From Octopus sinensis (Eukaryota), in NCBI RefSeq assembly GCF_006345805.1, contig NC_043004.1, positions 93,620,001-93,684,000 of the forward strand: DNA of 64,000 nt, in the 5' to 3' direction. A program made the position numbers and the translations under genes. This document shows positions 1 to 64,000 of the stretch, in pieces (positions within the stretch are counted from its first letter, which is position 1; the number at the start of each line of letters is the position of its first letter). The notes beneath the pieces are model-generated. The model did not search any database and had not been told where the DNA came from. It saw nothing but the letters and a program-made list of their open reading frames with translations.

Positions 1-664
1 TCATCTGTACTACTAATAATAATAATTTCTAACATAGGCACTAAGCCATGAATTTAGAGGAGAGATTTGTGAATAAAATCAATGTAGTTCTTGAGTGATG
101 ATTTATTTTATTGACTACAAAACAAAAGGATGAAAAATAAAGTAAACTTTAACATGATTTGAATTTAAAATTGAGTCTTTTTGATTCTAACGCACTTGAA
201 ACTGCTCCTGGTTCTATGATTCAAACTCCTAGTTTTAAAATGATCTTAAAAATGCTTCCATCAGAATTTCATGTCACTTTATGTTCAAACTCCAGCTTAA
301 TAACGACAAAGTCATTTTCATTAACTCTGTTAGTTTCAAAATTAATTGAAACAAACAAAGGTTGTGGTATTTCAACAGAAATATTGTAACAAAAAAAAAA
401 AAAAAGTAAAATGTATGTAACTAAATAATGGCTTGAAATTTTGGCAAAAGGCCAGCAACTTCAGGCAGAAATCGATTACACTGATCCCAGTAGTCAACTG
501 GTACTTATTTTATCGACTTTCCTCCCACAAAAGGATGAAAGGTAAAGTTGAACTTGGTGAAATTTGAACTCAGTATGTAAAGACAGACGAAATACTGTTA
601 AGCATTTTGCCTGGCATGGTAATGATTCTGCCAGCTCACCACCTTTATGTAACTAAATATTATA

Positions 665-1205
665 AGGCACGTGGATCAGTTGTTGGAGCAACAGGCTCAC
701 AATCATGAGGTAGTGAGTTCAATTTCCAGACCAGGCTTTAGTATTGCTCTTTACTTTACGTTGCTCCAGTTCATTCAGCTATAGAAATTAGTTCATAAAA
801 AGCACCATCCGATCGTGGCTGTTTGCCAGCCTCGTCTGGCACCTGTGCCGGTGGAACGTAAAAAGCACCCACTACACTCACGGAGTGGTTGGCGTTAGGA
901 AGGGCATCCAGCCGTAGAAACATTGCCAGATCAGACTGGGCCTGGTGCAGCCTTCTGGCTTCCCAGACCCCAGTTGAAGCGTCCAACCCATGCTAGCATG
1001 GAAAGCAGACGCTAAACGATGATGATGTCACTGGTGCCAAGCTGTATCGGCCTTTGCCTTTCCCTTTGGTGGTGCGGAGAGGGGAGGTTGGTATGCATGG
1101 ACGACTTCCGGTCTTCCATAAACAACCTTGCCCGGACTTATACCTTGGAGTGGGAACTTTCTAGGTGCAATCCTATGGTCATTCGTGACCGAAGGAGGTC
1201 TTTAT
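665..1205 (+). mobile_element. tRNA-derived SINE (B-related head, different tail) interrupted at about 795-1026 by an RTE-like 3' UTR fragment
   Basis: tRNA-like head at about 665-735; an uninterrupted reverse copy lies at about 32130-32450. Confidence 0.7.
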
Positions 1206-1687
1206 TTAGGGATGGGGTGGTGACAAAACCATTACAGTAACTTAATGACATTAATACATGAACAGCAACAAACATTAACAAACAAGAAAGACACAAACTA
1301 TAAAGTCACAAAATATACATAACACTCATCCACCCCACCCACACGTCAAATTATTTAGTAAAAATAGTTTATAAAAACCGACACAACGATGATGATGATG
1401 GTGATGATGACGATGATAATTACAATGGTTTCTTACACAGCAAGGCCACAAATCCTGAGGGAGGGGTACCGTTGATTTAATCAACACTAATATTTTGATT
1501 AGTATTTCTTTTATTAACGAAGGGAAAGATGGAAATAAATCAACCTTGACAGGATTTGAACTTAAAATGTAAACTAAACACCGCAAGGTTTATTTTCTCC
1601 ATCCTTCCCTGGAAGTTCACCATTAATGAATAATAGTTAATTATAGTCACAATAATAATAATAATAAAAGAAAACAAACAAGAAATG

Positions 1688-1725
<38 letters not shown>

Positions 1726-2367
1726 CAAAGACTAAAATAGAAAAACGGTTTAATGTTATCAGTAAAAAACAAAAATAAATTTCTTTCATAAAAATAGATT
1801 TTGTTAATTACGAATTCAAATGAATCAAAGCAGACATGCAAAAGAAGAATTTAAAAGAAAAAGAAATGAGCAGATCTAATGTTAGTGGTGACTTGTCTCT
1901 ATATGTTTATCAAGAAGCCTGTTGAGTCAATTGAAAAATTAGGTTAGTAAAGAAGAGCAATATTGAAGATGCTTGACAAACAGAAGACATTGAAACAAAA
2001 AGAGACAGAGAGAGAGAGAAAGACTGAGGGAAAGAGAGCGAGAGAGAGAGAGAGAGAGTAGTAGTAGTATACAGATGAAAAAAAAAGAAAAAAAAAACAC
2101 AGAAACAAAGAATAAGTAAACGAGACAGAATTATTTCTTAGAGTAAAAGCAGAACAAACAACTGAGAAAGCGTTAGCATCATCACTGTCATGGTAGTTGA
2201 CAAAGATGGAGACAAAGAAATTAAATATATACAAATAAATAAAAAGACACTACAGTTTGGAATAGCTTTGCACACAGAACAGGCTTGCAATGTTATAAGA
2301 GAAATGAAATATTTATGCAAATTATTTTCAAGCATGCACTTCCATACATGCACATATATGGTGTATG

Positions 2368-2441
<74 letters not shown>

Positions 2442-2635
2442 TTCATATGCTTTTGTATAATTGGCAATTAGTACATAAAATAAGCAAATTTTAGCAGACA
2501 AGTAACTTAGTCCTATATATATGAGCTATGTTGAAATTGTCTTAAAATCCGCATGATAAATGTGATGGAAACTTATTACAAAAAAAAAAGAAAAATAAAC
2601 TTGAATGACCATGGTTCAAAACCAAGTTTTAGCCA

Positions 2636-2670
<35 letters not shown>

Positions 2671-3077
2671 ATAATATAATATTAGGGAGTAATCCAAACT
2701 TACAGGGAAAAATTAGAGTTAGGAGGATTTAATCCAATTTATCTTTAATTTAATATATATATATATATATACAACCATACATATATATATATATATATAT
2801 ATTGAATTAAACAATGGATTATGATGTTGATTTCAAAAGAAAATGCATAATAAACAATAAATGATATTACCACGATAAAAAATATATACGTATATCTTTA
2901 TATCCTACTTAACATGGATTTACTGTTAGAATGCCGTATTACTAGGAATTAGCCTTGAGAGATCCTCTCATATAGACATGTAGGTCTGAAAAGCACAAGC
3001 ACTCTACATCTATATGGGAAGATCTCTCAAGGCAAATACTGCAGTATCATTGTGTCCTAACAATACATTCATGTTAA

Positions 3078-3755
3078 CCCTTTTGATACCAACCCAGCAG
3101 AAACTGCGTCTGGCTCTGTAGTACAAATTGTAGTTCTAAGTAAAGCATTTATTTACAACCTGATTTATTGCTGTGGTTTCATTGGTGTGAATGTGTACTC
3201 ATATTTGTGTGCATTATGTAAGCAGATCCGGTTGATAAAGGTTCATATCCCATTTGAGCATATTCTTATATATAAAAGTGAGGTTGTGTGCGTCTGTCTC
3301 TACGATTAGATTCACAACTACTCCCACAATTTGCGGTGCAGTTTAGCCAAAAACAGGATCTTATAGTCATGATTCATATCGAGCCCTTCTGGGTATTAGC
3401 GCATCTACGATGAGTCTACGATTTAAAAAAATTACCATCATTTTTCCCATTTTTTAATGCATTTTTGGCATATATAAGGGAAGTAGCTCTCTAAAAATTT
3501 ATTATTAAATCTCAGAACGTAAAAAGCTACAGTAACACCCCCCCTTTGTGGTTAGCCATATTGAGATGGCTATTATACTTTACATCTTGTAGTTCAAAAG
3601 TTGTGAATTAGAATCTTCCACCAAACCTTACTCACAATTTATGTTCCTAACGCTAGCATAATGATAACTAAATTATTTTATTAAATTCTTTGCTATGCTT
3701 AAAATTAATTGAAAAAAATACAGAGCATCTCAACAGAAATATGGTAACAAAAGGG
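3078..3755. mobile_element. piggyBac-like MITE (family 2) interrupted by a 465-bp inverted duplication
   Basis: TTAA|CCCTTT...AAAGGG|TTAA; outer parts match 9642-9851. Confidence 0.75.
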
Positions 3756-4233
3756 TTAAGTAGAGTATAAAGATTACCATTCAGTATTAATACAGCTTCT
3801 ATGTATATACAGCTGAAAAACATCATGCTAAAGCAGACCACACTAGTGCAGGTACCAGGTACCACATAAGAGGCACCCAGTCCACTCTGTAAAGTAGTGG
3901 GCATTAGGAAGGGCATCCAGAAATAAAAATCCAAAATACACAGTGGAACTTGGTGCAGTGCACTGGCTTACCAGCTTCTGTCAAACCATTCAACTCAAGC
4001 CAGCATAGAAGAAGGATGTTAAATGATGATGATACATGTGTATTTGTTTTTACGTTAAAGTTACAGCAAAAACAATTGCACATTAGACTGAAGGATTACT
4101 CAGTACTTTTTGTAGAGTACAGATTTATTATTATTACTTAACAAGAATGATATTGATAGTGACTTTGAAGCTTCAGCCAGCTAGGCCATCATTGAACTGT
4201 CCAATGATGGCATAACTAACTGAAATTTTCATT

Positions 4234-4272
<39 letters not shown>

Positions 4273-4861
4273 TTAACTTTAATGTCAGTCAGTGTTAAAG
4301 AATTAGGAAATATAACATACCCATTCTAAATTATGTGTGTGTGTGTGTAACTATATCACACACACACAAATATCATGTGAGCAATTGACAAGCACTTGTT
4401 ACTGAAAAAGCTAGCAATTTTACATCATTGAAGTTTAGAAGAGAACCTATTTGTATGATAGTGTGTTACAGAAGAACTTTCTGGCAATGTCATTCATGTG
4501 ATGCAAACCTGATGTTAGCAAGATTACAGAGAATGAAACTAGGGGTCATTAGTAGTAAAGGTCCTAAAATTGTAAGAAGATTAAGTAGAACCCTCAGACA
4601 GGAATAAAACTCTGAGTAAAACACCTAATCAAGAACTGGTGAGACCTCCTGTAGTTGATGATGTCCAGATAGTGGCAGTGTGTATGTGTGTGTTTGTGTA
4701 TGTGAGGGGTTTCCTGTGGGTTGAGCTGCAAACACAAAGCAATTACCACATGCAGCCCTTTATCAAAACCTGGATCAGTAACTAATGCAGGCCAGGATAA
4801 TTAGGGGACTCTCATCCAAAATGAATCTCACATGTATTCTTACACTCCTACACACACACAT

Positions 4862-5008
<147 letters not shown>

Positions 5009-5641
5009 TGTGACTGTCTGTGTCTATGGTCTGCACAGAAATGATAACAACAGTGGATATGGAGTAATGAACAGGTAGTTCAAAACTTTATCCAGTAAGT
5101 GATTGTGCTCTAGAAGTATAGATGAGATACTGATCATACAATTATTTCTTCAAACATAAGGAGTAACTGTAGCAAACCTTTATATATATCTGAATATATT
5201 ATATGAGTTGCTGAGTTATCAGAAGAAGACAATTTTTTGATAGAACCTCCAAGACTAGTGGAGAGAAAATTAAGAAAAGATCCAAACTCAGACTAGAGAA
5301 CTGGCCCTAATATTTGAAACAAAGGGGATTTCACTAAGGCACCCACTGACAGGTGGTTGTTAAACCAGGAGAAAGATTAAATATTTGGTCCAAGAACAGG
5401 TGCAATTTATTTGCTGAAATTCCATGTGGTTTCTATCAACTCAATGTTATTCAAGAAGTCTGAAATGATCCAAGATATGGTGGAAGACACCTTCCTAAGG
5501 TGTCACAGAATGGGATGGAACTTGGAATCACTAGATTGTGAAGTAGACTTCTTAAGGTGTTGCACACTGGGATCAAACCTGGAACCAAAGATATAACTGC
5601 AAAGGAAGCCTCTTAAGCATATGGAAGTGATTTAGAAGTGA

Positions 5642-6037
5642 CAAGCAGTATCGCCCGGCGTTGCTCGGGTTTGTAAGGGAAATAACTATATAAGCATTTT
5701 TAGAGATGTAAAGTATAATAGCCATCTCAATATGGCTAACCACAAAGGGTGGGGTGTTACTGTAGCTTTTTACGTTCTGAGATTTAATAATAAATTTTTA
5801 GAGAGCTACTTCCCTTATATATGCCAAAAATGCATTAAAAAATGGGAAAAATTGATGGTAAATTTTTTTAAATCGTAGACTCATCGTAGATGTGCGCTAA
5901 TACCCAGAAGGGCTCGATATGAATCATGACTATAAGATACCTGGTTTTGGCTAAACTGCACCGCAAAATGTGGGAGTAGTTAGGAATCTAAATCGTAGGA
6001 GACAGACAGCACACAACCTCACTTTTATATATAAAGA
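5642..6037 (-). mobile_element. Non-autonomous Helitron, same family as 43776-44177
   Basis: Shares both termini and much internal sequence with the 43776 copy; 3' end reads CTTG rather than CTAG. Confidence 0.78.
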
Positions 6038-7048
6038 TATGACTCAAATGGGATATGAACCTTTATCACAGGATCTGCTTACATAATGCACACAAATATG
6101 AGTACACATTCACACCAATGAAACCACAGCAATAAATCAGGTTGTAAATAAATGCTTTACTTAGAACTACAATTTGTCCATCACTCTTTCTCTCCCTCTC
6201 TCTCCCACACACATACACATACGCACGCACAGAATCCATCATAACTACAAGGAGGAATGAAAAAAGAAAGACTGGCTTCGGTTAGTAACATAGAGGGGAA
6301 CGATGGGAGAGACTACAAAGTTGGCAATTGACTAGAAAACTACAAAACATTATCAATACACTAAAGAAACAACAAACAAGAGACAGACTAACTAATCAAC
6401 AACACTATTCTATAGTAAGTACCAACTCTATATTATCAACATACACTAATTAGTTCTAGCTGCTTTCATATATATTTTGTTCTTGCTTGCTTTGCCTTCC
6501 AAATCCATATCTAAACCAAACCAACAAAATATGATAACCACAGAACTTGCAGACAATTTGGGTTTTATACTTTGGAACTTATGATTACAGTGGAACTTAT
6601 AGATGATCAATGCTTGCATTTTTGAATAATACTTTGAAACAAGATTATTTTGTATTTTGACAATGAAACCAAAAGAATAAAAAAAAGCTCTATAATGTAA
6701 TCAGTAAGCTATTACCCATCACCAAAGAAAAAAAATATGGCAAAAAAAAAACAACAAAAAAAAAACTGATTCGGTTTAAATAGCAGAATGGCTTTTAGAG
6801 ATAATGTTATATTTTGTACATTTTTAGTATACCTGTCTGCTTTATATTGATTGCAAACATAATAAATATTTAGATTAAATAAGACTTAATGATAGCGGAG
6901 TCATTTATCAATTTAACAATGAAAGCAGGCAGAATTTAAAAAAAAAAAGCTAATAATCATAATAATAATAATTTTTTTATTAAAAAATAAATAATAATAT
7001 ATTGATCTAGCATAATCTTAGCAGCAGACATTTGTACTTAATGCTTAC

Positions 7049-7060
7049 CTCATTGGGAGT
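7049..7060 (-). CDS. Candidate 12-nt microexon (TPNE)
   Basis: CATTTTTGCAG|ACTCCCAATGAG|GTAAGC; phase 0-0, no stop. Confidence 0.55.
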
Positions 7061-7725
7061 CTGCAAAAATGGAATTTTGAAGAACAATGAGAATAGATAA
7101 GACTGATACATCTAAATTATGTTATGCAGATACTTGCGTGTGTGTGTGTGTGTGTGTCTTTCTGGTGACTGATTCTTCAAACAGACTCTCACTAAAATGA
7201 TTTAATACAATATTAAATTCTAAATAGTGTTCTACTAATTTCTTTCTTTTTCTTTAGATACATACATACCACTGACATATATGCCTACTGTTTTAGTGGA
7301 GTAAAAAAGGGCAAGTGGAATAGGGTGCTTTGGCAAAGAGTGTGGCATATATGTGTTACCTGAGGATCAGAAACTTGAAGCTAAAAATTCTAATTTGTGA
7401 TATTTCCACTTCAAAATATATCTATAAACCCTATTTCTTTTTTTTTGATTGAGTATTTTTTATTGTGTTCGTAAACACAAAATGTTTTTATGTGTGTGTG
7501 TGCATGTGTGAGGGAGATTTTGCTGCTACTTCTAGCAAGTTGAATGACCACATAGAGGTTCTCTAATTGATTTGTGATACATCATTCAAATCAATACTGC
7601 ATAGTATCAACATGTCTTGCCATATCTGTTACACTTTTTGTCTTCTCTTACTAATTCGGTTAGATATAGCTGTGCTGGAGTCCTGCTTTATTTAATCCAT
7701 TTTTAAATAAAGATATTACCTTTAA

Positions 7726-7945
7726 CCCTTTGGTGTTCAAATTTCTCTATTAAATGTAATACTTTTTCACTGAAATCGTTTTGAATTAACCATGCATTAT
7801 GTTATAGCTTTGAGGTTTCAATGATATGATTGTTTATTTTTAGAGTGTCACTATAGGTTAGGTGTGAGAGGCTAGATATGGCCAGTTTGAATATAAAACA
7901 TGTAGAATATTTGGGCCGGATATGGCCGGTTTAAACACTAAAGGG
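7726..7945. mobile_element. piggyBac-like MITE (family 1)
   Basis: TTAA|CCCTTT...AAAGGG|TTAA, 220 bp; related to 29392-29613, 35750-35969 and 39753-39973. Confidence 0.8.
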
Positions 7946-7999
7946 TTAAACAATATTATAACACTATAATATTTAAATTACGATAAATGTAAACAAAAT

Positions 8000-8370
8000 T
8001 TTGCTTTTAGAAGCACTGAGATGTATTGAAAGGTACAGATAAAGAAATAATTTATTCTCAAATGCAGAATAAGTACTTTACTATTAAGCTAAATGGCTCA
8101 CTGACAAATTAATCTGCAATTTTAGAACTTATAAATCTAGCTCTATAAGATGCTGTGTGTTAAATTCAAATTATGATGAATGTAATCATTTTACTTTTAG
8201 AAGCACTGAGATGTATTGAAAGATACAGATAAAGAAATAATTTATTCTCGAACGTAGAATAATGCTGAAAGAACAACAGGGACAGTATAAAATATCCATA
8301 TTTTGCAGAAAAATTGTCAGCGGCCACCCATGAGACTCAAACTCACATCCCTGTGATTACCAGTCAAGTG

Positions 8371-8403
<33 letters not shown>

Positions 8404-8790
8404 ATATGATATTTTATACTGCTCCTGCTGTTCTGTCAGCATTATTCCTAGGTCCGAGAATAAATCATTTCTTTATCTGTATCTTTCAATACATCTCAGT
8501 GCTTCTAAAAGCAAACTTTGCTTGTTTTCATTTATCATAATTTGAATTTAACATACAGTGTCTTATAAAGCTAGATTTATAATTTCAAAAATTGCAGGTT
8601 AATTTGTCAGTGGGCAGTTTAGCTTAATGGTAAAGCACTTGACCAGTAATCACAGGGATGTAAGTTCGAATCTCATGGCTGGCCACTGACAAATTTTCCT
8701 GCAAAATATAGATATTTTATCCTGTTTCTGCTGCTCTATCAGCATTATTCTACATTTGAGAATAGATTATTTCCTTACCTTTGTCTTTCA
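8000..8790. repeat. Head-to-head (fold-back) arrangement of a tRNA-containing repeat
   Basis: 8072-8306 is an imperfect reverse complement of about 8400-8640; TTTTAGAAGCACTGAGATGTATTGAAAG also repeats directly at about 8005 and 8195; a related fragment lies at 49571-49735. Confidence 0.85.
8612..8685 (+). pseudogene. tRNA-Thr-like sequence embedded in a repeat unit
   Basis: A-box-like TAGCTTAATGG, anticodon arm CTTGA-CC-AGT-AA-TCAC, T-loop GTTCGAATC, 3' end GGCTGGCCA; stems are imperfect. Confidence 0.6.
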
Positions 8791-9194
8791 CTATAATATT
8801 TCTAAAGGTGAGGAGAGGAAAGGACTACAGTTTCAGGATTAGTGTTTGTGTTTTAATAGTGAACATCAAGAATCTGCATTACATAATGGTTCTTGTTAAG
8901 AATTCTTTTACTAAATAAATGTGTATGAAAATATGTAATTCTACAATTTTACTTTCAGGTTCGCATTAAACAGTTTTGAAATTGATCAAAATTTTGGTTC
9001 TGAAATGGAATTTTAAAACACTTGATTGTCTTGGAAATAAAGATGAAAATATGATTATGTTTAAAGATTTATATTTTTTTCATAACCATGAAATAATGAT
9101 TCTAAACACATTGCAAATGATCAAAGCTATTCCAAACAGTAGCATGCAGGGTGTTCCTGTTTCTATCTGAGAAACACAAGAGATCAGATACCAT

Positions 9195-9231
<37 letters not shown>

Positions 9232-9346
9232 AGAGAGATCAAAATGTAGCAGAGGTGATGGTGGACTACATTCAGGTTTTGTAGAGAGAGAGAGAAAGAG
9301 ATAGATAGAGAGACAGAGAGAGAGAGAGATTGAGTGAGACACAAAC

Positions 9347-9385
9347 CTTGAGAGGAGTGGTAGCCTGCTCGAGAATGAAGCTTCC
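9347..9385 (-). CDS. Candidate 39-nt cassette exon (GSFILEQATTPLK)
   Basis: CTAATACTTTCCAG|GGAAGC...CTCAAG|GTTTGT; phase 0-0, no stop. Confidence 0.55.
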
Positions 9386-9641
9386 CTGGAAAGTATTAGG
9401 TCAATGTTTAAATCAGACCGTAAAGTATAGTCACAATGGAACAACAAGATAATGAGAAGATGGTCTAAGACAAGCAGTGAACCAAATGTTCCAACAATAA
9501 CCAATCTTTTCTTCCTCAGCTATAGTTAATCCTGCCTACCTCATACAGAATTTTAACATGCAATGCAGAAATCTATGAAAATCTTACATAGACATACCTA
9601 GAGACAGAAGCACACATACATACTCAACAAAATTTCTTTAA

Positions 9642-9851
9642 CCCTTTTGTTACTAACCCGGCTCTGGCTCTGTGGTAAAATGTCTTGTTTTCATAAGTTT
9701 TGAGTTAAAATCTTCCACCAAACCTTAGTCACAATTTATGTTTCTAACACTAGCTTAATGATAACTAATTTATTTTACTAAATTCTTTGTTATATTTAAA
9801 ATAATTGAAAGAAACGCAGAGCATCTCAAAATAAATACAGTAATGAAAGGG
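9642..9851. mobile_element. piggyBac-like MITE (family 2)
   Basis: TTAA|CCCTTT...AAAGGG|TTAA, 210 bp. Confidence 0.8.
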
Positions 9852-11577
9852 TTAAACATCTTTAAACCTGAACAGATAAAATCCTCGCAGGAGTGAATAC
9901 CATAACCAGTTATTTGAAGAATGAAAGAACATGTTTGTGTGTAACTGGAACAGTTGTCTATATGTCACTTTTGATTATCATTCAATGATCAGTATTAACT
10001 TGGATAGAAATATTCCATTTGCTAAAACTTAACATTTGAATATTGTTCCGATGTTACATTAAGAGCTGTTGTTCTTGCTACTGCCGTAATTCCAAGATGC
10101 ACCCCATATCTGACAGACAAGTCATCAAATAAATTCTAGTTTTGGCCATGCTGTCTTCAGTTACATAAAAGTATATCTATGACCGCATTATCCAGAGTAG
10201 TTTTCCTTTTTATTTTTAAGAAGGCAAGGCCTGATACCAAATGAGATTTGAATGATATCAACTATAAAATCTCTGAAATGTAAGTAAATGGACAGCAAAA
10301 AATGTAATGTGTGTGATATCATGATGGTTTCACTGTAGCAGTTGTTGGTTAGCCCCTGATCAATTCTGATCAAGCAAACTTATGATTAAAGCAGTGACCA
10401 TACTGTCTTTTTCAGCTTTTTTAAACATGTGTAACAATGACATTATCCAATGTGTCCTTCCATAATGCTTAAAGACAGCATCATGTGATTTCAGTGAGAT
10501 TTAGTTGCTATCTCTAGGTGGTTGGGTCATCACATAGAGACTCTGACATTAGCTTGTTACAACGATGCTTTTCTTTTTTAAGTGCTTGCAACAGGTGATC
10601 TTTTTATGGCTGGATGCTGTTTTAATTGCATGGAAAGGGGCAAGTAGAATATCATGCCTTGTCTGTAGGGGGTGACAATGCAATGGGTGTAGCAAGATTT
10701 AAGTAATCACCAAGTAGGCAGCAATTTATGAATTGGCCGCGGCCTTCGGGCTAAAACATTTTTAGGGATTTAAGGATATAATGATGATAATGATTGCGAT
10801 AGTAACATATAAAACACATGAAAGACTTGTGTATATATGTGGAGAATGTGTGCCATATGTAGAAGATATACATATATGTCATCTTCCTACTCCTTGTTGG
10901 TGAAGGTGTGTGGCTTAGTGGTTGGGGCATTCAGCTCACGATTGCATGGTTGTGAGTTCAGTTCCTGGCGACATGTTATGTCCTTGAGCAAGACACTTTA
11001 TTTCACATTGCTCCAGTCCACTCAGTTGGCAAAAATGATTAGTACCTGTATTTCAAAAGGCCAGCTGTGTCACATTCTGTGTCATGCTAAATCTCTCTGA
11101 GAACCACATTAAGGGTACATGTACCTGTCGAGTGCCATATTCATGTTAATTTCACAAGCGGGCTGTTCCATTGATCGGATCAGCTGGAACCCTCATCGTT
11201 GTAACCGATGGGGTGCCAGTTATTCCTTGTCACTATCATCATTTTCTCCATTTCTATTGCATGAATTGTTTAGTTCTGTTTCAGTACAGGAACAGGATCT
11301 CAGTACTGGTCATAGTCCTTCAATATGAAAATATGTATACAGATATCTTTTTCTCTCTCTCTCTCTCTCTCTCTGGTTTCATTCAATGTAAGTCCTATGT
11401 GAGGAATTCTAGGAAATATATCTAAAAGGAAGATTATAAGATAGACAAATGTATCTAAAAGGAAGATTGTAAGATAGACAAGTTGCAACATTCATGCCGT
11501 TCCTATTTAACTAAAATCGTCTAAACTAGGAGTATCAAAGCCAGTTTATGGCTTTAACTCATCAAGGACTTACTTAC

Positions 11578-11589
11578 CAGTGACACCAT
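11578..11589 (-). CDS. Candidate 12-nt microexon (MVSL)
   Basis: TACTTTTATAG|ATGGTGTCACTG|GTAAGT; phase 0-0, no stop. Confidence 0.5.
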
Positions 11590-14187
11590 CTATAAAAGTA
11601 CTTCAAATTTCTTAACTAAACTTCTAAGAAACGTAAGTAAAATTATCCAAACATTGCATGAATGACACCAGCAGAGACTCTTCAAGACACAAAACAACTA
11701 TAGAATGATTTGAGGCCCACAACTTTTCTAAAATACTATTTAAACACTATTAAGGAGTTGAGATGGAGAGGGAGGAAAAGACCTTAAAAGAAAAGCCCAA
11801 ACAAATGAAAAACACCTCAAAATTAAATTCTGGCAGATAAAATGGTGCATGCCTAGAAAACATCAACATCCAGGACATCATATTTTGGAACAGTTTTGAG
11901 AGATTGAAGAACCCAAAATGTAATACTGCAGAAAATCCTGCTAATAATTTTGCACCTAATCACAAGGTCATTTATGGTAAGAGAGAGGGGTGTGATTGAC
12001 TTTTAATTGCAGTATATCACTGGTACATTTTTTTTAACCTTTTAGACAGGAGGGGAAGTAGTGCCCATGGGTCTAACAGAGCCTCTAAGACCAGTAAGGC
12101 AAAAGATACTCAGACAGGAGACATGGACCAAATGCTTGTAACAGAGTGGATTCTGCTAAAGGCACCAAAGACACCATGTGATGGTTTTAAACTGGGAAGA
12201 TGGATTAAGACTACCACCCAGATGGGGCACAGTGGGATAAGCCATGAGCCAGAACAAATACTGAGAAGCATCAAGTTTGACACTTTTCAAGTTCTGCTAA
12301 TCCATTACTTTGGATTGGTCTTTTTTTTTTTACCCTGAAAGGATGAAAGACAAAGTTGACCTCAGTGGGACTCAGAATGTAGACAGTTGGAACAAATACA
12401 GGGAGATATTCTGTCCAATGCTCTAATAACTCTGCTAATTCATGTTTATTGAGCCCAATTGATAAAAGTTAAATTACATGACAGGATATTTAAATTTAGA
12501 ACCAAGTGTGAGAAAACTGAATATTACAATGTATTTAGTCAAGCACTTGGTGAAATATTGAAATATTAGTACCAATGATATACTAGGAGTTTTGTTTCAA
12601 TCAGCTTACACTGACCTAATAAATATTTGTCTTAGACAAAAACAAATGAAAAAGTTTAGATTCTAACAGAAGAGTGAAGAGAACTGCAAGAGAGAAATTC
12701 TATAAAAATATTGGTATCTCACCAGATATTAAAAGAGTGGGAGGAATCTCAAAAAAAAACCAAAGCAAAACGAGAACAAGAGAAAGAAAGTGGGGTGTGA
12801 GAAAAAACTAAAGATACAAATAATTACTCAATGGAAAATAAATGAGAGAAGGGTTTCCAATAATTTAATAACACTTTCAATAGACAAAAACACAATAAGC
12901 CAACTTTTGCTTAACAACAAACTGACTGAATGAATGACTTTGCCACAATATTTCTTCTAACAGTGAAAGCAACATAGAGAAAAACAAAGCCGGTATTTTG
13001 ACAGTACACAGACATACTGATAAACAGCAGAGTTGATAGAGAGTCAGAAGGAATTAATATTTGAATTTTTTTTATTGAAAATCAAAGTTATTGGGAAAAG
13101 TAAATTAAGAAAAGTAACCAAAATTAAACAAAATAGCAAAGCAATCTATATTTGGAAATCATAAAAATTTGTTTAAATAATAAAAAAAAAAACACAACAA
13201 AACAAGTCAAATGAGTAAATGTAAAGATGAACACGAGGTTAGTGATGTAAAATAATGTCAAAGGTGTAAAATGAGTCAGTTTCCTAAGTAGAAAAATATA
13301 CAAAGTCTAGTTAAATTTACTGACTAGTTTGAGCCAAGTTTTGAGCAAAGAACACATCCTCATGAGTAGTAAAAGAAAACTGTTGCTGCATGGGTGGTAG
13401 AGAGAGCAAATATATTACAAAAAGGACCAAAACAAACCAAACATTTTTTCCTTGCTGGGAGGAGTGATATCATGAGAAGATACCAAACTCACAGTGATTC
13501 CCAGTCACAGTTGAATGGAGTGTCCCACAGTACAAGATATATGGAAAATATCACAAACACCATATATTTGCATGTGCATGCATGCCTGTGTGTGTGTTGA
13601 CTTTCTGGAACCCAAGGTTCCATGCTGATAGAAATCAGCATGTATTCAACCATATTCCAATAGAAAGTATTACTCAATAGATTTTACAGCACTAACTATT
13701 TGTTCTTTTCATCTTTATAGCTCAAGCCTGAAGCAGTTTCGAATGTTAAATTTGTACTTAAAGACTGCTAAATATAGTTTACACCTGAAAGGACTAAAAG
13801 AAAATGAAATACAAAACATATGGTATCTAGTTTTACACTTCACTGCCTCAGTTAAAACCTTACAGAGAGTGATCCTGCTTTGAAAGTACCATTTCAATTA
13901 AACATATCCCTTCTATACACTAAAGTTAACTTCGTGTTTAATTAAACAAAAAAGGGGCAGTAAAGCAAAGGTTAAGTTTACCACAAGCCATGACCATGAT
14001 GTGTTTCGTTCTTATTGAGGTAATTCCACTTAACTGCTTTATTTAATGCTATTGGGAAAAGTATGAATGAAATAATTTGCATTATACTTCCTCTAAAATA
14101 TAGGGCTTTTCTGTCCTATCAAAGAAATATTAGAATTCTGTATGAAGTTAGATTTCTTCTACTATAAACTGAAAGACCATTCTACAC

Positions 14188-14199
14188 CTTGGAGAACGA
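14188..14199 (-). CDS. Candidate 12-nt microexon (SFSK)
   Basis: About 50 nt of pyrimidine-rich tract, then TTATTAG|TCGTTCTCCAAG|GTGTAG; donor weak at +4 to +6. Confidence 0.35.
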
Positions 14200-17100
14200 C
14201 TAATAATGTAGAATAAAATGAAAAAATGAAAGAAAGAAAATAAAAGAAGAAAAACTACCAAGAAATTTATGTGTCCTATATTACATACGGATACATATAA
14301 AGTAAAAACGTATACACACACAAAGAAACACAAACACACACAGAAGTATACTTAAGTTAATTCATTCTTTATAGAAATATATTAGAAGATATTTCAATAA
14401 GATGCTGTGGGACCAAGAATTGTCATAAAGTGTAACATTTAATCTTCAGTGATTCCAATAGGTGAATCATAATATCTACTTCAGGTTAAAGAGTGTTTCT
14501 AAAATGTGAGTTACAAAGATCAAGAGACATTGAGGATTTCAGATGAATGGCTGAGAGGGCAGAAGGTATAACTAGAATTTAAATAAAAATGCTTCACATA
14601 GGAGCAATATAAATTTTAAAAGGTGAGGGTCAATGTAGAGAACTGCTTAAACAGATCCTTTCTACATTAAGTGCATTCTTCAGAACTTGTATAATCTATG
14701 TAAGTGGATATCAACAATTTTTTTACTTCTAAAATGCACGGGTTATAGTAAACAGGAATTTCAGAAACACAGTTTTTTTCTTTCTTTTTTTATATCGAGA
14801 AGGTCTTTAACACAGCAAACTCTGCTATTGATATGAAATGTGCCACTTTCTATGACATTTGTCCCATCTAGAACATTTTACTGAAAGAAAAAATTCCCCA
14901 ATTACTAAAAACAAAGCTTAATAACATGTGAGAGAAAAATTCATAAGAAATTAAGAAAATAATGCAGAAGAATTAGTTAACTTAATTTCAAGATTTAAAG
15001 AGAGAAGTGAAAATGGTTGAATCCAAATCAAACAAATGTTAAACTTTCTCTACACAAACACACATTTATCATTAATAGCTAAATTGAAATTAAAAAGACT
15101 TTAAGATCAGCAAAGAATGTTTATGACAGATCAATGCTCTGGCTATCAGTAGGTATTACTAAGTTCAAAGATTGATTAAATGATTACAATTAAAGAAGAA
15201 GAAAAAGAAAAAAGAAGAAGAGCAACACAAACTAGACTAAGTTGAAGCCACAATTTCAAATACATGCAATGTAAGGCTACAGTTGTTTCAATAGTAACAA
15301 AAATATAAATAAATAAATCTCTGAAAATGAAATCCTCAGGTTAATCAAATATATTAGCAAACATAATTAGATCAAATTAACATTTAATATTCATAATTTA
15401 TATATATTGATAGATGGATGGAAGAATATACACTTCTACATTGCTATGTATATGTGTTTTTTAAAATGAGTTTTACTTTTTAAGTTACAAATTAAAATAA
15501 TTTCAGTTTAGAATTTTGTGTCATCACCATATAAGTTTCTCAGAGCATCAAATCCATAACTCTACTTGGGTTCCAGATTGGTATTGTGATGTTGTTTTAA
15601 GTGCCCAGGATATCAATGAATTCAGAAAGGGGGCCAGGAGAGAGTAAGGCCTTTGAAATTTGGATTACTATTACCCAGTTATTTGAAGACAAAAGTTTTC
15701 ATTTGTGTTTCAATAATTTGCATTAGAGAAGAAAATTTTCCTTTTAGCTGAAAGGTCAGAACCAAAACAATATGAAACACTAGTTTCAACAAATTCTATT
15801 ATAATTCAACTGGATTCACATACTCACAAATCATGAGTTCAAATCCACATCTAGTGGTTTGGTATTTCTTCATAGATAGAAACTATGGGAAAGCCTGATA
15901 AAGGTCTGCACTGCGATCACAAAGGCCACTCTTGTCACACAAAGTTACACTGAATCTGCTTGAGGATTTCATTAACTAACTTGTGCCTAACTTACGAGGC
16001 TAGAATACATGTGTATAACTCAAGAGGCTAGAATACAGCCAGTCTGTAGAATTGATAAAAGAACATTACTTGTATTTCAAAAGACTAGTGGTGGTCAGTA
16101 TGTTAGCAATCTAAAGTTCAGGAAATGTTCTTTATGGGGAGAAAATGTAAAATTTTCTTTTCTTCTTCCTCACAAGTCACTAGCAGATTTCACTTTACAC
16201 ATACTCTTCCATGACGTAAGCCACCACTAGTGTCTTCAGTTCTAGTAACTTATTTTAATGCTGTAAAGTACTAATTTATCAGTAAAACATAACTACTTCC
16301 TTCTCTTTATGGTGCACCAAATTCATTTTCAAGAAGCAAGCTAACATGATGCTATATGAAACAGCACATTCCTCCAATCACTTGTGGGCAGACATGCTGT
16401 CTCAGTACATTGCATCATCTAATCCTACTGCAGTAACCTCAACTTCTCAGAGATACCTGGTCTCTTGCTACCTTCACTCAGACTCACCCAACAAACTGAT
16501 CTCTCTTATATTATGTCCAATGTCCCAGGCCCTGCATTAACTACCACACCCAACCTTTCCTTCCCAAAGTGTCAGCCCTCTGGAATATCCTCATGGCCCA
16601 TGGTTCTCCTATAGTCACTAAATTTCAGGCGTTCAAAAGAACATTAATTGTACAGGCCTCTCTAATCTGAGAAGGCTTGTAAAAGCCATTATCATAACCC
16701 CTTGCTTCAGATCAAACCATGGATAAAAAAAAACAAAAAACAAAAAAAACACACAGCAATGTAGAAGGTACTTAAACTTTCAAGTAACATGTGCCACAAT
16801 AGAACTTAAGCTATAATATAGAATATATTAATCATCCATAACTTCAACAGAATTCTAAAGGAAAACTAAAACATTCATGTGTATACTATAAGTAACTAAA
16901 AAAGGTAACAAAAAAAAGAATTTCAATATTTAAGATGACTGTGAATATAATAAGATTAACTAACAATAGTGGAAATCTAAACTAAGATAAGATCATTCAT
17001 GTGTACAGTAGAAAGTAATAGAGAAAAGAATGACTAATTACTAATAAGTACAAAAACACAAACGGATTAACAAACAGTTGTATTCAAAACCTTGACTGGA

Positions 17101-17338
17101 AATATTTCTTCAACTAATCTGACTTCTCTGAGAGAAAAAAGTTTCTGTTTTTTTAAGATTGAAGTCCACAGGATTAGTACATGTATTGTATCTTTTGGTG
17201 AAGATGGGATGGGGGGGTGGAAACCATTTGAATAAATCTTTGACCAAAGACATATACAAATGATAAAAAAAACTATATTCAGGACTGAATACAGATAACC
17301 ATAACAACTGGTTAACAAATGGCTCACAGCTGTTTATT

Positions 17339-17723
17339 GTGGAAGCACTCTGTCGGTTACGACGACGAGGGTTCCGGTTGATCCGAATCAACGGAACAGC
17401 CTGCTTGTGAAATTAACGTGTAAGTGGCTGAGCACTCCACAGACACGTGTACCCTTAACGTAGTTCTCGGGGATATTCAGCGTGACACAGAGAGTGACAA
17501 GGCCGGCCCTTTGAAATACAGGTACAACAGAAACAGGAAGTAAGAGTGAGAGAAAGTTGTGGTGAAAGAGTACAGCAGGGATCACCACCATCTCCTGCTG
17601 GAGCCTCGTGGAGCTTTAGGTGTTTTCGCTCAATAAACACTCACAACGCCCGGTCTGGGAATCGAAACCGCGATCCTATGACCGCGAGTCCGCTGCCCTA
17701 ACCACTGGGCCATTGCGCCTCCA
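17339..17723 (-). mobile_element. Full-length tRNA-derived SINE (family B)
   Basis: tRNA-like head with A box TGGCCCAGTGG and B-box-like GGTTTCGATTCC; exact 14-bp target duplication CACAGCTGTTTATT at 17325-38 and 17724-37. Confidence 0.9.
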
Positions 17724-18377
17724 CACAGCTGTTTATTAGGACTGGATTAGAAATAATTTGAAGTGGAATGTTGTTATTATTGTTACTGTTTATTCTTGGA
17801 CAGTCCTGATTGAGATGACTAATAGTTGAGAGTGATCTGGGAGTAATTAGATTGTGAATCCTATCTGCCTACTGCCACACACGTTACACAAATGGTGTTA
17901 ATGGGTTTCTTTTTAATTAATTCTACTACTGCCATATGATTCTGTGTGTGAATGTGTGTATCCTTGTATCTCCTTGTCTCTGTCTTGATACTGCATGATA
18001 AATGTAAATGAGAGTCACTGTCATGGAAGCATTGTCGCAGCATCATTCATTTCCAATATTCTACAAAAACAGGTCTGGCCATGGAAGGGAATCCAGTCAT
18101 AGAAAATCTGCCTCAGCAAATTTCATCTGACTCATGCAAACGTGGAAAATGGACATTAAATACTGAGGATACATATATTTTTTATCTTTTCCTTGTTTCA
18201 GTCACTTGACTGTGGCCATGCTGGGGCATCACCTTGAATGGTTTTTACTTGAACAAATCCACCCCAGACCTTATTTTTAAGTACTTATTCTATCGGCCTC
18301 TTTTGGAGAATTGCTAAGTTACAAGGATGTAACTACCAACACCAGTCGTCAAGCAGTGATGGGGGACAAACACAAAG

Positions 18378-18421
<44 letters not shown>

Positions 18422-18903
18422 CGACAGGCTTCTTTCAGTTTCCATCAGCCAAATCCACTCACAAAGCTTTGGTTTGCCTGAGACTATAATGGAAGACACT
18501 CGCCCAAGGTGCCAATCATTGGGACTGAATCACACACACCTTGTAGCTATTCCATCAACTGGATTCATTATTCTATTATAAGTATCAGAAAAAGAAAAGT
18601 TTACAGAAAAGATTTCCAGTCAAGAACTTATCTAATATTTTAAAAAAATTAAGATGAAATGAGATAGGAAAAAAATAAATTAACAAAAATAATTAATGTA
18701 CTTAATGCAAAATCTTTAAAATCTAATTGCACAGTAAGAAACTAAATTACAGATAACTACATTCAACAATTTGCTAATTATTATTCACAAAATGCAGACT
18801 ACTTAGAATAAAAGGTTACTTGAAGATAAATTTGAAACTAATAATAATAAGAAGAAGAGTAAGAATAATATGCAAAACAACTAAAGAGAAAAAAAAAATT
18901 TAC

Positions 18904-19080
18904 CTTGTATTCAAAATTAGAAACCACAAAATAAATAATCTCCACAATACGACTAAGGCGTGTAAGTGGTAGGTCTGACCACCAGCTTTTCAAAACGGCA
19001 TAATCTGCATTTTTAAGTACCCACACAAAACAGATCAGGAGGTTGTGAGTGGCGTCAGCATTCAGCATACATTTTCTGGT
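18904..19080 (-). CDS. DOCK7: DOCK7-like exon 21 ([26 protein letters not shown]...SNFEYK)
   Basis: ATTTCAG acceptor, GTAAAT donor, 177 nt, phase 0-0. I did not find the next conserved exon in 1..18903. Confidence 0.93.
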
Positions 19081-21505
19081 CTGAAATTTAGACAGGATTC
19101 AAGAGAGAAACAATGAGCAAATTGTAAAGAGATATTGTCTGAGAAGTTATAGATGGGTAGATATCTGTGGTAGTCTTTTAGATTTGCAGAAGCAATAAAT
19201 AGTCTGTCCCCTAAAACCCAAGCGGTCTTTGATGATAATGATGGGATGATAATGATTATTAACAATGATCTTAGGTCATTAAGAATGAAATTTTGAACTG
19301 AAAATTTATTTTACTTTATCTCAACAAAAAGCAATGCAGTTAATCAAAGTATGCACCTAAATTATAAGCACAATTTTGCAATTTAATCGGTAGCTTATAT
19401 ATGCCGGCAGTGAAGAATTCTGGAGAGCAAGAGGTGATGAAATCACAAAAGGCTGTTTTTGCATCTTCTTCAGATTTGAAGTTTTTTCCTTGCAAAAAGT
19501 TGTCTAATGCCTGGAAAATGTGATAGTCAGTTGGTGCAAGGTCTGGTGAATATGGTGGAAGACAGAGTACTTCCAAGTTCAGATCTTGTAACTTGAGTAG
19601 CGTTCTTTTGTGCAAGATGTGGTTGAACATTGTCTTGCAAGAGAATTGGCCTGTCCCTATTGACCAATCTCAATTGTTTAATTGCAAGTTCACTCATCAT
19701 TTCATCCAACTGGTTGTATACATCTGCTGTAATTGACTTATCAGCAGGTCTCATGAAGCTGTAGTGGATGACACTAGTGCTGGACCACCAAACAAAAACC
19801 ATTAGCTTTTTTTGGGGGGTGAATATTCTTTTTTGGATTGTGTTTTGGTACTTTGTTTCTATCCAACCACTTTGTAGAACAATACAATGCAAAAATAGTT
19901 TGCTTTTATGTTGTGACAACAAAGAGCAGCAAGTGTCAAGACAATGTGTCATTTGATGCTCATTCAGTTTGTGTGGTACCCACTTGTCAAGCTTCTTTAT
20001 CATGCCAATTTATTGCAGATGGTCCAATACAGTTGGAATTGAAATATCAAACCTTGCTGCTAACGCAAGCATAGTTTGAGATCTATCTGCTTCCACTACA
20101 GTTTCCAGCTAATCATTGGTTTCAGGTCTACCATGGGGCTGATTTTCAAGAGTGAAGTCACCATGTTTTGAGCTGTCTGGGATATGTTGGTTCCACAATG
20201 GAACTCATATTCATAAACAACACAAATTTTTTTATCTATCCATGGGTTCACAAAAATTGATTTATAAGAGAAAACTCACAATATAATCAGACACCATGAA
20301 CTGCATTTCAAAAGTTATGATGTAACTCTTCAATGTTGTAAAACAAAGAATTGTCAGGATAAAACATTAGAGTTAACGACTGTCAAACTTGGTGTATAAA
20401 AAAATCAGACATTCCATTCTTAATGACCTGATACAAGGCCTCAAATTTGAAAGAGGGGCATACTTAATTACATAAATTTTTAGCATTTGACTAGTCCTTT
20501 GTTTTATCAACCACATAAAGTTGAAAGAAAATTTGCTCCTTCCACCTCTCATAAGATTTGAACTCAGAATGTAAAGCAATGTAATTAAGCACCATAAGCA
20601 TGGTTGAGAAGTTTGTTTCATAACTATATGGCTTCAGGTTGAGTTTCACTGTGGGACACCATGGGCAAGTGTCTTCTATGATAATGGGTGTGGTGGTGAT
20701 GGGCAGTGATCAGGATGACAGCTGTGATAGCAGTCTTAAGGACAGTGGTACTAATTAGTTATGATGATATTAATGTTGAGAATAACAATTAGCACCTACT
20801 TTTACTTCAGTCTCATGGACACTGTAATTCATATTCGACACTCTCTCACAAACACTCGAACCAGCAATCGCCATAGCAACATGTTGGTTGATTCGGTCAC
20901 CTTCTTCGTCTTGGTAGGAGTTACGAGAACGGCTGGTTAGGTTCGGGTCATACAGTTGAGGCAGTCCATCAATGACAATGCCAATTAAGGGCAGATAGAG
21001 GGCTGCCAGGCGAGCTTTGATTTCTGGGTTTGAATAACGAATGTCCAAGTCATGGTTGTAGAGGAGGTTACGTATGACATTGATGGCCTTGTAGTGGATT
21101 GTTGTGAAGCTGCAAGACATTATATTATAATAGCAAACATGAGGTAGAATAAAACATAAGGAAATAAACCAAATATTGATTATTCAAACATTGATGAAGT
21201 CGAATATCTCTATTTTTTACCTTTTACTTCTTTCAGTCATTAGACTGTGGCCATGTTGGGGCATCACCTTAAGAATTTAATTTGCTTTGCAGGAGCAACT
21301 GTTTTATCAAAAGCATACGCTATTGTTAAAAGCTCAAAATACGAGAGTAGAAAAACAACCAACAACTGATGAAGGGTCGTTCTTTATGTTGTTTGTCTTG
21401 TTTTCCATTTGAGTTTCACATTGTTTGAAAAATAGTTCATATTCCATGTATTCGTATTTTGTGTTTTTTTGTTGTACATGTTTCATGACGTCCTGTGCCC
21501 ACATA

Positions 21506-21558
<53 letters not shown>

Positions 21559-21653
21559 AGATGTAAGTATGTACATATACATATGTATATATGCATATTA
21601 ATTATATTATTATACGATTGAACGACATGCATCCTCTTCCAAGTAAGTTTTAT

Positions 21654-21690
<37 letters not shown>

Positions 21691-21823
21691 TATATATATA
21701 TATATATAATATATATATATATATGTATAGATGTAAGTATGTACATATACATATGTATATATGCATATTAATTATATTATTATACGATTGAACGACATGC
21801 ATCCTCTTCCAAGTAAGTTTTAT

Positions 21824-21905
<82 letters not shown>

Positions 21906-24172
21906 CATATACAGGCACAGGTGTGCCTGTGTGGTAAGAAGCTTCCTTACCAACCACATGGTTCTGTGTTCAGTCCCACTGTGTGGCACCTTGGGCAAGT
22001 GTCTTCTACTATAGCCTCAGGCTGACAAAAGCCTTGTAAATGAATTTGGTAGATGGAAACATTGTATGCGTGTGTATATATATATATATATATATATTTA
22101 TTTATATGTGTGTGTTTGTGCCTGTGTTTGTCCTCCCACCATGACTTGACAACTGATGTTGGTGTGTTTACACCCCCATAACTTAGATCGGCAAAAAAAT
22201 AAGACCGATAGAATAAGTACTAGGCTTACAAAGAATAACTCCTAGGGTGAATTTGTTTGACTAAAGGCAGTGTTCCAGCATGGAAACAATCAAATGACTG
22301 AAACAAGTAAAAAAATGAAATAATAAAATAATGGCACGTAAAAAGCACCCACTACACTCACGGAGTGGTTGGCGTTAGGAAGGGCATCCAGCTGTAGAAA
22401 CATTGCCAGATTAGACTGGAGCCTGGTGCAGCCTTCTGGCTTCCCAGAACCCCGGTCGAACCGTCCAACCCATGCTAGCATGGAGAACGGACGTTAAACG
22501 ACGATGATGATGATGATGATATATATATATACATATATTATGTATGCATATATATATATTCTTTTATTCTTTTACTTGTTTCAGAAATTCCAAATATGTG
22601 GTACCAAAATGGTTGTGCCAAAACTTCTCATCCCCCTTAACCCTTTAGCATTTAAACCGGTTGTATCCAGCTCAAATATTCTGTTTTTTTTTTTTGGAAG
22701 CACTCCGTCGGTTACGACGACGAGGGTTCCGGTTGATCCGAATCAACGGAACAATCTGCTCGTGAAATTAATGTGTAAGTGGCTGAGCACTCCACAGACA
22801 CGTGTACCTTTAACGTAGTTCTCGGGGATATTCAGCGTGACACAGAGAGTGACAAGGCCGGCCCCTTGAAATATAGGTACAACAGAAACAGGAAGTAAGA
22901 GTGAGAGAAAGTTGTGGTGAAAGAGTACAGCAGGGATCACCACCATCCCCTGCCGGAGGCTCGTGGAGCTTTGGGTGTTTTCACTCAATAAACACTCACA
23001 ACGCCCGGTCTGGGAATCGAAACCGCGATCCTATGACCGCGAAACCGCTGCCCTAACCACTGGGCCATTGCACCTCCAAATCACTAATATAAAAGTTCAC
23101 CGACTGCCTTGTAGTCTTTTGGAAACAAGAAACACAAAGCATGATGAACTGAATTCAAAACTGGTCTTCTTTTTAATATTAGAGATTTAAAGGTTTTGTC
23201 AAAATTTGGTTAAAATAACGCATTGTTCTTAAACAGTCACAAATTTTAACCCTTTCGTTACTGTATTTATTTTGAGATGTTCTGTGTTTCTTTCAATTAA
23301 TTTAAATATAACAAAGAATTTAATAAAATAACTTAGTTATCATTAAGCTAGTGTTACAAACATAAATTGTGACTAAGGTTTGGTGGAAGATTTTAATTCA
23401 AAACTTATGAAAATAAGACATTTGAACTCAGAGCCAGACCTGGTTTTGGCCGGGTTGGTAATGAAAGGGTTAAATGATACTCACTTTGTATCTAGAGCTG
23501 AGGCTAAATCAGACAGGACCAACCCAGAAAGGAAATGCTGCTGTCGAAACTCAGTTGTGAGGTCAAAGAAAATTCCTTTATCAGTCAAAGTGTTTGTTGA
23601 GGCATAAGACATCTGTGAGTTTGTACTAGTGACGCTAGGAGATGGACTGCATGGAGCTGATGGTGTAAGCGGAGTTCCAAATGGCAGATTTAATGGGAAA
23701 TAATGCTCATGGCTGCAGAGGATGTGCAAAAAATCAAGACGCAACCTCATTAGAATAGTTGCATCAGCTTGACATGCGATTTGGCTAGAAATCTGAAAAT
23801 AAAATTTCATAAATATTAATTTGAAGTACTGAAACTTAGATATTTAGTACTTAACTTCAAGCCTTAGACTAACTAAATATTACTGAATTGGAAACTTTAA
23901 CTCATTGTGCCGAGTTTAAATTACTAAATGATAGGTTGCATGATGATACCATTGATTTATTCAGATTGACATGGTTGATGTAATTTATATATATATATAT
24001 ATATAAATTAGAAAAAACCCACCTTTCATCAATTCAATAATGAAAAATTAAATTATACCAACTAGAAAATTACATATTATAGAAAGATTAGATATAAGAT
24101 AAAACATATAACGATGATTAAGTAGTGCAAAATAATAAATAAAACATACAATATATATATATATAATATATA

Positions 24173-24206
<34 letters not shown>

Positions 24207-24436
24207 TACGGAGATGTACTCGCATAGCAAGTAATTTGATCTGAGATCATGTGCTGAAACGAAAACAATTGCAGCGTGGAAGGTGTTTGTAAGCCATTTA
24301 AGAAACACACAAAAGTCGTTCGATTCACTTCAACATTTAAGTTTAATTTGACAAATTAAACTTAAATGTTGAAGTGAATCGAACAGCTTTTGTGTGTTTC
24401 TTAAATGGCTTACAAACACCTTCCACGCTGCAATTG

Positions 24437-24469
<33 letters not shown>

Positions 24470-27400
24470 GCAGACACAAAGTCTCAGAAGCAAAAACATA
24501 GGAAGATAGAGTAAAGATAAGCTGTGATGTTGATGCATCCTTCCAAATGCAACAGAAATGATTTTAATAGTGAAGCAAAACTAAAATTACCAAGAATTTA
24601 TTGTTGCAGTACATGAATTAAATTAGATTTGGTAAAGAAGATGGTCAAAATAACAGGCTGTTGTCCTTATTTGTTTAGATACTTCATTGCTCTGAGATCA
24701 AAATGCCATCAGAATAAATAAGTACCAGTAATATATACAAGGAGTGTTGCAGCTGGTTGAGTTGTTAGGATAACAACATATCAACAAATGGGTCATAACC
24801 AGAGACTGACACTCTGCTGCATTCAGAGTCAAAGCACTTAAAATTTACTGGTCAAGTCCACTTAACTGTTAACTGGTATTATGACAAGGTACCATATCAC
24901 ATGTAGAGATCTATTAACTAGAGAATTGTGAATCCATATCTCACTTTACTTGGTTCTGATCTACATTCTGACGGAGAGTGTGGCTGGCTAATACAATACC
25001 AAGTCATTAGCAGTTCATACCTACTTAAAATAGTTGTTGGTGTGGCTTACACCGAACAGACCTATGATTAAAGGTATTCCAAATGTGACCATCGTGACTT
25101 TTATTATGTTCAGGGAACCTAGAAAGATTAGTCATTGTGACCTTTCTTATGATGGTAAAAGTGAGTTGAATGTGATTTAACTGCTGTTTCTAGCAGATTG
25201 CTTTACCAACAGCTCCTTTGTTGGTTTTATTACCAGCATGTCTTTCTGTAGTTAGACAGTTTTCAAATGGCCCAGTTCAACTGATTGAAATAGTGGCAAC
25301 TTAATGAGTTCTTCCTTCATAAGCTTAAAATCAGCAATATTTCCTTGAGTATGTTTTGAAGATGGTAGTCTTTGCTTGGCTGATTTAGCCTACACATAAA
25401 GATAAAATTCTCAAGCAGTTTACTAACACCCCAATGTATAACAGGAGTCGCAATACAATAGAATTAATATACTGATTACATCTGTAGTGACGTCATATTC
25501 CAGTGTGCGCACACGCAACGTCATTCTTCAGTGTGCGTGTGCGGAACGTCTTTCTTCAGTGTACGTGTGTGGGGTTGGAACCTTCTGGAAAGGCATAAGG
25601 AAGTTCCCTCATGCACATGCGCTAGAGACTGAAGAATAAATTCCATAGCGTTCCTTAATAGCGTCGGGGACTTGAGACACGGCGATAGAAGAGAAAGGAC
25701 GTATTTTCATATGTGTGATCAGCTTATTCTCCTGTCCCAGACGCTTAGGATTTAACCTTTTCTATTAATGCTGAATTGTTGTAAGAATGGATACCAGTAT
25801 ACCATCGTGTTTCATTGTTGAATAAGAGAATAAAGAATTGTATATATTTCTAAACTTGCATTTCGTTCCTGACTGGTAGTTTCTAGAAACAAAAAGAAAG
25901 GAAATTGTGTTGCACCCAATTTGCACCCCAAAAGTGTAAAGAAGCAACCAGTTCCCCTTACACATCTTATTCTTAAAAATTTACCTTGCAACCTTTGGAA
26001 AATTTTTTTAAAAAATACAATGTAAAATTATAATTAATGAATTTTCTATGGGTATCACAGGGAGTAATAGTAATGCTTTCCAAAGTATTTCTCCTGGAAA
26101 TTCTATAGGTGTTTCAACTACAGGAACAGCTAAAGTTCCTTACAACTCAATGGATGTTAAATTCAGAAACAAAGCAAAAAAAAAAAAACACAGCATGAAG
26201 CAACATTACATCGTAGTAGTGAGAAAAATAAATAAGAGACTCACTGATCGACAATATTCATTGATCAAGGTGAAGACCACTCCTCGATCCATCAGAGAAA
26301 GCAGATCAAACAGGAAGAATGCTAAACTTGAATTGAGTGAACGAATGAGAGATTGGTCCTGAAAATGTGTAAAAAAAAATTTTAAATCTGTGTTAATTAT
26401 TAGTTTCTTTATTTTTTGTTTTATATTTTCCGCTATTCATTCAGTGGCACCACCTTCTATGAATATAAAACCCCACTGAAGACTATAAGATATATACTTA
26501 GAACAGGTATTTCCCAAAAGAAATCTTTTAACCTTCTTCTCTTAGTATAGTCACTCATCCTGCACTAACGTAATCTGCAATGTGAATACAGAACTTATTC
26601 CTCGACTGATATTACATTTATGTAACTCACAGTGTGTAACAAAATGGCCTGTCCTACTGACAAAAGACAAGCACAATGAAAGAAGGACAAAGATCCTACA
26701 ACCTCTATTATCATTCATAGTTATTTTTTGTTGTTGCACATTAAGATGGCAGTTTGAAAGTATGACTTGCTTGAACCTAATGATGGCTCATTAGACAGGA
26801 CTAAGTGGTTAAGAAGTTCACTTCCCAGCCACATGCCCTTCTTGTTGCCAACCCTTACCTGTTTCCAAGTAAAGTTATATTTTCCCATGGCCAGACATAC
26901 TCTTCACGACAGACTGTAAGCAAACAACATCACCTGTATGACAATGATGCAGCTACTGGTACCATGTGGCATAGTATGACTTATTTCATGGTCAGGGGGG
27001 TCGATGACTAAACTGGCTTGCTAGGTGAGGAAGGTGTAGTGGACACTCTGCAAGGCTGAAAACAAGACCTGTCAAAGGACAGATGAGCTCCACAAGCCAT
27101 CCACAAGAGTAGTGCCTTGTAAAAGCATCATACACAAGAGCTGGCAAATTATGCACCTAGTCCAAGACCACAGCCATACAGTGCTCTTGAGTTGGAGTCG
27201 ACGTCCATGAATGATGTGGTGTAGAGCGAAAAGACAGGTCTTGTCTCTATCCATTTTCTTACCTCCCCATCTATGGTATTGTGGAGGCACATGGCTTAGT
27301 GGTTAGGGCGTTAATTCTCATGCTCGTAAGGTTGTGGTTTTGATTCCTGGACTGAGGAATGCATTGTGTTCTTGAGCAAAAACATTTCGTTTCACACTGC

Positions 27401-30400
27401 ACCAGTCCATTTGGTGGGCAAAAATGAGTAACCCTGCAATGGACTGGCATCTCATCCAGGTGGGGAATTTATTGGCCATGGAAACTGGGGAAACTGGCCC
27501 TTATGAGTTGCATGACTTGAGAAAGTAACTTTACATTTATCTACTACTTGTTTTGGGCTTTACTTTATTTTACATTTATGGTACTACCTGGCTGCTGTAC
27601 TCACCTGAGAGCAGAATCAGTACATATTACATCCAATCCCCTTCTTAATGTCCTTCCAGACACCTCATCATCTCTTCCCATACTATTTCAACCAATTACA
27701 CCCGCACCCCACCATTTGTGCCTTCAGCCACTGCTCCCCCACCCCTGCTATACTCCATTCTAAACATCTGCCTTACGCTCTCCCATATCTACTCACCTAC
27801 TTACTATAGCCCCTTATGTGTCCCTATATCTCCCTCTCACAGCTCCTACAACTTGCACATACTTTCTGTTTATTCTCCCTCTTCAACCATTCCTTTATCT
27901 TCCACCTTACCCCTCTCCATAGTATTTCCCATCTCTGTACCCCTATCCTTGCTTACCACTCACTACATTAACCTCTAATACTACCTCCACTTGTTTACTC
28001 CTCCTCCTCACACTCCAATGAAAGCATTCACACACTCTCTCATCTCCTCCCATGACCCACTGTCTGTATCCTCTCTTATGTTCACCATCATGCTTCTTGA
28101 CAGTTTGCTCTGGCCCCACATCACAACTTTTCTGTCATCTCCTCTATACTTGTGTTTGCCCTATCATACTTTAGCCTTTCAGCACTTGGCACAATGCCAC
28201 TCACTTCCACCTTCCACTCCCAAACACTTCCTCTCAATAGTGAGAGTTTTTCCCTTTCCTTTTCTTCTGTTCTTTTATGTCTTCAAGTTTCATGGGAACC
28301 TAACCATTGCCAGTGGCACATAACAGGCACCCAGTACACTCTATAAAGTAGTTGGTATCAGGAAAGGCATCCAGCCATAGAAACCATGCCAAAGAGGACA
28401 TTGGAGCCTGGCAGAGCCCTGCAGCTTGCCAGTTCCCTGTCAAACCATCCAACGGATTCGACCATGGAAAGGGATATTAAATGATGATGATGATGATGGA
28501 AATTGTAGCTGTGATACCAGTGCTGATGGCACGTAAGAGAACCATCTGAATGTGGCCGTTGCCAGCACCACCCCGACTGGCCTCCGTGCCCGTGGCACGT
28601 AGATTGCACCATCCGATTGTGGCTATTGCCAGCCTTGTCTGGCCCCCGTGCAGGTGGCACATAAAAAGCACCCACTACACTCACGGAGTGGTTGGCGTTA
28701 GGAAGGGCATCCAGCCGTAGAAACACTGCCAGATCAGACTGGGCCTGGAGCAGCCTTCTGGCTTCCCAGACCCCAGTTGAACCGTCCAACCCATGCTAGC
28801 ATCGAAAACGGACGTTAAACGATGATGATGATGAGGAGGAGGAGGATAATGATGTATAACAGTTGTGGAAGTAAGGTTAATTTGAACTCAGTACTGCAAT
28901 TAATATTCCAGCACCTTGACCTTCCAGGTATAAAATATATCAGAATTCTGGAGGCCATTGTACAAGAATAAGAAACATTTGAGATATATGAAAATAACAT
29001 ACCTTCATGAAACGTAAAACAATTTCTCTGATAAGGTTGCGCACCAGTTGGTAGACATCTTCTATGAAGTGATCACTGAAGCGTAAACTGCGATGTATAT
29101 TGAGCTTATCGGTCTTGTCAAGATGTTCTGCCATTCCTTTTACCTGTAGCAAGAAGATAATGATCAGTGTTGATCTGTGTATATTACATTAATAAAGCAG
29201 CTGGAACTGCGAGGCTGTATCAGTTTTCACCAGCTACACACTTAAAAGCTAGTCATGAGAGCAAAACCAGATTTACGCTTAAGCCAAAGGTTAAGGTTTC
29301 CCAGTCCAAAGAAGCCACTCAAAATTTGTATTTCATTTTATTTACATTCTTTCACTTAATTTGTAAGCACTTTATTGTAATTTATATGTGATCCTTTAGC
29401 ATTCAGATTATTCTGTGAAAAGTAATGTATACTTATTCACATTGTTTTGAGTTAGTCATACAGTAACTCATAGCTTCAAGATTTTGATATGTGATTGCAT
29501 ATTTTTCTTAGAATGACATTGTAGGTTAAGTGCGAGAAGCTGGATCTGATCAAAATGAACATAAAACAGGTAGAATATTTTGGCTGGATATCGCCGGTTT
29601 AAATGCTAAAGGGTTAAGTAATGATTTAAACCAATTCATCTAATTCTTTTACTCTTTTACTTGTTTCAGTCATTACACTGTCGGACAAAAAAAAAATCTA
29701 TGTTTGAAGTTGTGATACGTACAATAAGATTTAAAAAGAACCAAGCATTGGCAAGAGTTGCTTCTTTGATGGAACCACTTGCCATTACCCACTGCACTGC
29801 CAGTTCTTCATGGACAAGCTGTGAAAGAGAAAGAGAAACAAAAGACATTATAAGGAAATATGAAAGAGGTGAAGCAGATAAATCAAAAAGCCGATTTATA
29901 TAGTTATAAACAATTACAGGTAAGTTCTCCACCATCAATTCACTGTAAAGAAAGTTCACCATGAGGAAAGTTTACTGAGAAAACGTATCGCATAGTATCT
30001 CACCATTAATAGTTAAAAACTGTTTTATTAAAACAAAAAACAAAACAAAATGGTGAACTGATGATGGTGAACTTATCGGACATGGTTATAAACTGTTTAG
30101 GAATATCAAATAGCTAATGGAACATTGATAATATTTTGGGGTAATAACCAAGCAATGTGTGTTGTGTTCTTACATGATCTGGACTGTTTTAAATTTTACT
30201 TTATGCCTCTTTGGTTTACACATGTTAACGCTGAGCAACAATCAAATCTTTAACTATCGGTAAGCAAGTATGAAACCCGGTCTTTGATACTTACTTTTTT
30301 ACCTCTGATCTTAGGGAATGTTGAAATTCCATACTCAGATCCTCTCATACTGCCAGTTCGATCAAGAGGACCACCTTTGGTAACTAGTAAGGGAGAAAGA

Positions 30401-33400
30401 CAAAAACAAATTATGACAGATATATAAAAAGAAGCTTTTAAAACGAGACAGGTTTTGTGAGAAACACAGGGAACTACAATAAAAGTAAGGTACTTGATGA
30501 TACAATAAAAGTAAGGTACTTGATGGTGCATTGGTCCTGAACACTAAAACTAATTCATAAGGTTGCAAAATAAAATCTGCTTTGGCCAGACTAATAGAAT
30601 ATAATTAGCAGACAGATAATAAAAAAACAGAAAGCAAACAATGAAAATGGGGAAGAAAACGGAGAGAAAATAATAAAGGGAAGAGAAGACAAGCAAGAAG
30701 GCAATGAAGGAATGATTAGAATAAGAAAATGAAAGGGAGCTGAAAAAAAAACGAAAAAAAAAATTCAAATATTGTTAATGAATGATAGTATAGTAAGATG
30801 TAACTTACAGTTCATTATATGAATAACTTCTGCATCTGGTGTTGTTGGTGTGCTGCCTGATAGGTCGGGATCACTGCTGCTACGTTGATAACCTGGTTTG
30901 TTAACTGGCAGCGATGATGGACGACCCAAGGTAGGATATTGGCCAGTAGGGCTACCCAGGCAAGAGACTAAAGGTGATATAGAAAGATGTAATGTGAAGA
31001 GACACTGAGAAAAAAAAGGCTGACAATTTCAATAAACAGCTAAAAATATAAGAACACTTTCTTTTCTTTATATATGTAAGAAAAAACTCTAAACCTTTTG
31101 GATACTAGTAAAATATTCAAAATACTAATTTAATATACTTCAATAAAAATGTTACATTCATTACCCATTTTGAACATTGTCCTTGCTCAAAATCCAAATT
31201 CCCCTTTTGCATTTTATCTCTCCATCTTTCATTTACAAGGATTCACCTCCTCTCTTTTTTACCTATTTTCATTCACTTCTTTATCACTTCTGCCAGCCAG
31301 TCAAGATTATGCTGATTTTTTTTTCAGTCATAACAGTGCTACTACATCAAAAAGAATTTTAAAGAAATGAAAGAAATACCACTCACATGTAGCAAGGATG
31401 GCAAATCAAAGTATTTTGACATGTCTTCCCTGCTGCCCCATTTCCCTGTCTTATTTCCCTATTTTATAAGTTTTAATCTTTCTTCAAAAGTTAGGCAAAG
31501 AATGCACTGAACAATATAGAGGTAAATATGAGATTAACTCTTCTGATACAAACCTGTTCAAAACTGCCCTTTCTTCTAAGTAACAAATTCCATTTTAAAG
31601 TGATCAAAGTTAAAAATGTCCTTCAAAATTTCATGTCGATTTATGTTTAAACAAAAGCTTAATAATGAGAAAGTTATTGTACAAATTTTGTTGTATCTAA
31701 AGAGAGTCAGTATGCCAATATAATTAACACACTCCTTCTTTATTAGTCGGTTGGTTAATATCTAACTAATGATTCAACATTTTCAAAATTAAATGAAACA
31801 CAAGCAGTATATTTCAACAGAAATCATCATCATCATCGTTTAGCGTCCGCTTTCCATGCTAGCATGGGTTGGACGGTTCAACTGAGAAGCCAGAAGGCTG
31901 CACCAGGCCCAGTTTGATCTGGCAATGTTTCTACGGCTGGATACTCTTCCTAACGCCAACCACTCCATGAGTGTAGTGGGTGCTTTTTACATGCCAGACG
32001 AGTCTGGCAAACGGCCACGATCGGATGGTGCGTTTTATGTGCCACCGGCACGGGGGCCAGGCAAGGCTGGCAACAGCCACGAATGGATGGTGCTTTTTAC
32101 GTGAAAGGGTTAAATATATATATAGAAAAGACCCCTTTGGTCATGAATGACCATGGGACTGCATCTAGAAAGTTCCCCTCAGTGGCACAAGTCTGGGCTG
32201 TGTTGTTTATGGAAGACCAACAGCTGCCCATGCATACTAGCTTCCCTTCTCCACGCCATGTTATCCAAAGGAAAGCCAAAGGCCGATACTGCTTGGTACC
32301 AGTGACGTTGCAACTCATTTCAACAGTTGAGTGAACTGGAGCAATGTGAAATAAAGTGTCTTGTTCAAGAACACAACACACAGCCTGGTTCAGGAATCCA
32401 ACTCACTACCTCATGATTGTGAGCCCGACGTTCAAACCACTAAGCCATGTAGCAGGGTTTCTCCTAGCACCATGTCTATTCATCATCATCGTTTAACGTC
32501 TGTTTTCCGTGCTAGCACGGGTTGGACGGAAGCCATGAATATATAATTCTAGAGAATATTTTAGAATATCAAAAGCATTGTAATGTACATGAAGTGATGA
32601 TGTATAAACAATATGTTTGTTTATATTCTGGAATTCAGTTTTAAATGTGTATATAATTGAGTACATAGCAAGATAGCATAAAATATAAATATACTTAGTG
32701 TACAAATTCTACAGCATAGAAAATATGTATACTAAAGTATTCTTCTAACCTGCATTGATATCAGGATGTGGTAATGTACAGCTGTAGTGAATGTATGAAG
32801 CCAACACGGAGTTGACCCCGTGATGGTCGTTTTGGTCTTCTAGAAGATTGTGTATTCGCCCAACAATGACTGATATAGTTTCAAAACAGTTCTGGCAAAC
32901 ACTTACTGAAAAGACAAGAAATAGAATTACATTAATACATCTCTCTTATAAAAACAGCAATTACTTTAGAAAGGCAATGATAACAACAAACCAAGAGAGT
33001 TTAACATGTGAATGTGTGCATGCATGAGTGTGTGTGTGCATGTGTGTAGATGTGTTAAGCATATATGTAGATATATGTCAATATGAGTATAGATGTATGC
33101 ATGTATATATGTCTTCCCAATAGCAACATATGGATGCGAGACCTGGACACTAAAGAAAGCTGACCAGAAGAGAATTAATGCATTCGAGCTTTGGTGTTGG
33201 AGAAAACTTTTGCGGATTCCATGGACAGCGAGGCTCACCAATGGAGAAGTTCTTAAGCAGATAAGGCTGAAAATGTCGCTAGAAGCTGGGATCACCAGGC
33301 GTAGACTGGCATATTTTGGTCATATTATGCGGAGAGAATCCCTGGAGAAGGACATCATGCTCGGAATGGTCAGTGGCAAGAGAGGAAGAGGCCGACCAAG

Positions 33401-36400
33401 AACCTGCTGGCTTGACACCATCAGGAGTGATACCGGAATGGACATGGCCAATCTGAAGGAAGTGGCCCAGGATAGAACTGACTGGAGGACACTGATCCAA
33501 CGAGTGACCGGAGAGAGAGAGTGCATGAGTATGTATTTGTAATTGTGAGTGAAGCTCGGTGGAATCTTTTAAAATACACAGAAAGGAAGTGAATTATAAG
33601 TTATAACTTACTGAGTAGATCTCAGCAAGCTGGTTATTTCATGTGAAGGTTTTGATGTGTCTACAAACTGACCTTCACTCTCAGCAACTTACCTTTATTT
33701 ACTCATGTCTTTTGGTCACTGAAAAATTTCTTAGATATCCCTAATCTATTTTGTTTTCTGTCTCACAAGACTTGTTAAAGCATCAGAGAAAATGCTTCAG
33801 AGATTTTGTTCCAGTTAGTTATGTTCTGCTAAAGTCAACTTTGCTGTTCATCCCTTCAGGGTTCATAATAAAATAAAGTACCAGTCTAGTACTGGGGTCA
33901 ATTAATTGACAATTACCCTCTTAATTAATGGCCTCAAATCTAAATTAGAAACAATTATTTTTATCATTACCATCATAGTTTCAAGTTTCAAGCAAGGTTC
34001 TACTTGCACTGTGTTTCTAGGTGTTCAGCACAGACTTTTTGGAATGTAGAATTGTGTTTGCATGCGTTATCTGTTTTGTTTTGTAATGGAGGATGGATTA
34101 GATAGTCTGACAGGATCCGATAGGTCCAAGGACTGCATAGCGTTTCGGTGTTGCTTTGGAATAATTTCTATGACTTGATGAGTTTTCTAACCCCAACTGC
34201 TTTACAGCATGTACTGGATGTGCTTTTTTTTATCACCAGCACAGAAAACCTTATGACACTTAAGAGTATACAAAGCTATCGTGAAGTAAAAAGAAAATGC
34301 ATTTAACAGAAATGTATATTTTTTGAATGATATGATGACTCTTCCACAGGGAATGTTGCAGTTTTAAAACACTCTCAGATCAAGTCACTAACCAAACGAA
34401 CTTTAAAAGGTTAAAGGTAATTTCAGATCAAAAAGTTGACTCTACTCTTTTTACTCTTTTACTTGTTTCAGTCATTTGACTGCGGCCATGCTGGAGCACC
34501 GCCTTTAGTCGAGCAAATCGACCCCGGAACTTATTCTTTGTAAGCCCAGTACTTATTCTATCGGTCTCTTTTGCCGAACCGCTAAGTGACAGGGACGTAA
34601 ACACACCAGCATCGGTTGTCAGGCAATGCTAGGGGGACAAACACAGACACACAAACACATACATATACATCATCAGTTTGGAATCCCTATCTTGCTCAGA
34701 ACATTGACCTCCTGGAATCTGTCCAGAGACGTGCAACCAAACGCATACCCTCCATCAGACACCTACCATATTCTGAGCGCCTTGTTTCCCTGGGCATGGA
34801 TTCACTGAAGCTCCGGCGTCTGGCGATGGACTTGGTAAACACCCACAAGGTTATCAACCACCTCACCAACAACAACACTGAACACCTTTTTGATCTCCAT
34901 GTGTCTAACACACGTGGACATGCCTACAAAGTCAGAAAACAACACAGCTCCCATGACTTTCGGAAACATTTTTTCATGCTCAGAGTTGCTGAAGCATGGA
35001 ATAAACTGCCTGCGTCAGTTGTTGACTGCCATGACACTGCATCCTTTAAGGCCCTCATGCTTTCCGAAATCCGCCGAAACTACACCTGATTATATATACA
35101 CTTTAGATGAGTTGTAGTGCACCTGAGCACTGTACACAATTATTATTATTATTATTATTATATATATGACAGGCTTCTTTCAGTTTCCATCTACCAAATC
35201 CACTCATAAGGCATTGGTCGGCCCGGGGCTATAGCAGAAGACACTTGCCCAAGATGCCACGCAGTGGGACTGAACTCGGAACCATGTGGTTGGTTAGCAA
35301 GCTACTTACCACACAGCCACTCCTGCGCCTGACTATGAAGGAATATGAAAAATTTCTAACAGGAACAGCTGCAGGATTCTAACTGAAATGAAGATTTGAT
35401 CGATAAGACAAGAATAACTTGCAAAGTTCCAATACTCACTCGTTTGGTCTGAAATAACAGGTGGTCGAACCATCAGTAAAATAAGTTTGTCTAAAATCAG
35501 AGTCAAGAATTTCACCAGACTTTCACCATTAGCTTTAGCAAGATCCATGACAGAGCGCTGCAACTCATTTTCAAAACCGGTTTCATTGGTCCGAGGCATC
35601 AGTTTCTGTTCTTGAGCCATATGACATAAATGTAAGAAATGATTCAAATTTTCATCCTGAAAGAATTTTATGAAAAGAACAACAGATGAATGTGAGAGAA
35701 ATGCTTCAGACGGGTGGATAGACATATTGTACTACGACTACTTTATTAACCCTTTAGCATTCAAACTGGCCATATCCGGCCAAAATATTTAACCTGTTTT
35801 ATATTGAAACTGACCAGATCTTGCCTTTCACCTCAGCCCTACCATGTCATTCTAAAACTAAAAAATCACATCACTGAAATCTCTAAACTACAAGATAATG
35901 CAGGATTAATTCAAACCGTTTTAAATAAACAAACATCACATTTGACAGAATAATCTGAACACTAAAGGGTTAAATGTCTCCCTCATTTTCAAAGATAATA
36001 AGGTGTAGTTTGGGTTTAGCTACTGTTTCTAGCAGGTCAAGTGAAGAGCCTGTGAATGGCTCTGTTGCTAGCTTGTGAAGTGAAATAGAGTTACAAACTG
36101 ATTTACTAATCTTTCTTGTTTCAGTCTGTTTGTTCTTCAGTTTGAAAAATAGACTAAGCCCAGAAGAAGCTTCAGTACAATATGTCTGAAAAGTTATATA
36201 TTACACTAAGTATCATATAACATTCTTTATTACACACCCAATTTGGGTGTGATGATAGCCCTGGATAAAGATACATATTTATGAGAACAAATTGATATAT
36301 TTATTATATATTTAGACCTGAAGTGTTTCCAAGGAAACTTTAAAGTAAGATATTCTTGATCCCAGTACCATTTTTCCATCTAATCTGAAATAAACTTCAC

Positions 36401-39400
36401 TGATTTCTATTGTGTTTAAGTTTAACTTTGACATAAAAATTGTCTCCCAGAACAACAGATTAACAGTGAAGGATCCTGAAATTCAGTCAAATATGAGTTT
36501 GGAATTGAAAACTTAAACAAAAGATATACATTCAATCGAGAGTATAATAATTTAAGGTAAATAATAAATATCGTTTGGTCATTTTGTTTAGCATCTGTTT
36601 TCCATGCTAACAGAGTTTAGTCGGCAGGTAACAGCAGAATTTTCAATCAGGGGCTCTTCCTATGGCTAACTATTACAGGTTTACAAGGAGTTTTCTCTTC
36701 CAGAAAAATCCGAAAATGCAGGGCTAGCAGATATTACTGCTCATAGCTGAAGTTCAGAGTAGACACACACACACATATATACGCATTATATCTTTCTCGT
36801 TCTCTCTCTCTCTCTCTCTCTTGATATATATGTTAAATGTATGACAGGCTTCTTTCAGCTGTGTTTACCAAATACCTTTACAAGGCATTAATCAGTTGGG
36901 TCTATTGCCAGAGCACTACACAGTAATGGTGAACTTAAAGCTGTATGCTTGAAAAGTAAACTTAATCACTAGCCTGATGGATCCAGTTTTACTTGGGTCT
37001 AAACCAGTGGTTCTCAACCAGGGCCCATATAAGATTTTGTGTGTGTGGGAGGGTCCACACAACAAAATGGTAAATTGGGGAGCCACAATGATATTTTAAA
37101 GGGTCCCGAGTATTGGGCCTCACAGAGGCAATGACGAAGGACCGAGATCTCTGGAGATATGCTGTGACTGCAAAGACCCGGGCTGCTTCCTGCACCAGTT
37201 TCGCATAGTCCCAGCCCATTCAAAGTACCTTGGATTGCAGAACGACCTGCTGTACTTGGATCATAGAGTGACCTACTGTGCTTGAGGAGACCTATTGAGT
37301 CAAGTACATAAACATCAAAATAAATATCAAATGGAAATAGTAGTTGTGATACCTGTGCCAGTGGCATGTAAAAAGCACCATCTGAACGTGGCCGATGCCA
37401 GCGCCGCCTTGACTGGCTTCTTTGCCGGTGGCACGTAAAAGGCACCAACTGATCGTGGCTGCTGCCAGCCTTCCCTGGCACGTAAAAAGCACCCACTACA
37501 CTCACAGAGTGGTTGGCGTTAGGAAGGGCATCCAGCTGTAGAAACACTGCCAGATCAGACTGGAGCCTGGTGCAGCCTCCTGGCTTCCTAGACCCCAGTC
37601 GAACTGTCCAACCCGTGCTAGCACGGAAAACGGACATTAAACGATGATGATGATGTATGTATTGGCATGAATTGCAAGAAACAGCTCAGTTTCTTTCTCT
37701 AACATTTTACATAGTTCAACCAGCACAAGTGAATGCGTGAAAAACAAAATAGGAATTTTGAAAGAAGTTTCTATGAAGCTGGCTTTTAAACACTGAATGG
37801 CTATGGGGATCCACTAGAACAACATAAGTATTTCTGAAGGGTCAATAGATAAAAAAATGGTTGAGAATCTCTGGTCTAAACAGAAACAGCTGGTAGGAAT
37901 CAAAAATTATTTTCAAATATCAGAGGCAAATATTAGAGTATTAAAATGCACATGGTTTAGTCATACAACACAACTGTAACAAAGTTTCATATCATTGTCA
38001 TGTGGTCAGTTGTCTAGCATAAGTTACTGTGCTGCCATATGATTGGTTAAAATATATATATATATATATAGTGCTTGACAGTAGATACATACCTGCGTGT
38101 GTATTGAAGATGCACAGTAAAGATTGACTGTAAATAATGGTTTACGATTATCCATCCACTTTATATTCTGTGACTGAAATAAATAAATATATAAATTATA
38201 TAAACACATAAATAAATATATAAATTATATAAGCACAAACAATTATATATTTATATGAATACACATACACATAAAACTATATCGTCATCATGTATTGTAT
38301 GCCTACAGTGCACTGATGACACTGCAATGGAAGTCTTCCTGATTAAGCACGAGCTCTCCATCTGCTTTGTCACTCTTGTCCCAACCAGCTCAAGATATCA
38401 TCTATCCATTGCATTCTTTGCCTGCCTTTATATCTAGTACCCTCTACTCTTCCTTCTGTGATAATATTTCCTAGAATTCTGCTTCTCAGAATATCGCGAC
38501 AATAGACGAGCTTTTGATTTTCCACTATGTTCAGGAGTTGTTGTCTTTCACCTATTCGTTGCAATTACCCATTCGTTTGTCCGATTGTTATGAGCCTCTT
38601 ACAAGGACTATATGCACAAATAGATATAAACATATAGGCAACAAAACAGTATAGTTCATTCCTAGAGAGAAATGGGGTTTCTTGCAGGTTGAGAGACCAT
38701 GGAACAGATCCTTCGGTTGTCTCAGTAATCAAAACAAGTAACAGGTGGATATTACTGTCAATGTAAAACTTACAGGTAACACATTTGATAGAATATACTA
38801 TATAATTCCTAAAGCATTTAGTCAGCATTTCTAATTAAGCAGTTTGCCAACAGCAAACATATTCTTAGGGAATGTTCTGAATATATGAGATGTATGATGA
38901 GCTTTTCTCCTCAAAAAATGGATCAAATCACATCTGAGACAAATTCATGACAGGAGTGTAAAGTTCTAGAATTTACTCTTTTTTAAATAGCAAATTTCTT
39001 CCGCTGTTGTACTGTTCAGTTCATACAAAACATATACACATGTTACAAAGAAAGATCACATTTATTTCTTGATTGTGCTATAAGATATCTCAGATGTCTG
39101 ATTCCATGCAATAAACATTTACTACCTTAACCAGTGACAAGATTTGAACTATTGACTTCTTAGCTGGTTGTCCAGTGTTTGACTGATTCAACTATCCCCA
39201 TAAATATATATTAACCATATACTGATTACCACGAATTACTTATTTCTTTATTGTCCACAAGGGGCTAAACACAGAAGGGACAAACAAGGACAGACAAACG
39301 GATTAAGACGATTACATCGACCCCAGTGTGTAACTGGTACTTAATTTATCGACCCCGAAAAGATGAAAGGTAAAGTTGACCTCGGCAGAGTTTGAACTCA

Positions 39401-40638
39401 GAACGTAGCGGCAGACAAAATACCGCTAGGCATTTCGCCTGGCGTGCTGATGATTCTGCCAGCTCGTCGCCTTACTACAAATTACTGACAAGTGTGACAC
39501 AAAGGCATATGCAAAACGTACACAAAACATATTTGACATATTTGCATATAAACTGGCATTCCATTGGTTATGATGATGAGGCTTCCAGTAGATCCAGTCA
39601 GCTGAACAGACTGTCTGTGAAATTAACACGCACACCCTTAATGCAATTCTCAAGGAGATTCAGCGTGATGCAGAGTGTGACAAGGTTGGCTCTTTGAATT
39701 CCAGGTAGGACCTATTTTTGCCAGATGAGTGGATGGGAACAGCGTGATTTAACCCTTTAGCATTTAAACCGGCCATATCCGGCCAAAAGTATTCTGCTTG
39801 TTTTATGTTCAAACTGGCCAGATCTGGTCTCTCACACCAGCCCTACAATACCGTTTTAAAAATTAACAGTTACCTTATCAAAATCTCATAACTACAAGAT
39901 AATGCATGATGAGTTCAAAACAATGTGGATGAAAAAGCATTAATTTTGGCAGAATAATGTAAACACAAAAGGGTTAAAGTGACTTGCTCAAGGACATAAC
40001 ACGCCACGGGGAATCAAACTTACAAGTTTACAATTGTGAGCCGAATACACATCCCTTAAAAAAAAAATACTGATTTAATCATAAACACATTATAACCACA
40101 AATAGAATTACGTACGCATGCACACACAGTGAAAAGCAAGAGAGTTCTCTATTAGGTATCAAGAAGTCTAAAAAGCAAGGAAATGATCCTAGAGTTTGGT
40201 ACTTACATCTGAATGCATGGAATATCGAGGAGGAAGTTTTTCCATTGAAACTGGAAGCTGAAAATCTCCAACAGATAGTTGACTATCATTAAGCAGGGGC
40301 AGCCACTACAATAAAAGAGAAATCATCATCATAATAATTATTATTGATTTTGTTTGTTGTGTGCATCAAGTAGCTCCAGCTGGGAGGTGGTTTCCTGTAC
40401 AACCACTACACACATGTAATTTGCCTCCTTATTTTATGTCCATTTTTTCCACAGTAGCGAAGATAAAATAAATATATCATAGGCGCAGGAGTGGCTGTGT
40501 GGTAAGTAGCTTGCTTACCAACCACATGTTTCCGGGTTCAGTCCCACTGCGTGGCACCTTGGGCAAGTGTCTTCTACTATAGCCTCGGGCCGACCAAAGC
40601 CTTGTGAATGGATTTGGTAGACGGAAACTGAAAGAAGC

Positions 40639-40690
<52 letters not shown>

Positions 40691-43600
40691 TGTGTATGTT
40701 TGTGTGTATGTGTTTGTCCCCCTAGCATTGCTTGACAACCGATGCTGGTGCGTTTATGTCCCCGTCTCTTAGCGGTTCGGCAAAAGAGACCGATAGAATA
40801 AGTACTGGGCTTACAAAGAATAAGTCCCGGGGTTGAGTTGCTCGACTAAAGGCGGTGCTCCAGCATGGCCGCAGTCAACTGACTGAAACAAGTAAAAGAG
40901 TAAAGAGAGAGTATATTACTGAGGCAGTTTACAGTCGGATGCCCTTCTCATTGCTAACCCAAACCAGTTTTTCAAATAAGGGATATCTTATTTCAGACAT
41001 GTTCAGCTGTGCAAAGCCAGTAGACAACCCATTCACAGAATAATGATAGCAACATTACTGCCAGACGCTAAGTGATTTTTAGAGAGTGTAAACACACACA
41101 CACACAAACATGCATGTGCACACTTACATACACACATATAAAGATAAGGAGCTTCTTTCAGTTTCCATTAACCAAATCCACTTACAATACTTCAGTCTAT
41201 AGTAGTCAAGGTGCTCTACAATGGAACTCAACTCAAAATCACATGATTAGGAAATAAACTTTTTAACCATAAAGCCATGTCTGCACCCCCTCCAACACAT
41301 ATATAAATATGTTTGTACATAATTTACAAGATAAGGGCAGAAGAAAAATTCTAATGCCAGATACACCGAAACAAAAAATTGTCGATAACTATTAAATTTA
41401 TGAATAAGTATTTCATTTATATCTCGCGTATGTGCCGCAGAAGAGGGGAAAATTTTTTGTGAATTAACCCCGAAATTGGACCAATACGGTAATAACAAAT
41501 TTTTTAGAGATTTCTATCAGTTTGTTTCGAGACGCATAAATTTAATGGTTATCGACAATTTTTTGTTTCGCCGTATCTGGCATTAGAATTTTTCTTCTGC
41601 CCTTATCTTGTAAATTATGTATAAATTTTACCTTTAAAGGTATTTTTTGATATGCTGGCCATTGATAAAATTTTTTCCCCGAAAAAAATTTTATCCTATA
41701 TCAATTATATATATGTTTGTATGTATAAAACATTTATTGATGACTGGATACTGGGTTCAAGGATGGCTGATAGTAGTGACATAAAGAAGATGCTATTCAG
41801 GTCAGTAACAAACAAAAAAACAAAAAAAAAAGTATCCCTTACAGTGTATCCTATAGGAATTTCCACCGGGGTAGGCTCATTCTTTTTGTTCTGGCAACTC
41901 ACATGGTAAAATGAGAAGAGAAGATGATGAGATTTTGACACCTTTGCTGGCAGCTTGATTTTGATTTCTTCATAAAACTGTGGAGATCTGAAATGGTAAA
42001 AGATGAAATTATAATCAGTCTTGATGTGAAGCACTGTAAGTGATAGAAAAATAATATTTCAGCATCTGCTAAGATGTAGATTAAACCAATTAATAAAGAA
42101 GATATTAGTTTAACATTAAACCTTTTTTTAGTGTTAACAGAAACTATATATATATATATATATATGAGTGGCTGTGTAGTAAGTAGCTTGCTAACCAACC
42201 ACATGGTTCCGGGTTCAGTCCCACTGCGTGGCACCTTGGGCAAGTGTCTTCTGCTATAGCACTGGGCTGACCAATGCCTTGTGAGTGGATTTGGTAGACG
42301 GAAACTGAAAGAAGCCTGTCGTATATGTATATATATATATATGCGTGTGTGTGTTTGTGTTTGTCTCCCTAGCATTGCTTGACAACCGATGCTGGTGTGT
42401 TTACGTCCCCGTCACTTAGCGGTTCGGCAAAAGAGACTGATAGAATAAGTACTGGGCTTACAAAAAGAATAAATCCCGGGGTCGATTTGCTCGACTAAAG
42501 GCGGTGCTCCAGCATGGCCGCAGTCAAATGACTGAAACAAGTAAGAGTAAGAGTATATATATATAACAATATGTATATATATATAACAATTTAACACCAG
42601 TGGTCTAGCATATTAAAATCTGAAGGTTCAGTAAATTGTGTTATTTTTTGTTACTTTTCATTTATCTTGCTCGCTTGTGTTCTGGTGTTTGCTAAATTTT
42701 TCTTGAGAACATTTCTTAGTGGTAAGACCATAGCAGATCTACTTCTAGCATAAGGTTTGTCCACATAGTGGTCATCCCTCTCATATGTATATATATATAT
42801 ATATATTCAAATATGAATTAGAAGCTGCTCGAGGTATGTAAACGAAATCGAACACTCATACCCAAGGTGTGTGTGTTGTTAGTGCGTGAGGCAGCTGCAT
42901 CTTTTTTTAGGTGTAAGAGAATATATTCTCAATGCCCCTTGAAAGAAAGGACAACTCGCATCAAGTCCTTTAAATGTTATAATGAATTTGATGAGTTGAC
43001 AGAAATGGTTGAGTTACAACCTTTAGAGTAGATTGGTTCATTTCTCTATATTCAGAGTTCAAATCACTAGAGTTGATAAAGTTATAACCAGCTCTATATC
43101 TGGATCGTAAACTAGTGGACTTTTGCTCAAGTAATGAATAAGTAAGTCAATCAGATCAATAAATATCAGTATCCGTATCGGAAATTGTAGCTGTGATACC
43201 AGTGCCGATGGCACGTAAGAGAACCATCCGAACGTGGCCGTTGTCAGTGCTGCCCCAACTGGCCTCTGTGCCAGTGGCACGTAAAATGCACCATCCGGTC
43301 GTGGCCGTTTGCAAGCCTCGTCTGGCACCTGTGTAAGTGGCACGTAAAAAGCACCCACTACACTCACGGAGTGGTTGGCATTAGGAAGGGCATCCAGCTG
43401 TAGAAACACTGCCAGATCAGACTGGGCCTGGCGCAGCCTTCTGGCTTCCCAGATCCCAGTTGAACCGTCCAACCCATGCTAGCATGGAGAAGGACGTTAA
43501 ACGGTGATGATGATGATGATGATGATGTTAAATGCTTGTTTTCAAGAAAAAATTGAAAATAAAGTAACTTATCTAATATGAAGTTAAATAATGAATATTT

Positions 43601-45185
43601 AAAAATATAAATGCTAAATTTTGTGGACTAACTTGTTATGGTATGTCACAGATGTATAAGCTTCCTTGGATAATTCAGGACAACTGGATTTACCAAATAT
43701 TACCTGGGAAGATAAAGAAAAAGGATAAATTATTAATCACACCTTTAAATAAATAAGAAACAAAAATGTACTTAACTAGCAGTATCGCCCGGCGTTGCTC
43801 GGGTTTGTAAGGGAAATAACTATATAAGCATTTTTAGAGTTATAGCCAAAAAGTAGCAAAAAAATGCATTAAAAATGGAAAAAAAAATGATGGTAAATTT
43901 TTTTTTAAATCATTGACTCATCGTAGACATTTTTAGAGAGTTACTTCCCTTATATAATAGCGAAAAAAATGCATTAAAAATGGGAAAAATTGATGGTAAA
44001 TTTTTTTTTAAATCATAGACTCATCGTAGACGCACGCTAATACCCAGAAGGGCTCGATATGAATCACGACTATAAGATACCCAGTTTTGGTTAAACTGCA
44101 CTGCAAAATGTGGGAGTAGTTAGGAATCTAAATCGTAGGAGACAGACAGCACACAACCTTACTTTTATATATAAAGATATAAATTTTGACTTGAAATACA
44201 TTGAGGACAAAAATAGTAACACAGTCAGAGTTAATTTCACATACGTGATTACAACACCTCAAATTTATAAAAGGGTAATTAAGATAATTGTAAAGTTTAT
44301 GCCAATCCCAAAGCAATTAGCGAAATAAAAATGTCAAATTTCATATCTGCTTCTTTCACTGTCACAGCCTTTCATCATCTGTCTTTGTTGTTACTGTGTA
44401 TGTCATGGTCTTGTTATAATTTCTACAGTTCAATGCCCTTCCTTCTACAACATCTTTACAATTTGGACAGAGAGTGGCGTCACGTAAAAGAGTACGTGCC
44501 ATGTGAAAGTGCCTGTGCGGTGCCATGTAAAAGTGCCTGTGCAGTGTCACGTAAAAGCATCAAGTACACTCTGTAAAGTGGTTGACATTAGGAAACAATG
44601 CTAAATCACACTGGAGTCTAATGCAGCCCCTGGCTTGCCAGCTCTGGTCACACCATCCAACCCATGCCAACATGAACAAACATCATCATCATCATTTAAC
44701 GTCTGATTTTCATGCTGGCATGGGTTGGACGATTTGACTGAAAACTGGTAAGCCAGGGAGCTGCACCAGGTTCCACTCTGATGTGACAAGGTTTCTACAG
44801 CTGGATGCCCTTCCTAATGCCAACCACTCTGTGAGTGTAGTGGGTGCTTTTTACGTGCCACTAGCACAGGTGCCAAACGAGGCTGGATGCATCTTATTGT
44901 CACAACAGAGATTGTCTGCGACAGGACTAAACATATCAGTTTTAACTTACTCTTTTCTAGACAGGTAGCCGTCTTATGTTTGAATGCATAAAAAGAGAAA
45001 CCATGCACAGACACACAAAGATACACACACACACCATACATATATTCATACTAAAGTCCTCATCTTTATTGTTACTACTACATTTTGGTTGTAATGTCCT
45101 CTGGCCATCTTAAGATGTCAGTTGTATCTGGTAATGTTTCTAGGATGTTTAACTAAAACCGTTACTAAATCAATCAGAGTGCATG

Positions 45186-45225
<40 letters not shown>

Positions 45226-47757
45226 AAGAGAGAGAGATAGAGAGAGAAAGAGAGAGAGTAAATATGGTAATAACTGGCTTTGAACCAAGTTTAACATTTT
45301 ACTCACATTCAAAGCATGGCTTTCTTCTTCCCCAATCATGTATTGTACTTTGATAGCAATATTTCTGGCTGAACCTTGGCGGTTGACACCATTGAAGTGC
45401 TTTGGGTACACATAAAGTAAATTCCTGCAAAAACATAGATTAATAAATAAATGAAAATTTTAAAATATAGTCTCTGTATTTGAATTACGTAGACAGAATA
45501 GCGAAGATAATATAGACACATGTCTATGCTTAGCAATACATACACAGAAAGAAAATATGCATGAAATTAAAAGTAAAAAACAAAAAAACAAAAAAAAAAC
45601 AAAAAAAAAAAAAACACCCTTGTCTTCAGAGTTCTACTAATATTGTTTACCTTATTTTTCATTATCAAAATCTGTGCCAGTTAATAATTTGGTTCTAGTT
45701 TACTGAACATTATACTGAAACAAACCTCTGATCATGAGTCTTAAACTTTTATAACCATCATACCATCATCATCATTGTTCGACCGTGGTCGAGACAATGG
45801 AATTTACCATGCTACGCCAGACTTCATGGTCCATCATGGCATTACGGAGGTCCTGTTGCTGGATGCCTGTATCCCTGGAGATTACATTAGGATAGGGGAG
45901 TGTGCGCCCTCTGGTATTGCGAGTAGATGGCTTCCAGAGGAGAAGAGTAGAAATTACCTCTTTTTCAGCTCTATAACAATGTCCAGCAAACTGGACTCTC
46001 CTACCTTTCACAAGAGATGACACAGGTGGTAGTTTCCCATATATTTGCATCATACCAACAACCACCTTGAACGCCTTTTTGAGGTCCATGTGTCTAACAC
46101 AAATGGGTATGCCCATGAAGTCAGAAAACAGCACAATTCCCATTACTTTCGGAAATATTTTTTTCACACTCTGTGTTGCTGAAGCATGGAACAAACTACC
46201 TGCATCAGTTGTTGGTTGCCGAGACATTGCATCCTTTAAAATCTCCATGCTGCATGAAATTCACCAACACTACACCTGATATCCCCCACTCTATATGCAT
46301 ACACACATGTATATCATGACACTTACACTGTTCACTTTCTTGACTTTTGTACATAATTCTACGTACTGTACATGCACCTTTGATGAGCTGTAGTGCACCC
46401 AAACATTACGCACAATAATTTCATCATCATCATCATTATTATTATTATTATTACATTCATTTGCCAAAGATAAAAAAAATGAACAGAGCTCAAGTAGTAA
46501 ATGAAGACTGATGTGAAATACCTATTGTACCTAGTTTTAAGATGTGTAACTTAAACATTCAACCTTCTAGCATCAATACAACAAGAAAAGAACAATATTT
46601 GTACGGAGAAAGTAGAGAAGAACTGACAATACGTCCTCACAAAGTATGCGTATTTCATAAATAGAGGTAATATTTATCCTCATTTAAACATAGATGTTCT
46701 GTTAGAACAAACTATACGGCGGAAGTTACTATGAGAAGAACTCGCATATTGGCTTTTTTGGTGCAAAATGCACTGTTGTTTTTATCACAAGGGAAGGGGA
46801 GATAAATCTCCACTGCCTTCAGCACAGAGACTGCTACGCCTAGCAATCGAGTGTCCATCATTGACAAAGCTAAGGAAGATTGAAATTACGTAGTCCCAGC
46901 ACTGGAAATGTCAGGGATTCCTCTTCTTGCTGGCAATGTAAACAAGAGAGCATTTTGCAGCAAAAGCTGATATGAGAGGTTCCCTCATGGTACCTACCAC
47001 AGTATAATTTGTTCTAACACAACATACACATTTCTGTTAAGATAAATATTACCCCAGGGTGGTAATACTGCATCTGTTGCTAATATATATTTCATAAATA
47101 TCTTAAGAGATTAACTGAAAGAGATGTTCTCATTAAGCATGAGGTGTGTGACTTACCTGTAAGATGTGTATGGTACATAAACCTCCTTAGAAGGAAACTC
47201 TTGGACCTCTTTTGTTTCCCAAATCTCTTTTAATTTGTCTTCGGGGAAAGGGTAAATTTTATACAGTTCAGGGGTTCGGGAATAGGGAACTTCTTCGGGA
47301 CATGGTAAAGCGTCAAATTTAAGTGTACCTGAAATATGAAGAATCAGGTTGAAAGAGATATATATATAGAGAGAGAGAAAGCAAGGGAGAGTAAGATAGA
47401 TGTATAGACAATGAGAGCTATCTTTCTTTCATCTGTGTATGAGAATGTGTGTGTGTGTATTATGTATATATATCGCCAGCCTTGTCTGGCACCTGTGTCC
47501 GTGGCACATAAAAAACACCATCCGAGCGTGGCCGTTCGCCAGCCTCGTCTGGCACCTGTGTCGGTGGCACGTAAAAAACACCCACTACACTCACGGAGTG
47601 GTTGGCGTTAGGAAGGGCGTCCAGCTGTAGAAACACTGCCAGATGTGACTGGCCTGGTGCAGCCTTCGGGCTTCCCAGACCCCAGTTTGAACCGTCCAAC
47701 CCATGCTAGCATGGAAAGCGGACGTTAAACGATGATGATGATGATAATGATTATATA

Positions 47758-47812
<55 letters not shown>

Positions 47813-47819
47813 TATATAC

Positions 47820-47871
<52 letters not shown>

Positions 47872-48913
47872 TTACAATTGAAAGGAACAGCAATCAATAC
47901 ATTTATATTTATAAATATATATACATAAACAGTTATCTAATCATCATCATTTAACGTCTGTTTCCCATGCTGGCATGGGTTGGACGGTTTGACCGGAGCT
48001 GGCCAGCTGAAGAGCTGCCCAAGCTCCATGTCTGTTTTGGCATGGTTTCTATGGCTGGATGCCCTTCTTAATGCTAACTGCTTTACAAAGTAGCAATGGG
48101 TGTGTTTATGTGGCACCGGTACAGGTGGTTTACACATGGTACCAGCACCCTAATCAAAACAATAAAAACTGTTTGTAGCACCTACTTCATTTAGAAAAAC
48201 AGTAATATTCCTGCAAGACACTTTAACAAGATCTAATATAACAATCAAACATGAATATATATGTGTGTTTGTATGTGTATGACCTAAAGGGAGGTACAAT
48301 GGGAGCAGAGATATTCATAAGTCACTTTCTAATAGAAATTTTACCTAGAAACATCTAACTGAAACTAAACACAGTGTAAAGGAGATAATAATGTCAAATA
48401 TCAATTGAAGTGCAAAACCAGAAATCAGTGGATAAAAGGTGACTGGACAAAAACTTACCTGAGATGCTCTTGAGTCTTTTCAACACTGAGGAAGGCCGTT
48501 TCATGTCCACCAAAAATTTATACAAATCGTCATCACTCAATTTATCTCCTTCCTAAAATAGTAAAATAGTAGATTGTTATTATGATTGTGGCATCAACAA
48601 TGACATTTTTTTTGGTTTTTCTGTCTTTGGATTCATATTCTAAGTAATTAGAGTTGTAGCAATTGGATTCAATTTCACGTTTTGCTACTCAGAAATAATA
48701 ATTAACCTTAATTAAATGACTGGGTTAACCTATTGGCCTGCTGTATTTTTGGTCTAGGAAGAAGGAAACAAACCATTGAGCTGCAGAACATATTAATATA
48801 TCAACAAGCAGCACCACTGCCCAGATAGCATCAATGTGAAGATGCTAGGAGTCATATACACATATACACAAACACATTCGTAAATGTATGTGTTTGTGTA
48901 TACACACACACAC

Positions 48914-48955
<42 letters not shown>

Positions 48956-51900
48956 GGCCGTCCACTCGTGACCGAGGAAGACCATTGCCGACCTTCAGGA
49001 ACATTGTGCGCTCTAGGACTAACTTATATTTTGCATTTGCGGCTCCGTTGGTGGCTAATGAGCTCTGCTCATGACAAGCATACACGACTGCAAACATTGC
49101 AGACCAAGCTTTCCCCATTCACTATACGAGCCGTGTGCTTTCGCGCAGCTCGCTTAAGTTCTTCATGCTGGATACGTGCTCTCTCAAAAGTGTTGATCCC
49201 CTCCTTAACCTGCTTCCACCATCTGTAGCGATGACAGGCATTGTTCTCCCAGTCAGTGTCCTGCATAGCAAAAGCCTTTAACGAGGACTTGACACAGTCC
49301 TTAAATCGCAGCCTTGGTTTCTGCTGGAGTTTCCTTCCATTCACAAGTTCTCCATAGAGCATCTGCTTAGGAATCCTTCTATCCTCCATTCTAATAAGGT
49401 GTCCAGTCCAACGCAACCGGTGCTTGTGTACCATCGCCTCAATACTCAAGATATCAGCTGTCCTCAGGATCTGTGTGTCTGGAATTTTTGAGGTCCAGCC
49501 AACATTGAGAATGTACATATATAGATATGTATATATTAACTTCAACTTACACTGAAAGTCAACAAACAAAGTTTGCTTTAGAAGCACTGAGATGTATTGA
49601 GAGATACAGATAAGGAAATAGCTTTATTCTGACAGATTTTTCTGCAAAATATGGATAGTTTATCCTGTTCATGCTATATTATTAGCATTATCCTGCGTTT
49701 GAGAATAAAATTATTTCTTTATCTATATCTTTATATATATATATGGTTTAGTCATCTGTGTTGGACAATTGCACAGTATAATAAATACATCAAGCCAAGT
49801 TTCAATACCTGGCCTATTTGAATGTCCCTTTTTACTTAATACTGTTGGGTATAGCAAAATAATAATTGCGGCAATATTACCGGGAGTACTGCAGACATTG
49901 AATATTTCATCCGCAATGTTTCAGTGACACTCAACAGGAAGGAAATTAATATGAATAAGTTTATTATTTCTTAAATGAGAAACAAAACACAACCAGGTCA
50001 CAGAAGGGGCTCTTGAGCTGCTAGAAATAGCACACAAATCTCCTTCAAATCACACTTTACTGCATTACCCTTTAATTGCAAAATTAAATTTCACGGTTAT
50101 TCCAGTAGTTGTGCTAAATATCTACCAAAACATAGAATTGGCACTGTCTGCAAGTCATGTTGCCTTAATAAACTTGGCATATCTCAATAGAAAATTGTTT
50201 CAAACATGACATTCTTCAACAAAAGATAAAACTGGGAAATAAACCTGCTTTCTGCAGTTAAGGGTAAAAAAATTTTGAGTGGATATATCTGATTCCTATA
50301 GTATATGGATTAAAAATGGAAATACACAGTTGGTAATGCAGTCCTAGATACACTGATGTCTGGAAAAAAAAACCCCACAGAGGTCATAGGTGAAACACCT
50401 CTGATCACAGAATAGACCTGACTAAATAGCAAAAGATAATAGAAACACAACAATAAGAATGTGGCCTTACTTGTCTAAAGAAGCTTGTCACTGTTAGAGT
50501 AACAGGGGAGAATGTGTCTAGACTGGAACCATAATCATCTGGTGACCAGCTGCGCCTCTTTTCATAGCCAGTGCGCCCTCTGTCAAGAGAGCCCCGGCGT
50601 ACCTGGGAGTCATCACGTGGACGTCTGCGGAAATTTTCATATGGTGGAGCATGTGCTGCACTTCTTCTGTCTGCAGAAAATGAGAAAGTGAGAAGACATA
50701 GACTTAATACTAATAACAGCTTCTGGTTTACATAATCCTTTAAAGCCATTTTGTTACACTTAAGTATTTTCAGCATGGTTTAGTAATTATTTAGGGGACT
50801 GATGTAAAATGGCTGTGTTACTACAGTACCAGACAACCAGCCAAGAGTAGTTTGTATTCAGACATTGAAGCTGTATTCTATCAATGGCTATGGAGAAGTT
50901 CTTAAGCAGATAAGGCCGAAAATGCCGCTAGAAGCTGGGATCAGCAAGTGTAGATTGGCATATTTCAGTCATATTATGCGGAGAGAATCCCTGGAGAAGG
51001 ACATCATGATCGGAATGGTCAGTGGCAAGAGAGAAAGAGGCCGACCAAGAACCCGCTGGCTTGACACCATCAGGAATGATACCGGAATGGAAATGGCCAG
51101 TGTGAAGGAAGCGGCCCAGGATAGAACTGACTGGAGGACACTGATCCAACGAGTGACCGAGAGTCGACTTCGACTGAGCAGATAGAGAGAGAGATTGTAA
51201 GAGGCATTTTTTTTATGCTTGCCACAGATAATATAATAGCACTACACATCACTGTAATTTGGAAAATGGATTAACTCAGATGCTAAATTAAATTAATAAC
51301 TAAAATAGAAACAGTGCCTTCTTCTTATTAATTTGGCATGTTCCATGTACTGCTCCATGTAGACTAACGTGTTATCAGGCACTCAACTTTTCAGCCAGCA
51401 ACTTGAAGTATTGGCTGGAACTAGAATAAAAACAATCAAGAGGGAATATAGATATCTTCTTCCTACCACAAGTCTGGATATCTGACAAAAGCAAAAGGAA
51501 GCAAACCTCCCTCTCTCTTCTTCTCTCACTCAGCATAGTCATAATGAACGGTAATAATGATTGCTTATTGCATCTTAAGAGCAACACTAAATAGCAACTA
51601 TAATGTTTATGCATCATTGACATGTAGCTTTAATTATAGTTTTATAAATTACTGTTTTAATGGTATCAATATCAGGTTATTGTTGTTGCTAATTAGCCCA
51701 TGTTAACAATTATCAGGCAGGTTTATGATCAAGAGCATAACCATCCCATCATTTTAAGGTTATCTGGGTCACTATTAGCTAATGTATCTTTGTACTTTTT
51801 TTAGATTATAAAGTGTGATTTGAGGGAGATTTGACTGCTATTTCTAATTGACTGGTCAATGTCATGTCACAGGGTGGCATTAAGTCTCGTAAAGCACCAG

Positions 51901-54900
51901 GTTGTGAGATAACTATTGAAGACTTTGTATTTATACAGCATATCTCGAGTAAGTTACCCTGCTAAAACCCACCCACTTCTAGAATAGTCGGGACTAAAAT
52001 CTAATGAAATAGTCATTAATTTTTTTCTGCTAATTACAGTAGTTGGTTGCACTGACTGTATTTTCTTGCATACAAGTCAAATTATTGAGACCAAAAATGG
52101 CAGGTTGACTCTATACACCAAGACGACCTCTGAGAACTAAAAGTTCCTTAAAACAGTAAAATTACTATTTGTAAATCTCTCAACGAGAGGACTACCATGT
52201 TATCATCATCATCATCATCATCATTTTTTAACATCCGCTTTCCATGCTAGCATGGGTAGAACGGTTCAACTGGGGTCTGGGAAGACAGAAGGCTGCACCA
52301 GGCCCAGTCTGATCTGGCAGTTTCTACAGCTGGATGCCCTTCCTAACGCCAAATATGTTAGCAAATAATCTTTACTCTAAAAATTCCTTGTGAAATACAT
52401 TTGGATGTGGAAAGATAGTAATGATATTTGAATGTTTATCCCACATATTCACACTATATACTATGATGATTTGTATACCAGAAAATATGATATTTTCAGC
52501 AAGGTAGACAGGGTCATTTGAAATTTAATAAGCCTCATCACAACCACAATATAGTATTGACTGAGGTAATGAGAAGGCCTTTACATCGTTACTCAATCTG
52601 CAAGAAATATCAGTCAAATATCCTTCAAATCACAAGATATTGTCTTTAAAAACAAGACACATTAGGTAATGTGCTTGTAGGTAGTAATTCTGAGAAAAGT
52701 AAAAAAAAAAAAAGGAGTGGCTGTGTGGTAAGTAGCTTGTTTACCAACCACATGGTTCCGGGTTCAGTCCCACTGCGTGGCACCTTGGGCAAGTGTCTTC
52801 TACTATAGCCTCGGGCCGACCAAAGCCTTGTGAGTGGATTTGGTAGGCGGAAACTGAAAGAAGCCCGTCGTATATATGTATATATATATGCGTGTGTGTG
52901 TTTGTGTGTCTGTATTTGTCCCCCTAGCATTGCTTGACAACCGATGCTGGTGTGTTTATGTCCCCGTTACTTAGCGGTTCGGCAAAATAGACCGATAAAA
53001 TAAGCACTGGGCTTACAAAAGAATAAGTCCCGGGGTTGAGTTGCTCGATTAAAGGCGGTGCTCCAGCATGGTTGCAGTCAAATGACTGAAACAAGTAAGA
53101 GAGTAAAGAGTATGGTTACAGTTAAAATGCCTTTGATCAATTGAGGACTAAACAACAATAACAACAGCAAACGAATGGTGTCAATAAACCGTGATCTCTT
53201 AGCTGTCTTAATGGCTTAACCTTATGCTGTGGTGTTATCATTTACAAACACATTTGTTTGTTGAACAACCAAATGTGAATTATGAAAGATTTAAAGCAAC
53301 AATTCAAACAGGTAATTTATATTTACAATATATAAATATAATAAATTGTGTATTTTTTTTTTTATCAAATCTTGATTCAGAAGTGTGTTTCACAGATCAG
53401 TGTACAGAAGCTGGGCTATAAACTATCTCTCAACTGTATAAACAAAACAGAAGAGAGTTAAAAAAAAAAAAACAATAAAAGTTTGTAGAAAACATTTCCA
53501 ACAGAGTGTGATGGTCAGCAGTGTAGGAAATTGATTTTGGTTTTATGTTGGAAGTGCCAAAAAACAAAGAAAAAAACAATGAAAAGAGATAAATAAAGAT
53601 AACAAAGATAGCAAAAACTACAATATTCAGAGAGAAAAATTAGTGCACACTAACAAAATGTTTAACTGAAGTGATATATTTTCTTCCATAGTCCCTCTCT
53701 ACTCATGCCCACCTGTCTCTAATTCTCTCATCGTTCTTACTGAGTATCACCCCTCCTCACACTAAACACTTTTCTTCCAGTCCTTCCCCTTGACAGCAAT
53801 CTTCCATAATCATTCCACCACCTACGGTTTTCCTTGCAAACATTAACCTCAAGGTGCACAAGCTAACAGTAACCACATCAATTTGGCCGACATGGGGATA
53901 GATTTACAAAGTAATGTGGTACTGTCCGGCCTTCTTCAGTTTCATCAGTCATGGACATAATAAAACAAGAGAAGCCAACCCCCAGAAATTTTGAAATCTT
54001 AAGTGCCAAGGGAGCCAGGCGAGATATTATAAATTCTAGCTCAACATTTTACTGAGACAACTTTCACGATTTTGACAGCCCACTACAAATGCAAAAATAG
54101 CAACCAAAAATCCTTCAAATCACATCATATCTTCTTAAAAAAATGGGAGCACATATTGGATAGTGTAGTCTCAAAGGTATTATGTATGAGTGCAAATTAG
54201 GATGGTCACAGCCAGAATATCTTGAGCATGGATTAGGTAAAATGTTCCCTTTCCAATCACATGGCTCCAGGTTCCATTCTACTGCATGGCACCTTGAGGA
54301 AATAGTTTGACACAAGCGTTGTGAATAAAATTCACTTAATGGAAAACTGTACAGAGATCCACTCATGCATGTGTTTATTTATATATATGCACATGCAACT
54401 GACTTCTACACACACACATATGTGTGTGTATTAACAGATATAGTGTGTACTAACAAGTAATGGCCATGAAACTAGATCATCAAAAAGAGGATATTACTGG
54501 GTGGATGGAAGGATAAATGAAGGGAAAGATAGGTGTGTGTGTGTGTGTAAGTGCGTGTATACACCTCACCTGCATAACCAAACATACATATATTTTTAGA
54601 AAAGAAGTGTGTATGTGTGATAACTTGACATTGTGAGACATTATAGAAAGTAAAGAAACACTAATGATCATAGTAAAGAGGCAGATGATGGGTGTCTCTC
54701 AACAGCTAGCTATATGATTACAACACAAAGCAAGCAGCACACTAACAAATGACTTAGGCACTTTGAGAGTGAGTTCACTAAAATCTAGTAGTGTAAAATT
54801 GTATAAACTACTGCTGATAACAACACTGATGATGACATTGATGATGACGATGATGATGATGAGAATGATAAATCCTTTTTTCCAACCACATTAAGATAAT

Positions 54901-56024
54901 GGCAAAGTCAACAGACAAAATACTACATTGATCTATCCCAAACATTACATACACACATTCAACACTGTATATCATAATCACTATTAAAGTACTTAATACA
55001 GAAACAGCAGAGCTTTCTTTATTACGAGGAAGACTTTAGACTTACAAAGCAATTTGATGTGTGTACACATGCACACAGATGCAAACATGTGCACACATGC
55101 ACATACATGCATGCAAAAGCAACATGTGCACGTGCACACACACACACGCTTTAGGGTCTCACACATTGTCCATCTACAAAATTTCTTTCACAAGGCCATA
55201 ATAGATAACAATTACCCAAAATATCATACAATGGGATTGGCCTCAAGGCCATGCGGGCAAAAAGTGAATCTCCTAACGGCACAGCTACACTTCCTTTTAC
55301 ATACAGATTCATAGTGTTTAGATTTTTAGACAAACCACCTTCAGTTTTGATTGGGCAATCTTTGCAAAAGACAGAGATGACTTAATACTGAAGAATAATA
55401 ATCCATAAGGCTGAGTTAAACAATCACAAAAAGCTTACATCATTGATCATGGTAAAACTTTAAGGTAAGTTAACACACTAGACATCATCATTACATCCTT
55501 TTTTTATTGAGTATGTTGTAATGAGAAATAGAAGATAAGATATCGGTTTATAACCAGCACTGTCTGATGTTTGCTTGGGTGCTTTTAACTGACTTCACTC
55601 TATTACAAGCAAGGGACAAGAGCCCATCATTGCCTCTACACACTTTCCATGCAAACATTGACCAACATTAACCACACTGATTGGCTAGACATCAATCACA
55701 TCAATCTCATCAGTCTAGTAAAGCTGGCAAAAGGTCATGGGTACTGCTTTTCCTTTCCTGATAAACAGAAAAAAAGACAACTGTAATCCCAATTTTAAAC
55801 TACACCTATCTTACTAATCTCAGAGAACTTATGGTTGACACAGAAGTGCTCCCTTCTTATTTATTAAACTATATAGAAAATTAAGTCTATGTTATAATAT
55901 CGCATAAACATTCAACTGCTGTTGAATACTGAAATGTTCATGCATTTAGACTTCAATATATGTATATATATATGTATATACACACACATAATTGCTATAT
56001 GTATATATATATTTATATATATAT

Positions 56025-56076
<52 letters not shown>

Positions 56077-56725
56077 TGGGTGGGGTGAGAGGATGTATAT
56101 GCCTGCTCAAATTGGTATACCACTTTGTACAAATTGGTATACAACTGCGTATGATACAGAAGGAAAATCTATAATTAGTCAATAATATTCACACAATCTT
56201 TACCCCTGATGAACACAAGATATCTATACATGTAGACATCCACATCATTCTGCTGTCTACCTATACGCACACAGGAGTTGAGAGAATGAAAATGATGAAA
56301 TGATGTATGTTTGTGTGTGTGTATATATATATCTCTATATATATAAATGGCAAAATGTCTGCGTGTGTGTCCTTTATACAAATCCACAATTTTTCAGTTA
56401 GAGTGCTCGCACTTTCTATGGTCATTTAAAACCGTCACAGGGTGGTCGTGTACATTTTTATACTTCCCCACTCACCTAGCAAAGCCATTAAAAATCAATA
56501 GAAGTGACTTTTTTTGTGAATTTTCTATCTAAAACCCAATCAAAATGCCCGAAACTTGATACGCCAATTGAATGCCAGCTAGCTGTATGTGATTGGTCGG
56601 AGATTTGGACAGTATTTGCATGTATGTGCACATGCAGCTGTATATGCATGCACTATGACCCGGCAAAAAATTCATAGCTTATTCCTCATCAGTCATTGCC
56701 CAAAAGATCATTACAATTTTGTGCC

Positions 56726-56759
<34 letters not shown>

Positions 56760-58765
56760 GTAATAATAATAATAATGATAATAATCTAAGGATGGAATTT
56801 ATACCAGTACAGTTTGGTACAATCCCATAAACTTGTTGCAAGCTGGGTTTACTAGGCTGTAGCTGATATAATGACATAAGAGGTTTTATGTGCGTACTCA
56901 AAAACATTTTCCGTAAATGAACTTAAAGGATACACACATACATACATATGAAAAACAGAGTGTATAAGAATGAAGGAGAAAATACAAGATTATACACACA
57001 CATACACACACACACAGAGGTGCAAATTACCTCATTTTTTTTAATGTTATTGAGAATAGGAAAACAAAATTTACAACACCATATGTTGGTTGCATGTGTA
57101 ATGAGACATAACGACTGTGATAATGTCATGTAAATGTAAGGTATTATTAGATATTTCTTGCAATTCAATATTTATCAACACTTCTGCTTCAGTAACAAAA
57201 TTTCTATTTATGGTCTTTAACTTGATATCTAGTTAGGGTGAAGATTTTTCAAGCCAAGTGCAATTTATTCACTGATACTCTTTACCAAACCAAGCTCTAA
57301 ACACCTCCTGTGTCTGTAAGACAGTATTAGAAAACAAAACATATTTCAATGCTGATAATGAATCAACTGCTAAGATTTCAATGTAAATAATATTTTTATG
57401 TTATAAGCATTAATCTGAAGCAGAAGAAAGTAATAGGCACATTGCCAGGAATTGAACCGTGTGATCTGCTGCGTGCCAGACAACCAAAGTTGTTGATTAC
57501 AAACACACTGTTGTATAACTGATAATGCAGTCATCATGGTAAGTGATATGTACTTCATGTCTACACAGTCGATCTCTCTTTCCAGTCTAAGACTGGTACC
57601 TATAACACTTTATCACGCTTAATTACATCTTTAATTACAGTCACAGATAGAAGGATTTTAATATTCTAAACCCTTTTATTTACACCCAAACTTGAATGGT
57701 TTCATATAAAATAAAAATAGTGAAGGGTGCTAAACTGTGTTTATTACACACTTTTAAAACATATTAGTCAACGGTGACAACTAATTAGTTAACCCACAAT
57801 ACAGACACATTTTTCAGTCAAACTCAAAGTAAAGGAATATTTGGGTTCTCATTATGATGCCCTCTTTCACAGGCACAAAGTCAAAAATTTTGCAGAGGAA
57901 CAGTCACTTATAAAATTATATTGCACTCAATACTTGATTGGTACTTTATTTTAATAATCAAAGAAAGATGAAAGGCCAAGTCAACCTTAAGGGACATGAA
58001 CAAAAAAATATAAAGACATGTAACTAAATACTCGCAAAGCATTAGTCCACCATTCTGTCTATTCCACTCATCTGTTATCCAAGTTCTTATAATGATAGTA
58101 ACGATGGTTGTACTTGTAGTGGTGTTGGTGATGAAGTGTTGGAGACAGTGGATGTGGTTGTGGTGGTAGTGGTCAGAGTGTTGGTGAAAAGAAAAGAATG
58201 GCAAAGCAACTCTGTCAATCTCTCATGCTTAGCAACTGAAAGTCCAGGTGGTGCTTGTGTAACACAATATATCTGGTAGCTTTGCAAGTGTGCACTTTTG
58301 CAGGAGAACTGCTCCTGGGGGGGCGGGGGTTGATACTTACAATAGTCGAAGAGTATTTGACTTACTCCAGCTACAGAAGAAAGTATTAGACACATTTCAA
58401 ATAATAACAATAATAATACTTCACAACATTTAGAATGATTTCTAACATAAAACAAAAATAAAAATAATGAAAACAATATTTAATAATTTGTAACATAAGC
58501 AAAAGGGACGCAAATTATAGAAGAGGAGGTGAACAGACACTTAAATCAACTCCAAAACTTGGTTGGAACTTATTTTATCAAGCCTGAAATGATAAAAGGC
58601 AAAGTTAACCTAAGAGGATTTCGACTCAAAATGTAAAGGAACATAACTGGATACGACAAAGGATTTTAGCCAATTCCTCTACTTCTGCTAACAAGAACAA
58701 TGACAACGGCGGTGCATCAGCATGGCCGCAGCTCTGAGCTGAAACTAGAAAGTAAAAAAAAAATG

Positions 58766-58806
<41 letters not shown>

Positions 58807-60273
58807 TTGTGTGTCTGTGTTTGTCTCCCTAGCATTGCTTGACAACCGATGCTGGTGTGTTTACGTCCCCATCACTTAGCGGTTCGGCAAAAGAGACCGA
58901 TAGAATAAGTACTGGGCTTACAAAGAATAAGTGCCGGGGTCGATTTGCTCGACTAAAGGCGGTGCTCCAGCATGGCCGCAGTCAAACGACTGAAACGAGT
59001 AAAAGAGTAAAGAGAGAGTATATATATACACACACACACATACCAACAGGTACAGACATACATATTACATATATAACTAAAAATTCAAGCAAATAAATAC
59101 ACTACCAACGTAAACTTCATACCAATTCTAGGCAAAAACAGAGAGAGTTAAACATAAATTAAGAAGAAAGCTACTGACTGAGACATCCAGAGAAAAGATA
59201 TAATCAAACAACAAAGTAGAGTAAGAAAAACAAAACAGTGGGAATAATTTCAAACGCTGAGAAATGAAATCAGTAACATACTGTAAAAGTATATAATATA
59301 GGCGCAGGAGTGGCTGTGTGGTAAGTAGCTTGTTTACCAACCACATGGTTCCGGTTTCAGTCCCACTGCGTGGCACCTTAGGCAAGTGTCTTCTACTATA
59401 GCCTCGGGCCAACCACAGCCTTGTGAGTGGGTTTGGTAGGCGGAAACTGAAAGAAGCCCGTCGTATATATGTATATATATGCGTGTGTGTGTTTGTGTGT
59501 TTGTTCCCCTAGCATTGCTTGACAACTGATGCTGGTGTGTTTATGTCCCCGTCACTTAGCGGTTCGGCAAAAGAGACCGATAGAATAAGTACTGGGCTTA
59601 CAAAAAAAGAATAAGTCCCGGGGTCGAGTTGCTCGATTAAAGGCGGTGCTCCGGCATGGCCGCAGTCAAATGACTGAAACAAGTAAAAGAGTAAAAGAAT
59701 ACAGAAACAACAAAATGAAGAGAGATATCTATGCTAAAGAGAAAATAGAAAGATGGTCTTTCTTACCTAGGCTGGCAGTTCGGGACATCTCTGGCTCAGA
59801 TTTTTCTGATGACATTGATGAATCTCGCTCCAGACTGCCAGCACCACTAATGACGTTCATGAGATAGATGGCGGTCCAGGCGAAAGGCATTCTATATTTA
59901 CCAAGTCTTTCGCAGAATTGTACAGCGTTGCTTTTGTGTTTCTCTTCTCGAATCTGAAATATTTACCAAACACATACAAGGCAATCAGACAAACTCAATC
60001 AAAAGAAATCTATCAGTAATTTCTAGCATTCACAATTCCCATAGGGATAGAAATGACTCAATTCCTACAAAATTTATGAACCAACATGATCAAGAGAATA
60101 TTTACACAGGCGCAGGAGTGGCTGTGTGGTAAGTAGCTTGCTTACCAACCACATGGTTCCGGGTTCAGTCCCACTGCGTGGCATCTTGGGCAAGTGTCTT
60201 CTACTATAGCCCCGGGCCGACCAATGCCTTGTGAGTGGATTTGGTAGACGGAAACTGAAAGAAGCCTGTCGTA

Positions 60274-60316
<43 letters not shown>

Positions 60317-63300
60317 TTGTCCTCCTAGCATTGCTTGACAACCGATGCTGGTGTGTTTACGTCCCCGTCACTTAGCGGTTCGGCAAAAGAGACCGATACG
60401 AATAAGCACTGGGCTTACAAAGAATAAGTCCCGGGGTCGATTTTCTCGACTAAAGGTGGTGCTCCAGCATGGCCACAGTCAAATGACTGAGACAAGTAAA
60501 AGTGTAAAGAGATTCCTAACTACTCTGTTAGTTGTTTTTGTAATTACATTCATTAGTGGTCAGAAATTACTATGAATTTCAGTAATTATTAGTAAATTCC
60601 CCAATGTATTTGTATTTTAAACTTTGTGTAAAAGAAGAAATGGTCAGCTTTATGATAATCCATCTGTCTCTCTCTCTGATAAGAGTTCAAATCCTACTAG
60701 GGTTGCCTTTTTATTCTCATCTTTTCAAAAGTTTAGGAAGGCCTGCAAAGGTCATAAGTATTGCTTCTCCTCTCTAGACTAATTTCTGAAAAAATATTTT
60801 AAAATAGATGCAAGAGTGGCAGTATGGTAAGAAGTTTGCTTCTCAACCACATGGTTCTGGGTTCAGTTCTACTGCATGGCACCTTAGGTGAGTGTTTTCA
60901 ATTATAGCCCGAGGTTGACCAATGCCTTGTGAGTGGATTTGGTAGGTGGAAACTGAAAGAAGCCCACTGTATGAATATATATATATATAAAACTATGAAT
61001 GCATGTATCTATGTATGTATGTGCATTTGTTTGTGTTTGTGTCTCTCCCACCACCACCTCCACTTAACAACTTGTGTTGGTTTGTTTATGTCCCAGTAAC
61101 TAAGCAGTTTGGCATAAGAGACCAAAGAATAAATACCAGTCGAAACAAAAAAAAAAACCTAAATGTACTGGGGTTGATTTATTCAACTAAAACATCTCAC
61201 TGCAGTGTCCCAGTATGGCTGTAATCCAATGATTGAAACAAAACTAAAGATAAATATATTTCAGAGGTTGCAGGAGTGGCTGTGTGGTAAGTAGCTTGCT
61301 AACCAACCACATGGTTCCGGGTTCAGTCCCACTGCGTGGCATCTTGGGCAAGTGTCTTCTGCTATAGCCTTGGGCCGACCAATGCCTTGTGAGTGGATTT
61401 GGTAGATGGAAACTGAAAGAAGCCTGTCGTATATATGTATATGTATATATATGTGTGTGTGTGTGTGTGTGTCTGTGTTTGTCCCCCTAGCATTTTTTGA
61501 CAACTGATGCTGGTGTGTTTACGTCTCCGTCACTTAGCGGTTCGGCAAAAAGAGACCGATAGAATAAGTACTGGGCTTACAAAGAATAAGTCCCGGGGTC
61601 GATTTGCTCGACTAAAGGCGGTGCTCCAGCATGGCCGCAGTCAAATGACTGAAACAAGTAAAAGAGTAAAAGAGTAGGTCAAATATCTATAATTAAGAGT
61701 CATTTTGAGATCATAAAATTCTTACTTTATCTTCTTTCATGTAGGGTTCAACACATTCATTGATTTCGCCTTGCTGTAATACTTTTTCAAGCTGAAGAAG
61801 AAAGAGAGAAATATGTAAAAAGAATATAATTTTATTTTAAAAATTAAATGAAGTGATGGTCAGCAGCTGAAGAAGTTGATGTTTTAACTCTGTTAAACAC
61901 CAACTTCACCAACTGCGAACTATCACATCTACTGATGTAAATCTATGAACAAATCTATTCCAGCCATGACCATCCTGTTGATGTAAGGCTACATTATCTA
62001 ATATGTCTTTTCTTATTTAGTAAAGTAGAATGTGATTTGAAGAAGATTTGGTAGCTACTTCTAGCAGGTCAAATGATTATAGCGAAGTTCCCTTGTTAAC
62101 TGAAGAATTCTTAAGGTGAGGCTGCTAGGACTTATGTTGTATTTCTGAAGTATTAAAAAAATGAAACAACAAAAGAAGAGAGTGTTATTCTATAGACATC
62201 TCTTCATAATACTAAAAGTGGTTTATAACTCAGGCACAAGCTCATAGTGAAATAGGAACACAGAACACAAAAGACAAAATGTAATGAAGTACTGGAAAAG
62301 ATTTTGTCCAGTGCTCTATCAATCTTGCCATATGTTAGCCTATCATCATCATCATCGTTTAACGTGTTTTCCATGCTAGCATGGGTTGGATGGTTCGACC
62401 GGGATCTGGGAAGCCAGAAGGCTGCATCAGGCTCCAGTCTGATCTGGCAGTGTTTCTACAGCTGGATGCCCTTCCTAATGCCAACCACTCTGTGAGTGTA
62501 GTGGGTGTTTTTTACGTGCCAGGCAAGGCTAGCAATGGCCACGATTGGATTGGTGCTTTTTACGTGCCATCGGCACAGAAGCCAGTCAAGGCAGTGCTGG
62601 CATCGGCCACGTTCGGATGGTGCTTTTTACATGCTACTGGCATGGAAAAAACAATGTGTTACGCTTACTGCACCTAGGTTTCCCAAGCGGTCACCCATCT
62701 AAGTACTGACTAGGCTCAAAGTTGCATAACTTCCGTGATCAGACGAGAACCAGTGCTTTCAACGTGATATGGCTGTAAGCTAATGTATAATATTAATAAA
62801 ACAAGCCTGAGTGTTATACTTTGTACAACCTCAACTATGGAACAAAAAGACAGTAACAATATCTTTAACACAATGAAATAAATTTGTATACGATGAAATA
62901 TGCTCAATATTTCTGCACGACTTTCCCAAATCCTCAATTTGTGAATATGGTGTACAGAATTTTTATATTGCTTTCTCAGATGTCTCTGATTATTTCATAT
63001 GCATACTCCATTAAGTAAATAAGCTACTGTAATGTTTTTGAATTTAAAAATATCTAATTTTATTAAAATTTATCTTCCGCATTATTAATAAAAACTTGAA
63101 GGCAGCAAGCTGGCAGAATCAAAAACACGTTGAGTAAAATGTTTAGTAACATTTCCACTGTCTTTATATATGTGTATATAAAAGGGGGAAAGACCATTAC
63201 ACACTTTACTCTAGAAATCATCATCATCGTTTAGCGTCCGCTTTCCATGCTAGCATGGGTTGGACGGTTCAACTGGGGTCTGGGAAGCCAGAAGGCTGCA

Positions 63301-63820
63301 CCAAGCCCAGTCTGATCTGGCAATGTTTCTACGGCTGGATGCCCTTCCTAACGCCAACCACTCCGTGAGTGTAGTGGGTGCTTTTTACGTGCCAGACGAG
63401 TCTGGCAAATGGCCACGATCAGATGGTGCTTTTACGTGCCACCGGCACAGGGGCCAAGCGAGGCTGGCAACGGCTATGAACGGATGGTGCTTTTTACATG
63501 CCACCGGCACGAGGCCAGTTGGGGCGGCGCTGGCAACGGCCACGTTCGGATGGTTCTCTTAGGTGCCACTGGCACTGATATTACTGCTGCAATTTCCATT
63601 GATGCTGATCGAATAATCTCTGATAAAATTGAAAAAAAAATAAAACACATAAACTCAAAATGTGACATACCCGAACCACAAGGAAAACATCAGGGGAAGG
63701 GTATGTAAGACTGAATATAGCACTCTGGCTTCGTGTTGACCGGTCTTTGTGGGGTACATGCATGTTTATCATTCGGTTATTGGACTCTGTGTTCATATCG
63801 AAGTAGAAGTTTTCAGATAT
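18904..63820 (-). CDS. DOCK7: DOCK7-like (DOCK-C family) Rac/Cdc42 GEF, partial gene: 21 traced coding exons, 1050 codons; start codon and DHR-2 domain lie outside the window
   Basis: All exons have AG/GT borders and join in compatible phases with no stop. Translated motifs match DOCK6/7/8 as I recall them: [103 protein letters not shown]. Confidence 0.95.
19271..20431 (-). mobile_element. Decayed mariner (Tc1/mariner) transposon, about 1.16 kb, frameshifted transposase
   Basis: ORFs 19527..20003 and 19340..19630 carry the WVPHKL and [12 protein letters not shown] motifs; inverted termini AGGTCATTAAGAATG(A/G)AAT at both ends; TA at 20432-33. Confidence 0.9.
20800..21109 (-). CDS. DOCK7: DOCK7-like exon 20 ([16 protein letters not shown]...LYLPLIGI...[10 protein letters not shown]...ETEVK)
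   Basis: TCTTGCAG acceptor, GTAGGT donor, 310 nt, phase 2-0; an alternative in-frame donor (GTAAAA) would end the exon at 20806. Confidence 0.92.
21551..21830. repeat. Tandem duplication of a ~110-bp block, 170-bp period, between (TA)n arrays
   Basis: 21551-21660 and 21721-21830 read identically. Confidence 0.9.
22696..23078 (-). mobile_element. tRNA-derived SINE (family B)
   Basis: Close match to 17339-17723. Confidence 0.88.
23250..23469. mobile_element. piggyBac-like MITE (family 2), 15 nt into the intron after exon 19
   Basis: TTAA|CCCTTT...AAAGGG|TTAA; opposite orientation to 9642-9851. Confidence 0.8.
23485..23792 (-). CDS. DOCK7: DOCK7-like exon 19 (ISSQI...[21 protein letters not shown]...[12 protein letters not shown]...ALDT)
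   Basis: ATTTTCAG acceptor, GTGAGT donor, 308 nt, phase 0-2. Confidence 0.95.
24264..24438. repeat. Near-perfect palindrome, 87-bp arms with a 1-nt spacer
   Basis: 24264-24350 is the reverse complement of 24352-24438 except at two adjacent positions. Confidence 0.95.
25483..25962 (+). mobile_element. Solo LTR, probably Ty3/gypsy type
   Basis: TGTA...TACA termini with 4-bp direct flanks CATC (25479-82 and 25963-66), 480 bp, three ~29-bp tandem units near the left end, AATAAA at 25829-34; orientation inferred. Confidence 0.65.
26245..26358 (-). CDS. DOCK7: DOCK7-like exon 18 ([38 protein letters not shown])
   Basis: ATTTTCAG acceptor, GTGAGT donor, 114 nt, phase 0-0. Confidence 0.94.
28498..28833 (+). 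mobile_element. RTE-like 3' UTR repeat (family C); further copies at about 22333-22520(+), 31824-32103(-), 43180-43527(+), 44680-44890(-), 47474-47745(+), 52200-52351(-), 62341-62644(-), 63218-63600(-)
   Basis: Shared block CACCCACTACACTCACGGAGTGGTTGGCGTTAGGAAGGGCATCCAGC...CCATGCTAGCATGG...(GAT)n with variable 5' truncation. Confidence 0.85.
29003..29143 (-). CDS. DOCK7: DOCK7-like exon 17 (VKGMAEHL...[10 protein letters not shown]...IVLRFMK)
   Basis: GCTACAG acceptor, GTATGT donor, 141 nt, phase 0-0. Confidence 0.93.
29392..29613. mobile_element. piggyBac-like MITE (family 1), left end degraded
   Basis: Right end AAAGGG|TTAA; internal similarity to 7726-7945. Confidence 0.7.
29723..29818 (-). 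CDS. DOCK7: DOCK7-like exon 16 ([32 protein letters not shown])
   Basis: TTTCACAG acceptor, GTACGT donor, 96 nt, phase 0-0. Confidence 0.94.
30295..30383 (-). CDS. DOCK7: DOCK7-like exon 15 ([29 protein letters not shown])
   Basis: Long pyrimidine tract ending CTAG, GTAAGT donor, 89 nt, phase 1-0; needed to restore frame before the LVHEEL exon. Confidence 0.88.
30809..30967 (-). CDS. DOCK7: DOCK7-like exon 14 (...[11 protein letters not shown]...[24 protein letters not shown])
   Basis: CCTTTAG acceptor, GTAAGT donor, 159 nt, phase 1-1; resembles the SNSNPDISGTPTSPDDEV region of DOCK7. Confidence 0.88.
32750..32905 (-). CDS. DOCK7: DOCK7-like exon 13 ([11 protein letters not shown]...[15 protein letters not shown]...PHPDINA)
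   Basis: CTTTTCAG acceptor, GTTAGA donor, 156 nt, phase 1-1. Confidence 0.92.
33110..33515 (+). mobile_element. RTE-clade LINE 3' fragment
   Basis: [32 protein letters not shown]...YFGHIMR...[10 protein letters not shown]; shorter copy at about 50892-51185. Confidence 0.9.
34446..35330 (-). mobile_element. SINE family A copy interrupted by a CR1-like LINE fragment
   Basis: SINE halves at about 34446-34668 and 35161-35330, split inside the SINE's internal microsatellite. Confidence 0.85.
34669..35160 (+). mobile_element. CR1/L2-like LINE 3' fragment
   Basis: VWNPYL...[11 protein letters not shown]...YSERL...TRGHAYK...FF.LRV.EAWNKLP; (ATT)n tail; second copy at about 46044-46455. Confidence 0.85.
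35440..35656 (-). CDS. DOCK7: DOCK7-like exon 12 (DENLNHF...[20 protein letters not shown])
   Basis: TCTTTCAG acceptor, GTGAGT donor, 217 nt, phase 0-1. Confidence 0.94.
35750..35969. mobile_element. piggyBac-like MITE (family 1)
   Basis: TTAA|CCCTTTAG...CTAAAGGG|TTAA, 220 bp. Confidence 0.8.
37005..37873. mobile_element. hAT (Charlie-like) MITE with a nested LINE fragment
   Basis: Termini CAGTGGTTCTCAACC / GGTTGAGAATCTCTG; exact 8-bp target duplication GTCTAAAC at 36997-37004 and 37874-37881. Confidence 0.85.
37112..37655 (+). mobile_element. 5'-truncated RTE-like LINE: ORF C-terminus plus long 3' UTR and (GAT)n tail
   Basis: Frame reads [23 protein letters not shown]...stop, then tandem GGCACGTAAAAAGCACC units, the AGGAAGGGCATCCAGC block and a GAT tail. 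Confidence 0.7.
38093..38173 (-). CDS. DOCK7: DOCK7-like exon 11, end of DHR-1 ([27 protein letters not shown])
   Basis: TATTTCAG acceptor, GTATGT donor, 81 nt, phase 0-0; a second in-frame AG lies 6 nt into the exon. Confidence 0.92.
38280..38563 (-). mobile_element. Decayed RTE-like LINE 3' fragment
   Basis: [27 protein letters not shown] resembles an RTE ORF C-terminus. Confidence 0.65.
39238..39473 (-). mobile_element. tRNA-derived SINE (family D); diverged copy at about 430-645
   Basis: Head GGCGACGAGCTGGCAGAATC...GAGTTCAAACTC, body GTCAACTTTACCTTTCATCTTTTCGGGGTCGATAAATTAAGTACCAG. Confidence 0.75.
39753..39973. mobile_element. piggyBac-like MITE (family 1) inserted into a SINE remnant
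   Basis: TTAA|CCCTTT...AAAGGG|TTAA; SINE-like sequence on both sides. Confidence 0.8.
40207..40305 (-). CDS. DOCK7: DOCK7-like exon 10, DHR-1 ([33 protein letters not shown])
   Basis: TTATTGTAG acceptor, GTAAGT donor, 99 nt, phase 0-0. Confidence 0.93.
40482..40912 (+). mobile_element. tRNA-derived SINE (family A) with internal TA/TG microsatellite
   Basis: Head GGCGCAGGAGTGGCTGTGTGGTAAG...GGGTTCAGTCCC, tail GTAAAAGAG repeats; many similar copies in the window. Confidence 0.88.
41318..41619. mobile_element. TA-flanked MITE with ~85-bp terminal inverted repeats (Tc1/mariner-type)
   Basis: TA|CATAATTTACAAGATAAGGGCAG...CTGCCCTTATCTTGTAAATTATG|TA; arms about 41318-41402 and 41535-41619. Confidence 0.85.
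41843..41987 (-). CDS. DOCK7: DOCK7-like exon 9, DHR-1 ([13 protein letters not shown]...[13 protein letters not shown]...PIGYT)
   Basis: ATTTCAG acceptor, GTAAGG donor, 145 nt, phase 2-0. Confidence 0.95.
42166..42554 (+). mobile_element. SINE family A copy
   Basis: Close match to 40482-40912. Confidence 0.85.
43633..43703 (-). CDS. DOCK7: DOCK7-like exon 8, DHR-1 ([23 protein letters not shown])
   Basis: CTTCCCAG acceptor, GTTAGT donor, 71 nt, phase 0-2. Confidence 0.93.
43776..44177 (-). mobile_element. Non-autonomous Helitron
   Basis: On the minus strand it starts TC, ends CTAG, has a subterminal GC hairpin CCCGAGCAACGCCGGG, and sits between A and T with no target duplication. Confidence 0.8.
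45307..45424 (-). CDS. DOCK7: DOCK7-like exon 7, start of DHR-1 ([29 protein letters not shown]...)
   Basis: TTTGCAG acceptor, GTGAGT donor, 118 nt, phase 2-0. Confidence 0.94.
45762..46455. mobile_element. Back-to-back LINE fragments: RTE-like (minus, about 45762-46043) joined to CR1-like (plus, about 46044-46455)
   Basis: [11 protein letters not shown]...WRSMV with a GAT tail on the minus strand; [14 protein letters not shown] with an ATT tail on the plus strand. Confidence 0.75.
46600..47028. mobile_element. Possible second solo LTR
   Basis: TGTACG...CATACA termini, flanks TATT/CATT (one mismatch), higher GC than the surroundings. Confidence 0.3.
47157..47328 (-). CDS. DOCK7: DOCK7-like exon 6 (GTLKFD...TPEL...[15 protein letters not shown])
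   Basis: ATTTCAG acceptor, GTAAGT donor, 172 nt, phase 1-2. Confidence 0.92.
48459..48552 (-). CDS. DOCK7: DOCK7-like exon 5 ([31 protein letters not shown])
   Basis: ATTTTAG acceptor, GTAAGT donor, 94 nt, phase 0-1. Confidence 0.94.
48955..49510 (-). mobile_element. RTE-clade LINE 3' fragment with a C-terminal zinc-finger remnant
   Basis: [25 protein letters not shown]...[11 protein letters not shown]...[10 protein letters not shown] then an in-frame stop. Confidence 0.88.
50471..50670 (-). CDS. DOCK7: DOCK7-like exon 4 (DRRSAAH...[14 protein letters not shown])
   Basis: TTCTGCAG acceptor, GTAAGG donor, 200 nt, phase 1-0; within ORF 50405..50776. Confidence 0.92.
50892..51185 (+). mobile_element. 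RTE-clade LINE 3' fragment
   Basis: Close match to the 3' part of 33110-33515. Confidence 0.88.
52714..53112 (+). mobile_element. SINE family A copy
   Basis: Close match to 40482-40912. Confidence 0.85.
56332..56700 (+). mobile_element. Possible 5' fragment of a second Helitron family
   Basis: Begins A|TCTCTATATATATAAATGGCAAAATGTCTGCGTGTGTG, similar in layout to the 5' end of the other Helitrons here; no 3' CTAG or hairpin seen; right boundary uncertain. Confidence 0.3.
58341..58370 (-). CDS. Candidate 30-nt cassette exon, phase 1-1 ([10 protein letters not shown])
   Basis: CTAATACTTTCTTCTGTAG|CTGGAG...GACTATT|GTAAGT; keeps frame between exons 3 and 4. Confidence 0.55.
58765..61676 (+). 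mobile_element. Cluster of five SINE family A copies (about 58765-59018 partial, 59301-59699, 60109-60512, 60810-61255 diverged, 61266-61676) around exon 3
   Basis: Each aligns by eye with 40482-40912; all on the + strand. Confidence 0.85.
59767..59953 (-). CDS. DOCK7: DOCK7-like exon 3 (IREEKHK...[16 protein letters not shown]...RTASL)
   Basis: ATTTCAG acceptor, GTAAGA donor, 187 nt, phase 0-1. Confidence 0.93.
61726..61791 (-). CDS. DOCK7: DOCK7-like exon 2 ([22 protein letters not shown])
   Basis: CTTCAG acceptor, GTAAGA donor, 66 nt, phase 0-0; absent from the ORF track. Confidence 0.93.
62663..62780 (-). rRNA. Full-length 5S rRNA copy, probably a dispersed pseudogene
   Basis: Minus strand reads GCTTACAGCCATATCACGTTGAAAGCACTGGTTCTCGTCTGATCACGGAAGTT...AGTACTTAGATGGGTGACCGCTTGGGAAACCTAGGTGCAGTAAGC, a recognisable metazoan 5S with paired ends (GCTTAC/GTAAGC). 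A T6 run follows about 12 nt downstream. Several changes look like CpG decay. Confidence 0.88.
63671..63820 (-). CDS. DOCK7: DOCK7-like exon 1 in window (ISENFYFD...[10 protein letters not shown])
   Basis: TTTTGCAG acceptor, GTATGT donor, 150 nt, phase 0-0. Confidence 0.93.
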
Positions 63821-64000
63821 CTGCAAAATATGAAACATTAATTAGTTTGTCGGCGGCAGTGGCATGGGTTAGACAATTTGACTGGAGCTAATAAAAATGG
63901 AGAGTTGCAACAGGTTCCAGTCTGATTTGGCATTATTTCTACAGCTGGATGCCCTTCCTAACACCAATCACTCCAGGAGTGTAATGGGTGCTTTTACGTA

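What the first reader, a model, noticed from the sequence alone, without database searches (positions are those of the whole stretch)
7049..14199. Cluster of frame-preserving candidate microexons in the giant intron after the FEYK exon
Seen: the phase-0 intron after exon 21 runs at least 18.9 kb, about twice the next largest intron here (about 9.1 kb). It contains several AG/GT-bounded, stop-free segments whose lengths are multiples of 3: 14188-14199 (SFSK), 13785-13793 (SFQ), 12927-12956 (KKYCGKVIHS), 11578-11589 (MVSL), 9347-9385 (GSFILEQATTPLK) and 7049-7060 (TPNE). Three have good donors (GTAAGT, AAG|GTTTGT, GAG|GTAAGC). The 12.5-17 kb stretch also looks poor in the SINEs that fill other introns. 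Known: neural microexons are a bilaterian program driven by eMIC-domain Srrm2/3/4 proteins and are enriched in GTPase regulators. As I recall, vertebrate DOCK7 runs FEYK directly into GKK with no insert. Inference: a lineage-specific combinatorial microexon cassette that diversifies this GEF upstream of DHR-2. Caveat: short AG..GT segments arise by chance in AT-rich DNA, and the SFQ and KKYC candidates are weak.
Basis: partly seen in the sequence, partly recalled or inferred. Interest (0 to 1): 0.72.

Follow-up and report, generated by a model that had tools for sequence, protein, structure and literature searches.

The report
Three optional exons in octopus DOCK7
A 44-kb intron in an octopus DOCK7 gene (a Rac/Cdc42 activator) holds three optional in-frame exons of 39, 243 and 72 bases that are already in public gene models and likely add flexible regulatory segments to the protein; only one of the six proposed micro-exons is among them, and the other five have no support beyond splice-like letters.

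Summary
All six segments exist at the stated coordinates, on the minus strand of a DOCK6/7/8-type gene. The intron is 44,043 nt; the median modelled intron is 1.9 kb. Only the 39-nt GSFILEQATTPLK exon (A) is shown to be used. Spliced contigs from two studies join it directly to FEYK, a retro-copy on another contig keeps that junction, and 7 of 15 listed octopod isoforms carry it. SFSK, SFQ, KKYC, MVSL and TPNE occur in none of these. Such AG..GT segments are no commoner here than in other introns (309 vs 326 per 18.9 kb); well-scoring ones are about twofold commoner. The real cassette continues outside the window: B (243 nt, conserved and skippable in chitons, snails, bivalves and octopods) and C (72 nt, Octopus). 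The 15 models show all eight A/B/C combinations. Decapods and a nemertean carry unrelated cassettes at the same junction; vertebrates do not. The site is predicted to be a flexible loop of the ARM domain. Verdict: a real combinatorial cassette, already annotated, not shown to be a microexon cluster. Neural specificity is untested. The scan noted a similar pattern in octopus CAD (e1-9828710).

The parts
20800..21109 (-). Constitutive exon before the FEYK exon ([11 protein letters not shown]...ETEVK)
   Evidence: Spliced to the FEYK exon in contigs of X1, X5 and X11; homology to DOCK6
18904..19080 (-). FEYK exon (21st coding exon inside the window); phase-0 donor AAG|GTAAAT opens the 44,043-nt intron
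   Evidence: aligns to human DOCK6 chain 9vm2_A positions 1249-1304
1..18903 (-). In-window part of the 44,043-nt intron. It continues past the left edge and there holds cassette exon B (243 nt, 81 aa, AKW...WEGIQRKS...GQ; G000:C8:93612584-93612826, L001:2584-2826), cassette exon C (72 nt, ITLDNILPFRPPRPTSAASLNVLL; G000:C8:93602150-93602221, L002:2150-2221) and ends at the constitutive GKK exon (G000:C8:93594713-93594860, L003)
   Evidence: Intron. B: maps at 100% from octopus isoforms, conserved across molluscs, not seen in the contigs laid here. C: one of two branches after exon A in X1, in 5 of 15 isoforms. GKK exon joined directly to A in X1 and X18.
14188..14199 (-). Candidate SFSK, 12 nt: unsupported; long AG-free, pyrimidine-rich acceptor but weak donor GTGTAG
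   Evidence: rank 39 of 487; AG-exclusion zone 53 nt, 85% pyrimidine; absent from contigs, retro-copy and 15 isoforms
13785..13793 (-). Candidate SFQ, 9 nt: unsupported; its 3' end looks like a strong acceptor followed by a poor donor
   Evidence: absent
12927..12956 (-). Candidate KKYCGKVIHS, 30 nt: unsupported, weakest score, has one upstream TGC
   Evidence: absent
11578..11589 (-). Candidate MVSL, 12 nt: unsupported; consensus donor, poor acceptor (AG 9 nt upstream)
   Evidence: absent
9347..9385 (-). Cassette exon A, 39 nt, GSFILEQATTPLK: real and optional
   Evidence: Joined directly to the FEYK exon in contigs of X1 and X18; same junction in the C5 retro-copy; in 7 of 15 octopod isoforms, absent from 8
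7049..7060 (-). Candidate TPNE, 12 nt: unsupported but the best of the five (AG-exclusion zone 40 nt, donor GAG|GTAAGC)
   Evidence: neither branch after exon A in X1 nor the X18 contig enters it
11500..16000 (.). Repeat-free intronic stretch holding four of the unsupported candidates; no confirmed exon or Rfam family

Best explanation
The 44-kb intron after the FEYK exon of this octopus DOCK7-like gene contains three optional, frame-preserving exons (A 39 nt, B 243 nt, C 72 nt), which are predicted to insert mostly unstructured 13-118 residue segments into a flexible loop of the ARM domain and so likely tune partner binding, phosphorylation or oligomer auto-inhibition rather than catalysis. 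Shown: exon identity and boundaries; A joined to FEYK; C included or skipped within one RNA sample; B present and skippable in gene models across molluscs. Inferred: free combination of all three in single molecules (models only), the loop location (structure prediction of a snail orthologue) and any effect on the protein. The other five candidates are most likely chance AG..GT segments, with SFSK and TPNE left open as rare microexons.
For: RNA-derived contigs: X1 gives FEYK-A, then either GKK (depth 8.3) or C (13.2); X18 gives FEYK-A-GKK. For X5 and X11, A inclusion is only inferred from bin depth (1.39 and 1.71 in 8859-9395). A retro-copy at G000:C5:~102990868-102991107 (about 91% identical) keeps the exon20|FEYK-exon and FEYK|A junctions, with nothing between FEYK and A, inside a 13-nt direct repeat. 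Among 15 listed of 45 octopod cluster members: none 3, A 4, B 2, C 1, AB 1, AC 1, BC 2, ABC 1; no other insert. Both B-plus and B-minus models occur in Octopus, Liolophura, Gigantopelta, Haliotis, Littorina, Babylonia, Biomphalaria, Aplysia, Argopecten, Mytilus, Ostrea, Crassostrea/Magallana, Ruditapes and Mya. In the AlphaFold model of Biomphalaria P0305, FEYK caps an ARM helix (residues 39-55). The insert and the stretch after it (most of residues 62-245) have pLDDT under 50, with one predicted helix on the invariant WEGIQRKS block. DHR-2 lobe A starts about 410 residues after FEYK in the ABC isoform. ARM-ARM contacts and a phosphosite in a disordered region regulate DOCK6 (PMC13503879).
Against: No raw reads were available, contigs drop rare isoforms, and tissues are unknown, so neural-only microexons could be missed. 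Only 15 of 45 octopod members were visible. Exon B was not seen in the contigs laid here. X13 gave no contig on exon A, and X14 only an unspliced one. Well-scoring short candidates are about twofold in excess (13 vs about 6 at 12 bits or more). SFSK and TPNE are the only two segments in the intron with AG-exclusion zone 40 nt or more and 70% or more pyrimidines (2 vs 0.6 expected, thresholds chosen after the fact). Gene models may chain junctions never found in one molecule. No functional data exist for any insert; the mapped DOCK6 tetramer contact (residues 918-924) is far in sequence from this site (about 1304).
Confidence: 0.8

Rival explanations
1. One reading: besides A, several of SFSK, SFQ, KKYC, MVSL and TPNE (or the 6-nt AACAAG segment at L002:2524-2529) are real neuron-restricted microexons driven by an eMIC-domain Srrm factor, too rare in bulk RNA to enter contigs or gene models.
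For: About twofold excess of well-scoring short segments. SFSK and TPNE have long AG-free pyrimidine tracts like the real exons B and C. Four candidates lie in a repeat-free stretch. Vertebrate DOCK7 has a neural microexon (PMC7935315, PMC12871342, PMC12626424 passages). The locus is a proven hot spot for exon gain.
Against: 0 of 15 octopod isoforms, 0 of 2 informative spliced contig sets and the retro-copy contain them. Only KKYC has a UGC outside the acceptor itself, and none of the five has a CT[AG]A[CT] branch point within 60 nt. Raw segment density equals background.
Confidence: 0.15
2. Exons A and C are young, nearly neutral exonisations tolerated in a disordered loop; only B is under selection, and the intron is large simply through repeat accumulation.
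For: A and C were found only in Octopus proteins among all those fetched. C has weak splice sites. The loop tolerates unrelated inserts of 13-111 aa in other lineages.
Against: A is identical and C differs by 1 of 24 aa between the labelled Octopus species. A is the main form in X1 and X18, and C the deeper branch in X1. Both keep frame. The intron is poorer in repeats (17%) than the region (25%).
Confidence: 0.2
3. The splice-like sites in the 44-kb intron are recursive-splicing (AG|GT ratchet) points for stepwise intron removal, not exons.
For: The SFQ segment ends in a strong acceptor directly followed by GT (score 14.0). The retro-copy looks like a partly spliced intermediate ending in the intron after A.
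Against: The donor after SFQ is poor (0.5 bits; lowest constitutive 2.9). Strong AG|GT sites number 2, 0 and 0 at three thresholds, against 2.1, 1.6 and 1.0 expected from other introns.
Confidence: 0.04

Closest known systems
Annotated octopod DOCK7 isoforms (XP_036361504.1, XP_029640058.1, XP_036361506.1 labelled O. sinensis; XP_052826042/45/47.1 O. bimaculoides; CAI97271xx O. vulgaris; GAB1600465.1 Argonauta)
   Same: Contain exactly exons A, B and C at this junction, in all eight combinations among 15 listed
   Different: None contains the five 9-30 nt candidates; the models carry no tissue or function information
Vertebrate DOCK7 neural microexon (15-nt HsaEX0020638 in PMC7935315; dock7 among conserved neural microexons in PMC12626424 and PMC12871342; passages read)
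   Same: Same gene family diversified by short optional exons. Vertebrate isoform variation (GQL, a 9-aa GTYTIASPP insert) lies about 45 aa downstream, in the same low-confidence excursion
   Different: Vertebrates have no insert at FEYK|GKK (135 of 138); the octopus exons are longer. The position of HsaEX0020638 in the protein was not checked.
eMIC/Srrm3/4-dependent neural microexon programme (PMC8797185, passages read)
   Same: Frame-preserving optional exons in a GTPase regulator; A, B and C have long AG-exclusion zones (77, 52, 133 nt) and A has a CTAAT branch point
   Different: Lengths above 27 nt, no UGC near the 3' splice site of A, B or C, very long flanking introns (7-17 kb); neural restriction and eMIC dependence untested
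Recurrent ('type I convergent') tissue-specific exons at the same protein site, e.g. the 18-nt microexon of fly sponge / DOCK3/4 (bioRxiv 10.64898/2026.09.05.749416; passages and one section read)
   Same: Unrelated cassette exons gained at one junction of a DOCK GEF in several lineages: molluscs, Octopus, decapods, Lineus
   Different: DOCK-C rather than DOCK-B; larger exons; tissue specificity unknown; DOCK6/7/8 not named in that paper's main text (2 'dock' hits, both DOCK3/4; supplements closed)
Human DOCK6 cryo-EM structures 9VM2-9VM8 (PMC13503879; abstract and Results parts 1-3 of 4 read)
   Same: Closest solved relative over the full length; the junction maps to about residue 1304 of the chain, in the ARM region
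   Different: Has no insert there as far as vertebrate DOCK6 sequences show; whether that loop is ordered in the maps was not checked

Membership tests
Neural microexons (eMIC/Srrm3/4 programme) | Length 3-27 nt | tested here: not met
   Proven exons are 39, 243 and 72 nt; SFSK, SFQ, MVSL and TPNE fit the size, KKYC (30 nt) does not
Neural microexons (eMIC/Srrm3/4 programme) | Actually included in mRNA | tested here: inconclusive
   The five short candidates are absent from contigs of X1 and X18, the retro-copy and 15 of 15 listed isoforms, but contigs drop rare forms and tissues are unknown
Neural microexons (eMIC/Srrm3/4 programme) | 3' splice-site code: long AG-exclusion zone, UGC near the site, long pyrimidine tract, CUAAY branch point | tested here: inconclusive
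   No candidate has all four; SFSK and TPNE have zone and tract only, KKYC zone and UGC, MVSL none
Neural microexons (eMIC/Srrm3/4 programme) | Neuron-enriched inclusion and dependence on an eMIC-domain protein | not testable with these tools
   Runs carry no tissue labels or raw reads
Neural microexons (eMIC/Srrm3/4 programme) | Conservation peak in related genomes | not testable with these tools
   No related genome is held; at protein level the five peptides occur as inserts at this junction in no fetched mollusc protein
Alternative cassette exons | AG/GT-bounded, frame-preserving, found both included and skipped | tested here: met
   A: included in contigs and 7 of 15 models, skipped in 8. 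C: both forms within X1. B: both forms in models of 14 mollusc genera or genus groups
Alternative cassette exons | Independent combination in single transcripts | tested here: inconclusive
   All 8 combinations in 15 models; only A and A+C seen in contigs
DOCK-C subfamily (DOCK6/7/8) | DOCK_C-D_N, DOCK-C2 (DHR-1) and DHR-2 lobes A-C; closest to DOCK6/7/8 | tested here: met
   Pfam scan of P0255; PDB best hit DOCK6; exons map to this locus
Processed (retro) pseudogene fragment, G000:C5 | Exact exon-exon junctions and target-site duplication | tested here: met
   Two junctions and a 13-nt flanking direct repeat; stop codons and a 4-nt deletion
Processed (retro) pseudogene fragment, G000:C5 | 3' poly(A) tail | tested here: not met
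   Ends 11-12 nt into the intron after exon A, which fits a partly spliced template
Recursive splice sites | Strong acceptor directly followed by a strong donor, above background | tested here: not met

The most novel reading that the evidence does not exclude
The FEYK|GKK junction of DOCK-C GEFs is an exon-gain hot spot used independently by molluscs, octopuses, decapods and nemerteans to bolt proline-rich and phospho-motif modules onto the ARM domain. In octopus neurons the three annotated exons are joined by unannotated true microexons (SFSK, TPNE or the 6-nt AACAAG segment), giving a splicing code of 16-64 isoforms that sets DOCK7 partner choice and auto-inhibition.
Probability: 0.12. Interest if true: 0.62.

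Novelty: new member of a known kind. Interest (0 to 1): 0.3.

Why it matters
As found, this is ordinary alternative splicing that is already in public gene models, so the gain is modest. Two things add some value. An 81-aa optional exon has been kept, and kept skippable, from chitons to octopuses, with an invariant WEGIQRKS-type block of no known family (no Pfam or Atlas hit). Several protostome lineages have also gained unrelated cassettes at one junction that vertebrates and most listed insect and chelicerate proteins leave empty. That gives a defined test of whether splicing retunes DOCK-C auto-inhibition or partners. Four searches of the held library found no paper describing this cassette; closed bioRxiv supplements may list it.

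Tried and rejected
Laying four runs on window 5100-21200 was swamped by repeat-derived contigs; its joint and loose-end tables were uninformative, and lack of cover at the five candidates there is not used as evidence. No holder was on record as RNA; spliced junctions show that X1 and X18 contigs are transcript-derived. X13 laid nothing on exon A. Homologue searches returned mostly vertebrates; the third reached molluscs. A second cluster look-up returned the same 15 octopod members. The 50%-representative search gave mostly genomic read-throughs at FEYK, which only shows that the intron position is widespread. Recursive splicing was rejected. Rfam found nothing in the repeat-free stretch. No second copy of the GKK exon or exon C was found in the genome. 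Exon B had no Pfam or Atlas match. The splice model was trained on 37 of 41 modelled introns; four with doubtful boundaries were dropped. No complex prediction or fold search was run. No squid or cuttlefish DOCK7 was retrieved under a name, so the age of A and C within cephalopods is open.


Full report
Observation. All six segments are present at the given coordinates, read on the minus strand, with AG before and GT after. They lie in a DOCK6/7/8-type gene. The window is G000:C8:93620001-93684000. Using neighbouring stretches, I modelled 41 introns. The one after the FEYK exon (window 19080-18904) runs 44,043 nt to the GKK exon at C8:93594860, 25 kb left of the window; the next largest is 9,096 and the median 1,918. 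The 12.5-17 kb stretch has no self-BLAST repeat cover, against a 24% median over 436 windows.

Chance. A splice model trained on 37 of the gene's introns ranks the candidates 3 (GSF), 8 (TPNE), 11 (SFQ), 20 (MVSL), 39 (SFSK) and 68 (KKYC) among 487, counting from 0. Raw AG..GT, 3n, stop-free segments of 9-30 nt number 309 in the in-window part, against 326 per equal length of the other introns. At each candidate's score the excess is about twofold; for 6-51 nt segments at 12 bits or more it is 13 against 6.2 (other introns) and 5.7 (20 block shuffles). The model is weak for alternative exons: the real exon C scores -2.4 and 0.6. SFSK and TPNE are the only two segments with both a long AG-free zone and a pyrimidine-rich tract (0.6 expected; thresholds set after the fact). 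So chance explains most of the cluster but does not exclude one or two real rare exons.

Transcript evidence. Twenty runs from eight studies hold the upstream exon; all are contigs with no tissue labels. Six were laid. On exon A (X1, X14, X18, X13), X1 and X18 join the FEYK exon end directly to A. X18 continues into GKK. X1 branches into GKK (depth 8.3) or a 131-nt contig (depth 13.2) whose insert is 72 nt and maps to an AG/GT exon at L002:2150-2221. X14 gave only an unspliced contig ending at A's 3' end; X13 gave none. For X5 and X11, inclusion of A is inferred from bin depth only. A second genomic hit on contig C5 is a retro-fragment with the exon20|FEYK-exon and FEYK|A junctions, 11-12 nt of the following intron and a 13-nt flanking direct repeat. 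It is independent, older evidence for the FEYK|A junction without SFSK, SFQ, KKYC or MVSL.

Gene models and relatives. Fifteen of 45 octopod cluster members could be read. Between FEYK and GKK they hold only A, B (243 nt, L001:2584-2826) and C, in all eight combinations: none 3, A 4, B 2, C 1, AB 1, AC 1, BC 2, ABC 1. This junction is the main length-variable site among them. B is shared by chiton, gastropods and bivalves (38-57% identity to the octopus exon, 13 invariant columns in 11 sequences), with skip forms in the same genera. A and C were found only in Octopus proteins; no named squid or cuttlefish protein was retrieved. Decapods and Lineus carry their own unrelated one- or two-exon cassettes here, while 135 of 138 mostly vertebrate proteins have none.

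Mechanism. Shown: three in-frame exons, with inclusion and skipping of C in one sample and of A and B across models. Predicted: in an AlphaFold model of the snail orthologue fragment P0305 (65-row alignment, mean pLDDT 69), FEYK caps an ARM helix and the insert begins a low-confidence excursion of about 185 residues, with one helix on the WEGIQRKS block. The site is about 410 residues before DHR-2 lobe A in the longest isoform and near residue 1304 of the DOCK6 chain. In DOCK6, ARM-ARM contacts hold an auto-inhibited tetramer, and an inactivating phosphosite lies in a disordered region (PMC13503879). Inferred: the inserts add docking or phosphorylation motifs (C has PFRPPR, fitting PxxPxR and PxxxPR patterns recalled as SH3 ligands; B has conserved Ser/Thr-rich and acidic-Trp blocks) and so tune partners, localisation or oligomer state, not the catalytic site. 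No step of this was tested.

Comparison. It works like other alternative cassettes in DOCK GEFs. It is not shown to belong to the neural microexon programme: the proven exons exceed 3-27 nt (PMC7935315 abstract), lack the near-site UGC described for eMIC targets (PMC8797185 passages), and tissue data are missing. Vertebrate DOCK7 does carry a neural microexon (passages). Recurrent exon gain at one protein site is a described pattern, including in DOCK3/4 (bioRxiv 10.64898/2026.09.05.749416; its supplements are closed and might list this gene). Four searches found no paper on this cassette. An unreviewed earlier scan note reports the same outcome for octopus CAD (e1-9828710; not checked here).

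Verdict. One of six candidates is a real 39-nt optional exon, in a three-exon combinatorial cassette that is already annotated; the other five are probably chance, with SFSK and TPNE open. Novelty: new member of a known kind. Interest 0.3.

Noticed in passing
G000:C5:~102990868-102991107 (L014): Retro-copied fragment of this gene made from a partly spliced transcript: two exon junctions, then 11-12 nt of the intron after exon A, no poly(A), 13-nt flanking direct repeat, about 9% diverged.
   Followed up: yes
L002:2524-2529, minus strand (17.5 kb left of the window): 6-nt segment AACAAG (NK) has the best splice score in the whole intron (20.7 bits), 300 nt before exon C, but a competing AG 4 nt upstream; in no contig or model seen.
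   Followed up: partly
window 11500-16000: Repeat-free stretch (lowest about 1% of the 224-kb region) with no confirmed exon or RNA family; may hold splicing-regulatory sequence.
   Followed up: partly
Proteins P0158, P0185, P0547, P0192, P0328, P0144, P0206, P0226: Unrelated inserts at the same junction: decapods 72-75 and 23 aa (singly or together), Lineus 17 and 48 aa, Argopecten 13 aa, Strigamia 50 aa, Lamellibrachia 42 aa. PxxP-type motifs occur in octopus C, the decapod long insert and the Lineus long insert (motif classes recalled, not tested).
   Followed up: partly
Proteins P0211/P0326 (Aplysia), P0195/P0324 (Haliotis): 2-aa variants at the edges of exon B (HD before, VQ after), either 6-nt microexons or tandem splice sites.
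   Followed up: no
window ~50670-50700: Three models labelled O. sinensis carry a 10-aa longer version at the start of this exon, next to the 9.1-kb intron.
   Followed up: no
window 19340-20010: Broken ORFs resembling a mariner/Tc1 transposase (resemblance recalled from memory) in the intron before the FEYK exon.
   Followed up: no
window 62662-62780 (-) and 8613-8684 (+): Full-length 5S rRNA match (91 bits) and a weak tRNA-like match (32.5 bits), both intronic.
   Followed up: no
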